Below are positions 1-64,000 of a DNA stretch of 64,000 nucleotides, in pieces. The position numbers and the translations under genes were made by a program. The stretch spans positions 3,792,374 to 3,856,373 of the forward strand of contig NW_015164181.1 of the NCBI RefSeq assembly GCF_001447785.1, read 5' to 3'. Below the pieces are notes generated by a model, which had not been told where the DNA came from, did not search any database, and was given only the letters and a program-made list of their open reading frames with translations. Every line of letters begins with the position of its first letter. Position 1 is the stretch's first letter. This DNA is from Gekko japonicus. Its lineage: Eukaryota.

Positions 1-213
1 CAGAATAATATGAATAGAGAAGATTGAGAACAATGTCAACTGGACTTATTAGAGGGGGTGGAACATTGCGGGAGGCCACAAGGGGAGGAGGAGGGGGAAG
101 AAATGGATATATGGAGAATATAAAATGTATGAATGTAACGATATTTGTTATTTGTTTAATATATCCAAACAATAAAATGTCTTTAAAAAAAAAACCCACC
201 AGGGTGTGCAGTC

Positions 214-487
214 AAGTTTGGTGTTGTGATAAAGTGCGCGGACTCTATAATCTGGGAGAACCGGGTTTGATTCCCCACTTCCACCTGCTGGATGACCTTG
301 GACAAGCCATAGTTCTGGCACAGCTGTTCTTGAAAAAGAGCAGTTTCTGTCAGAGTTCTCTCAGCCCCACCTACCTCACAGGGTGTCTGTGGTGGGGAGG
401 GGAAGGGAAAGGTGTTTGTAAGCCGCTCTGAGACTCCTTTGGGTAGTGAAGGGCAGGGTATACATCCAATCTCCTCCTCCTCCTCCT
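214..487 (+). mobile_element. tRNA-derived CORE SINE (Squam3-like)
   Basis: tRNA-like head (TTTGGTGT..GGGTTTGATTCCCC), CORE-like CCTACCTCACAGGGTG, (TCC)n tail. At least 10 related copies in the window. Confidence 0.8.
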
Positions 488-539
488 CAATATGGGTTAA
501 TGGCTTCTCAACTTTCCTTCGGGTACAATGGCATTGTAC

Positions 540-1125
540 AAAATGTGTACCCCACTTTTCTGCCCTCATAAGGGCCACCAAGGCAGCTAAGAAGTTAAAA
601 ACATACATAACAAAGCTACCTCTTAAAGACCACTAAAACCAGAAAAAACTATTAAAACCAGAGCTAAAAGACAACAATAATAAAACAACAAGACATTAGG
701 CGGGAAGGATGGATCACCAAGGGAACACCAAACAAAATGCCAAGTCTTCAGTCACTGGTGGAAGACAGCAACACAGAAGGACAGATGGATTTCCCTGAGG
801 AGAGAGTTCCAAAGTTTTGGGGCCATGACCGATAAGGCCCTCTGGCTGGGTTGCCGCCTGCCTAATCTTAGAAGGTGGGGGCACCAAAGCAAGGCCTCAG
901 ACCTGAGTGGATGGGTCAGTTCATAACGGAGAAGGCAACCCTTAAGTATCCTGGTCAACACCAGCACTTTGAACCATGCCTAGAAACAGACTGGGAGTGA
1001 CAGGGTTCCTACAACCCACATGTCAGTCAACATCCTGGCTGCAGCATTCTGCACCAACTGACGTTTCTGAACACTTTCCAAGGGCAGCCCCACACAGACT
1101 GCATTGCAGTAATCTAGTCTAGATG
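540..1125 (-). mobile_element. L2-clade LINE 3' fragment
   Basis: Minus strand reads SRLDYCNAVCVGLPLESVQKRQLVQNAAARMLT and, further 3', RALSVMAPKLWNSL, typical of the L2 ORF2 C-terminus. Boundaries approximate. Confidence 0.7.
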
Positions 1126-1649
1126 ACTCTTCCTCACCGTGGTTAAGGAAAGGTCAGTTTGGCCCCTTCTAATCCACTGCTGAGAACAGTGGGCTCTAAT
1201 CCATCGGCCATGTACAGGCTTTATTCCAGATCTTTTTCTTTCATCAAGGGTAAAAGGCAGTGATTCGGTGTGACCTTGCCTTAGTGAACGGAATTAGCTG
1301 GTAAGAGCTCTGCTGGTACCCAGACAGAAAAGGTGGCCCATGACGCACCACCCAGCCAACCACTAACAGCAAATAAGACATTTCAGGAGTCTAAAGAATT
1401 AGGGGGAAGAATCCCTTTTCAGTGCAGAAAAGGCCTCGTTGCCTAGTCACCCAGAGGGAGGGTTGCCAACTCCAGGTTGGTTAATACCTGGAGATTATGG
1501 GGGTGAAGCCTGAGAAAGGCGGGGTTTGGGAAAGGGAGGGACTTCAGTGTGGTATAATTAGGGTATAAGGCCACAGAGTACACCTTCCAAAGCGGCCATT
1601 TTCTCCAGGTGAACTGATCTCTGCCATCTGGAGATCAGTTGTAATTCTA

Positions 1650-1935
1650 GGAGAAAAGGAAGTCCTTCTTCACCCAAAGAGTGCTTAGCACATTGAAGTC
1701 ACTGCCACCGGAAGTGGCGGTGGCTACAAGCACTGACAGCTTCAAGAGGGAATTGGATAAACATATGGAGTAGAGGTCCATCAGTGGTATAGATAGGTCC
1801 GGGGCAAGTGATGCTCTGTATTCTTGGTGCTGGGGGGGGGGCCAACAGTGAGAGGGCTTCTAGTGTCCTGGCCCCACTGGTGGACCTCCTGATGGCCCCT
1901 GGTATTTTTGGCCAATGTGTGACGGAGTGTTGGGG
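1650..1935 (+). mobile_element. CR1 LINE 3' fragment
   Basis: AAAGGAAGTCCTTCTTCACCCAAAGAGTG...GACAGCTTCAAGAGGGAATTGGATAA is a CR1-type ORF2 end (FFTQRV...FKRELD). Confidence 0.6.
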
Positions 1936-2129
1936 CTTGGCACCCCTACCCAGAGGCGACTGTTAGGGTGCCACAGAGAAACAGACTATGGCTGGAATTA
2001 ACCCTGCTGGACACTCCTTTCTGTAAAATCCCTTCGCATTAAAATTCAAAGGTCTTGGGCAGAGAAAGGCTGGACAGACCACCCAATAGGAGCCCCTGTT
2101 CCTAAGGTCCCCCAACAAGAATAACAAAA

Positions 2130-2410
2130 AGAAGAAAAAGAGGAGATTGGGTTTATACCCCATCGTTCACTCCCTGAAGGAGTTTCAGAGCCGTTTACAA
2201 TCCCTTTCCCTTCCCCTCCCCACAACAGACACCCTGTGAGGTAGGTAGGTGGGGCTGAGAGAGCTCTTTCGAGAACTACTCATGAGAGAACAGCTCTGAA
2301 AGAACTTATGACTGACCCAAGGTCACACTAGAGCTGCAGGTGGAGAAGTGGGGAATCAAACCTGGTTCTCCCAGATTAGAGTCCACGCTCCTAACCACTA
2401 CACCAAACTG
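2130..2410 (-). mobile_element. Squam3-like SINE
   Basis: Reverse-oriented copy of the 214-487 family. Confidence 0.75.
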
Positions 2411-3182
2411 TGATAAGAGGAAAGAAAAAGGGAGCCATCCAAGGGTTTCCAGACCCCTGACTGGATCCCAAACACAGTCTTGAACCCCTAATTCAGTTTG
2501 GATGTTCTCATTCAATGAGGTGAGAAGGGAATAAAGAAATCACAGTCTCTTCTGCAGACATGGCTTTGCATGGGGGGTGGACAACAGAAAATCAGTTGTG
2601 ACTGACGAGTCAGTGTCGTGACAGCAACCCTCAGATCTCTTTGAATGGGGTGAAAATGCCACTCCTGCGGTTTCTAATCCCCAACGCATCTTGGAGAAGA
2701 TTCTCTAACCGAGGCAGGAGTCTGTGAGCAAGAAGCGGCAATAACACATTTTTCGAGCCCTGAGAACTGATAGGTCAGAATCTATCTTGGCAGCAGAGGA
2801 GTCGTGATTAAGAAGGTGGCAGAGACGTACAGTGTTTGTGAGGGAGGGAAAGACAGATTACAGGGCTGGAAACGAATCCCAAGCTAAACAACGTGGTGCT
2901 TTTGGACTGGCACATGGGAATTTGAAATATTTCTTCAGCTATGTATGGACTCAGGGCCAAAACTGCATTGCTTTGCTCCCCAACTCGTGAGGCATTTGAG
3001 CAGCCTTCAACTCTGTTTTGGGATATGAATCCAGGTCAGCTTGGGAAAGATCCTCAGTTGCAAGGAGCCAGAAGGGCTGGTTTTCAACAGATACAAAGCG
3101 ACTTCCCAGATTTTGTGTTCGATGAAGTGATGAGATTGCCCTCTGAGCAGGAGCGAAACACATTGCCTTTACCATTAAAGGA

Positions 3183-3428
3183 AAAGAAGAGACCGGATTT
3201 ATACCCTTCCCTTCACGTGGAGTCTCAGAGCGGCTTACAATCACCTTCCCTTCCTCTCCCCACAACAGACCCCCTATGAGGTAGGTGGGGCTGAGAGAGC
3301 TCTGAGAGAACTGCTCTTGAGAAAACAGCTCTGAGAGAACTGTGACTGGCCCAAGGTCACCTAGCTGGCTGCATGTGGAGAAGTGAGAAATCAAACCCGG
3401 TTCTCTAGATTAGAGTCTGCACCACACT
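3183..3428 (-). mobile_element. Squam3-like SINE
   Basis: Reverse-oriented copy of the same family. Confidence 0.75.
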
Positions 3429-3710
3429 AGATGAGGGGGCAAGGGTTCATAGGGCAATAGTCTTTTTTCTTCCCCCTGCGCATCACTCGAGAAAGCCTCC
3501 TTGAACTTGTGGCCAAAGTAACAGGGGTTTCTCCGGCCACCACCAAGAAGACTCCTCCAACAGCAACGCCCTCTTAAACCTGAGAGTGGGACCCCGGTCT
3601 GGAGAGCCTTCCGTGGATGCCTCAAGATCCCACTCCCCATCTTTTCATCTCCGCCCTGCAAGACCCACCCAGGTGCCTGTCTTCCTTCCCTTCCACCACA
3701 GGGCTGCTGC

Positions 3711-3916
3711 CAGTGTTCCCTCGAAGCTGAGTTGGTGTGAGCTAGCTCACAGTTTTTTAGCCTCCGGCTCACACATTTTGGTCTTAGCTCAGGAAGGACG
3801 GCTCAAGAACAAACTAATTTAGGCAGCAGACAAATCGCTTGCTCACAATTTTAATGCCAGCAGGTCACAAAGTAGAATTTCTGCTCACAAGACTCCACAG
3901 CTTAGAGGGAACATTG
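3711..3916 (+). mobile_element. ~205-bp hAT-type MITE (TIR CAGTGTTCCCTCTAAGCTG)
   Basis: Terminal inverted repeats. Five copies in the window (3711, 19514, 24382, 34826, 36871). Confidence 0.8.
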
Positions 3917-4099
3917 CTGCTGACTTCAAAAGCCTTTGCCAGGGTGACCCACTGGGCACAACCACCCCCCTGCCCCCATTCCAGGAGGCGGAGCCAACCC
4001 TACGACTCCTACCCCCCACATCCTTCCGACCCCACCCCACTGAATCCATCAGCGCCGCCCCCTCCTCATCCTCCTCCACCCCCTCGCTGAGGATGCTCC

Positions 4100-4760
4100 C
4101 CCGCCCCTCCCCCATCACCCTCCCCTCCCACCCTTCCTGAGGGGGCGGGGCGCCATCCCAGGCCCCTCCCCCGCAGACTCACCTGTTAGCTGGAGGCGAT
4201 TCTCGGCAGGCTCCTTTGGACGGAGGCGGCGGCGGCGGCGGCGGCGGCACCAGCAACGGACGCAGACACCGCGAAAGGAGCCGCCTGGCTGGGGAGGCAA
4301 CCGGAACTCGGGCTGCCTGGGAGGACCGACCATAGAACGCCGCCACGCCTCTCTGCCTAGAGAGAGCGGGAGCCGTAGAGATGAGGGAGGCCAGAGTGGC
4401 ACGCCCACTTCCGGATGCAGCAATGGGAACGGGGAGACGGCGGAGAGGGAAGGGAACCGCTAGGGGGAGGCATGCTCCCCGGCCTTGGGGCACTTCCTGT
4501 TTCAAATGGAACCGGCTTTCCCCCGCCCCAAACTCAAGCCGGATACCCCGGCGTCCCCCGCTCTCTCTGTCGCCCCGTACGGAACGTTGGCCGCTTACAA
4601 ATTCTGTTTAACCGGCACGTCGGCTGGTGGGACTTTAGTTTTCAACTAGTCTCTGTGAACTGGGATGGGAACCATAGAGCTGAACGCGAGGGTGTTCCTA
4701 GAACTATCCAACTGCCTTGAACTTCCGGTAGCAAATCGGTCGAAGCAAGGCGACTATAGT
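4100..4760. promoter_or_regulatory. CpG island, probable bidirectional AP2B1/PEX12 promoter
   Basis: Very GC- and CpG-rich. GC box GGGGCGGGG at ~4142. ETS/GABP motifs CACTTCCGG (~4406), CACTTCCTG (~4491) and ACTTCCGGT (~4721). Confidence 0.75.
4183..4410 (-). other. AP2B1: Non-coding first exon of a minus-strand gene, probably AP2B1
   Basis: Strong donor CAG|GTGAGT (intron begins 4182) inside the CpG island, and a (GCC)n tract. Identity rests only on the head-to-head AP2B1/PEX12 arrangement in mammals; no coding exon is seen in the window. 5' end approximate. Confidence 0.5.
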
Positions 4761-5444
4761 GAAAAGGAGGCTGAGAGGGAGGAGGAAGGTGGGTATTGTG
4801 GAGGGGGGGGGGAGGTGGAACTCCCTGCCACAGGATGTAATAATAGCCTTAAAAGAGAACGAGGCAGAGTCATGGAGAGTGTGGGTTACTGAGTGTCTGT
4901 TACGCAGTGCTTTCTTGTAATAAAACGGTGCCAGTTTTCATTGATAAAGCTGATCAAATTTCCACCAGTCAGGATTTGGGAGAGCCCCAACCTAAAGGTG
5001 CCAGTACTCAGTATTCGTAAGTGTTTAGTCCCCCCACACACACACGCAAAACCGCCGCTATTGTGTTGGATTGCTGAGTGGAACATCCAAGCTCAGAGGC
5101 CGTCTGCCTGAGACCAGTAGCCACTGGGGTTGGGGATAGGGTTGCCGGCTCCAGCTTGAGAAATAACTGGAGATTTGGGGGTGGAGCCTGAGGAGGGCGG
5201 GGTTTGGGAAGGGAAGGGACTTCAGAGGGGTATAATGCTATAGAATCTGCCATCCAAAGTGGCCATTTTTTCCAGGGGAACTGGTCTCTGTCACCTGGAG
5301 ATCAGCTGTAATCCCAGGAGTGTCTCCAGCCACCATCTGGAGGTTGGTGACCCTAGTTGGGGAACAACTGAGAACTTTTGCCTCCTTGTGGGTTTCCCAG
5401 ACGCAGCAGGTTGGACATTGTGGGAAGCAAGCTTGCGGGCCTTA

Positions 5445-5791
5445 GGCTCCGTTCACGCGGAGCATTTGCTGCGCTGAAGGCACGATAGTCCCGCAGATTT
5501 TCTGGGCGTGATCACACCAGAATATCTGGGAGGCGTGGTGAACCCGTAGCGTCCTGCCGAAGATGCGCAGTAAAAAACTACCTGGGACGACCTACTGGCA
5601 AATGGTTTGCCACGGGCTGCATGCAGACTCCCTGGGTGTGATCGCGCTGGTGCGTGGCTTTTTCCCCATCATCCTCTTTGCTGTGGGGAAGCCACCGTCG
5701 TGTCTGATCACATAATTGCGCATCAGAATGCGACGGCACAAATAGGCATTCCTCCCCCCCCCCCCTGTATTTTCCGTCACATATGGGGCTC
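5445..5791 (+). mobile_element. PIF/Harbinger-like MITE
   Basis: Begins GGCTCCGTTCACGCG, flanked by TTA. Homologous to the 46646-47024 element. Confidence 0.6.
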
Positions 5792-6716
5792 TTATTTATT
5801 TATTTATTTATTTATTTATTTGTTAAATTTATATCCCGCCCTCCCCCGTAGGGCTCAGGGCGGGGTTCCACAGCAAAAAACTTGCTCATAAAACATCGAA
5901 TACTATAATACAATTTAAAACCATAATATACAATTTAAAAACCTAAACAGATAATAAAGTGCTCAGACTACACAGTATCCATACTACAACATCAGAGAGG
6001 GCACCACATATCAAACATCCCTTCGTAGGCATAGTGTGAAGATGTTAATCAGATGGTTTCCTAGGGCCCTCACCCCCCCCCATTGATGGTATACAGCGGG
6101 GGGGGGGCAGCGGCGGCGGCCCCTAATCGAAAGAGCAAATGATTGCTCTTCTTGGGGTCAGAGTAACTGCTGACTTCACGCTAATAGCACAGCTAAAAAA
6201 ACAACCTTCTGCTGTATTGAAAATTTCTGTCGATTCTCAAGTGTTAAAGACATGGCAGTAGAATTTCTTCAAATGATTGTGTGTGGGGGTCCTACCACTG
6301 TCTGGAAAGTAAATATCCCTCTTTTTCTTGCTTGCGAAAAATGAAATCCCAGCTCCATAGAAAATAATGTGCTCCAAAACATAAACCATGCTTCAGGTTA
6401 GGATAAAGGTGGGCATATAAATATTTAGAATAAAGAAATAAACATGCTGGTTCAGAGATCAAATTTGTGGGCCAGGAAGAAACTCCAGTTCATTAAAATG
6501 CTGGAATTCAGCTGTCACAACAACCTGCCATTTGACCAGATGTTCCCAAAACCAGAAGGTCTTCTATCAGGGTTAGGTTTATGAAATGGGGAAGACACAA
6601 GAAATTGCAGCCATCATGCAGAAAATGCAGCCATCATGACCAAGAGAGCCTTTTTGCGGTCAAGCCCAACTGGCTTGGGCTTTTTTTGGCTTTTATACCC
6701 TGCTTTTCTCTACACT

Positions 6717-7065
6717 GGGGGCTGCGGTGGCTCAGTGGTTAAGATACTGAACTGCAGACTGGAAGGTCAGTAGTTCAGCAGTTCAACACCCAAATGCAGC
6801 ATGACGGAATGAGCTCCCGTCTCTAGTCCCAGCTCCTGCCAACCTAGCAGCTCAAAAGCAAGAAATTACAAGTAGATAAATAGGTAACGCTTCGGTGGGA
6901 AGGTAACAGCGTTCCGTGCGCCTTGGTGTTTAGTCATGCCAGCCACATGACCACAGAAACATCTTTGGACAGCGCTGGCTCTCCGGCTTGGAAATGGAGA
7001 TGAGTACTGCCCCCTAGAGTTGGATTCGACTGGCTTTCGAGCAAGGGAAACCTTTACCTTTACTT
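6717..7065 (+). mobile_element. Sauria SINE (Squam1)
   Basis: tRNA head GGTGGCTCAGTGGTTAAG, body GGAGATGAG..CCCTAGAGT, (ACCTTT)n tail, flanking CTTTTCTCTAC duplication. Confidence 0.85.
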
Positions 7066-7875
7066 TTCTCTACCCTGAGGAGTCTCAAAGTGGCTTACAA
7101 TCACATACCTTTCCTCTCCCCACAGTAGGTGCCTTGTGAGGCAGGTGGGGCTGAGAGAGTTCTGAGAGAACTGTGGCTGGCCATAGGTCACCCAGCAGGC
7201 TTCTTGTGGAGGAGGAGTGGGGAATTAAACCCAGATCAGAGTCTGCCACTTTTAACCACTCTACCACACTGGCTGCTTTGTTCTGGATATGGGGTGCAGC
7301 TGGGTTACATGAAGACGTTGCCTGATTCTTTAAAGATCAAATCACAAATCCCCTGTGAGAGACGTCACTCTCAGGGATGCATCCTATTCTTTTCCTTGTA
7401 GATCTATAGCTTATCCTTTCTGCTGTGGCATCTCGTGTGCAAAAAATGTAGTCGGTGGTCTTCATCTACTCTGTTTTTCAGAACTTGGAAATATTTGTGG
7501 CAAGGGGATCTGTGTTTAAAGCAGGAGGCAGACTTCCCATACGGAGATCTCAGAAGGCAATGAGAAAGGGACAGAGAACAACGGAAGTTCCCCAAATCTC
7601 ATGCCTGCACATTGAGGTCTAGAAGCTTTGTTTACAATAATGCACTCCAGAGCATTTCCCCATGATGAAAGCAGCTTCCCCAAATCTTGTGCCTGCACAT
7701 GGTCATCTTTGCACACTGAAGACTAGAAACATTGTTTGTTTAAAGTAATCAAGTCCGACGCAGTCAGGTGCTTCTGGCTAGGAACAGCTTTGAGATTGAT
7801 TCTGGCAACAGATTCTATTTCATTTGCAAAAAACATCACAGGAGGGGTCCCGGATTCCTCGTCGCTGGAGAAGCC

Positions 7876-8001
7876 ATGGCAGAGCACGGGGCTCACCTCA
7901 CCACGGCCTCGGCCTTTGAGGACAGGCCGTCCATCTTCGAGGTGGTGGCCCAAGACAGCTTGATGTCAGCCGTGAGACCTGCGCTTCAACATGTGGCTAA
8001 G
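7876..8001 (+). CDS. PEX12: Peroxisome biogenesis factor 12, coding exon 1
   Basis: GCCATGG Kozak context; [42 protein letters not shown]; donor AAG|GTAAAA at 8002; 126 nt. Confidence 0.97.
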
Positions 8002-8691
8002 GTAAAAAAGAGCTTCCCACAGCTGGGCTGTAGCAGCAGCAGATCCCTGCTTGCTTCCCTGTGTTTGTCTTTAGAATGGTGAATGGCCAAAGGCTTTTTT
8101 TTTTAAGTACCCTTTTTATTGACTCCTCCAAAATAATAGACCACAGAAAAGTCTAAATGTTGAACTGGATTTTCTAAAGATTATTTGGTCTAAGACCAAC
8201 ACAGCCACACTTGTAGGAAGAACATAGATGGAATTGTTTTCCTTATCAGAATGAATTTGCTAAGTTTAATGACATTTTGCCATTGTAAATTTGATTGAAA
8301 GGTGGGATGAAAATCAAAGCCGGTCTGCACTTCAAGTGTGGTGCGGTGGTTAGAATGTCAAGGCTCTGAGAGACCCGGGTTCAAATCCCCGCTCTGCCAT
8401 AGAAGCTTGCTGGGTCAGTCACACTCTCTTGTCTGACCTGACTCACAGGGTTGTTGGGAGGATAAAACGAAAGACAGCCCTGTAAGCTGTTTTGGGGACA
8501 AAAGGTAGAGTATAAATGAAGTACACCAATTAAACAGAGGAGAATAATAAATACCCATTGATTCCAAAAGTGTTTTCAGTAGCACTTTTACATAACTACA
8601 CTGGTTGAAAAGGAAACAGAAAACTCATTCTAGGGCTCCTGTCCTGGGACAAAGGGAGGGAGAGAGAAAAGAGGTCACAGTACAGTTGCCC

Positions 8692-8963
8692 TGCCAGTTT
8701 GGTGTAGTGGTTAAGTGCCCGGAGTTTAATCTGGGAGAACCAGGTTTGATTCCTCACTCCTCCACTTGCAGCTGCTGGATGACCTTGGGCAAGCCATAGT
8801 TCTGATAAGAGCTGTTCTTGAAAGGGCAGTCCTCCAAAGAGCTCTCTCAGCCCCACCTACCTCACAGGGGGTCTGTTGTGGGGAGGGAAAGGGAAAGGAG
8901 TTTGTAAGCCACCCTGAGACTCCCGAGTGAAGGGCGGGGTATAAATCCAATCTCCTCTCTTCT
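8692..8963 (+). mobile_element. Squam3-like SINE (PEX12 intron)
   Basis: Full-length copy of the family. Confidence 0.8.
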
Positions 8964-9008
8964 GTCGTTCTTGATATTAATACCAGCCTCCCCTGTCTCA
9001 TGTGCTAG

Positions 9009-9565
9009 GTGCTGGCAGAATCCAACCCTGACCGTTACGGCTTCCTCTGGCGCTGGTTTGACGAACTCTACACCCTCCTGGACCTGTTGCTCCAGCAGCA
9101 CTACCTGTCCAGCTGCAGCGCCTCCTTTTCTGAAAACTTCTACGGCTTAAAGAGGGTCCCACTGCGAGGCAGCAGGAGGCTGCCCAGCTGGCCGGCCCCG
9201 TTCGGGCTGCCGCAGAAGCAGCACTGGAAGTCCCTCTGCTTGCTGGTCCTCGTCCCTTACCTGAAAACAAAGCTGGAGAAGCTGGTCTCCCGGCTGCGGG
9301 AAGAGGACGACTACTCCATCCACCCCCCGTCCTCGTCCTGGAAGCGCTTCTACAGGGCCTTCCTGGCAGCCTACCCTTTCGTCAACCTGGCGTGGGAGGG
9401 CGGCTTTCTGGCCCAGCAGCTGTGCTACATCCTGGGGAAGGCCCGGCACCACTCGCCCCTGCTGAGACTCGCCGGGGTGCACTTGGTCAGGCTCACGGCA
9501 GAAGATCTACAGGCCCTGGAGAAGAAACTGCTGGCTGCGAGTGCAGCTCAGCCACCCACCTGCAG
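9009..9565 (+). CDS. PEX12: PEX12 coding exon 2 (Pex2/Pex12 N-terminal domain)
   Basis: Acceptor CTAG|G; [21 protein letters not shown]...[13 protein letters not shown]...; donor AG|GTGAGT at 9566 (phase 2). Confidence 0.97.
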
Positions 9566-9699
9566 GTGAGTATGAACGGAATCCCAGAGAGCCCTGGAGC
9601 TCCAAGATCAGAGCCAGACCCATCCGATCAGTCAAGAAAAGTTTGCTCAACTCAACCGATTGAATACTGACCCCGTATTTTCAAAGCTCTGATTTAATT

Positions 9700-9974
9700 A
9701 AGAAGAGGAGATTGGATTTATACCCCGCCCTTCACTACCCAAAGGAGTCTCAGAACAGCTTACAAACTCCTTTCCCTTCCCCTCCCCACAACACACCCTG
9801 TGAGGTAGGTGGGGCTGAGAGAGCTCAGACAGAAACTGCTCTTTTTCAAGGTCAGCTCTGACAGAACTATGGCTTGCCCAAGCTCATCCAGCAGGTGCAA
9901 GTGGAGGAGTGGTGAATCAAACCCGGTTCTCCCAGATTAGAGTCCGCACACTTAACCACTATACCAAACTGGCT
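9700..9974 (-). mobile_element. Squam3-like SINE
   Basis: Reverse-oriented copy. Confidence 0.8.
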
Positions 9975-10635
9975 CTACACCAAAAAAGACAGGGAAAAAA
10001 ATACTTATTCACAAGGTGGATGTTTCTCCTAATTCTCAAACCAGAGAAGCCTCTCCCCGTATATTCGCCAAAGAGCTCTACGCTTTCTGGACCAGCACCA
10101 GTTGGTAGTCCCTGGCCCAAAAGACATCTGTCTTGCCTCAACCAGGGCCTTTTTGCTCCTAATTGAGATCAGGGTCCTGTGGAATTTGTTGCAGTTTCAC
10201 AGGTCTTGCAAAACGGAGCTGTTCCGCCAGGTCTTCGGCTGAAGCAGCAGATGTCAAATAAAATTGGCCTCCCCTGCCTCAGGCCTTAAGTCTAATTGGT
10301 TCATGTGCCATTGAGATCTGCCGGAGCAGCAGATCCACTCCGCCAAATGATCTACCGAGCTCCCTGGCATAAGTGAAGGTGTCACTGCAATGGATGCTAA
10401 TTACTGAGCTGCTAATAGGTTTTAATTGGGTTGTCCAATTTTAAACCGGTTAATGTTATTTTAATGCTGTAATGTTTTATAGCATTAACATTGTTGTATG
10501 AAATTATGTAAGCCACCCCGAGCCTGCTTGCAGGGTAGAGTGGGGTAAAAATCCCAAAATCAATCAATTAATTAATGTGAAAAGATAAAATTGCCTCAAA
10601 TTAATGAGTTGAAGAAGAAGTGGTTGAAGTGGTTG

Positions 10636-10915
10636 AAGAAGAAGAGAAGAGATTGGATTTATACCCCGCCCTTCACTACCCAAAGGTGTCTCAGAGCGGC
10701 TTACAAACTCCTTTCCCTTCCCCTGCCCACAACAGACACCCTGTGAGGTGGGTGGGACTGAGAGAGCTCTTGACAGAAACTGCTCATTTTCAAGAACAGG
10801 TGTGCCAGAACTATGGCTTGCCCAAGGTCATCCAGCAGGTGCAAGTGGGAGTGGGGAATCAAACCCGGTTCTCCCAGATTAGAGTCCGCGCACTTAACCA
10901 CTACACCAAATTGGC
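10636..10915 (-). mobile_element. Squam3-like SINE
   Basis: Reverse-oriented copy with (GAA)n tail on the plus strand. Confidence 0.8.
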
Positions 10916-11578
10916 TCTGCTTGGCATGCAGAAGGTCCCAGATTCAGTCCCCAGCATCTCCATCTAAAAGGACCAGGCAGGAGGTGATGTGAAAGACCTC
11001 CGCCTGAGACTCAGGAGAGCTGCTGCCAGTCAGAGTGGACAGTACAGACTTTGATGGACTGATGGTCTGCTTCAGTATAAGGCAGCGTCCTCCGTGTGTT
11101 CAATATGTTTAAGCAACATCAGGCAAGGGTTCTGTAAATATGAATAGAAGAGCACCAGGCCCAGTTTACAATTTTGGTTAATAAACAAATAAAGCAACAT
11201 CATAGCAGCTCATAAAACAAAAAAACCCACCAGGTTTTAAAGGCAGTTAGTTTATGTAGCGCAGGTCAAGTGCTTCTTCTTTGGAGATGCCTGCAGTTCC
11301 AGGAAGTGGCCAGTGGAGGGGCTGTGCTCTAGGGCTGGAGGTGAGCTCCACATGACTCTGTCCTCGCTAGTACAGAAACCAGCATGAAATACAAAAAGCC
11401 GCCACCTTTTGGGGGGCATTCTTGGCTTACGGCATATTCGATGAAGATTGTGGTCAGCATCCAGCAAGGAAGATCCTGTTGCCCTTCTGCTTGCAGCCGA
11501 GCAGGGATCTGAGTACTTGCTTTGTCTGTTGGCCCATGCCTCTTGTCCTACTTTTGTACCTCTGTCTCCCTTCTTCAG

Positions 11579-11978
11579 TGTGAAAGGCCAGGTGAAGTCG
11601 GCTGTGAAGAAAGCCTTGGGGGGGCTGGCCTTCTCCCTCTCCACCGGCCTCTCCGTCGGAGTCTTCTTCCTCCAGTTCCTGGAGTGGTGGTACTCGTCCG
11701 AAAACCAGGAGACCATCAAGTCGCTGACTGCCCTGCCCGCCCCGCCACCGCCCCTGCACCTGGACCACGACACAGCTTCCCCCCTCTTGCCAAAGCTCAG
11801 AACCATCTGCCCGCTCTGCCGCAAGATCCGAGCCAACGACACGGCCCTCTCCACGTCTGGCTTCGTCTTCTGCTACCGCTGCGCTTACAACTACGTGAGG
11901 AGCCATCAGCGGTGCCCCATCACGGGTTATGCCACAGAACTTCAACACCTTGTCAAATTATACATGCCTGAAAACTGA
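11579..11978 (+). CDS. PEX12: PEX12 coding exon 3 (C-terminal RING finger)
   Basis: Acceptor TTCTTCAG|T; [10 protein letters not shown]; CPLC...SGFVFCYRC...CPITG; stop TGA at 11976-11978. Joined CDS is 1083 nt = 360 aa. Confidence 0.97.
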
Positions 11979-12581
11979 GCGGGGGGGAGGCATCCTTGAT
12001 CTTGGGCACCAGGTGGGAGTTTCTGTAGTGTGTTTGGGAAAATACCTGAGATGGTGGCAAAGAGACATTCCAGAGTATGTGGTCTCTGTGATCCCCTGAC
12101 CTGTTATACCCACCCCGTGGGAAGCAGTTGTGCTTTGTGGGAGGGGGCCTGTCTACTGAGGATTCACCCCCATTTCTTCCCCCTCCAACTCTTAAGTCCC
12201 TGAACTGCAAGAAGTCTTGATTTTAAGGGATATGCACTTGAATGTTTACACAATGTATACAAACCAACTTCTGTGTTTTGGCTTGCCACTGCCTGGGCCT
12301 GCCTTGCTTTGGGGATTGTGCGTATGTTTATACAAACATGTACCTATGCTGCTGGACTCTGAATGTGTACCCATGCCGTCACCCCCAAAGTTCACCACTG
12401 AATCCATCTCTTTTTCCCTATTATAAAACAATGAATAACGTATTTGCACCAAGTAAACTAAGCGGGGAGAGGCCATTTTTGGGAGGGTTTGTGACATGCA
12501 CATGTAAGTGATATACAAAGACTTCAGTGTAAAGAAAAAATCAAGTGCAAAATTGTGTGGCCAGGAGAATGATAGGTAGAA

Positions 12582-12855
12582 GGGGAGGAGGAGATTGGAT
12601 TTATACCCCGCCCTTCACTACCCAAAGGAGTCTCAGAGCAGCTCACAAACTCCTTTCCCTTCCCCTCCCCACAACAGACACCCTGTGAGGTAGGTGGGGC
12701 TGAGAGAGCTCTGACAGAAACTGCTTTTTCAAGGACAGCTCTTATCAGAACTATAGCTTGTCCAAAGTCATCCAGCAGCTGCAAGTGGAGGAGTGGGGAA
12801 TCAAACCCAGTTCTCTCAGATTAGAGTCCATGCACTTAACCACTACAGCAAACTG
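12582..12855 (-). mobile_element. Squam3-like SINE
   Basis: Reverse-oriented copy. Confidence 0.8.
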
Positions 12856-14398
12856 GTAGAAGGGTCTTGAAGACTGCCTAGGTTAGGCCTGTAATAGCTG
12901 GCCCACCAAGTCAAACATAGCCCTGCAGCTCTTTGAACTCCACCAGCTTGACCTGTTAAGCAGATCAGATATAAAGAAGAATGGCAGCTTTCTTGAGCTA
13001 CTCCCCACAGTTGGAACCTGAACAGTTTTCGAGCCTGGCCTAGGGAAGAGGCATTTGTTTTGGCTTTGGTGGTCTCCTTGGGAACCGCCACGTGGCTCTG
13101 GTGCGTCCTAAAGGATGCCAGGTTCTAAAATTTGGTCAACATGTTCATCTAGACTGTGAGGCAGGGCCTCTGACTTCCCCTTTATTGGAAAAAACCAAGA
13201 GAAAATGCCTACAGAACAGCTGATGCCAAGTGACTAACAAGCAATGCAGAAAAGAACACCTAAATCCAGGCTTCCAAACTAACTGGAAAATTTCTTCCCA
13301 CCCTTAGGGAACTCAGCAATTATTCTCGGGAGAGATGAACTCAAGAGGTGGGGCTTGCCATTAGAAAGCCCAAGCAGAATCCTTGGGATCTTGACTTACG
13401 GTATTCCCAGTAAAGAAAGACCTTTCTGCGTCTGAGACCAAACACCCACTGCCAGTTAGACAATAGGGAGCAATGGTTCCAGCATCTCCAGTTAAAAGAG
13501 GACTGAAGAGCAGGTGATGTAAAAGTCTTCCACTTGAGACCCTAGAGACCCACTGCCATGTCCACTCAGGGACCAGGTGTGGGAAGAGAACTCTCTGCTG
13601 CAACCATGAATACTGGGCTTGATGAGCCAACGTTCTGCCTCAGGATAAGGCAGCTACTGAAGTTTTTCAAACATCCAAAGCGGGTTATATTTCAGTAGCA
13701 GAAACATCAACATCTAGATGGCGTTCAAATGAGTTATGTGGGATTTCAGCAATGCTCTTTTTAATTAAGAGTTCATTAAAATCAAACACTGAAGTACACT
13801 ATAAATGCTTTATTCAGACTACTGTTCCAATATTTTTACAGCTTCAGTTTTGCTTTGTTATGTTTCAACAATACTTTAAACCTTAGATGTCATCCCTCTT
13901 CCCCAGATATTTAAACAAAAGGTGCCAAATTCTTCAGGCAAATGTTGTTTTTATTGCCCTTCCCAGATAGGATTTTGATCCTTTCCCATCATTAGGATGT
14001 TCCACATGTTTAGTTGATTGTGCTTTTTAAAGGGCAGGGAGTGCATTTGTCCCTTTCGTACCTTGCAACCAACAGGGGGGAAAAGACAAAGTGGTTTATA
14101 AATATTCTACTGTCAAGTACGCTACTGTAAGGCTGATTAATAAAGGTGGACTAATCAGGATCTTAAAACACAAACAATGCTCCCCTGCAACTTCAGATTG
14201 TTGGACATTTCTAAATAGCTTGTCTCGACTCTCGACTAGGGCCAGGGCCTTTTAAGCCCTGGTCCCTATCTGGTGGAATGAGCTCCCATAAGAGATCAGG
14301 GCCCTGCGGGACCTTTTACAGTTCCTCAGGGCCTCTTCCACCAGGCTTTCAGTTAGGGTGTTGGGCATCCCCCCCCCCTTCTACTGGGCCATCTAGAG

Positions 14399-14830
14399 CA
14401 GAGGTGTCAAACTCATTTGTTAAGAAGGCTGGATCTGACATAAATGTCTCTTTGTCGGCCGGGCCATGTGTGCCATAAAACATAACGCCAAGTACTGTAG
14501 ATAGGAGCTGCATAAAGGACAGCAGCTGGTAAGCTCTGAGTTGTCGTATCCTCATTGTAAGGCCCCATGAGCCGGGAGGGGGGTGCAAAGGAAAACCAAT
14601 ATGGGCAAACTGGAGAGCCATTGGTGCAGCACTGGGCAGATGCTCCCATGCTGTTTGACTGCTGCAGATGAGGTTGTTCCGCCATGCTGAAGTCACAGTC
14701 CGAGTGGCTCCACCCACTGCCCTCCCCAAGCAAGTCTCCTGTTTCCTCCCTTGCACCAGTTGCTCGCAGGCTGCATAAGAGCCTTGGAAGGGCTGGTTCC
14801 GGCCCCCAGGCCTTACGTTTGACACCCCTG
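14399..14830. mobile_element. hAT/Charlie-like non-autonomous element
   Basis: TIRs CAGAGGTGTCAAAC / GTTTGACACCCCTG; degenerate 8-bp TSD ATCTAGAG/ACCTAGGG. Confidence 0.7.
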
Positions 14831-15149
14831 ACCTAGGGACCCAAGTTTGAAACAGATTGCATCTGTGAGGCTTTGACCAGAATTTGAATCACAGGAATGT
14901 TATTGTATTTTATTAAGGTTTTTAATTGTTTTTAATTCTTTGTATATTGGTTACTGTATCTGATGGAACCCACCATGAGCCTGCTATATGTAGGGAAGGC
15001 GGGATACAAATCCAATAAAATAATAAAAAATACATTTCTCTTCTGGGGGACCTCATACATCATTACTGCTCTTCTCATGGGGAAGCTTCCCTGGTTAACT
15101 TTCTAAGGAACCCCGAGTCTGAGAGCCACTAGTTGAAGAACAAGAATAA

Positions 15150-15552
15150 TGTCCCGGTCACACGAAAGGTTTTGGGCCGTGAGAGAGATGGATCGGGGGT
15201 GCAGCAAACAGGCGCGATCCCACCGCAACATCTGGGAAGTGTTGCGCGGCTGTTCCCGATCTGCCCCTTCCACCCAAAACCCTGCTGCAAAAATGAACCA
15301 CCTACCGTGGTGGTTCATCCGAGAAGACCGCATCAAAGCCGGTCGTGGGATCGCCGGCGCGTCCCCGGCTCCTGCCCGAACTGCACATGCTCAGACATGC
15401 GCAGTTCGGCAGACTCCCCCTCCTGACTGTGGCTTCCTCCCCGGCATCTGATCGTGCCGGGGAGCAATGGCGCTGCCGCGGCGTCTCTATTTTGGTGTGG
15501 CTCTAATTAGCCGCACTTTGGCCGGTGTTTTCCCTGCCGTGTGGCAGGGACC
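15150..15552 (+). mobile_element. CpG-rich PIF/Harbinger-like MITE
   Basis: (G)GTCCCGGTCACACG...CGTGTGGCAGGGACC with TAA on both sides. Homologous to 40088-40517 (inverted) and 47863-48302. Confidence 0.75.
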
Positions 15553-16059
15553 TAAGAGTAGCAATGCTGAATCAGCCCAATGGTAAATCTAATCCAGCAT
15601 GGCCAGCCAGGTGCCACATGGAAAGTCTGCTAGTAACAGATGTCAGATGCTGATTGCTCCCCAGCATCTGATCATCAAGAGCATTCTGCCTCTGAATGCA
15701 GAGGTCCCCGTTCAACTGTAGTAGCCACCAATAGACCTGTCTTCTGTAAATCTAATTCCCTTTTAAATCCATCAAAGCCAGTCGCTGTCACATCTCATGG
15801 CAGTCAGTTCCATGGGTCAGTGGCTTGTTGCATGAAGTAGCAGTACTTGCTTTAGCCTGTCTCACATCTACCGCAAAACCACCTCAAATCTGGTACTCTA
15901 ATGCAAACCTGGCATCTTCCCAGAACTACAGGACAGTTGATGGCAGTGGGAAGTGCAAGGAAATCCACTGCACCTAATTCTACCTAAAAGGTGGAGGAAC
16001 CCTATTTCCTAGCTGCTTATTGGTTTGTCAGCCAGCATCCAGCAGATCCTGGTGTGTAA

Positions 16060-16270
16060 AGTGGCATCAAGTTGCAGCCGACCAATGGCAATCCTGTGGG
16101 GTTGGTTTCAAGGCAAGAGATGTCCAGAGGTGGTTTGCTCTTGCCTGCCCCTGCAATATGACCTTGGATTTCCTTGGTGGTCTCTCAACCCAAATACCAA
16201 CCAGGGCTGACCCTGCTTAGCTTCTGAGATCTGATGAGATCAGGTTAGCCTGGGCTATTCAGGTAAGGGC
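16060..16270 (-). mobile_element. 5S rRNA-derived SINE
   Basis: Minus-strand 5S-like head (..CTGATCTCATCAGATCTCAGAAGCTAAGCAGGGTCAGCCCTGGTTGGTATTTGG..) followed by a non-5S body. Related copies near 24700-24838, 37182 and 54262-54436. Confidence 0.7.
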
Positions 16271-18057
16271 CCAGGAGATCTTAGGCAGAGTGAACCTTCT
16301 GACTCTTGAACTCTGCAGTTAAAAATGAAGACAGCACTAATTCCGGAGACAGTCTTGCAGCCAACACACTGGAGTCCAAGGGTGCCTCCCCCACCCCTTC
16401 CAGAAGGCAGGGCCAGCCCTAGGGCTCATCCCCCACATCCTCTCCACCCCATCCTCCTTTGTCTAAGGTGCCACAAGATCCCTTGTTTTAATGGCAGGAC
16501 AGTATTTTCATCTTCTAGCACCAGCATCCATTTCTGTGTGCTCTCACCCACAAGACCTTGCCTCAGGGCATGTGATGATATTCGAACACTGCCTCAAAAG
16601 TCAGATTTTTAGTCTTCCTGGTCACATCTAATATTTTCCAGGGTTCCCAATGGACCAAGCATCCTCTAAGTTCCTTGAAAGGAATGTAGAGCCAGGGACA
16701 GAGATACAGAAAGTTTGCTATTGAGGAGGAAGTGGGATGACCATTTGGGACCATTAATTAACCAGCCTCTCTTAGGTCCTGGGTATCAACCTTAAGGTAC
16801 TACCCTCAAAACAAAATGTCCATTCAAAGTTCCAGGTTCTTCTGTTGGGAGAATAAGCTTCTGAAGACAATGCTCTCTGGCCCTGAAAGAAAAGAATGTA
16901 CCAGGTCAGAATTATATTACAGGGAAATCTTTTAAAGGCAGAAAGATGGAATGAAACCACAGTGGTAATGAACATTAGATCAGTTAATTCGCAGAAAGAT
17001 ATTTTGTGCCAAAAAAAATGGTTCTGAGGGTGGCTCATAATAAAAACTCCTGTACAAATTAATAATCAAAATAATAACTCTAACACATGACTTTAGGGAT
17101 GTGAAGGTCCAGAAGAAGAGGAATGAAAAATTCAGAAGAAAAACTTCTACGATTTTCCCCTTGATTACTTCTTTTAGTTTTTCTAATGGAAATACATACA
17201 CACAGGGGAGTACTGGGGGGGGGGGGACTACAAAATATTTTCTCCTTTAGAATGCTTCTTAAGGTTTCAGACTATACTCTCAATGTATCGCCTGAAACCA
17301 TCTGATGACTTTCTCAGTTTTGTAAATCATTTGGGCAACAATTAATATGCTATAAAACGTTTAACGATAATACCTTATTAAAGAATCCAGTGTTTGCAAT
17401 GTTATAAAGTCTAGCTTAATGAAGAAAATGCTGGTAGTCCTACCTATGGCTACTCTAAGAAAGCTTCTGTCCAAGTAATATCCTTTTTTTAACTACAGGT
17501 TTTTTCCCACTTTCCACTTATTTTTTCCTACCTCTCAGGTGGCAAAAATAAAGATTAATTACGATCCCTGTGATCTGGTAGCTCAGGCTGCAGCACTTTG
17601 CAACTCTGTTCTCATGTATTGGGTATACTTTGCAGTTTTACTTAACAAAAAACAAAGGTTATACTTTTCAATTCCCCAGTATGCCAAACGGTCCAATTTT
17701 ATATGCTAATGTATAAATACTGCATTTTATGTTGTTCAGTCAGTGAAATAAGTATGTTTTACATGAAAATAAATATTGCATATATTTTCCTCTCCCCCAA
17801 ATTTCCCCTCTCCCTCCTTCCTCACTTTGGGATAGAGTTGTTTGTTTGCGGTTCTGGCCTCGAAAATGGAAAGAACTTCTTCTTCAGAAGCTCCTAGGCT
17901 GTTGCAAGCATCCCGACTTATCCCTGCGACCCCTGGACGTAGACTGACAATGGACTACAATACGCAGGAAAGACGCCCTGTGCAGGCAGCGGCAAAACTG
18001 CCAGCGTGAGCATTCAAAGCCACCCAGAGCAACTCAGCTGCAGGAAGACAGCCAGGG

Positions 18058-18154
18058 CCAGCTCAGAGAGAAGATCACGTGATCACCTCCTGGTCAGAGC
18101 CAAAGCAGAGGCCTCGGCAATACCAGGTCAGACTATACTTCACTCATCATCGCC
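18058..18154 (-). ncRNA. SNORD7: Box C/D snoRNA SNORD7 (mgU6-47), guide for 2'-O-methylation of U6 snRNA A47
   Basis: Minus strand GCGATGATGAGTGAAGTATAGTCTGACCTGGTATTGCC...TGATCTTCTCTCTGAGCTG. C box ATGATGA, D box CTGA (plus 18063-18066), terminal stem GCCAG(A)GGC/GCCCTGGC. Guide TGATCTTCTCT pairs with U6 AGAGAAGATTA and the +5 rule gives A47. Same position next to PEX12 as in human. Confidence 0.95.
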
Positions 18155-19513
18155 TCTGGCATATCTTGAAAGTAACACTCTCTGCCCCCACCCCCAGCTA
18201 CAGTTAGTAATCTAATTCAATATGCTCTTTCCAGAAATGGGATCGTTCCTCAGCTCTGAACAGGGCGTAAATAAATACCAGGAGGCAGGGATGACAGCGG
18301 GAGCCGATGCACCACAGGAGTAACAGAATGACCAGGCTATCAGCAATTTGCCACTCGTTTCAACCAAATACCCACCAAATGGCCTTAGGCAAGCCACTCA
18401 CAGCGCTTCTTCCCGCGCTTACCATATGGGATAGTAATCCTGGCCTACCTCGCAGGGCTGTTGTCAGGACTACTGTGATTGTATGTGCAATATGTGCTCC
18501 TGGACCTGGCCTTGTTAATGAATGAGCAGGTCAGTGCTGTTGCTTGGAGCACCTTCTTTCAATTACACCTCGCTCGTAAGCTAGCTCCTTATCTAGATCC
18601 TGCCAACCCAGCTATGCTGATCCATGCTAATGTGATCTCTAGGGTGGAACACAGTTAACACTCTCTGTGTGGGGCTGCCTTTGAAGGGGAGGGGCCATGG
18701 CTCAGTGGCAGAACCTCCGCTTGCATTAGGCTTCCCAAGTACTTACCATGATTCAGCGGGGGACGAAGACGTCTTCGCAGGATCATTCCTGTGGGGACAA
18801 CAGACGTGCCGCACCATGCTGTCGCCAGGAAGTGACGCCGGGCGACGCTCTGGCAATGGGGCCAGAAACCCGATGGTACCATTGAGTTTTCAGCCCCATT
18901 GCCAGAGTGTCGCCCAGTGTCATTTCCTGGCGACGGCATGGTGTGTTACAAGGAGAAATGTTCCGGCCAGGGAGCGTGTATCCCCTGCTGGATTGCGGTA
19001 AGTACTTGGCAGCCCTAGCTTGCATGCAGAAGCTCTCAGGTTCAATCCTGGCCACGTAAAAATCTGGTAGTTAGGTGATATGAAAACATCTCCCTGAGAT
19101 CCTGGAGAGCCACTGCCTGTCTGAGTAGACAATACAGACCTTGATGGACCAATGGTCTGATTCTAGGGCAGATTCATGTGTGCATGTGAAGACATCTCAG
19201 AAGTCCCAGCTGGTGCAGAATGCAGCAGCAAGACTCCTCTCTGGGTTCAGCCACCCATGAACATATAACACCCATGCTGTGTTAACTGCACTGGCTACCT
19301 ATCTGTATCCAATTCCTGGTTATTACCCTCAAAGGCCTTCACGGCTTAGGATCCCATATTTCTCAAACTGCATCTCCTAGTATACTACACAGTGCCGTTA
19401 ACTCTTCAGAGAGCCTCCTCTCTGAATACAAATACAAACTCTTCAGAGAGCCTCCTCTCTGGATACAAATATTTTAAATGGAAGTGCTTTGAATCGGTAA
19501 AGCACTCTAGGAG

Positions 19514-19720
19514 CAGTGTTCCCTCTAAGCTGAGTTAGTGTGAGCTAGCTCACAGTTTTTTTAGCCTCCGGCTCACGCATTTTTGTCTTAGCTCAGGACA
19601 GAGGGCTCCAGAGCAAACTAACTTATGCAGTAGCCAAATCGCTCACTCAAAACTTTAATGCCAGTCGCTCACAAAGTAGAATCTTTGCTCACAAGACTCC
19701 ACAGCTTAGAGGGAACATTG
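19514..19720 (+). mobile_element. hAT-type MITE
   Basis: TIRs plus perfect 8-bp TSD TCTAGGAG. Confidence 0.85.
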
Positions 19721-20542
19721 TCTAGGAGTGCCAAGTACTATCTGTTTACTTCAATTTTTGCAGTGAAAGACATTTTAAAAACACACTCCCACATGAGACT
19801 AGCAATGCAGCTGCAAATCCTTTGCATCTAGCTAAGCACAGCATCTATTTCTGGTCCTTCTAGAACGTCTCTCTTTTCTGCCTTGCTTTTCATTTGGCCT
19901 TTCCCTCCTTTCCATAACCTAAGCTCAGGTGCTCTCTGAAATACCACTTGCTGGGGACAAACAGCATGGTAGGCCAGTTATTTCCATGCTCTGCTGGTGG
20001 GCATCCCCAGAGATAGCATCTCTCTAGCCACTTAGAAACCAGATGCTGGATCAGCTGCACATTTGAGCTTTGATCAGCAGGGTCCTTTGACTCTTGTTAA
20101 AAGGGATCAGAATCAGATGAGAGGTAGATTCCTCAAGAGCTATTTCACCATGATGGAATATCATATTCAGAGGCAGTCTACTTCTCAATATTGAAGATGG
20201 ACAAAACAGTAGCATTGTCTGTGGGTAGAGTTGCTTCCCAGAACCAGCCTTTCACTGGCCACTGAATTAACCGGGACCCGACGCAGCAAGGCAACTATGC
20301 TCTGAGCTTTTAATCTATTTTAGATCTATCCACCTCTATGTACAATGGCATCCCAAAATGGAGCCTCCATGAACAAGTCTACGAATTGTTTGGGGACAGA
20401 CAGCTATGCTAGTTGGCTTCCCCTTGCAGCATTTGGCCTAATTAAGAATAGTATACTGGCCTTGACTTTTTATTACATAACAAACAAAATTAACTTAAGT
20501 TATTGGTTTAAAATATTTATTAGCCACCTCTCTACCTTACAA

Positions 20543-20754
20543 AATAGTAAAAAGTCCAGTAGCACCTTTAAGACTAACAAACTTTATTGTAGCATAAACT
20601 TTTGAGAAACACAGCTCTCTTCGTCAGAGAGCTTCGTTAGAGGGCTGTGATTCTCAAAAGCTTATGCTACAATAAAATGTGTTAGACTTAAAGGTGCTAC
20701 TGGGCTTTTTACTGTTTTGCAGCAGCAGACTAACACGGCTAAGTCCTCTGCATC
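20543..20754. mobile_element. Penelope-like element remnant (inverted terminal fragments)
   Basis: Long imperfect palindrome AAAAGTCCAGTAGCACCTTTAAG...CTTAAAGGTGCTACTGGGCTTTT, flanked by a TCTCTACCTTACAA direct repeat. Confidence 0.65.
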
Positions 20755-20999
20755 TCTCTACCTTACAAGAATTCAAGGCAGCTGATGGCAATAAAACACA
20801 ATGAAATCCATGAAACCACGAATTTAAAATCAACACTTTTAAACTGCAGTTCAGCAGAAGAGCTGAAATTAAGAGAAAGTGACCTTTTCATCCTCTCCCC
20901 CCCCCCATTCTCTTATCCACGCTTTTTAAACAATCCATCTTAACCACCCCCAAATACGGCGCCTTGCCTCCTTTCCTCTCCTCCCAAACGATACTCTCT

Positions 21000-21235
21000 G
21001 CCATCTTCACTCACGAGGGTCCGGCGAACGTCTTGCATTTCTCATCCAACCACAACCATCGCAGCCAGGTCAGGTGACTCGCTCACGCTCACGCTCACGC
21101 TCCCCCTCGATTTCTCATTCGTCCAATCGTGTTCCCGCTTTCGAATCGCGGAAGAGAAAAGAGTGACGAGCAAAGACGCCCGGATATATAGAGGAGCGGT
21201 AACACAAACGTGAGGCATAAAGTGCATTTCCGGCT
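21000..21235 (-). promoter_or_regulatory. TATA + TCT/5'TOP promoter of the SNORD7 host gene
   Basis: Minus strand: CCGGAAAT (ETS), TATATAT (21190-21184), then ~29 nt later TC+1TTTTCTCTTCC (21163-21150). Downstream YY1-like AAGATGGC (21007-21000). CpG-rich. Confidence 0.8.
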
Positions 21236-23089
21236 CCGATTTGAAGTTTAGTGCCGGGAATCAAGGGAGCGAGTACATGTTTGGGTCTCCGCTCGCTGGC
21301 TGACAGGACAGATAATCCAGCAAGCCTCACTCTGTTCGGTTCAAATGTTTTAGCCATGCTTTGCTGTTGATTGGATGAGTCCATTCTCCTAAGCAGGCAT
21401 TTTCTTCAGCCTAACTGATCTCTGTTGTCAGGAGATCCATTGTAATTCCTGCAGAACTCCAGGCCCCACCCCAGAGATTGGCAACTTTGGCAGACTTCCA
21501 CCCCCCATTTTTAAAGAAAGTGGACGTCCTTTGGCTCCCTGGAGACCATAGGGTTGCCAGCTTCCAGTTGGGAAATATCTGGAGTGATCTCCAGCCCTCA
21601 AGTGGAGATTGGCAGCAGTGGTTCCCCAGGAGAAAATAACTGCTTTGGGGGGTGGACTCTATGGCATTCTATTCAGCTGAGGCCTCTCCCCTCCCCAAAC
21701 TCTTGCTTCCATAGACTCCACCACAAAATATCTAGGCATTCCCCAACTTGGAGCTGGCAACCCTAGTCAGAACTGGCCCCAATGAGTTCCCATGGAAAGG
21801 GCCTCCTGCCTTTGCCTTTTTACTGACAGAACCAAGCTTGGTTGCATAGCAACAGCTACTTTGTTCTATCTCCAGGTGAGGGCTGGAGATCACTCAGAAT
21901 TAAAACTGCTCTCCAGATGGCAGAGATCAGTTCCACTGGGAAAAATGGCTGCTTTGCAGTATGGACTCTGTGTCATTATACTCTGCTGAGGTCACTTCAG
22001 TCCTGCTTGGGTCTCCACTGCAGAGAAAGACTACTTTTCTTAGGTAGAGGCTGCAGGGATGGGGGTACAGATGGAAAGCTGAAGTCAGAGGGGCAGATAA
22101 AGGTAGGTTGATGGTTAGCTGGGAAGGAGATAGGGCTGCCTACTCCAGGTTGGGAAATTCCTGGAGATTTAAGGGGTGGAGCCTGGAGAGGGTGAGGTTT
22201 GAGGAGGGGTGGGACCTCATACAGGTACAGTGCCATAGACTCCATTTTCCAAACCATCCATTTCCTCCTGGGGAAACATTATTGCCAATCTCCAGGTGAG
22301 GGCTGGAGATAACTCAGAATTACAACTGCTCTTCAGATTACAGAGATCAGTTCCGCTGGAGAAAACGTTGGACTCTGTGTCATTATACCCTGCTGAGGCC
22401 ACCACAGCAAATTGACGCTGAACACCCAAGGCCGGGGCACCTGCCCAGAGCTTCTTTCTCGAGTTCATTGTATTTATTTCCACAATGGGCCTTATTCGTA
22501 GACATTATATAAACTCTTAAGGGCATTGCCAGACTGTTAGTTTGTAACCACCATCTAAGACCAAACTATATCACAGTTTATTTAAAGACAATTCCGCAGC
22601 TGGCACCACAGCGCAAGGATCTTCACTGTGTGCCTAAAGGAGAGCTGTGGAAGCCATTGTTTGGCTGGCCCCACTCCCTCCTATAGTCATGTTGTGGTTG
22701 CGCCCATGATGCTGAGCCAGAATTCCAAAAGTTCCCACAGGTTCACAGAGGTTGGAGACCAGTGCTGAAGTACACCGACCTTTGCTCTGGTTCAGAAAGA
22801 CTACACAGAGAGAGAGAGAGAGCACATGGTTATTAGCTACTAACTATAGCTAAATGGAATGTGCCGCTGAATACCATATGGGGGAAGGTACACAGCAGGA
22901 AAAGAACTGGACCTTGTTGTAAACTGGTTCGGACCTTGAGATCTGATCCTGCAATGGAACGCCGCTGTTGTCCCATACCCATCATTGTGTCCGAGCCATA
23001 GGAGATCAACCAGACAAAATACAAGCAGCAGTCATAAGTTCCGACTTTCATGTGCTGGAGTCGAAGTTTCCGAAGGGACAATTCAGAAG

Positions 23090-23579
23090 TCGTTACTGCG
23101 GAAGCACATGCAGAACACCGTGGAGGGGGGGGGGAGAGAGAGAGAGATGACGGACAAACTGTCAACTTTGTGTCACCCCGTCCTGTCGTTAAGTTCTGAT
23201 GGCCCCGCAACTGGCCGCGATCCATCCGGAACTGGAAGTATTCGCGCGGCTTCCTGGAGTCCTTGCCCCTCGGCAGATCCCTCTGGACCAATCAGCGTCT
23301 GATGAGAAATCCACCTGCCTTCGGAGCGCCTAATTCAAACGGGCAAGTTCAGACTTGTCCCGGCCGCAGCAAAAGCGGTGGGGAAACGAAACTCTACCGC
23401 GAAGGAAGATTTTTTTTTGATCCTCTGGCTAGTGCGTAGAAAGTGAAGAACGCAGCCTTGCAGAATAGCCAAGAGTGGGGAAAAGGCGCGACAACGTGTG
23501 GAAGGGCTGAAGTACCGTGCCATCCAAGCTTCTTACTGGCTTACTGGATTACTGTGTGATCAATAGGACGTACTCCCAG
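23090..23579 (+). promoter_or_regulatory. Schlafen promoter and non-coding exon 1, with ISRE
   Basis: CpG-rich; ETS GCGGAAG / CCGGAA / GGAAGT; CCAAT ~23288; ISRE-like GGGAAACGAAACT at 23381-23393; IRF-like GAAAGTGAAG at 23439-23448; donor CAG|GTAAGT at 23580. Confidence 0.7.
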
Positions 23580-24381
23580 GTAAGTGCATCTAGGACATGT
23601 GGACTGTCCTCTGTATGTTTTTCTCAGAAGTCCTGCTATTTTTAATGGCGCGCTCTTGTATAGGTGTGCCTGGAATTGCAGCTTTGCAGACTGATCCTGC
23701 GCTGCTGTACCCAGAAACAACAGTATTGTATGTTCTCCTTACAAATGACACTAGGGATCAGTACCTGCACAACTGTTAACCTCCAGGTGGTGGCTGGAGA
23801 TCTGGGATTACAACTGATCTCCAGGAGACAGAGGTTCATTCACTTGGAGAAACTAACCGCTTTGGAAGGTAGACCGGATGGCATTATGCCCCACTGAAGG
23901 TTCTTCCCTCCCCAAACTCCGCCTTCCTCAGGCTGCACCCCCAAATCTCCATGTATTTCGCAACCCAGAGCTGGCAGCACTTATTACATGAATAAATATG
24001 GGGTTTAAAGCATGTGTGGAGCTGCACATGCACTGAATGGAAACTCCAAGTGTACACTGAGTGTACAGGTGGTGACTGTAACTTGTGAACAGGGCAAATT
24101 GCTTACATTGAAGAGGCTTGTCATCCTCATAATAGAAGAATCAGCACCCAATCCTGTTACTTTAACTCCTAGTCTATCCAGTGGAGTTATTATTTGGTAA
24201 ATATGGAAACAATCCTGAGTAAACTGACATAATTTATAATTTATGCAGTGGGGCTTATTCCCAGAAAAAAAATATTCTTTGGATTGTAACCGTACAGCCT
24301 AGTTCTGACCTATGCAGTATTCAGGATGCCTAATTTGAAATCATTGGTCTAAGGTGTGCCTAATAAGGCAAAAGACGGGAC

Positions 24382-24587
24382 CAGTGTTCCCTCTAAGCTG
24401 AGTTAGTGTGAGCTAGCTCACCATTTTTTAGCCTCCAGCTCACACATTTTTGTCTCAGCTCAGGAAGGATGGCTCTAGAGGAAACTAATTTATGTAGTAG
24501 CCAAATTGCTTGCTCACAACTTTAATGCCAGTAGCTCACAAAGTAGGATTTTTGCTCACAAGACTCCACGGCTTAGAGGGAACATTG
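24382..24587 (+). mobile_element. hAT-type MITE
   Basis: TIRs plus perfect 8-bp TSD GACGGGAC. Confidence 0.85.
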
Positions 24588-25297
24588 GACGGGACTGACC
24601 TGAGACTACGTGCTATTGAAGATTAGGTGTTTACATAAGCTCAGGCAGCACAGCTACAGCCCTAAGGATGGTAGAAAGTGTTGACAAGTTGCAGATGAAC
24701 AGAGGTGGTTTGCTGTTGCTGTGTAGCAACCCTGGACTTCCATGGTGGTCTCCCATCCAAGACCTAAATAGGACCGTCCCTGCTTAGCTTCTGAGATCTG
24801 GCTAGATTGGTCTCGCCTGGGCCATCCAGCTCAGGGCTCTAGCTTTAATAGTGTGTGGTAATTTGCGTTTATGCAGTGTGCATATGATCAGGCCACAAAA
24901 TGCCTTGTCTCCTCATTTAGCACGGGTGGGCTATTCCGGCAGCAGTACCTTTTTCTAAGACCAATGCCAAAACATAATCCTCTAACATCGTCTTGCAGAA
25001 TCCCTTCACAGTCCTGTATCTGTTGCTGTTTGCCTGAATGTCTTTGAAGAGGTGATCAATAAAACATCCACTTAGCCTTGACTGTGATCTGTTTGCTTGA
25101 AAATACCTATTGCCTAACTCAGCTAATGAATTTTAGGCTGGATTAACCACCATGTTGGGGCAGTGGCCTCTGAATTGCCAACAGCTTTTAAACGTATGCA
25201 GGTATTTGTAAAGTGTTTCAAAATGAAAATGCTCTGTAGAGATACTAAGGTTCCGCATTGATTTGCTTGTTCCTACCTTTGCCTGTGCAGGTGGAAA

Positions 25298-26549
25298 ATG
25301 GCCGCTGCCAGGGACCAGCTGCAGCTCAGATTAATAACTGACTACCCTGAAGATGTCATAAATGTAGGGAAAATAACGTTTGGTGAAAAACAAAGAGACG
25401 TGAAGGAGAGGGGTAAAGAGATTGGAGCAAAGGTTCGGGAGCAGAACAAGAAGGAGAAGTCCAAAAAATCCAACAAGGATATTGAAAAAGAAATAAGCGA
25501 ATTAAAAAAGGAGCTAGAAGAGAAACTAGGAATTCAAAACACTAATCTCACCCAAGCAGCCTGTGCCCTGCTCAACTCAGGGGGAGGCGTGATAAGAGCT
25601 GAAATTGAGAATGAAGGCTATTCCTATAAGCAACACGGGTTTGGACTGGACATAGGGAAGTCCTTTCGGGAGTGTGTTCAATCTGATTCCTTTTCTAAAT
25701 ATTTTGACATAGTCCAGGAAGGTTCTTGCTTGCATATCTGGGTCAAAACATGGAGTACCGAGAGCATATCGCAACCTGCAGTAATATCAAAGGCTCGCCT
25801 TTGTTGCCTGGATACTGGGCTGCTTCAGCGATCCGTCACCTCAGCTGTGAAAATGAAACCTTTGGAGGCTCTGGATTTTCTGAAAGTGAAGCAAGCTTCT
25901 GCTAAGAAAGATCCTGCAGAGATGGCAGGGCTGATTCGGAAGAGGGCTTCTCTTTGGGACGACATACAGCATTCAAGAGGAGCCGGCATGCAGGTGGAAG
26001 AAGATATTCTCAAGGCCGCTGCTCGGTTTTTTGAACGAGACTGGCTAGAATATGAAGAGTTCCTGGATTTCACTGAGTCAACAGAGGTTGAGTTCAAGGG
26101 ATTCCCGTATTTGGCTAAGTCAGCAGAGGTTGAGTTTACGGCTGAGAACATCCTGGAATTTGTTAGAGCCAAGCTGCCCAACTACATCTCTGCTTTTGCA
26201 AACACCAAAGGGGGATACTTAATTTTTGGCGTGGGTGATGATCGGAAGGTTATTGGATACGAAGTAAACTTACAGCCAGATCAACTGAAAATCGAAGTGC
26301 AGGAAACCATTGATAAGTTGCCCCACTTCCATTTCTGTGCTTCTTTAGAGAAAGTCGCAGCTGAATGTAAAATCATGCCTGTTTATGAAACGAATGGAAC
26401 AAAGCATGGCTGTGTCCTTGCTGTGAAGCTTGAGCCATTTTGCTGTGTTGTTTTTGCGGCAGCTCCTGATTCTTGGATTGTGAAGGACCACCATGTAAAG
26501 AAATTGCGAGTTGATGAATGGATTGAACTGATGACAGCAGAAGACCCAG
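25298..26549 (+). CDS. SLFN: Group III Schlafen (SLFN11/13-like), coding exon 1: AlbA_2/Slfn RNase core
   Basis: Acceptor GTGCAG|G at 25291. Motifs AACALLNSGGGVI, ESTEVEFK, YISAFANTKGGYLIFGV, HFC...FCC zinc ligands, PDSW. Donor G|GTCCTC at 26550 placed by homology and phase. Confidence 0.93.
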
Positions 26550-27350
26550 GTCCTCTTACAGTGATGAGGCTTGTAGAGTTTAATGTGCAGTTTATTTGTA
26601 TGCTGGATGTCTATGAGTCTCCCTGCTTCCATATTGATTAACCCTTTCTCTCTGGAAGAGATTTGTTTGCGGTCGCGCAGAAAGGGCCAGGGCATAGAAA
26701 AGAAAGACCTTTTTTCTTTAACAGTTCTGCGTGAAACCCTGTATGGTCAAGAAAGCATCCCAGTCCTGGTCCAAATCCATTCTCAGAAATCATGAGTAAA
26801 AGGGAATTTTGTTAACCATTTCATTCATGTTCCAGTGGAGATGCAGGCTTAGGTTGTAACACATCCCTGATGTGGGAGAATAGAGCTACACTCCAGTTTG
26901 AAACCCTCCTCCCCCACTGACGCCTTTAACCCTGTAAAGGATTCTCTCTCATTTCCTTGCCAAGCTTCACAGCACAGTTTGACCGGGAAAGAGAAGCAAC
27001 ACAGGAAGGGGGGAGGGGTCGGTCCAGGCCATGGGAGGCATGGTGTGAACACTCTGCACTGTTGAACAAGCCTGCTAGAGGAGGGAGTGCAGCTGAGTGG
27101 AGCTGCTGAGTTCAGGAAGCAGTCTCCTAACTGGATGGTGTTCGGGCAAATGGGGTTCCCATGTTGCACAGATAAGGAAAGGAGGGGAGCCTTTGGGTAG
27201 ACAGGAGATGAGTTTGATGCAAATTAAAAGAAGAGGAATTATACAGATAGAGTCATATGATGGAGAAACAAACTTCATTCACTGCTGTTGCTCTTGTTAG
27301 GAAGGAATATAGTAGGATACCAGAGCCTTGTGCCAAAAAGCATGTAGCTT

Positions 27351-27572
27351 AGGGGAGGGGCTGTGGCTCAGTGGAAGAGCTTCCGCTTTGCAAGTGGAAG
27401 ATCCAGGTTCAAATCTCTGACATCCCCAGTTAAAAGGATTGGGCGATACGGGATGCTGAAGACCTCTGCCTGAAACTCTAGAGACTAGAGCTGCTGCCAG
27501 TCTGAGTAGACAATACTGACCTGGATGGCCCAATGGTCTCATTCAGCATAAGGCAGCTTTGTGTGTGTTTCA
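27351..27572 (+). mobile_element. tRNA-derived SINE (Squam2-like)
   Basis: GGCTCAGTGG..GGTTCAAATC head and GCTGCCAGTCTGAGTAGACAATACTGAC body. Other copies near 10915, 18686, 42868 and 55495. Confidence 0.7.
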
Positions 27573-27991
27573 TGAGTGAACTAAGATACTTTGAACTAAG
27601 GTCCTAAAATGTTTCTCTGAGTGCTTGGGTCAAAATCTCTTTGTGCTTTCATTTGTGGCATCAGGGTTGTAGTGTTGTCAGGCTGGGTGTCTCCAGTCCT
27701 GTCCTGTCTTTTGCCACAACTCTTATTTTTGTACTGCAGAAGCCCTTGTTTCAAGGGCCCTATATGAATGGCAGAGGCAAGTTGGCCACAGACAGGCCTG
27801 CAGAATGGATGCTTGATGGTAGCAGGCAGTGCCCCATCCCAGACTTTGGGAAACTAACAAGGAAAACTAGAGGTGTAGATTTGCACTCATTGGCCATGGT
27901 ATTTCAGAGTGAGTCAAACACTTGTGTCTATGATTGGGTGAGATGTTTGTCTTAACATGAACAGAGTTTTTATTTTTCCTTTATTTCCTAG

Positions 27992-28120
27992 ATCTTTCCC
28001 ACTTTGATCAAGGCTTCCAGATTGAATTGAGTAGGTCCTGTAAGCCTCCACTCACTAAATCGGTATATTCTGCTAAAGGCCTCAGCTGTTTGAAGGATCT
28101 TCAAAGCACTCTATGCCCTG
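27992..28120 (+). CDS. SLFN: Schlafen coding exon 2 (129 nt)
   Basis: TTTCCTAG|AT...CCTG|GTGGGT; encodes DLSHFDQGFQIELSRSCKPPLTKSVYSAKGLSCLKDLQSTLCP; phase 1/1; paralogous exon at 58930. Absent from the ORF track. Confidence 0.9.
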
Positions 28121-29094
28121 GTGGGTTTCCGTGTTGATTCTGTAATATCAAACACAGGGGTTGTGTCAATTGGTGAGACGGTTATATCACATCCTGCTTT
28201 TATTCTGTACAAAACAGCCTGTTTCAAGAGTGGGTAAGAGCATTAATAATGGCACCATTTTAAAATGGCATTTTACACACAGGGAGGTATGTGAGAGACA
28301 TATGGCCAAACAGCTAGCTAGCAATAAAAATCCACATTTCTGCATGGCTTTTGGTTTACTGTCCACAGGCCATCAGTAGGGTTGTCTCCTCCTGGAAAGA
28401 ACATTTCTATTCAGGATGAAATCCAGAAGGGGCCCAGGAGTCTTGGGCTGATCTGAGGCAGGATCTTAGTTATTTGGAAAAGGTATTGGGGCACTGTACA
28501 ACATTTGCCAGACTATTTTACTGGTTAGTCAGCAAACATCTCCATGATGCCCCCCAAGGCATTCTTGCATATTCTGTGCCTACTTGTCAAAATCTCACAT
28601 TAAAGGGTATGTTTTGCGAAACTATTGATATGACTGCTGGGGGTATGGAACGTGCCATGTGACTGTTGTCCTCATCCTTTGCCAATACCCTTCCCCCCCC
28701 CCCCCCCCCCCCCGCGATATTTCATTGGCTTTTGTGTATTTATAAAAACACAGTGGAAAGGGGAGGAAGACTTCAAGCATTCTGGCACCTGCAATTTTGT
28801 ATGAAAATGTCTTCCTCTTTGAGGTACTAGAATTCTGTTTACAGCAATAAACCGCCATTCTGCTGTATATTAGTATGTGTAGACTGACCTGTTATTGAAG
28901 GCTGAGACAATTGTTTTAAAGCACCTTAACCTGTGTATGGATTATGTATGTGTTCCTCCACCACTGAAAGGTTGAAAGAACAGAACAGGTCAGTTCTGAA
29001 GCCTGTCACCTTTCTTTTTGGCTCTTAGATTCCAACACATACAATTCTCCCCTCCCCAACTGCCTAAGCTCTTAACTGGAGGAATTTGTTCATC

Positions 29095-29096
<2 letters not shown>

Positions 29097-29152
<56 letters not shown>
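29097..29152. repeat. (CT)n microsatellite
   Basis: Pure CT run. Confidence 0.95.
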
Positions 29153-29155
<3 letters not shown>

Positions 29156-29399
29156 TTCTCTCCTTTCTCTCCAGTAACTCTCTTAGTTTTATGTGTCCTC
29201 TCGTGATGCTAAGTCCTCCCTGCTACAAGCACAAATGTGTGAAGTCTTTTTTACTGTTTGCTAAATTTTGCCGCCTCTTTGTGCCGTGGATGCTATTCTC
29301 TGTTGCCTTCCTCCCCAGTCCACTAAGCTTGCAGTAACTTCAATAGTGTCTTAAGGATTATTCTTATCATTTTAAAATAAAATATTCTCAAATTTCTAG

Positions 29400-30138
29400 G
29401 AGATTCAAATGGGATAATTTATAAATCAGAAGAACTCTGTGCAGAACTCTTTTCTGAGTATCTGGGACTGAAGAACATTATGAACAAGAAGATGAAGGAG
29501 CTACAATTTTCTAAGGGAGTCCTGGTTTTTTCAAGAAGCTGGGCTGTTGATGTTGGGCTGCGGCAACATCCATGTGTCGCCTGTGATATCCTCTTAGTAG
29601 CCACAGACACAGTTCCAGTGCTATACACAATTATTGTGGATAAGAATTATTCTGACTCTTCAACAATCCCTGTGTTGCAATATTCAAGGAATGTTGCCCG
29701 TATATTAAAGCAGAAACTGGTGAATGAAGGGGGGTATACTCGGAAAGTATGTGTGGTTCCACATGTCATTGAACTTGGATCCAATGGAGAGGTAAAGACA
29801 GATCTGAGTTTGCCAGTCCCATACCCTCTCACCTATGTGGTCTCCAGGGAAGATTTAGAAGAACTGACGCAAGCCCTTGCGATTGTCTTGCTAAGGTTTA
29901 GGTCTTCCTTAAGTGACCAGCTTGGCTGTGAATTTTTCAACCTTCTCACCACTAAGCAGCATGAGATCCTAACGAAGAATCTCCATAAGAGCAAGAAGCT
30001 GTTTGTCTATGGCCTTCCAGGATCAGGGAAGACTGTCGTGGCCTTACAGATCATACAGAAAATGAAAAATGTATTTCACTGCAGCTCTGACGAGATCCTT
30101 TACATTTGTGAAAACAGACCGCTGTGTGAGACTGTGAG
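29400..30138 (+). CDS. SLFN: Schlafen coding exon 3: SWAVD linker and Walker A
   Basis: TTTCTAG|G acceptor; [38 protein letters not shown]; donor AG|GTAAGT at 30139. Confidence 0.94.
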
Positions 30139-31266
30139 GTAAGTGTTTTGCAAGGCAGTCTGTAGAAACATCCATGTCCCACATCCCTTCAGTTGTCACA
30201 GGAATGGCTGAGGCCAGGAATTGGGGACAAAGAATGGCAGCTGTTGTGTGATACAAGGTGTGTACTGGTAGCAGAAATAATTGGTTTTGCAGGAAAAAAA
30301 ATAGTATATGCTGAAAGCACATCAAACCATTCCTGAAATTTAAGTTTCTGCAAGTTACTTGCAGGCAGTCTAGAGTGTTTTTAATTAGCTTTTGGCAAAT
30401 GGTGTCTGCAAATCACTTATTCAATGCTGATCAAGCTCAGAGGAAATGTTAGCTTTTAGATGGATTTGGCTCGTTGTTGCTGGAGAAAGACTAAATCCGA
30501 CACTGCAAGATAGTTCTTCTATTGGGTAGGCAGAGTGGGAATTAGATTACTGATCCACTTACGAAAACACACTGCCTAGCTTGCCCTCCTAGTCTGGGTA
30601 GCGAACAAGTTTTAATAAAGGAAAGATAGCAAGACACCCAGTAGTTTAATTAAAGAGGAGTTGACAAACCATATGAGAAATCTAGTGACTTCCAGTGAAC
30701 ATTTTGGCTAGTAAATTAGAATGCACATAACTTTCTACGTACATGCCTCCTAACTATCCAGCCAGGATACCTTGGGGAACCATTCCCCAGTATCTGGTGC
30801 TTTACCTTATGACTGTATTTTTCCTGTCTCATAATTTAATATTCCCCGATGCAGGCAGGCAGATGGGAGATGCCAAAATGGTTGCTGTAGTGTAAAGTTA
30901 GGATGCGTGGCCTAAAGAGTCTAGCAGTAGTTCTGTTTCCTATGAGATCCACTGATTACTTGTTATGTACAGAAATAACAGTGGCTGGGATCCAGACTAT
31001 CATTTTTGCAGGTGCAAGTCTTTCTGTCCACAAAGCATGATTATCTTGCCTCCCTTTCCCACAGCAGTTAGAAATGCCCCCCCCCCCCATCTGGTTCCTT
31101 GGGTCCCCTGTCCTCCCAAAACTGGATTGCAGTGGGCATTTGGGACTGCTACAGCAGGGAGAATGTAAGGAAGCCAGATTCTGTGAGTGGAAATCCTTGC
31201 ACCCCTGGAAATGCTAGTCTGATTCGGGCCAGTAAATAAACACCTAATTTTTCTTTTCTTTTCTAG

Positions 31267-32086
31267 AATGAAAAATATTTGCCAGGCTGTAACACGAGTC
31301 AGTTTTTTAAAAGGGAAATACACTCAATCAGTGAAGCACATCATAATTGATGAGGCCCAGAATTTCCAGTCCGAAGACGGTGATTGGTATGGGGAAGCTG
31401 TGAAAATTACACAAGCAGCTGCTCATAAGCCTGGCATTTTATGGATCTTCTTGGATTATTTACAAAAAACACACACATTTGATTGTGGGCTTCCTCCTCC
31501 CTATGCTCAGCAACCTCAGGAATGGTTAACTCTTGGGGTGCGGAATGCCACTGAAATTTTTGATGCCATGAAAGAACAAATGCATAACATACTGTGCAGT
31601 CCCAATGAACCTGGCATTCCTTATGAACAGTTAGAAGCTTTGGTAGAAGAAGCTCAGTGTGGTCACAGTCTAGGAGGTATTTTAGTTAAACCTAAGGTGA
31701 ATGATGAAAATGCAATAGCAGATTATATAGTAAGTAAGTGTCTTCAGTATTTCCGAGATGGTTATTCTGGAAAAAACATAGCTATTCTATGCAGTACTGC
31801 AATAGAAAGGAATAAATATCGACTCTTACTCAAGTCTAAAATGCCGAGACAGATGAGAAAATTAAAGTTGTCTGTAGACTTCACAGAAGCAGATGACGCA
31901 AAGGGGGACAGCATCGTTTTAGACAGTGTTCGCCGTTTTTCAGGCCTCGAAAGAAGTATTGTGTTTGGCATTTATCTACATTCTCAGTCAATGGATACTG
32001 TTGATAATATGTTACTCTGCATGATATCGAGGGCCAACTTGCACTGTCATTTGATGTTTGAGTATCCCAGCTGGAAGCTCCCATAA
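31267..32086 (+). CDS. SLFN: Schlafen coding exon 4: SF1 helicase-like domain
   Basis: TTCTAG|A acceptor; Walker B HIIIDEAQNF, GILWIFLDYLQ, LDSVRRFSGLE, SRA; stop TAA. Joined CDS is 2940 nt = 979 aa. Confidence 0.94.
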
Positions 32087-34825
32087 GTTTCTGTTTCCGC
32101 CCAAATTTTATAGGTTTATACAAACTGTAACCGAACTTTTAAATATAACCACTCTAAGCCAGGGGTCCCCATCATAGCATCCGTGTGCACCATGGTGCCT
32201 GCCAAGTGTTTTTAGAAAGTGAGTGGGTCTTTTTGAGTTTTTAATATTTATGGTATAATGCAGGCAGTGGCTTTGTGCAAAGTGCTTTACCTGTGCAACG
32301 AATGGAGTAATATTCTAAAAACACAATGAGATTTGATTTTGACTAAGTACAGCTGGAATGCATGGCTACAACTCTTGATGCACCTAACTGGAACTTGTAT
32401 TGAAATCATCAGCTCTTCCCAGTTTTAATGTTATTAACTTCTGTTTGAATTATAAAAATATAACAGCACTATAAAAAATCTTGTTCACTTTTCAGAAATC
32501 ATGTTCCTATCAAAATCTGCCCAGATTCTCTCTCTTGTAGTATATGTGTGCAAGGGAGTTCTCAGTAGCCCTTCAGCATCAGTTGTCATTCATATAAATA
32601 ATACTACAGGCTAAAAAATGGCTGGTGTCATGAGAATAGGGCTTATGTAGCCAGAAGTGTTTATTTCCTTTTGCACAAGCATGTTAGATGCCTGCAAAAT
32701 GAAGATAGATACTGCCAGGTGAGGGTTTCTTAGCTAGCTCAATATGTATACGTATTTTGTCTATATACAAGAAAATATTTTTCAACAATAAAGGGCATTC
32801 CATGAAACAGACTTCTGCCTGAAATGCTGAAGACCTACTGTAACAGTTATGCATAATCTCATTCCCTGATATTTCATGGTTGGCTCTGCCTCCCATGGCA
32901 GCCATTTTGGCTGTTGTCCCTTCTAAGATGTCATCTGCTGTCTACAGTTAATAAGGTTAAGCATGGTATTACAAGCATGCTTCTCTTGAAAGATAATCTT
33001 GGTTTTAAGAATACTAACCCTGAGTCAGAAGTGGGTTTTCCTGTGGTACCAGTGAGGGTTTCTTCTTCACAACAGGGGTGCTTTGTGTGATGTTGTGGCT
33101 AAAGTTGACCATGTAGCCCAGTGCCACTAGCCCTGCAACTGCAGCTTGTCAAAGCAAGAAATCTGAACTCCGCTACCTTATCCTGGCTCCTGAACTGAAA
33201 TGTTATACATGCCATCATGGGAACAAATTACTTTAATTTTGTTGTACTGCTGATTTATTACTGTTATAATAGCCTGTTTTATAGCTGTTTGTAAGTAGCC
33301 GTCAGTGTTACAGAAAGGTGGAATATAAAAATTAGCAGCAGAATACAGTTTATAAGTGTGTAAAACAAAGACCAAAGAAGTAATAAATCCTCTTGATCCG
33401 TTTTCCGAGCTGTATTTAGATATACTTTGTGAGTCTTCTATCTGTAACATCTCTGTGTTTGATGTAACTTTATAGGACCAACAATTCATAATAAATTACC
33501 AATCAGTCAGTTGTCTGCATTGTGTCTGCTGCCAAGCATATGAGCACCTGGGAGACCTATTGTGCAGTGCTGGGATGCTCTCCCTTTAAGAACCAATCTG
33601 CCACTATACACAAGCCGCCACAATCTCACAGACATGAATAGGTATAATGGAGCTCTGTGATGTATATTCAACAAAGTGGTAAATTCTCGCAGTGCTCTAA
33701 GTAGAAATGCTGCTTTTTCATATATGTGTATTTTACAAACCCCTACCTGTCTCCAGATCCATGCTTGTTTCTCTTTGACATTTCTCCCATGCTGAAGAGC
33801 AAACAACAAATTCCAATAACTAAAAAATAAGTCTCTAGCCCTCATAGTAAACCCCCTAGAAATAACAGGCAATCTGCCTCTGAATTCTGGCTCCTGGGGC
33901 CAAACAAGAGGAAAGGGCAGTTGCCTTCACATCCTCTGGATTTTCCCGAAGCATCTGACTAACCATAGCTAAAAACAAGATGCTGGACTAGCTTGACCTT
34001 TGTTGTGATCCAGCAAGACCATTCTCATGTCTTTGTATAAAATTCATTGCCAAAGTACACAGTGATTGCCTTTAAGCTACGTGGAGTTAAAGGGGATTAA
34101 CTAAATTCATGGAGAAGAGGTCTGTCAATGGCCATGAGAGCTAAATGGAGCCTCCATGTTTTGACGCAGTATACCACCGAATGCCAAGCTGCTTCAGACA
34201 AATAGCTGGGGGGATATTCTGCTTTAATACCTCACTTATGGGTTTCACAGGAGCACCCTGCATGTCATTTGTGGGAACAGCATGCTGGATCAGATGGGCC
34301 TTTTAGCTCTGAGCTTGCAAAATGGTTCTTCTTTAATGCACAAAGTGCACACACTATTTCTATGATCCGCTTTATTCTCTTCCCACCTGCTATCTGCCCT
34401 ACCCAAGAAGTCTTTTTCTAACCTTCCTCACCAGTGATGCTGTATGACACCATCTTGTTCTTGCATCCAAAGCTTAGCCAACTTACACCCTCTCTCATCT
34501 GGTGGTGGTGGGGGGAAGACTAACTGAAAGGACTATTTTGAAGGACGGTTATATTCTATTGTTGCTTCAGTTCTCTCCAAAATGGAGTAATAATGCTGGG
34601 CTACATTGATAGGTCATAAGCTATGTTCTTAGCCTCATTCCCCCACAAACTGCCATACAGGGAATAATAGTAGACTACATCGTAAGCCTTCTGTAAATCA
34701 CTCTTCCTTAGCCTGCAATATGAAAACATTACAGGGTTGTTATAATCCACTCTTAGCCTACAACAACATCCCTCTTATATACAACTTAAGGGTAACATTG
34801 GACTTCACTGCAGGGGTGTCATAAG

Positions 34826-35026
34826 CAGTGTTCCCCCTAAGGTGAGTTAGTGTGAGCTAGCTCACAGGTTTTTAGCCTCTGGCTCACACATTTTTGTGTT
34901 TGCTCAGGAAGCTCCAGAGCAAACTAATTTATGCAGCAGCCAAATCGCCCGCTCACAACTTTAATGCCGGTAGCTCACAAAGTAGCATTTTTGCTCACAA
35001 GGCTCTGCAGCTTAGAGGGAACATTG
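34826..35026 (+). mobile_element. hAT-type MITE
   Basis: Same family as 19514; TSD degenerate. Confidence 0.75.
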
Positions 35027-36870
35027 GATAAGACACTCTCACAGTATGGTGGGGAAAATATGGGGTACTTTATTTGTCTGCTGCTTGCAATTGTCAAAGG
35101 TGGCAACCATGGCTAACTTATACAAATTTACAGAGAACTAAATTTTCCTGGGGTGTATGTGCTTTTTATCCCAAAAGAACTGAAATCTCAGCAAGAAGAG
35201 AAGTCGCTGATGGCTTTTCAGGCCCAGATTTTTCAGGTTTGTGAAACTACTACTGGGCTGAATCTGCAGAGCTGATGTGAACTCCTGAGGTCCCCCCCCC
35301 CTTTTTTTTGTTGTTAAAACTGTAAGCATGGAGGCTTTTTGACAGGAGTGACATTATCCCCGCCACCCTCAGAAATACCTTCTTGGCCATTCTGGGTAAC
35401 AAGTTTTCATTTAGACTAACCAAAATATCACTAAGGGAAAAGCATCATGATTTTTAAAAAAATTAGAGTATTCTCGTTTTAAAAAAAAATAAATTGCACT
35501 ATATTGTTTTTGGAATTTTTCTGTGGCTCAGTGTGCTCCCCTGAATATTCATAAACTCCTGAGGTAATTTTTTTTTTTTTTAACTAGCCTTTGAGGTCTT
35601 GTCTAAAGGACAGCTGACAGGATTTGTGTGTGGTTGCCTTTAGAAACACACCTCCTTGGCTGCTCTTAGCCAACGGTTGTGAGAGTTCGTTGCTTGAATA
35701 GACGCTGCGAGTTCTTCGCCCAGGTCTAATTTATTTTTATTTATTTAAATGCTTATAATAACCCCCAAACAACTGAAAGCAGGTGTAATATATTCAAACA
35801 GGAAGAGCAAGGAATCACATCGGCTTCAGCAAACCAAGTGGAAGAAGTTTCCAGAACTCCCTGGTATTTTGCTAGATGGCTCACAAGAGGTCTCCTGCTG
35901 TCATGAAGTAAAGCCACCCTGAGCTTTATCACAACAGGGTGTCTTGGGCAGACAAGCCGCTTCGGAGAGTTGTCCTTCCATGCCATCTTCTGTCCATTTG
36001 GTGGAACTTACATGCCATTTGTGCGTAAAACTGAATGGTTGACCTTTAAGGTCTCAAAAACGAGGGAAGAGGGAAGAAGGTTCTAGAACCCGCCTGCTTC
36101 TGTTGCGGGCTAATTAATTCTGTTTTCAGTTCCTGTTTTATCCAGTTAACAACATCTGAGTAAAAGAATCTGCCGTCAGATACTGGGTGTGGAGAAGACC
36201 AGACTTGGTTTTGTGGGTTGGACTTCCTAATTTACCCCATTCTTTCCTCAGCTTGCCATCTCATACCTTAGAGCAGAGGCTGAATAGCATACTGCTCCCA
36301 AATGGCCACTGTTGCTAGGCAAGGTCAGTGCGGTGTAGTGGTTAAGAGTGTTAGAAGACCCAGGTTCAAATCCCCACTCTTGGCAAGGAAGCTTGCTGGG
36401 TGACCTTGGGCCAATCATACTCTTTCAGCCTAACCTACCTCACAGGGATGTTATGCGGATACAACGGAGAGCGATGTAAGCCACTTTGGGTCCCCACTGG
36501 GAGAAAAGCGGAGCATAAACTAATCGAATAAATAAATACAATTGTGAGGATGATCTTCGGAGTTTGGTTCCTCTGTGAAGTGCTGTCCCTTTCACAGCAC
36601 TTCAGAAAAAGTCATGGATTCATAAAGAACCTGGAAGTCTAGACAGCAGGGAAAGGAGCTTTTTAAATGACTGCTCCCTGGTTACCCTGCCTCCTTGTGA
36701 ATAGCAAGGGTGGGATTGTACCTCTTCTAAGACACACGGGACCAAAGGGCCACAGTTACACACTGCCCCATTTTCACCCTGCCAATTGCATTACACAGCA
36801 TGGGGGGAGCCACTTCTCTAGACATTGCTCTATGCTATTTCTGGGCATCTGTTACCTCACATGTGGCAAC

Positions 36871-37075
36871 CAATGTTCCCTCCAAGCTGTGGAGTCTTGT
36901 GAGCAAAAGTTCTCCTTTGTGAGCTACTGGCATTAAAGTTGTGAGCAAGCAATTTGGCTACTGCATAAATTACTTTGCCATGGAGCCATCCTTCCTGAGC
37001 TAAGACAAAAAGTGTGAGCCGGAGGCTAAAAAACTGTGAGCTAGCTCACACTAACTCCGCTTAGAGGGAACACTG
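36871..37075 (-). mobile_element. hAT-type MITE
   Basis: Inverted copy with 8-bp TSD GTGGCAAC. Confidence 0.85.
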
Positions 37076-37264
37076 GTGGCAACATCAAACTGAGAACTGG
37101 TGGTGTGGCTGCAAAGGCTGCTGGAGCTTTGATCAAGGTCCTCATTCCTTGTAGTCAAATAAACATTAGTATCAGCATTGTGCCCTGACCTGGACAGCCC
37201 AGGCTAGACCAATCTCAGCTGCTGAACAGGGTTAGCCCTGGTTAGTACTTGGATGGGAGATCAC

Positions 37265-37472
37265 TAGAGATGTGAAAGCCCGGAAAAAACCTGGAAAAAT
37301 TCGGAAAAAAACTGTTTTTTCCCCATTTTTTTTCCTGAAGCCTTTTTTTGTTTTTTTCCGAAAAATTTGAAAAATTGAAAAAAGAAAAGAAAAAAATTGA
37401 TTATGGAACATTTTATTTTAACATGATGAATAACATATTTTAAGACAAGGTGTTCAAATATTTTCCAAATCA

Positions 37473-37520
<48 letters not shown>

Positions 37521-39872
37521 TAGGAATAAGGCCCGTTGTGGAAATAAATACAACGAGATCTAGAAAGAGGCTCTTGGAGAGTGCTCTGGCTTTGGGCAAA
37601 CAGTGTCAGTTTGCTGTGGTGACCTCAGCAGGGTATAATGACAGAGTCCACTGTTTTCTCCAGAGGAACTGATCTCTGCTACCTGAAGAGCAGTTGTAAT
37701 TTTGAGTGATCTCTAGTCCTCACCTGGATATTGGCAACAATTGTTACCCAGGATGAAATGGCTGGTTTGGAGGGTGGAATCTATGGCATTCTACCTGTCT
37801 GAGGTCCCACCCCTCCGTAAACCCCACCCTCTCCAGGCTCCACCCCTCAAATCCCCAGGAATTTGCCAGCCTGGAGTTGGCAACCCCATCTCCTTCCCAG
37901 CTAACCATCAACCTACCATTATCTGCCCCTTTGACTTCAGCTGACTTCCGCCCTCCCTTCTGCAGAGCAATTGTAATTTTGAGTGGTCTCCAGCCCTCAC
38001 CTGGAGATTGGCAACAATGGTTCCCCATGAGGGACTGAGTGGTTTGGAGGGTGGAGTCTATGGCATTGTACCTGTCTGAGGTCCCACCCCTCCTCAAACC
38101 TCACCCTCTTCAGGCTCCATCCCTCAAATCTCCAGGAATTTCCCATCGGGAGTTGGCAACCCTATCAGGATTGGCCCCAATATGTTTTCTCCCAAAGGCC
38201 AAAGTAGGTGACTGGACCAAACTAAGTTGCCTACCATCAGGCACTGAGGGGAAAGTAGGGTTGCCAGCTATAAGGAGGGAAATACCTGGAGTGTTGGGGG
38301 GTAGATTCTGTAGAGGGCAGCATTGGGGGGGCGTGGAAGGACTCAGCAGGTATAATGTCATAAGGTCTACCCTCCAAAGCAGGCATTTTCTCCAGGGGAA
38401 ACTGTCATCTAGAGATCAATTTTAGCAGTGGGAGATCTCCAGGTCCCACCTAGGGAAACCCTAGGGGAAAGTCAGCTGCACAGCAGGGGGTTGAAGAGAA
38501 TGGTTTGATGGGTGCTGGGCCAAGATTGGCAACAATAGTTCCCCAGGAGCAAATAGCTGGGTTGGAGGGTGGAGTCTATGGCACTGTAACCTGTCTGAGG
38601 TCCCCCTCTCCGGCCTCCACTCCTCAAATCTCCAGGATTTTCCATACCTAAAGCTGGCAACTTTATCTCCTCCCCTCTCAGTAGCCTCTTATTTTGCCTT
38701 AAATTGGTTTTGATGCCAGCAGAGTGAGAAAATGCCAGAGGCTCTGGGTGGGTGCCTCATCGTAAATGCACCAAACAATTCCTAAAGATTTGCCAAAACA
38801 CTACTCTGTCGACAAATTGCAGCACTTTGAATTAGCACCAGAGCTTTAAGAGCTCTCCAGCTGTCACCTGGAGACTGGCAACAGCTTGTTTGGAGGGTGG
38901 GGAGTATGGCATTGTATCTGTCTGAGGTCCTCCTCTTTCTCTTCCTCCTCCTCCTCCTCAGACCCCACCCTCAGCAGGCTTCATTCCTAAACTATCCTGG
39001 AAGTTTCCAACCTGGAGTTGGCAACCCTATGTCCTTTCCAGGCAACCAACAGCCTAACCTTTATCTGCCTGTCTGTCTTCAAGTTTACTTCCCCCCCCCA
39101 GCCTCTGCCTAGGGAAAGCAGCTGTCATAATTCTCCTCTCCCCCTATGAGGTATGTTAAGGTTGAAAGTGTGTGAATGGTCCATAATCCCCCAGGCAGCT
39201 TTTAAAACATGATCCTGGGACCTACACACCACCAGACATTCCAACTGCCTTGCGGGGGGGGGGAGTATGAGGTGTGGAATGGAGTGGGAACCAAAGCAGC
39301 TGACATCATTCTCCTCTCCCCCGTATGATCCACACAACTACCCTATGAGGCATGCTAAGGTTGAAAGTGTGTGAATGGTCCATAATCCCCCAGGCAGCTT
39401 TTAAAACATGAACCTGGGACCTGCACACCATCCTCAAAATATATATATATGGTATCAGATTGATCTAATTTCTGTGCACTGAGGACAAGCAAGTCCTAGG
39501 TTACAAACTGAACTCTCCAATGCAAGAACAAGATGCATTTCTTCCTTTAGGAGGTGCGATTGTCAGAAGAAAATAAAAAGGGTTCAGTTTTGTTTTTGCA
39601 TGTGGGTAGGTATTCTGTTTGTAATAATTGTTTGGATACACTATATTTTTAATATGCTAGTTGTGATAATTTCATGCCAAGTAAAAATGTCCATAGTCAT
39701 ATTTTATGTTCCTAAAGTAACAGAATGACTTTCAATCTAGAAAAGACAAAAGAAATGCTAATGCAGCATTTTTTTCAATTTTTCCGAAAATTTCCGTTTC
39801 CCCCCGAAAAAAACTGGAAAAAACCCGGGGGATTTTCCGAGCTTCAAAATTTCCGGAAATTTTACATCTCTA
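37265..39872. mobile_element. 2.6-kb non-autonomous hAT-like element inserted into a 5S-derived SINE
   Basis: Ends TAGAGATGTGAAA / TTTACATCTCTA, subterminal CGGAAA/TTTCCG repeats, perfect 8-bp TSD GAGATCAC. The SINE continues on both sides. Confidence 0.85.
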
Positions 39873-40087
39873 GAGATCACCAAAGAAATCCAGGGTTGCT
39901 ATGCAGAGGCAGGCAATGGCAAACCACTCCTGAATGTATTTTGCCTTGAAAACCCTAGAGGGTCGCCATAAGTCAGCCGTGACTCAAGAGCACTTTCCAC
40001 CACCATCAGCATTGTGCATTAGTAGATATTTCTGCAAGCAGGCAGGGTGCAAACTGGAGATGGCAGGCTAGAGAAATCCTCTTTTTA

Positions 40088-40517
40088 GGCCCCTGCCACA
40101 CCGGGGGGGGGGGAATGCGCGGCCTACGTGCGGCTTTTGGAAGCCGCACCAAAATAGACACGTGGCGGCGGGATCACACAGATCCCCCGAGCCGCGCACG
40201 ATCAGATGCCGGAGAGGAAGCCACGGTTGGAAGACCGTGGCAGCTGGCTGTGCATGCGTGCGCATGCGCAGTTCGGCCAGGAGCCAGGGATGGGCCAGCA
40301 GAAAGACGCGCCGGCAATCCCACGGCCACGCTTGCCGTGTCCTTTCAGGTAAGACCACCTCTGTCGGTGGTTCTTTTTTGCAGCGGGTTTTCGGGGGTAG
40401 GGACGGATCGGGGACGGGTGCACGCCGCTTCCCAGATGTTGCGGTGAGATCGCGCCCGTTTGCTGCGCCCCCGATCCGTCCCTATCCCGGGCCAAACCCC
40501 TCCGTGTGACCGGGACC
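40088..40517 (-). mobile_element. CpG-rich PIF/Harbinger-like MITE
   Basis: GGCCCCTGCCACAC...GTGTGACCGGGACC with TTA TSD. Confidence 0.8.
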
Positions 40518-41290
40518 TTAGTTTTGCTATTGTGTTACGTATCTGTTGCAGAGGAAGACTCTGGAATTGAAAGCATTGCATTTGATTGAGAAGGAGCTAA
40601 GAAAAAGGGGGAGGGTGGAGAATGGAGTGTAGCACAACTTCAGCAGGTTTAGGAATAAGCCTCATTGTTTTCAAAAGGGACCTATTCCCAAGTATGCAGA
40701 CATAAGACTGCAGCCTGCCTGGTCCTCTGCAAGTTCTCTCAGAAGCAACTCCCACTGGGTTCAGTGGACTTACTGTCTTGTAAGTGTATTGGTGAGGTCT
40801 GTAATTTATTAATCAATTGCCACCCTTGGAGAGTTAGACCCAACTCATGAACTTTAAACTGAAAGTGTGAAATATAAATGTTTTAAATTTCACACACACT
40901 CACACACATTTCCAGAAGATGGCACAATAGGATCTGGAATCCCTCCCTTTCCTTATTGGCTTGTTGTCTTCTTTTTTTTTAACACAAAACAACACCGGAA
41001 GGAAACTTCTGCTTCCTGATTATGACTACACTCGGGGCCTTATGACTTCGCAGCTGCCCAGTTACGTTAAAGTTAGAGACTACACCCGAGGTCTTAGCGG
41101 TCTGGCAACCACCATATCAAAGACTCTGGATTTCTTTGAACTCTGCATTCCGAAGACAAGAAGCAAGACATTCTTACAAAAATGTTCTCTGACCCTCTGA
41201 AACGGAACTGGCTGTTGTGACGACACCTTCAGCATCCAAGACGGTACTGATTTTTTGCCACTATGCGGATACCTATGTTAACCTAGGTAA

Positions 41291-41420
41291 GGCTACGGTC
41301 ACACACACTAAATAATCTACTTTCAATCCACTTTCCAACTGGACTTTGCAAGTTCACACACTAAAAATCCAGTTGGAAAGTGCACTGAAAGTGGATTATT
41401 TAGCATGTGTGACTGCAGCC
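41291..41420. mobile_element. Short Harbinger-like MITE
   Basis: GGCTACGGTCACACA...TGTGTGACTGCAGCC with TAA on both sides. Confidence 0.75.
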
Positions 41421-43141
41421 TAAGAGAGACAGAGTGGGCGTGGACAATACTTAGAAGCACTCTGTGGTGTTGGTGGGAGTTCAATTTCATGCAATAAAAT
41501 GGCTGTCAAGTCCAGAGCTACATGCAAGCTTTATGGGCCTTCACGAATAGTGTTCGAGGTGGCCTCTCCATCACAGCTCATCCATCTGTCTCTCATTACA
41601 CACTCTTTTTAGTCTGGTTGCAAAGCAGGGGTTTTTAATAAACAGCTTGTGTGCTATTGATAGCTTGTTGGCTGCTGCAGTGAAGCTCGCGTATCTCTTG
41701 GAAGAACCCAAAAAATGCGGCAAAAGATTCAGCTCTAAACTTTTTAGAATGGTTTTAGTTCATAAGATTTTAATCTGTGCCTTTTTGGTGCTGTTCAGCT
41801 GATAGCTTCATTTCCGGTGTTCTTCCTAGTGCATGTTCTGTTTATAGAACAGAACAAAACTTGGTAACAATAACATGCCGGTGGGGGGGTGGGGAGTAAC
41901 TTAGGATATTTGTTCAGTACTCAGAAGTAGTTCTCATTAAAGAAAAGGTTGTAGAACCTTGGCAAAGGGAGCATAAATGCTACTTCAATGTTGCAGGGGC
42001 TTCTGGGCCCATCGCAAGAGGGGCTTGTATGGTTGCCAACTTCCTGGAAAGAGAAAATACCCATCTCTTCCATAAAGATGTAATTGGATGTTATTTACCA
42101 GCATGTCATGAAAAGCTTCAGCTGCCCATTTCTGAACATTAAAGCCTCTATTGCAGGCACAGGACATTTTCCTCCATGTTTGTTGGCTACTTTAGCTAGC
42201 CTTCGGGTGAGATCTGGGAATCTCCTGGAATTACAGCTCATCTCCAGACTACAGAGGTCAATTTTCCTGGAGAAGATGGATGCTTTGGAGGATGGACTTT
42301 ATGGCATTGTACCTCACTGAGTTCCTGTTCTCCCCAGGCTCCATCCTCAAATCTCCAGGACTTTCCCAACCTGGATCTGGCAACCCTACCCCCCCATCCC
42401 CTGTCAGTGGCTGGGGGGACCTGGCAACCCTATCTTAGGGGGCTGCATGATTTTGCTCTCCGCTTCCTCCACTGCCTCCAGACAGTGGAAGGAAGATAGG
42501 TCCAGCATGGTGTAGTGGTTAAAGTGTCAGACTAAGCCGTGGGTGACCCAGGCTCTAATCGCCACTCTTCCATGGAAGCTTACTGGATAACCCTAAGCCA
42601 ATCTCACACTCTCAGCCTCACCTACCTCACAGGGTTATTGAGAGAGTAAAATGGAGGATAAGAGAATTATATAAGCCACATTAGATCCCCATTGGGGAGA
42701 AAGGCAAGGGTATAAATCAAATAAATTTCTTTTTGGGGTGCCCCCTTTGCCAGGCTGTGGCAGATGTCCAACCATAGCAGTTGATTTGGACTGAAAGCAG
42801 GTTAAAAATATAATGAAGAATGATTTGAACAGAACCACGAGGTTTTTTACTATAGGCTTCTGGAAGGAAGAGCTGTGGCTCAGTGGCAGAGCATCTGCTT
42901 GGCCTGCAGAAGGTCCCAGGTTCAATCCCCAGCATCTCCAGCTGAAAGAAACACGTAGTAGGTGATGGGAAAGACCTCTGCTTGAGACCCTGGAGAGTGA
43001 CTGCCAGTCTGAGTAGACAATACTGACTTTGATGGACCAAGGGTCTGAATCAGTTTAAGGCAGCTTCAAATCTCCTGTGTTTTTTTAATAAAAACAATTA
43101 CCGAGGTATTCTGCACAATGTTAGGCCAGCAACATAGCATC

Positions 43142-44576
43142 TCACTGTGTGCTACGTATTGAGAGAGATGTGGCAGATCTTGTTTGAAACAGAGAGACAA
43201 TTTTTTTTCTGGGCACCTTCAGTTCTGTACAACCAAATCCAAATGCTCCATAATTGGGGTCAGGTAAACTTGCTCCACACTGGGTCCAGCTCAGGAGGCC
43301 TGGCTCCCAGTAATGGATAGCATTGGAACAGCAGTCATTGCAGTTGCCCCCAAAGACATAAATCCTCTTCTGCCAGCGAGCGACTCCTGGATAAGAGATT
43401 GAGATGGGCAGTGGTGGGATACAGATGTCTTGGTTCATTGTGCCATCTTCTAGCAGGCAGGCACAGCGTCCAGTGAATCGGCGACCCCCGAGGGCGATGT
43501 CTTCAGTCAGCCCACCGACGACAAAGATACAGTTGTCCAGTGCAATGGCGCTTGCCTCACAGAATTCAAATGTCATGAGGACCTGGTTCCAGGCTTCTGA
43601 TACAAGGTCATAAACCAGAAATCCCCCGAATGGGTTTGGCATGTCAGGGTCTCCTATGCTTGTCTCTCCACCGATAAGGTACAGTTTGTGCCTGAATGTT
43701 GCAGAGGCAAAGTAGGCCAAGGGGAAAGGCAGGCTGGAGATAGGGACCCATTCTTCTTGCTCCAAGTCAAAACATTCAGCAGATGTGAGGGGTCCCGTAT
43801 TATCCCAGCCAGCAGCAGCATATAGCTTATTGTGGCAGAGTTGGAATGCATGCCACGCTCGAGCTGTAGACATGGAGGGGAGCTGGGACCAGCGGCCCCA
43901 CAGTGCGTCATATACAAACAGATTGTCCGAACAGGAATTGTCTAAGCACCGTCCACCAGCTACGTAGAGTTTGTGGCCCTTGGAGGTGCAACCCGGGAAG
44001 GTCAGTGATTTCAGATCGGGCAGCTGTTCCCATTGTTCAGTGGAAAGGTCAAAGAAGTGCACGTGAGAATCTAGCTCCTCATTCTCTGGACTCATCTCGC
44101 TCCACTTTGGCAGCCCGATACACACCACTCCTTGGTGGTACATGCCCTGCCTGAGCCCTCCACTGGCCTTCAGTCTTTCTTCTGCACTGAGTTCCTCCCA
44201 CTGCAGCCGCACGGGCTGGCAAAATCCTTCCATGTCACCCTGGACCTCAGCAAGCTCTTCCGGTGTCATCAAAGGAAGGCGGACGTGAGCCATCAGTTCT
44301 GCCAGTTTCAGGAGGCGCTCGCCAGGATTACACTTGACCCAGCGGCGCACGGCCCTGTACACAATCAGTTCAGACTCCACCACCAGGTTGTCTGAGGAGA
44401 TGAGGCTGACCAGGGTGCTGAAGTCAAGAAGCAGAAAGGCCGGACACTCTGAAAGGTGTTCAAAATGGAAGGCGACGTAGGACAAGGTTGGGCGGAGGAG
44501 AGGCCGGTGGTTATGGGAATACGCCAGGGTGTAAAACTCCAGGCAATTCTCCATGGAAATGCTCCCCTTGAGGAAT
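43142..44576 (-). CDS. Kelch-like (BTB-BACK-Kelch) protein, last coding exon: BACK domain and Kelch propeller
   Basis: Acceptor CTCCTTGTAG|A. BACK: MENCLE...LISSDNLVVESELIVYRAVRRWV...VRLPLM. Kelch repeats KLYVAGG / KLYAAAG / KLYLIGG / IFVVGG / IYVFGG with YD...W. ATTAAA ~55 nt past the stop. Confidence 0.93.
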
Positions 44577-44977
44577 CTACAAGGAGCAACAAAGGAGTCT
44601 CATTTGGTTTGTTTATATATTTAAAACATTTCTATCCTGCCCTGTCTCTTTGAGCTCACGGTGAAGAACACTGTATCACTAAGCGGCAAGGTGACGGTTA
44701 AACGTGAAACATATTGCACAACATAACCAATCGGAAAATATTTACACGTAACACACATTCAAGAATTAAAGTACACAGAATTAGTAAATGCAGAGCTGGA
44801 TCTGCTGGAAAAATTCACCCTCCACCAAATGCTTTCTGGAAGAGGACCGCCTTGCATGCTTTCTGGCAGGCCATTCCAGGGACTGGTAGCACCTATTTAC
44901 TTCCCTTTACCTCCTGTCATTCTCCTTCTGTGCCTTGAACAGCTCCGATTTATGGGCAGAACCATGTGTATTCCATG

Positions 44978-45319
44978 CAGAGGTCGATTCGGGGGGAATC
45001 GCGGGGGATCGCAGTTCCCCCGGGTGAGGTGCGGGGGGGCGGGGCACACAACGAAGCCCTGCCCCCTGCTTCTGGCCGCCCCGCTTCCGGCCCTCATTCA
45101 GCCAGGAGGAGGCAGGAGAAGAGGGAGGGTAAGTTGCTTCCTCCCCGCCTCTCCCCACCCCTGCCTGCCTGGGGCCAGGGAGGGCCTTGGCGGGGCTTCC
45201 TCACACTCCCGCCGGCCTTGCAGGTCCACCGCCGGGCCCCTGATGTCAGGGGGTGTGGCATATGCTAATGAGTTATGCTAATGAGTTCCCCTAACTCTTT
45301 TTCTACGAAACGACCCCTG
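44978..45319 (-). mobile_element. Young non-autonomous hAT element
   Basis: TIRs CAGAGGTCGATT / AAACGACCCCTG; 8-bp TSD ATTCCATG; near-identical to 57232-57571. Confidence 0.85.
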
Positions 45320-45706
45320 ATTCCATGTATGCCAGACACAAATATTCTACATTCAAGTTTCTGAATTCTGCACCAAGACAACCAATACTCTGCAATTTAT
45401 TGAAATTATGCATAAATTCCTCTTTATTTTTGCAATACTTTGCCACGTCTGTGAGCAAAGATTAGGGGTTAAAGAATTTCCCCCATTCTTTTCCTTTTAT
45501 TGTTCCAAAAATTTGTTTGATGCTTAAAAAATGAATTGTGAAAATAGAGCACTAACAGTGTACTGGGGCTGTCAGCTAGTTATTTGTATTCTTCCACACT
45601 GATGTTATTAATACATGTACTCTCCTAAAACACTGCAATATATCAGCACGACCTATGTATGACTACATCAAGATTCATATTTGTATGACGTTTTACTGAT
45701 ATGTAA

Positions 45707-46060
45707 GGAGCTGTGGTGGCTGAAGTGGTTAAGACACTGAACTGCAGGCTGTGGAAGGTCGGTAGTTCAGCAGTTTGAGACCCGAGTTGCCTCATGACGG
45801 AGTGAGCTCCCGTCTCTAGTTCCAGCTCCTGCCAACCTAGCAGTTCGAAAGCAAGAAATTGCAAGTAGATAAATAGGTACCACTTCAGTGGGAAGGTAAC
45901 AGCGTTCCGTGCGCCTTGGTGTTTAGTCATGCCGGCCACATGACCACGGAAACGTCTCCGGACAGCGCTGCCTCTTCGGCTTTGAAATGGAGATGAGCAC
46001 CGCAACCCTAGAGTCGGATTCGACTGGCTTTCGAGCAAGGGAACCTTTACCTTTACTTTT
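45707..46060 (+). mobile_element. Sauria SINE (Squam1)
   Basis: Same family as 6717; TSD TTTTACTGATATGTA. Confidence 0.88.
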
Positions 46061-46291
46061 ACTGATATGTACATGTGCTGTTGTTGAGCATTGATGGTCG
46101 AGCATCACACAAAAAAGATGCAGTCAAGGTCTGATCACATCAAGACAGAGGAATGGAGAATTCTCACCATGTGGATTCAGCATTAGAAATACAGAACTTT
46201 GAAATCCTGGAGAAATTTGGATGAGGAGCTTCCTTACTGTGCATTTTTCAGAGATGTATCTTTTAGTGCACCAAACCCTGGTCTCTGTTAC

Positions 46292-46519
46292 CTGCTGATA
46301 ATTTGCAGTGCAGGCATGACCTGAAGCCTGCTGGCTGCTGTGAACAGCTCTTCCGCCTGTCCTGCAGTGAGAACCAGTTCTCCTGTGTAGATGTAATCCA
46401 GGAGGGTCCGGAGGGAAGAGTGAGAGAGCTCCTTCAGCACGATTTCCTGTTCCCGAGATTCTTTGAAGGAGCTGGCAAACATGCGCTGGAAGTAGGAGCT
46501 GACTGAAGCCAAGACTGGC
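46292..46519 (-). CDS. Kelch-like protein, coding exon 3 (BTB domain)
   Basis: TCTCTTTCAG|G...AG|GTAACA; PVLASVSSYFQRMFASSFKESREQEIVL...LLDYIYTGEL...AASRLQV; phase 2/2. Confidence 0.92.
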
Positions 46520-46645
46520 CTGAAAGAGAAGACAGGAGCAGAGTTACGCACAGCCCAGCATCTCTGCACATTTCCCAGGCTGTATGTTCACGTGGAAAAA
46601 CCATGCATGGTTCTGTCACAAGATGTGTATAAATTACACAACTTT

Positions 46646-47024
46646 GGCCCGGTTCACACGGAGGATTTGCCGCGGGAGAGCAACAATTGCATGGCGGATT
46701 ATCCGGGCGTGATCACACCTCAAAATCTGGGAAGTGGAGCGCACCTGTGGCAAACCCATGGCGTACCGCCGAAAATGTGCAATTAAAAACTACCTGCTCA
46801 AAGGTACTAGCAACCGGTTTGCCACGGGCTGCCTCCGGAGTCCCTCGGTGTGATCGCGCCGGCCGCGGCTTTTCCCTCCGGCCCCTCGTTGATGCGCAGG
46901 CACGGAGGGAAGGAATCGTGGCGTGCCGCCAACCCATGGGATTGTGTTATGGCGTCTCTAATTGCGGCGGCGCAAAAAGCCCTGCCTCCCCCCCGTGCGT
47001 TATCCGGCCCGTGTGACTGGGGCC
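46646..47024 (+). mobile_element. PIF/Harbinger-like MITE
   Basis: GGCCCGGTTCACACG...CGTGTGACTGGGGCC with TTT on both sides. Confidence 0.75.
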
Positions 47025-47862
47025 TTTGCCTGGTTTCTCTTAGTTTATGCTGTTTTTGCCAAGCATGAAGAGTGGGAATAGGAGACAGACAGGCATTGAA
47101 TCCCACCCACCCCCATATCTTGCTAAGCAACTCTTCTGTGTCCCTGATTTCAGAAGGAACTTCCAACGCATGCTGTTTACACACATCTATGGAGAGCTAC
47201 GGGCTAGTTAATTGCTCTGCATTAAAGGAAAGCTGAGTTGCTCAGGATGTTGAGTTCAGCAGCAAAACCCCAGCTTCTTTGGCTTTTGTGCAACTCACAG
47301 CATCTATATGTCTGGGTGTCTGCTCAAAATTCTTCCAAGCTTGCCTCTGTCTTCCCAGAAGCCCTGTGCAGTTACATATCCCACTGATTTTCTCCATCCC
47401 ACCTACTTTCTGAAATATCCACTACATCTTAAGTTCTTATTTAACACCAACATGCCAGCTCTCCCATTGTAGCTCAGAAGCTTCTAGCATTTGCATATAA
47501 ACACATATTTGCTTTCTCCTTCAAACACCCTCATCATGCACTTTCCCTTCCACGTTCCTTTTGTCTCCCTAACTGGCTGTCATTTCCTGACGATCTCACT
47601 GTTCTAGCTCATTCCCATCTAGAATATTGGAACCAGTAAACCCAAATCTACACAATCGCACAAGGTGCTGACACGTACCACAACCCCCTACCTGCCAGCC
47701 TATCAGAATAGCTACAACCTCTACCCTGTCATGGCCACAACCTCTACCCCACACAGTCAAATGCATGCCACTTACTCATCTGGCTATCTTTCTAAGGATT
47801 CTATAGGACTGTGAGCCACCATGAAGACTTCTTCACAAACTAATATACAAATGCTTCAGGTA

Positions 47863-48302
47863 GGCCCCGTTCACATGAGGCGATTTGGCCCGGGAACGGG
47901 ACAGTTTGGGGCCAGATCAAACCGGCGCGATCACACCACAACATCTGGGAAGCGTCTTGCTTCCGTGGCCGAACTGTCCCTTTCCCGGGAAAATGCGCCT
48001 CAAACTGAACCACCTACCTCGGTGGTTCAAATGGATGAGGCGCCTCTTCCCGGGCGTCTGATCGCCGGCGCGTCTTTGCGCCGGCACAACCCCGGCCCGG
48101 ATCCGAACTGCGCATGCTCCGACATGCGCAGTTCGGCCGGCCCCCGGTTAGGGCCGGCTTTTCTCCCCGGCGTTTGATCGCGCCGGGGAGAAAAGGCGGC
48201 TCGGCCGGGGATCCGTGGGATCCCACCGAGCCGTGTCAACGTTGGCGCGGCTTTTAAAAGCCGCGCCTCAAGAGGCTTTTCCCCTGCCGTGTGGCAGGGG
48301 CC
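47863..48302 (+). mobile_element. CpG-rich PIF/Harbinger-like MITE
   Basis: GGCCCCGTTCACATG...CGTGTGGCAGGGGCC followed by TAA. Confidence 0.75.
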
Positions 48303-48421
48303 TAAAATAACACCCCAAGGCTGCTACACACCCTGTTAAGTCCTCATGCTCTATTAATGGCCTTGCTCTTTCTGTTAAAGCCTCTCTGGGAGCCCTTCCT
48401 ACAGGTAGCAGAGCAGCTTAC

Positions 48422-48500
48422 CTGTGACAAGGGAACATTCTTCCTTCGGCCACTAGAGTGACATCACAGAGTTGTTGAGACTGATACAGTTGATTGATCC
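48422..48500 (-). CDS. Kelch-like protein, coding exon 2 (start of BTB)
   Basis: CACTGCAG|GG...CACAG|GTAAGC; GINQLYQSQQLCDVTLVAEGRMFPCHR; phase 1/2. Confidence 0.9.
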
Positions 48501-49533
48501 CTGCAGTGGGTGGGAAAATGTACAGTTGAGGCAAAACCGAGCTCATAAGAAAAACAGGATCACGAAACTGCGGGGGAAATCGGGCGAAGCTGCGGGTCAA
48601 AATGCAGCCCCGCAGCTTCGGGTGTGAAATTGACCAATAGTATCGGGGCGAACGGCGGCGCAACACCGAGGCAGCTCTAGTGCGAAATCAGCCCTAGTCA
48701 GCATCCTGTTTCCAACAGGGGCCGGTTAGATTCTTCCAGGAAGCTCACAAATGGGAGTTTTCTTCTGTTGTTTCAGCATTCAGTGCTCTGGGCTAGACTG
48801 CTGCTGAATATGGAGGTTCTATTCCCAAGTATCATGGCAAATAAGAGCACCAGAGCCCTGTTGCATCATACCAAAGGCCCATCTAGCCCAGCATCAACAA
48901 CCCGCCAGATTCCTCTGGGAAGTCCAAAAGCAGGACAAGAAGGCAAAAACCTCTCTTCACCATTGCCCCTCCCCTAGTAAGAGGTGTCTGCTGCCTCTGG
49001 ACATGAAGGATGCATTTAGTCATCACTACTAACAGCTGTTGAAAGACCTTTTCTCAGGAAAGGGAGAAAAGGTTATCTACTTTCTCTGCATCCTTAATGT
49101 CCCCCCCCCCAAATTCTCTGCCATTTCTAAGCTAAAACATAGGTGGAGAGAATGCTGGTGGAAGAGGGTATTAAGGAAGATGAACGGCTTGTGGCCTCAG
49201 CACATGGAACAGCACAAGGACTTAAGACCTATCTGGATCAGACCAGCCATGTTGGGGGAATACTCTTCTAAGCAATAGTAAAGAGAGTCTCCCTGCATCC
49301 ATAGGCAGCACTGACTGTGAAGACACTTCTCCACCAGATGACTAGGTACTGACAAGCAGTTTCTGTTTTTACATCACTGCCGAGAAACTGTAAAAGTGGG
49401 AGCAGAGAGAATGACAGCGTGAATCCATCTAATGTACCTTTCCCATTTTAGACTTTGGCAGGGATACTTTATAAAGTATTTGTGTTCCAAAGGGGCCTCA
49501 TTGGAACCTCCCCCCAAGGTGATCCAACCTGAC

Positions 49534-49636
49534 CCTGTATAATGCGGTGCTTCAGAGATAAGGTGTCTGTTTGGATACTGTTGGTCTCCATGTCTGGGGC
49601 CTTTGAAAAGCTGAGATTCTTAGATCGTTGGGACAT
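49534..49636 (-). CDS. Kelch-like protein, coding exon 1
   Basis: Strong acceptor TTCTTCTCATTTTCAG|ATG; MSQRSKNLSFSKAPDMETNSIQTDTLSLKHRIIQ-G|GTCAGG. Phase 1 joins to GINQL, giving the typical pre-BTB helix. Total 1845 nt = 614 aa. Absent from the ORF track. Confidence 0.75.
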
Positions 49637-49730
49637 CTGAAAATGAGAAGAACAAACACCTAAGTCTTTCTGTTGGGATTATCTATATACCTATGTACAC
49701 TCTACTGACACAGTGTGGTTGGTTAAACCT

Positions 49731-49982
49731 CCAGTCTGGTGTAGTAGTTAAGAGCGGCAGACTCTAATCTGGAGAACTGGGTTTGATTCCCCAGTCCTTC
49801 ACATGAAGCCAGCTGGGTGACCTTGGGTCAGTCACAGTTCTCTCAAGAGCTCTTTCAGCCCCACCCACCACACTGGTGTCTGTTGTGGGGAAAGGAAGGG
49901 AAGGAGAATGTATACTGCTCTGAGACTCCAAGTGCAGGGCGGGGTATAAATCCAACTCTCCTCCTCCTTCTCCTCCTCCTCC
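49731..49982 (+). mobile_element. Squam3-like SINE
   Basis: Family copy with (CTC)n tail. Confidence 0.75.
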
Positions 49983-52134
49983 ATTGCATGCCTCCATCTT
50001 TTCTGTCCCTCCCCAAACCCCACCCTCCTTAGGATCTACCCCCTAAATCTCCAGGTATTTCCCAACTCTGAGTTGGCAATCCTAGCGGCACTTGATATGG
50101 GAACCCTACCCATATCAAATCACGGTACATTATTGTAAGCTGCCTTAAATCGAGAAGAAAGGTGGGATTTAAATGTTCTAACAACTAAATAAACTATTTT
50201 GGAATCTACTTGTTTGCCCTAAAAGGATTCATTCAATTCCCTTATGCCCCTGCGATGCTACTGGCACTGCTTGCCCACTAACAGCATACAATAAAAAGCC
50301 TTTGATTGCAGAAATCACTGTAGAGCCTTGTAAGTCTCAAGGAAGCCTTCCCCCTCTACCAACCTTAAGTACCTGACACTGACAGTGCCAATTTCCCCAG
50401 CCTCACAACATAAATGAAAAGGATAAGCGTGGTACAGCACCAAAACCATCCACCAGCCAACGATGGTTTGATTAGACATGACATGCCAGCCACGCCAATC
50501 TTACCTTCCTATTAGAAATGACTCAATGAAAGGGGTGCCAGGCAACACTAAGAGGATCCTGAGCCAGACAAAATGACTAGAGTAACAATGCTTTACAACT
50601 TGACCTTTACTTGAGTCACAGAGCACCCTGGGTACAAAACCTGGCATTATTAGGTTGCCCTGGGCCCTCCAACAAACCTGTCCTCTACCACACATCCAGC
50701 CATGCTGCTTTGAGCTCTTCACAAAATGGTTACTCCAAAACTGCAGAGGGGTTGCCTGGATACATTTCAGGACACAAACTGAGTAACATCCATATATCTG
50801 ACTTTTACTTTAACTGAAGGCTTGGTGCCTCTTGGGCTTAGCATTCAGTCCGCAAAGTCTTGCAGACTGATGCTCCCTGGGGCTGAACATTCCAGAGGAG
50901 AGCCTTCTTCAAAGGTTGGTTCTCCATACGGTAGGACTGCCAACCTCCAGGTGGGGCCTGGAGAACTCACAGAATGACAACTGATCTGCAGGCTACAGAT
51001 ATCAGTTGGTCCCTTGGATAAAAATGGCTGCTTTGGACTCTATGGGATTCTACTGTGCTGAGATCACTTCCTTACCTAAACCCTGCCCTCTCCCCAGGCT
51101 GTCCCCCCAAATCTCCAGGATTTGGCAACCCAACAGGAACCAAGCTCCAAGAATCTTGGGGACTGTAGTAAGAGTACACAACAGAGGTCTATTCTACATG
51201 GCAACTGCTGTTATAATGGAGAAAGGAAGACAGAAAGGGTTCAGAAGTGGTTGGAAACTCTACTCTGATGGAAGTGGCTGTTCCTCTGGTGGAAGAGCTA
51301 CATCTGGAGGGGGAAGGTTCCATGGGCTGGAGGAAGACTTCCAGCTTGGCTGAGCAGAGCGGTAGGATACAAGTCACTGTTTTAAGTAGAATGTGAATGT
51401 GAATCAGTAAATGCCCTTGGCTAATCAAGTAGTCAGTGCTGTAATATATAAGGTTATGAGGACTGAAAAGAGACAGTATTTGTAATTTCCTTTTTTTAAA
51501 AGTTTTTATTGCTTTTTAAACATTATTCATACTACATAGGAATTCTACTTATCTGTCCTAAAATTAAACAAGCCTCGTTTGTCTACATAAAATTTTACAA
51601 AGCATAGTCACGTTTCTGCAGTAAAAAAAAAAAATAAGCAGGTCTCGATAATAAAGATTTTACCCCTTTCTGTTAAATATTCTACTACAGCGGTGGTAGG
51701 CAAACTGCGGCTCTAGAGCCACATGTGGCTCTTTGGCCCCTTGAGTGTGGCTCTTCCACTGTAGGCGCTGACGGCCTATTCCCTCCATTGTTCTCTATGG
51801 TAACTTTTTTCCTACCATAGAGAACAATGGAGGGGATGGGGCAACCTGTTTGGGGGCCTGTAGAATTGGACCCCCTGGTTCAATGTTCCTGAAACATGGT
51901 GGGTATCTTGGGGAGAGGCTCCAGCAGCTACCCTGCGATTCTGGAGCCTCTCCCTCAAACCCCCTCCCCTCCAGCCCCCAGAATACACCCTATGTTTTCA
52001 CCATTGACTTCAATGGCCCATAGGATATAATGGGGCCGAACTGTGGGAAGCCCCAGCAGCCCTCAGGCTGGAGCACCTGGAGCAGTCTTGGGAGGTGAAT
52101 TGGCAAAAAGCAAAACCAAAAACACAGGAACTCG

Positions 52135-53080
52135 NNNNNNNNNNNNNNNNNNNNNNNNNNNNNNNNNNNNNNNNNNNNNNNNNNNNNNNNNNNNNNNNNN
52201 NNNNNNNNNNNNNNNNNNNNNNNNNNNNNNNNNNNNNNNNNNNNNNNNNNNNNNNNNNNNNNNNNNNNNNNNNNNNNNNNNNNNNNNNNNNNNNNNNNNN
52301 NNNNNNNNNNNNNNNNNNNNNNNNNNNNNNNNNNNNNNNNNNNNNNNNNNNNNNNNNNNNNNNNNNNNNNNNNNNNNNNNNNNNNNNNNNNNNNNNNNNN
52401 NNNNNNNNNNNNNNNNNNNNNNNNNNNNNNNNNNNNNNNNNNNNNNNNNNNNNNNNNNNNNNNNNNNNNNNNNNNNNNNNNNNNNNNNNNNNNNNNNNNN
52501 NNNNNNNNNNNNNNNNNNNNNNNNNNNNNNNNNNNNNNNNNNNNNNNNNNNNNNNNNNNNNNNNNNNNNNNNNNNNNNNNNNNNNNNNNNNNNNNNNNNN
52601 NNNNNNNNNNNNNNNNNNNNNNNNNNNNNNNNNNNNNNNNNNNNNNNNNNNNNNNNNNNNNNNNNNNNNNNNNNNNNNNNNNNNNNNNNNNNNNNNNNNN
52701 NNNNNNNNNNNNNNNNNNNNNNNNNNNNNNNNNNNNNNNNNNNNNNNNNNNNNNNNNNNNNNNNNNNNNNNNNNNNNNNNNNNNNNNNNNNNNNNNNNNN
52801 NNNNNNNNNNNNNNNNNNNNNNNNNNNNNNNNNNNNNNNNNNNNNNNNNNNNNNNNNNNNNNNNNNNNNNNNNNNNNNNNNNNNNNNNNNNNNNNNNNNN
52901 NNNNNNNNNNNNNNNNNNNNNNNNNNNNNNNNNNNNNNNNNNNNNNNNNNNNNNNNNNNNNNNNNNNNNNNNNNNNNNNNNNNNNNNNNNNNNNNNNNNN
53001 NNNNNNNNNNNNNNNNNNNNNNNNNNNNNNNNNNNNNNNNNNNNNNNNNNNNNNNNNNNNNNNNNNNNNNNNNNNNNNNT
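52135..53080. other. Assembly gap (946 N)
   Basis: Run of n. Confidence 1.
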
Positions 53081-53898
53081 AGAGATGAAATATATTGTGA
53101 ACAATCAAGCTTGCGTTCAGGGACACTGAACCTGTTAATATGAAATGCTGTTGAGAGAATGGGGGAGGGCAAACAGCTCTTTGAGCTTCCAGAGGCCTCT
53201 GGAAGGCTGCAGTTGGGAACAGAATGCTAGCTGCTAGCTAAGAACCTTGAATCTGGTCCAGCGAGGCCATACATATTGATGCTTTCTAGTGTGTGCCTAA
53301 AATTAAAAACAACAACATACAAACCTGACTTACCCAAACTTTCCAAGGAGATGCAAGGCCATTGTTCACATTAGTGTTTGTCAGTCATTGTCATGATTTA
53401 ATTTTATGGATACTTTGGACATATAGAGAGGATGAATGAAAGGAGATGAAACAAGTATACAAGACGAGTGTGGATGGGAGAGTTGGAAGGGGTTGACCTC
53501 AGCGAACGTACCTCGATCAGACTGAGAACATTTTCAGCAAAGGCCAGTTTAGGAGTACCCTAATTAAGTTAATAACAATGTACCTACCTATATAGTTTAA
53601 GTTTAAAAAATTTGGCTCTCAAAATAAATTTCAATCGTTGTACTGTTGATATTTGGCTCTCTTGACTAATGAGTTTGCCCACCACTGAACCAAAGAGCTT
53701 GAAAAGATTTTTGATCATTGAGCAAGTTAGGCGTGATTGATTGAGATGTGATTTTACTTAAAGCAAAGTGATCCCATAGTTTGTTTTGCCACATTTGAAG
53801 TGTAGGGCTAGATTGTTCTCTCCAGTTTTTTGCAATTCGAATTCTCGCAGTCGCTAAAAGATTAGAGATTAATTTAATTTAATTTTTGTTTTCTTCAG

Positions 53899-53940
53899 AA
53901 TTTGGCCATTGCGATAAGAGGACCGTCTCCGGCAGTTCTG
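53899..53940 (+). other. Candidate internal 5' UTR exon of the second Schlafen
   Basis: TTTTTGTTTTCTTCAG|AAT...CTG|GTAAGT; 42 nt; no ATG. Confidence 0.5.
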
Positions 53941-54515
53941 GTAAGTTACACCCCGTGATTATATGAATGTGTTTTAGAATTCGTTGCCCGCCAGTACTTT
54001 TTAATCAATGGGCAGTGCCACCAGCAATGTAAATAGTATCCTACTGGCCCTCAGTTTTCCCAACATTTTGGGCTTACTTTAGGGTTTATACGGTGGATTC
54101 TAGTTGGGTATTTGTATTTGTATTTTCCTATTTCCTGCTTTGGGGAGGGTGGAATAAAAATAAAATAAAATAAATAAAATAAATAAGGTGCTACTAAACT
54201 TTAATTTTGTTCTGACAACAGATCACTACAACGTTTTATCGTTTCCCCCCACCCTTCAAGTCGCACCCAACATGGTGACCTTGTAGGGTATTAACTGCAA
54301 GAAATGCACAGAGGTGGTTTGCCACTGCCTGCCTCTGTGTAGCAACCCTGGACTTTCTCGGTGGTCTCTCATCCCAGTACTAACCAGGGATGACTCTGCT
54401 TAGCAGCTGAGATCTGGTGAGATCAAGCTAGCCAGACCGTGGCTTTATCACTATAGTTATCTAGAAATTGCCATTTTTAAAAGCCAAAGCAAAGGGAATG
54501 GCAGCTGTGGGTACA

Positions 54516-54796
54516 CAGTTTGGTGTAGTGGTTAAGTCTGCGGACTCTAATCTGGGAGAACTGGGTTTGATTCCCCACTCCTCCACTTGCACCTGCTGAT
54601 GTGACCTTGAGTCAGTCACAAACTCTGGCACAGCTGTCCTTGAAAAAGAGCAGTTTGTGTCAGAGCTCTCTCAGCCCCACCCACCTCACAGGGTGTCTGC
54701 TGTGGGGAGGGGAAGGGAAAGGAGTTTGTAAGCCGCTCTGAGACTCCGAGTGAAGGGCGGGGTATAAATCCAATCTCTTCTTCTTCTTCTTCTTCT
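54516..54796 (+). mobile_element. Squam3-like SINE
   Basis: Full-length copy with (CTT)n tail. Confidence 0.82.
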
Positions 54797-57231
54797 GAGG
54801 CAAGACCACATGAACACATGAGGTTGCCTTATCTGACAATTACTCTGTCAGTGTCAGTACTGAGTATTTGGACAGGCAGCAGTCCAAGCCATTCACATCA
54901 CCTAACACTTGATCCTTCTTTTTAAAGCGCAGGTGCCAGGGATCGAAGCAGGGACTCACTGCATGAGAAACATGGCATGTTAACACAGTTGACTGTCCTT
55001 TAAAAAAGATTGTATCAAACTATGTCTGGGAAAGATCACAACAAAGCAGGGGAAAACTTTGGAGACAAAGTTTTGTTGAGACTCCAACCCCCCCCCCCCC
55101 AACAACAAAAAACCTGCTCCAATTTGGATGCCAAACTAGAGCAAAATCTCCATGTGGAAGCAACTCAAGTCTAGTTCAGTGTATGATTTCTCATCAAGGA
55201 TGTGATTCGGGATTAAGAGGACATCCTCAGATCTTGATAATACTTCTGACTCTGAATTCCTTTGACAACTAGGCCAGCATTTGTCTGAATATTTCTGGGC
55301 AGGTGTAAAATATCTTAGTACTGACTTGTGGCAGTATTGTGTCAAAAGACTCCATTATCTTCAAAAACATCCAGTGACTCACTTGTCCAATGTGGAATGT
55401 CTGCTCTAGGCATTGGAGGCTTAGATAGAATGGGGTTGTGGCCTTCTCATGCTGGTTCCCAATATATTTCTCAAATCAGTTGCTTTTAGAACTGGAAGGG
55501 AAGGGCTATGGTTCAGTGAAAGAGCCTCTCATTTGCATGCAGAGGGTCCCAGTTTCAATCTCTAGCATCTCCAGTTAAAAAGGACCAGTTGATGTGAAAG
55601 ACCTGAGCCTGAGACCCTGGAGAGCTGCTGCCAGTCTGAGAAGACACTACTGACCTTGATGGACCAAGGGTCTGATTCAGTAGAAGGCAGCTTCATGGGT
55701 GTCTTCAGCTGGCGTGCAAGTGATCGCAAAGAGCTGTGAAGTGAAAGTGCTCTATGTGAACTCTACAGCATTGACTTTAATGTTCCTCCCCACCCCAGCC
55801 CCGGTAGAATATGACTGCTGCAGAAGAGAAGCTGAGCCGTGACTTCAATTCAGACTATCCTGAAGTTGTCGTAAGAGTGGGGGAAATAACATTTGGTGAA
55901 GAACAAAGAAGCATGAAGGACAGGGTTAAAGAAATTGAAGCAATGTTTCGGGAGCAGAATAAGAAGGATAAGTCCAAAAAAGCCAACAAAGATACTGAAA
56001 AACTAATAAGCCAATTAAAAAGCAAGCTAGAGGAGAAACTAAAAAAGCAAGTGACTGATCTCAACCAAGCAGCCTGTGCCTTACTCAACTCAGGGGGAGG
56101 AGTGATAAGAGCCGAAATTGAGAATAAGGACTATTCCTATAAGCGACACAGGATCGGACTGGACATAGAAGATTCCTTTCGGGAGTGTATTCAGAACAAA
56201 GACTTCTCTGAATATTTTGACTTTCAACAGGAAGAGTTTTCCATGTTGATTTTTGTGAAATCATGGAGCAGCGAAAATTTGGCATACCCACGTGTTTGCA
56301 GCCTGAACATGGGATTGAATGAGCGCTCCAGTTCGTCGACTGTGAAAATGAAACCCGCAAATGCTGTGCATTTTCTCAAAAGGAAGAAAGATCATGCCAA
56401 GAGAGGTTCTGGGTGGCAGGCAGGACCCACACCTGCAAATATTCAAAAACGTTTGTGGGGATCTGGTGTGCAAATACATTAATGATGCTGCCACTCAGTT
56501 TTTCGAACGAGAACGACTGGACTTTGGAGAGATCTTGGATTTCACTGAGTCGACCATGGTTGAGTTTAAGGATTTCCCAAGAGATAAGGACAACTATGAG
56601 TTTGCTAGAAGCATCCTACCACGCTATGCCTCCGCTTTTGCAAACACAAAAGGGGGATACTTGATTTTTGGTGTGGACAATCACCGTAGAGTTGTTGGAT
56701 GTAAAAGAAATATATGTCCGTCCCATTTTGTAGAGGTAGTTGGTGAAACCATTGGCACACTGCCCGTCTTCCACTTCTGCGCTTCTGAGGAAAAAGTGGT
56801 GTTTTTATGTAAAGTCTTGCAAGTTTATGATAGCAGTGAAAATGGAGAGGAAAAGGAACGTGGTTATGTCTTTGTAGTGAGAATTAAGCCATCTTGCTGC
56901 ATTGTTTTCGAGAGAACACCAGATTCATGGATCATAGAGGCTGGCGAGGTGAAGAGGTTGACGTGCACTGACTGGACTCTACTGATGACAGAGGAAGACC
57001 CAGGTCCTGTTAGAAATGTGACCTTTTTAGAGTTGCATTTGGAATTTATGAGCATGATCAGTGGTGGTGATTGGGGATGAGACTCCAAATCTTGTGTGGG
57101 GTAGCTCTCAAAGGAGTTGTGTTTACGAGCTATCAAGAAGGGCCCAGAGGGATACCACAGTCCTTAAACTGTGAGGCAGGGGAATATGGGGGTGATTTAT
57201 AGTTATTACTTGCACTTAATTCATTCAAAAC

Positions 57232-57571
57232 CAGGGGTCGTTTCATAGAAAAAGAGCTAGCGGAACTCATTAGCATAACTCATTAGCATATGCCACACCC
57301 CCTGACATCAGGGGCCCGGCGGTGGACCTGCAAGGCCGGCGGGAGTGTGAGGAAGCCCCGCCAAGGCCCTCCCTGGCCCCAGGCAGGCAGGGGTGGGGAG
57401 AGGCGGGGAGGAAGCAACTTACCCTCCCTCTTCTCCTGCCTCTTCCTGGCTGAATGAGGGCCGGAAGCGGGGCGGCCGGAAGCGGGGGCGGGGCTTCGTC
57501 GTGTGCCCCGCCCCCTGCCCCTCACCTGGGAAAATTGCGATCCCCCGCGATCCCCCCCGAATTGACCTCTG
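57232..57571 (+). mobile_element. Young non-autonomous hAT element
   Basis: TIRs and 8-bp TSD TTCAAAAC; inverted near-copy of 44978-45319. Confidence 0.85.
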
Positions 57572-57952
57572 TTCAAAACACATATATTACTATATATATT
57601 ATAACGCTTCCAAACAGCCTGCAAGGTGGCTCGGTGCTATTATCTTATTGCAGGAGGAATTGCACTGAGAAAAGTCACTTGCCTAAAGCACTTATGTGAT
57701 GGCTAAATGGAGCCTCCCTGTTCAGAGGCAGAGTGTCGCAGCATGACAGTTCCAAGGGGGGCTACACGAAGGGAGGGCTGTTGCCTTAATGTCCTGCAAG
57801 CTACCCAGTCATGCAGAAGAGGAGGGAGTATCGGGGGAGGAAAGAAGGCAGGAGAGAGAAAGTGACTGAGAGGTAGAGATATCCCTGCTGATCTTGGAGT
57901 CCAACTGAGAGTACAGCAGGGATGAAGGAGGTCCAGTTAGCTGCGCAGCAAG

Positions 57953-58390
57953 CAGGGCTATTTTGGGGCAGGAACGCACAGGAATGGAGTTCCGGCTGGC
58001 TTCAGAGTTGGCCACACCCATTATAGCCAAAACCTCTGCATGTGTGGCTACAGAGGGAAGGCCTGAAGAGTGACCCCCTAGGCGACTCTGAGATGGGTGG
58101 GCCAAGGGGGCCCTGGAAGGATCAAGGAGGCATTTAAATTCCTCCCCGTTCCTTCCCCAGCCTGTGCAAGGGCTGGCTTGCCCTGACTCCCTGCAGCCGC
58201 GGGGCGCCCGGGCAAGCCAAGGGAAGGCAGTTTAAACTGCCTCCCCTTCCCTCCAAGGGCTGGCTTGCCCAGGCAAGCCAAGGGAAGGCATGGGATTTGT
58301 GGCCTAATATGCTAATGAGCTGTGCTGTCAGGGGTGTGGCCTAATATGCTAATGAGTTCCTGCTGGGCTTTTTCTACAAAAAAAGCCCTG
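57953..58390 (-). mobile_element. Related hAT MITE with ATGCTAATGAG subterminal repeats
   Basis: CAGGGCTATTTT...AAAAAGCCCTG; TSD GCAGCAAG/CCAGCAAG. Shorter relative at 63012-63195. Confidence 0.7.
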
Positions 58391-59456
58391 CCAGCAAGTA
58401 AATCTCAAACAGGGAAAGCAGGACAGTGTCTCCTGCATCAGACAGAGGCTCAAACTGTTTGCAAGGTATGAGTGGTCTTGAAAGAGGCAAAAGAACATTT
58501 TGGGGAAGGAGTTGTATAAAGCAAGTAGGCGGAGCTCAACGGGGGGGTATTTTTTCCTGGGCTTGGAAACAAAGGGAGGTAGATGTAAGAGCCCTCCATG
58601 CAGGTTGTGCCACAGATTGTGCCAGGTGGCTAGTACTAGATTGGTCCTAGAACGGGAGGAGGCTGAGAGCAAATTCAGATTGTAGGTAAAGAAATGGGGC
58701 TTGAAAGTGGCTGGTCCCAAACAGAGGTTTCTGGGAGAGGCAGTGGGCATCCTAGTGCCAGTTTGGTTAAGTTCAGCCACAGTAGTAAATGAGGGGATAT
58801 GTAAATGATGAAGGTCATGGCATTGGTGGCAAAAAGTCCACGGGTGAAATGACTGGAGGTGACTAAATGCAGTCTCATCACTCTTATCTTACTTGAGGGT
58901 TTTGCATTTTACTCTTATTTACTCTGTAGATGTGTCACATTTTGCTGAAGGATTCCAGATCGAATTAAGCAGGTCCTGTGAGCCCCCACTCAGCAAATCG
59001 GTGTATTCTAACAAAGGCCTCACCTGCGTGAAGACTCTTCAAAGCACTTTATTCCCAGGTAGGCTCCTACTTTGGTCGTGGAATGAGGATCACTGTGGAT
59101 GTGCAATTGTTATCATAAATATTAATGTAATATTATATTGTAGGGTCATAGAATTAGGAAGGGTCTTGGAAACCACCTAGTCCAACCTTCTGCACTAGGG
59201 GGAGCATCCCCACCACCTCCAGCTGCTCATTTCTGCCCTGTGCAGGAACAGGAGGAAATTGGGGGAGGGAGGAAGTACTGCAACATCGCTTCCGGCGGCA
59301 CAACCAGAAATGATGTCACATGTCGCCACAACACTCTAGCAACCCCCCAAATCTCTATGGTTTTACTAGAGTGTTGCTGCAATGTGTGACATCACCCCTA
59401 GTTATGCAATTGGAAGTGACATTGCAACATCACTTCTAGTCACATGTCACCACAAT

Positions 59457-59795
59457 AGGGTTGCCAGTCCCCAGGTGCTGGCGGGAAATCCCTTGGTTCG
59501 GGGGGAGGGTTCCCTCTGCTGTGTACCAGCTGGCAGGCAGAGGAAACTCCTCTCCTAAACAGGGACGTTGCACAGACACACTCTGGTATTTGGGCAACCT
59601 ATGGTTTTGAGGGAGAAAAACCATAGAGTTTTGCCCAAATACCAGAGCATCCCCTGTGCGACATCCCCAAAGCAGTGATGTCACTTCGGGAGGTGATGTC
59701 ATTGCACTGGGGACATCACGTGACATCCCCACCCACCCATGAACCCCCCCCCCCCAAATCCCCCTGCTGGAGGAATGAGGAGACCTGGCAACCCT
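59457..59795. mobile_element. TAGGGTTGCCA-TIR MITE (very abundant family)
   Basis: TAGGGTTGCCAG...CTGGCAACCCTA with CACCACAA/TACCACAA flanks. Many relatives (e.g. ~1460, 5136, 21549, 42150, 50931). Confidence 0.7.
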
Positions 59796-60044
59796 ATACC
59801 ACAATTGCCTCTGTTATGCAATTGAAAATGATGTTGCAGCATCGCACAACACCACACGGCATCTAATCCTGTCTCTAAAAGTTCCCAGGGGTGGCCATCC
59901 TACTGTACATGGTCCTGCAAACTCAAAGGTATCCCAACAGGTGTCTGTCTAATTTCTGCTTGAAGACTTTCAGTAAGGGAAAGACAATCCACCTGTATTT
60001 GGTCCCATTGTCAAACTGTTCAAAGTTTCTCCTAATCTTCAACC

Positions 60045-60506
60045 AGTTGTACGGCTGTGGTTAGGAAAGCACTCCAGACGGTTATCATCACAGCCTAGAA
60101 GATCATTCGCTGCCCTGTCCCATTCCTGGAGGAATTGTATAGTTCTCGATGTTTGAAAAAAGCAAAGAACATTCTGTAGGATTTGTCAGATCCTGAACAT
60201 TCCCTGTTTGAACTGCTGCCTTCGGGCAGAAGATATAGGACAATTAAAACAAGGACAAACAGATTAAAAAATAGTTTTTATTCGAGAGCTATTACTGCCT
60301 TAAATGCTGTATGAAATTGGAATTTGGGTGACATTAGTGGTTTTAAGTTGCTATGTGAACCTTAAGGGAGTTATGAGATAGTTGTGAATGATTGTGTGAG
60401 TGTATATGAATACTGTTGTAGATCACCGAAATGATTGCATCTTAATTTCGTTGTACTATGTACAATGACAATTAAGTATACTATTATTATTATTATTATT
60501 ATTATT
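60045..60506 (+). mobile_element. Rex1/Babar LINE 3' end
   Basis: RKALQTVI...HSLFELLPSGRRYRTIKTRTNRLKNSFY with in-frame stops; (ATT)n tail. Confidence 0.8.
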
Positions 60507-62325
60507 TCTACCCTCTTGTAAGCAAGTTAGTAATGAGGGGGTACTCTTAAGCATAGCCATCCAGACCTACTATTACAGATGAACAACCTTTTAGACCAGG
60601 GATCCCCAACGAGGTGCCCTTGAGCACCATGGCATTGGCTGACACTATTCCTGGTGCCCACCACTGTTTTCAGAAAATGGGAGGGGACAGGAGGGGCTTT
60701 TGCCCAGTAGGGCTTCTGATTGACCACTGGATACCTGATTAACTGTGCATATCAAAAGGCATCCTTTTAAAGAGAGCTTCTGGCTGAATTGTGGAACAGT
60801 AACTATGTTGTTATGCCTAACCTCATTCCCTGAGATTCTGTGGTTGGCTCTGTTTCCTGTGGCAGCCATTTTGTGTCAGCCATCTTGTTTCAGCCAACTT
60901 GTGTCAGCATTCCCAAGGCACGCACAGGCTCAAAAAGGTTGAGGACCCCTAGTTTATACTAACCATCTCTGGTGTTTAAGACTCAGGGAGATATAAAGTG
61001 TCACATCTGCCTCATGGTCTCACCGAAATGGCTTTGGCGGCATCAGTGCCCTGCTGGCAGTGCCGTACCAGCAACACGGTGCCTCTGGCAGCTGCTACTC
61101 TGAATTAGCCTATCTGATGACAGTCCTCCCCTACACCGGAGTCAGAGAGCAACAGCTTTCCTCATTCACAGCTTCCAGAGGTGGAGCCTCCTAATGGTCA
61201 CTGTTACTGGCAGGGGTGTGCGTCTATCCCCGGGTGTGGGTGGGGCCGATGGGTGGATCCACTCACCCTTCTCACAAAGCCTGCTTGCTTTGCTATTTTG
61301 AAACAAACTGTACTCAACTTTCTAGTACACCCAGATGGAATAGTCTGTAAACCAGAGGAACTTTGTGAAGAGGTTTTCTTGGAATATCCCAGCCTGAAAG
61401 ACATCATGATGAAGAAAATGGAGGAAGTATCACCTTCCCTGGGGATCCTGATCTTTTCAAGAAGCTGGGCTGTTGATGTTGGGCTGCAGAAGCATCCGTA
61501 TGTTTCCTATGATATCCTCTTAGTCGCCGCAGATACCTTCCCAACTCTATACACGGTTACTGTGGATAAGGATTATTCTGTTTCTTCAACAGTCCCTGCG
61601 TTGGAATATTCAAGGAATGTTGCCTGTACATTAAAGCAGAAACTGGTGAATGAAGGGGGATACACTCAGAAAGTGTGTGTGTTTCCACATGTCATTGAGC
61701 TTAGATCCAATGGAGAGATAAAGACAGATTTGAGTTGGCCGGTCACATACCCTCTTGGCTACCTGGTCTCCAGGGATGGTTTAGAAGGACTGCTGCAAGC
61801 CCTTTGTGATTGCCTTGCTAAGGTTTAGGTCTTTCTTAAGTGACCAGATTGGCTGTGAATTTTTTAACCTTCTCACCTTTAAACAATATGAGATCCTAAC
61901 TAAGAATCTCCATAAGAGCAAGAAACTGTTCATCTACGGCCTTCCAGGATCAGGGAAAACTGTCGTGGCCTTGCAGATCATACAGAAGATAATGAACATT
62001 TTCCAGTGCAGCTCTGGTGAGATCCTTTACATTTGTGAAAACAGACCTCTGTGTAAGACCGTGAGATAAGCATTTTTGCCATGTGTTGCCTGAAAGCATC
62101 TGTATCTCTCTTCTGGTGTCAGTTGGTCCCCATATGGACAAAAAAGGATGAGTTATAGGGTGTGCGTGCAAAAAAAGAGAGACTGTCCTGATGGTAGAGC
62201 TTACCTGTCATTGAAGAAAATATAGGTCAAGGGAGGGGTAAAACTGATCCCTTGTATCAAAAAGAATATACTTAAGCTGGATCCCTTTCTCAGGATTCTA
62301 CCATTGTACACCCTAAAAATTCTGG

Positions 62326-62493
62326 TGGGTAGCCATGTTGGTCTGAAGCAGTAGAACAAAGTCTGAGTCCAGTGGCACCTTTAAGACCAACCAAGTTTAA
62401 TTCTGGGTATAAGCTTTCGTGCATGCACATTAAAGCTTATACCCAGAATTAAACTTCGCTGGTCTTAAAGGTGCCACTGGACTCAAGCTTTGT
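62326..62493. mobile_element. Penelope-like palindromic remnant
   Basis: Inverted arms TGAGTCCAGTGGCACCTTTAAGACCA...TGGTCTTAAAGGTGCCACTGGACTCA; CCTAAAAA-TCTG flanking repeat. Confidence 0.65.
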
Positions 62494-63648
62494 CCTAAAA
62501 ACTCTGTTTGTCACAAAGTGACAGCTTATTTGTCCTATTGGTCTGAAATCCTACGTCTGTTTCTATCTGTGCTTTAAGCAGTATAGTTTGAGTCAGGTTT
62601 CAGACATTTCAGATTTCAAACATTTGCAACTGATTTTGTGTGTGTGTGCAGCAAAAATATACTTTCCGTTAAACCAGTTTAGATTTTTGCGAAGACCCGC
62701 TTGCTACTTTTTTAATGTTTTGTCGAAGGTACAAGAAAGTCCAAGCAAGTGTTGCCTGCTTGATGGCCATTTTAACGTTCTCAGTTGGAGCCTGAACCCA
62801 AAACTTAAATGGCAACTGCAAGACAGAGCAGCTGGGGAAATGAAAGGGAGGGGGACGCCATCTGCAGGGCAGGAAGTAGCTACTCTCAGCCAGCCAGCCT
62901 GGTGTGCTTTTACTGACATCTTTGGTGCCCCATCACAGTCCTAGTGTGTGGTCATCCAGCCACACCCACCTTTTGCTTCTTATTCTGTTTACCTTGTTTG
63001 TTGTCAAAACCCAGAGCTTTTTTTGTAGCAGGAAGTTCTTTGCATGTTAGGCCACACACCCCTAATGTAGCCAATCCTAATGAGTTTCTGCTTTTGGGTG
63101 TGGCCTATTATGCTAACGAGTCCCTGCTGGGCATGGCCAACTCAGGAGCCAGCTGGAACACCGTTCCTGTGCGTTCCTGCCCAAAAATAGCTCTGAGCTA
63201 AGGTAAAATGTCAGGTGTACTGTATGGCTCACTTCTCGTGACGTGCCCCTACCACAAGGGCATTGTTTTCATTACTTGGTTGTTGTGATTTCTGCTGATG
63301 AAACCATGGGTTTTTATAACAGAAAGATAGACTATTAATCCCAGTCTTGTAGACCAACAATATTCTCCTTCTTACTTTCCAAACTTTGATTGCAGCAGAG
63401 TTTTAATGAGGGCATGGGAGCAAAGATGAGCTTGCACACAAATAACTAAAGGTCTCCAATGCACATAGTTCCTGTCCCCTCTAGCTATCCAGTCACCAGA
63501 CCCTGGGAGACATTTTCTTTTCTTTCCCTCTTTCCCCCAATCCATGATGCTAATTTCCCTTCAACAGTAACTTTTGGTGCAAATGGATTGTATTCTTTGT
63601 TTCCCAGGTTATGCATTGTTTATTGTGAGGAATTATTGCCACTATACA

Positions 63649-63984
63649 TGTTAGATCGCCGCTAACAAGGAGTCAGAGAGTGAATTCAGCAAAGTGATCA
63701 GCTTTATTGAAGTAACGAACAAGCACTTAAAAGCATTCATAACCAGAACAGATTAACATTGGGAGCTAGGCTCCTTTTAAACGTTCCCGGGCTAATATAG
63801 CCACGCCTATTTACATTTAACAACCAATGAGAGTCTTTCCCTCGCAGGGAACTGGCACAGTTCTGATTGGTCGCTGTTGCAGAGCGACCAATAGTCAGAC
63901 AGTTCTGAGGAGCCTTTGTTCAGCTCGAAGCTTAACATGGGGAGTTAATGAAGCAATTCATGTAACTGTTTGCAATACACTACA
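63649..63984 (-). mobile_element. Solo LTR
   Basis: TG...CA ends (minus TGTAGTG...CTAACA), perfect 5-bp TSD ATACA, CCAAT motifs, TTTAAAA TATA-like element, then AATAAA in minus-strand order. Confidence 0.8.
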
Positions 63985-64000
63985 ATACAGTTTAAGAGAC

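Follow-up and report, generated by a model that had tools for sequence, protein, structure and literature searches.

An intact Kelch-like gene among the Schlafen genes of Gekko japonicus, assigned by its sequence to an old and unnamed family of predicted Cullin-3 adaptors

Introduction

The vertebrate Schlafen cluster is described as lying between UNC45B and PEX12 (Mordier et al., 10.1101/2024.01.12.575368 / PMC12492265). In the window analysed here, a stretch of 64,000 nucleotides from Gekko japonicus, the region also carries, on the strand opposite to its Schlafens, a gene of the KLHL type, a family defined by BTB, BACK and five to six Kelch repeats (PMC3658946). Is this gene a partner of the Schlafens, or a neighbour? 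A KLHL protein controlling Schlafen turnover would reveal how a toxic antiviral RNase is kept in check in an animal; on the evidence presented below, such control is unlikely. Most likely, the gene is a neighbour; it is an undescribed member of an adaptor subfamily of a known kind.

Results and discussion

An intact gene between an intact Schlafen and a probably decayed one

The features of the window on which the argument depends are the following:

9009..11978, plus strand: last two coding exons of PEX12, a conserved flank of the vertebrate Schlafen cluster
23382..23392, plus strand: ISRE-like element, located 1.9 kb 5' of the SLFN-A ATG and some 200 nt ahead of a strong splice donor (23580)
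25298..32086, plus strand: SLFN-A, exons 25298-26549, 27992-28120, 29400-30138 and 31267-32086
43084..43089, minus strand: ATTAAA, a candidate poly(A) signal some 50 nt 3' of the KLHL stop
43142..44576, minus strand: KLHL coding exon 4, with 3-box/BACK, linker, six-blade Kelch propeller, C-terminal helix and stop
46292..46519, minus strand: KLHL coding exon 3, BTB core including the F79-x-E81 Cullin-3-binding loop
48422..48500, minus strand: KLHL coding exon 2, start of the BTB domain, aligned with orthologues
49534..49636, minus strand: KLHL coding exon 1, with the ATG at 49636 and the N-terminal arm
52135..53079: assembly gap of 945 nt, between the KLHL and SLFN-B start codons
55811..62066, plus strand: SLFN-B, carrying three lesions (frameshift near 56477, 1-nt insertion at 61803, GT-to-AT donor change at 62066)

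The KLHL gene runs on the minus strand from an ATG at 49636 to a stop at 43142, exactly the span given by the initial annotation. Joining its four coding exons across three GT-AG introns yields a coding sequence of 1845 nt and 614 aa with one stop, which confirms that a complete gene with canonical splice sites had been recognized. An alternative exon-1 donor at 49529 was rejected, as it breaks the frame and brings in 21 stops. An AG acceptor and a pyrimidine tract lie directly 5' of the ATG, so that a non-coding exon is probably located further upstream.

SLFN-A is an intact long Schlafen of 979 aa with three GT-AG introns, and its acidic nuclease motif aligns with that of SLFN14. SLFN-B, in view of its three lesions (frameshift, insertion and donor change), is a probable pseudogene, and its last exon was not found within the window; that SLFN-A is the only intact one of the two had been missed earlier. 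The KLHL gene lies tail-to-tail with SLFN-A (stop at 32086), 11 kb away, and head-to-head with the SLFN-B ATG (55811), at 6.2 kb. It had been called embedded in the cluster, but it overlaps neither a Schlafen coding exon nor an intron between coding exons, and is intergenic as far as coding exons are concerned. No further KLHL or Schlafen remnant was detected in the window by tblastn, and no other coding gene emerged between the known ones, as none of the 145 open frames scanned had a Pfam match (145 of the 224 frames of at least 62 aa, the others being all 58 in 1-8900 and 21 in 12000-25200).

The region of the ISRE-like site is probably the SLFN-A promoter, even though this single match is not above chance when taken alone (47 of 100 shuffles). 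The site is found upstream of SLFN-A only: no copy of the SLFN-A promoter was found upstream of KLHL and SLFN-B, and no ISRE-like or GAS match occurs in 49637-55811 outside the gap. This upstream region of KLHL does contain the 945-nt gap, which could hide promoter sequence.

Domain architecture and predicted Cullin-3 binding

Pfam profiles match the KLHL protein in the order BTB-BACK-six-blade Kelch, with BTB (PF00651) on exon 3 at 1e-16, BACK (PF07707) at 1.3e-22 over profile positions 1-101 of 103, and Kelch_1 at 8e-33. The structure model of exon 4 (pLDDT 88) superimposes on the Kelch domain of KLHL12 with a Z of 37.0 and an rmsd of 1.9, 282 residues being aligned of the 289 in that domain; the blades are thus predicted to form a closed propeller, as membership of the KLHL family demands. 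The BTB/POZ domain is also backed by a structure model of the Euleptes orthologue. By way of that orthologue, the loop F79-x-E81 aligns with the alpha3-beta4 region of KEAP1. In KLHL11, Phe130 and Glu132 of this alpha3-beta4 loop are reported to contact CUL3 (PMC3597819). Among 99 family rows, 17 of which do not cover the region, the Glu is present in all 82 that have residues at this place, with F, L, M or W at the first position in 75 of these 82. The sequence features predicted for a CUL3 adaptor, namely a hydrophobic-x-Glu in the BTB alpha3-beta4 loop and the 3-box helices, are accordingly both present in the window gene.

Two oddities of the propeller had been pointed out, and both are real. 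The change of one GG to AG corresponds to AAGW at residues 391-394, although 6 of 15 rows of the orthologue clade depart from GG there, the other 9 keeping it. The atypical last blades are a trait common to the whole family, fish members included.

By analogy with the structural biology of KLHL proteins, the product would dimerize through its BTB domain, bind CUL3 with its 3-box as well as with the F79-x-E81 loop between alpha3 and beta4, and hold a substrate for ubiquitylation on the top face of its propeller.

An old family, probably lost in birds and mammals

On sequence evidence, the window gene belongs to the orthogroup of an unnamed zebrafish gene, si:dkey-260j18.2. Indeed, 13 family rows from fish to reptiles form one clade (100/100) against 12 named outgroups (KLHL40/41 and KBTBD8/12/13 not being among these), and the clade is recovered with an SH-aLRT of 99 in a larger family tree of 47 rows. 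The window gene is 36-39% identical to fish members versus 24-29% to the named outgroups. In a HMMER scan of 1.84 billion representatives, family matches of 600-690 aa score 644-916 bits, versus at most 413 bits for ordinary BTB-Kelch proteins of 550-800 aa. Members were found in lungfish, bichir, sturgeon, gar, teleosts, amphibians and reptiles, and four UniRef rows label the teleost ones Si:dkey-260j18.2. The idea of a lineage-restricted gene, in its narrow sense, is thus not supported, as the family extends to lungfish and ray-finned fish and a zebrafish gene name already exists. The literature search returned no paper text naming si:dkey-260j18.2, and 'dkey-260j18' is absent from the supplements of PMC10179623, PMC6609395 and PMC11007736.

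The companion suggestion of a loss in mammals fared better, and applies to birds as well. No bird or mammal occurs among the 77 named family rows of the first family search, a word-indexed one that missed fish family members, nor among the 47 named rows of the search including UniRef names, which was leaky enough to miss 3 of its own 5 query rows. In the latter, named KLHLs of mammals and birds reach at most 312 bits, versus at least 495 for full-length family rows. The family was therefore probably lost in both groups, a loss that we grade as probable rather than proven because one representative (P0246) carries no assigned identity.

Expansion in reptiles and a substrate face of its own

A tree was built from 72 of the 89 rows in the family range, after setting aside 5 fragments and 12 rows without a name. 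In it, squamates display at least six paralog clades, on different chromosomes, and the window gene is a pan-squamate paralog, with orthologues retained in the genomes of lacertids, amphisbaenians, snakes, anguimorphs and iguanians. Elgaria alone has five paralogs on five contigs. In the alligator, the gene model of one paralog carries a fused C-type lectin domain. No title or abstract start among the matches listed describes a KLHL expansion in reptiles.

The top face of the window-gene propeller is invariant across squamates in the orthologue alignment. Of the 47 positions invariant in this clade specifically, 28 fall on top-face loops, versus 22 of the 67 that are invariant throughout the family (Fisher p=0.007; p=0.056 when compared with all other positions). 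From the tree and contig data, we infer that a gene conserved in fish was repeatedly duplicated in reptiles, its copies being scattered, and that one squamate copy may have landed in the PEX12-Schlafen region and acquired a fixed substrate face of its own. Rather than a Schlafen, the substrate is most likely some protein that is conserved throughout squamates.

Could the gene nonetheless have an immune role of its own? It would then be a CUL3 adaptor linked to infection whose substrate, either host or viral, is not a Schlafen, and it would have enhancers or an interferon-responsive neighbourhood in common with the Schlafens. The birth and dispersal of paralogs in reptiles is consistent with such a role, and so is a change faster than that of the fish orthologue, as identity is 64% between gecko and other squamates, versus 82% between gar and teleosts and 72% between bichir and teleosts. 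Between geckos, the KLHL protein is 88/80/73% identical and SLFN-A 84/75/74%, a similar rate of divergence, which is faster than one expects of a housekeeping adaptor and in keeping with an immune role. The lectin fusion of the alligator model suggests another immune-type neighbour. Against this stand the ISRE- and GAS-free sequence upstream of KLHL outside the gap and, as a weak argument, the absence of si:dkey-260j18.2 from a differential-expression table of zebrafish virus infection in which isg15 and other si:dkey genes do appear (PMC11139271 file 7). On balance, we regard an independent immune role as unlikely.

An improbable human orthologue under another name

The inability to match the gene to a named human KLHL or KBTBD holds among those compared, by score gap and by tree. 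The family profile gives 299 bits to KEAP1, 265 to KLHL22, 238 to KBTBD2 and 183 to KBTBD4 as solved full-length proteins; together with KLHL4, KLHL5 and KLHL33, these span 177-322 bits, versus at least 495 and 644-916 for the family, and KLHL4, KLHL5 and KLHL33 fall outside the clade of 13 rows when set against the 12 outgroups. All seven were rejected as orthologues on these grounds, including KLHL33, whose mammalian sequences score 177-197 bits.

A fast-evolved orthologue of a named human gene that escaped our searches would have to be sought elsewhere, and there is some room for it: the tree took in only part of the 42 KLHL and 9 KBTBD genes counted in human (PMC3658946), KLHL40/41 and KBTBD8/12/13 being left out; clustering at 50% in the HMMER scan could conceal a bird or mammal member beneath a reptile representative; and ESM Atlas neighbours, all of them generic BTB-Kelch clusters, include KBTBD12, KBTBD8, KLHL15, KLHL25 and KLHL40/41 at 0.97-0.98. 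For these other named genes, the HMMER score gap speaks against an orthologue, as does the fact that neither family search brought up a bird or mammal name. Moreover, family members appear at NCBI under more than 15 different KLHL/KBTBD names, which points to best-hit naming in the absence of an orthologue, and the UniRef name of the fish gene is a clone-based one from ZFIN. A hidden human orthologue is thus very improbable.

Linkage to Schlafen: probably position rather than partnership

The remaining explanation, of which we think least, is that of a safety catch: the squamate paralog would bind SLFN-A or another gecko Schlafen and drive its CUL3-dependent turnover, limiting an interferon-induced RNase. 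If true, the cluster would encode a CUL3-based off-switch for such an RNase, and this would be the first case of a host ligase adaptor and its Schlafen forming a genetic pair.

Physical linkage speaks for it. The KLHL gene lies inside the cluster here, and its orthologue shares a contig with Schlafens in 4 of the 4 geckos having data for both, so that the linkage is old in geckos. Same-contig calls depend on 'longest contig' figures, with more than one species in some of the clusters and a part of the scaffolds probably unplaced. In addition, the top face of the window gene is paralog-specific, its divergence among geckos resembles that of SLFN-A, and an N-terminal Lys/Glu-rich insert, which would offer lysines, is present in 9 of 13 gecko Schlafen rows and in 0 of 30 others. 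Schlafens can also be degraded by a cullin ligase, as reported for SLFN11 through virus-recruited CRL4 (PMC8832970).

For the family as a whole, linkage to Schlafen is not the rule: of 18 paralog records, 11 lie on a different contig from the Schlafens, among them all 8 from turtles and skinks. Within geckos, a distant second paralog sits on the same chromosome as well, in three species. Birds and mammals retain Schlafens, with no family match found in them by either family search, and the lacertid, amphisbaenian, snake, anguimorph and iguanian lineages that kept the orthologue are not represented among the best 120 of 246 Schlafen rows, a weak point. The head-to-head neighbour SLFN-B is probably dead while KLHL is intact, and the top face is invariant across squamates whereas gecko Schlafen paralogs differ by up to half of their residues. 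Given these points, the lack of an ISRE-like site upstream of KLHL outside the gap and the zebrafish orthologue missing from one virus-response table, the co-regulation with Schlafen, or control of its turnover, put forward in the initial annotation is not supported; of the linkage itself, the gecko part stands and the family-wide part does not. That a squamate-born paralog moved into the cluster and evolved a propeller face recognizing Schlafen, perhaps by the gecko Lys/Glu-rich insert, seems hardly credible. Nothing relevant was found in the literature on reptile Schlafen synteny or lizard Schlafen evolution, and no title or abstract start among the matches listed links kelch to schlafen.

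Significance of the subfamily

With an intact gene, its domain order, fold and clade membership and the reptile expansion established, we consider it likely that the window gene, as a member of an unnamed KLHL subfamily of old origin, functions as a Cullin-3 substrate adaptor, its Schlafen neighbourhood being positional. An uncharacterized subfamily of predicted CUL3 adaptors is thereby exposed, whose members are mislabelled in databases, with more than 15 human KLHL/KBTBD names in use for them; this can mislead expression studies in reptiles and fish, where such genes are read as KLHL6, KLHL12, KLHL24 or KEAP1. Conservation in fish, multiplication and fast evolution in reptiles, and an apparent loss in both birds and mammals together point towards a process that ectothermic vertebrates have kept, for which we would propose pigment-cell types, thermal physiology and immunity as candidates. 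The zebrafish orthologue makes this idea directly testable.

Comparison with known systems

The locus resembles the vertebrate Schlafen cluster of Mordier et al. (PMC12492265) in its PEX12 flank and its tandem long Schlafens on one strand. It differs in its KLHL gene, which is not described there as far as the preprint text (no 'kelch' or 'squamat') and the journal supplement (no anole, Podarcis or KLHL) are concerned. KLHL33 is approached through Pfam BTB_KLHL33 (PF21536), which matches exon 3 of the window gene, but this profile also matches KLHL4/5/17/18 rows, and named KLHL33 stays at 177-197 bits and outside the clade.

With the KLHL adaptors of CUL3 (KEAP1, KLHL11, KLHL12, KLHL3 and KLHL22), the window gene shares the BTB-BACK-six-Kelch order and the hydrophobic-x-Glu CUL3 loop, and its propeller model lies at 1.9 Å rmsd from KLHL12 and KEAP1. 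Identity over the structural alignment of the propellers is only 16-22%, and blades 1, 5 and 6 depart from the usual motif spacing. Likeness extends further with the si:dkey-260j18.2 orthogroup, where clade membership (100/100) comes with a common R-x-GM linker and blade-5/6 signature. Yet the window gene, as one of at least six squamate paralogs, is no one-to-one orthologue of the zebrafish gene; it evolves faster, and has top-face residues of its own.

Locus and gene models

The window reads PEX12 (+), SLFN-A (+), KLHL (−), a 945-nt gap and SLFN-B (+), KLHL being the BTB-BACK-Kelch gene and SLFN-A and SLFN-B the Schlafens. Vertebrate Schlafens sit between UNC45B and PEX12 (Mordier et al., available preprint text); since PEX12 flanks it here, the window cluster is orthologous to that vertebrate cluster. 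KLHL is antisense to, and lies between, two Schlafens as initially annotated, yet it is intergenic rather than embedded, tail-to-tail with SLFN-A at 11 kb and head-to-head with SLFN-B at 6.2 kb. A search of the window for additional KLHL or Schlafen remnants found none, and none of the 145 intergenic open frames tested matched Pfam. The features are as follows:

4001-4750: CpG island upstream of PEX12, a gene that adjoins AP2B1 in mammals
23382-23585 (+): ISRE-like element followed after 200 nt by a strong splice donor; probably SLFN-A's interferon-responsive promoter and its non-coding first exon
25298-32086 (+): SLFN-A, intact, 979 aa
25388-25550 (+): Lys/Glu-rich insert, about 35 residues, near the N-terminus of SLFN-A
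43142-49636 (−): KLHL, ATG at 49636, stop at 43142
44978-45322 (KLHL intron 3) and 57229-57571 (SLFN-B intron 1): 345-nt inverted repeat, 95% identical, probably a young transposon
50504 (−), 53333 (−), 53941 (+): three strong matches to a splice donor, in the interval from the KLHL ATG to the SLFN-B ATG; both genes may have untranslated exons here, which could overlap head-to-head
55811-62066 (+): SLFN-B, probable recent pseudogene

The initial description of KLHL as a complete 614-aa gene of four coding exons with canonical splice sites is borne out. Indeed, its frame contains no internal stop, its three introns are GT-AG, Pfam matches BTB, BACK and Kelch, and the predicted structure of exon 4 (pLDDT 88) resembles the Kelch domains of KLHL12 and KEAP1 (Z 37.0 and 36.6, respectively; rmsd 1.9), Foldseek being concordant. 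The protein is 88% identical to a Heteronotia protein, a similarity that, with the SLFN-B match given below, identifies the window as gecko DNA, and the full-length prediction for the Euleptes orthologue is confident (pLDDT 86). The divergence noted in the propeller is real (GG-to-AG confirmed, last blades unusual), but GG is retained in 9 of 15 orthologue rows and the unusual last blades are common to fish relatives. These oddities mark the family or a sub-clade and are not decay.

The acidic nuclease motif of SLFN-A aligns with that of SLFN14 and is directly followed by an 11-residue insert; the Lys/Glu-rich insert, missing from the SLFN14 alignment, is present in SLFN-B too. The ISRE-like element is the window's only strict one-spacer match, alone not above chance (47/100 shuffles). 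SLFN-B, approximately 90% identical to a Gekko kuhli model, is frameshifted near 56477 (net 8-nt loss, inferred from the G. kuhli orthologue), has one extra nucleotide at 61803 and has a dead splice donor at exon 3; lesions of three kinds favour a pseudogene over an assembly error. Its orthologues are annotated as open in Euleptes and in G. kuhli, in the latter as the first half of an 1823-aa fusion model, so the SLFN-A/SLFN-B duplication predates the lesions.

A bony-vertebrate subfamily

A search with KLHL matched 249 proteins; among the best 120, 89 rows reached at least 148 bits, of which 12 unnamed were set aside and 77 named were all reptile or amphibian. Family rows are called KLHL1-7, 12, 17, 20, 24, 28, 35, 38, 40, KBTBD8, KBTBD12, IPP or KEAP1B, a variety that betrays best-hit naming. 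With a profile from 45 rows run in HMMER against 1.84 billion representatives, family proteins of 600-690 aa scored 644-916 bits versus at most 413 for ordinary BTB-Kelch proteins of 550-800 aa (long multi-repeat proteins, whose repeat count inflates the score, were ignored); solved full-length proteins scored 299 (KEAP1), 265 (KLHL22), 238 (KBTBD2) and 183 bits (KBTBD4). Five divergent representatives as queries returned 99 rows, 52 at 495 bits or more; the 47 named among these come from lungfish, sturgeon, bichir, gar, many teleosts, caecilians, frogs and reptiles, the teleost member being called Si:dkey-260j18.2 in four UniRef rows. Named mammal and bird KLHLs among the 99 rows stayed at or below 312 bits (KLHL33: 177-197).

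In a careful tree, 13 fish-to-reptile rows formed one clade (100/100) against 12 named outgroups, a set without KLHL40/41 and KBTBD8/12/13. In a separate tree, the representative P0246 falls among reptile clades. Score gaps and clade together place KLHL in a bony-vertebrate subfamily bearing a zebrafish clone name, with no human orthologue among those tested, which upholds the initial failure to match it to a named human KLHL/KBTBD. Word-indexed searches do leak (the five-query search missed three of its own five query rows) and 50% clustering can hide members; even so, a human orthologue overlooked by the searches is very unlikely. Of the two alternatives first suggested, a mammal-lost adaptor fits the lack of mammals and birds among named family rows, but a lineage-restricted one does not fit the family's extent, lungfish and ray-finned fish included.

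In a tree of 72 named family rows, squamates make up six clades or more, and turtles and crocodilians several. KLHL falls in a 15-row clade (SH-aLRT 100) of geckos, a lacertid, an amphisbaenian, a snake, anguimorphs and iguanians, with no turtle or crocodilian from that tree; the five paralogs of Elgaria each lie on a separate contig. Judged by identity, the KLHL clade changes faster (gecko versus other squamates, 64%) than the fish gene (gar versus teleosts, 82%; bichir versus teleosts, 72%), the fish splits being older than that between geckos and other squamates. Among individual records, P0089 (Pantherophis guttatus, orthologue clade) is a 323-aa BTB-BACK isoform without Kelch domain, 89% identical to the Crotalus protein; in P0335 and P0430 (Alligator mississippiensis), family BTB-BACK models continue into a C-type lectin domain (PF00059), an arrangement probably due to merged annotation of neighbouring genes; P0029 and P0413 (Mauremys mutica), whose locus tags differ by two on a single 858,930-nt scaffold, form a turtle tandem pair.

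Probable adaptor function and substrate

Aligned through the Euleptes orthologue, the F79-x-E81 loop of KLHL matches the KEAP1 loop, and E81 is kept in all 82 rows with residues there. The equivalent Phe130 and Glu132 of KLHL11 grip CUL3, whose N-terminal arm is bound by the 3-box (PMC3597819, in the text available). By analogy, KLHL would act as a dimeric CUL3 adaptor, its two propellers presenting substrate to the ligase. Clade-specific invariants (unchanged in the KLHL clade but altered in four or more of five other clades) concentrate on top-face loops, in a mapping where two blade-end strands are placed by analogy: 28/47 versus 22/67 for family-wide invariants (p=0.007), and p=0.056 against all other positions. 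This concentration suggests a separate substrate for each paralog and, for KLHL, one that has stayed stable across squamates.

We regard KLHL as probably a bystander adaptor that serves a conserved substrate of its own; an immune role independent of Schlafen is unlikely. That its substrate is Schlafen, the module first proposed, appears most improbable. KLHL does sit inside the cluster, its divergence is similar to SLFN-A's, the Lys/Glu-rich insert is gecko-only (9/13 gecko rows; 0/30 skink, turtle, bird and axolotl rows), and cullin-dependent degradation of SLFN11 through a viral adaptor offers a precedent (PMC8832970, available text). Linkage is supported in Heteronotia, Paroedura, Sphaerodactylus and Eublepharis, where orthologue and Schlafens lie on contigs of the same length, but 11 of 18 paralog records (eight species), including all turtle and skink ones, lie off the Schlafen contig, and in three species a second paralog lies on the same gecko chromosome; contigs were equated by size in these comparisons, and some of them belong to unplaced scaffolds or to clusters of more than one species. 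Co-loss is not borne out: birds and mammals keep Schlafens, and none of the named family hits comes from them. Moreover, the head-to-head Schlafen, SLFN-B, is probably dead, and the only ISRE-like match is upstream of SLFN-A, with none upstream of KLHL outside the gap. Two observations hint the same way: si:dkey-260j18.2 is absent from the available part of a zebrafish virus-infection table that includes isg15 and other si:dkey genes (PMC11139271), though it may lack expression in those tissues, and the orthologue persists in squamate groups missing from the best 120 of 246 Schlafen matches. Those 120 comprise geckos, a skink, turtles, birds, mammals and axolotl, but lack lacertids, snakes, anguimorphs and iguanians, in which Schlafen was possibly lost or strongly diverged.

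Comparison with known systems

In the literature text searched, we found no mention of the si:dkey-260j18.2 subfamily, a database name in zebrafish, and no description of a reptile KLHL expansion or of a KLHL within a Schlafen cluster. Neither 'kelch' nor 'squamat' occurs in the Mordier et al. preprint text, and the journal version's supplement is without anole, Podarcis or KLHL; a Carassius klhl survey, in its available text, refers to klhl43 as specific to ray-finned fish, without naming si:dkey-260j18.2. The subfamily is worth naming and testing in zebrafish. As to the undescribed system for which this locus seemed the best candidate, present evidence points instead to an adaptor of known type, the BTB-BACK-Kelch kind (PMC3658946, available text).
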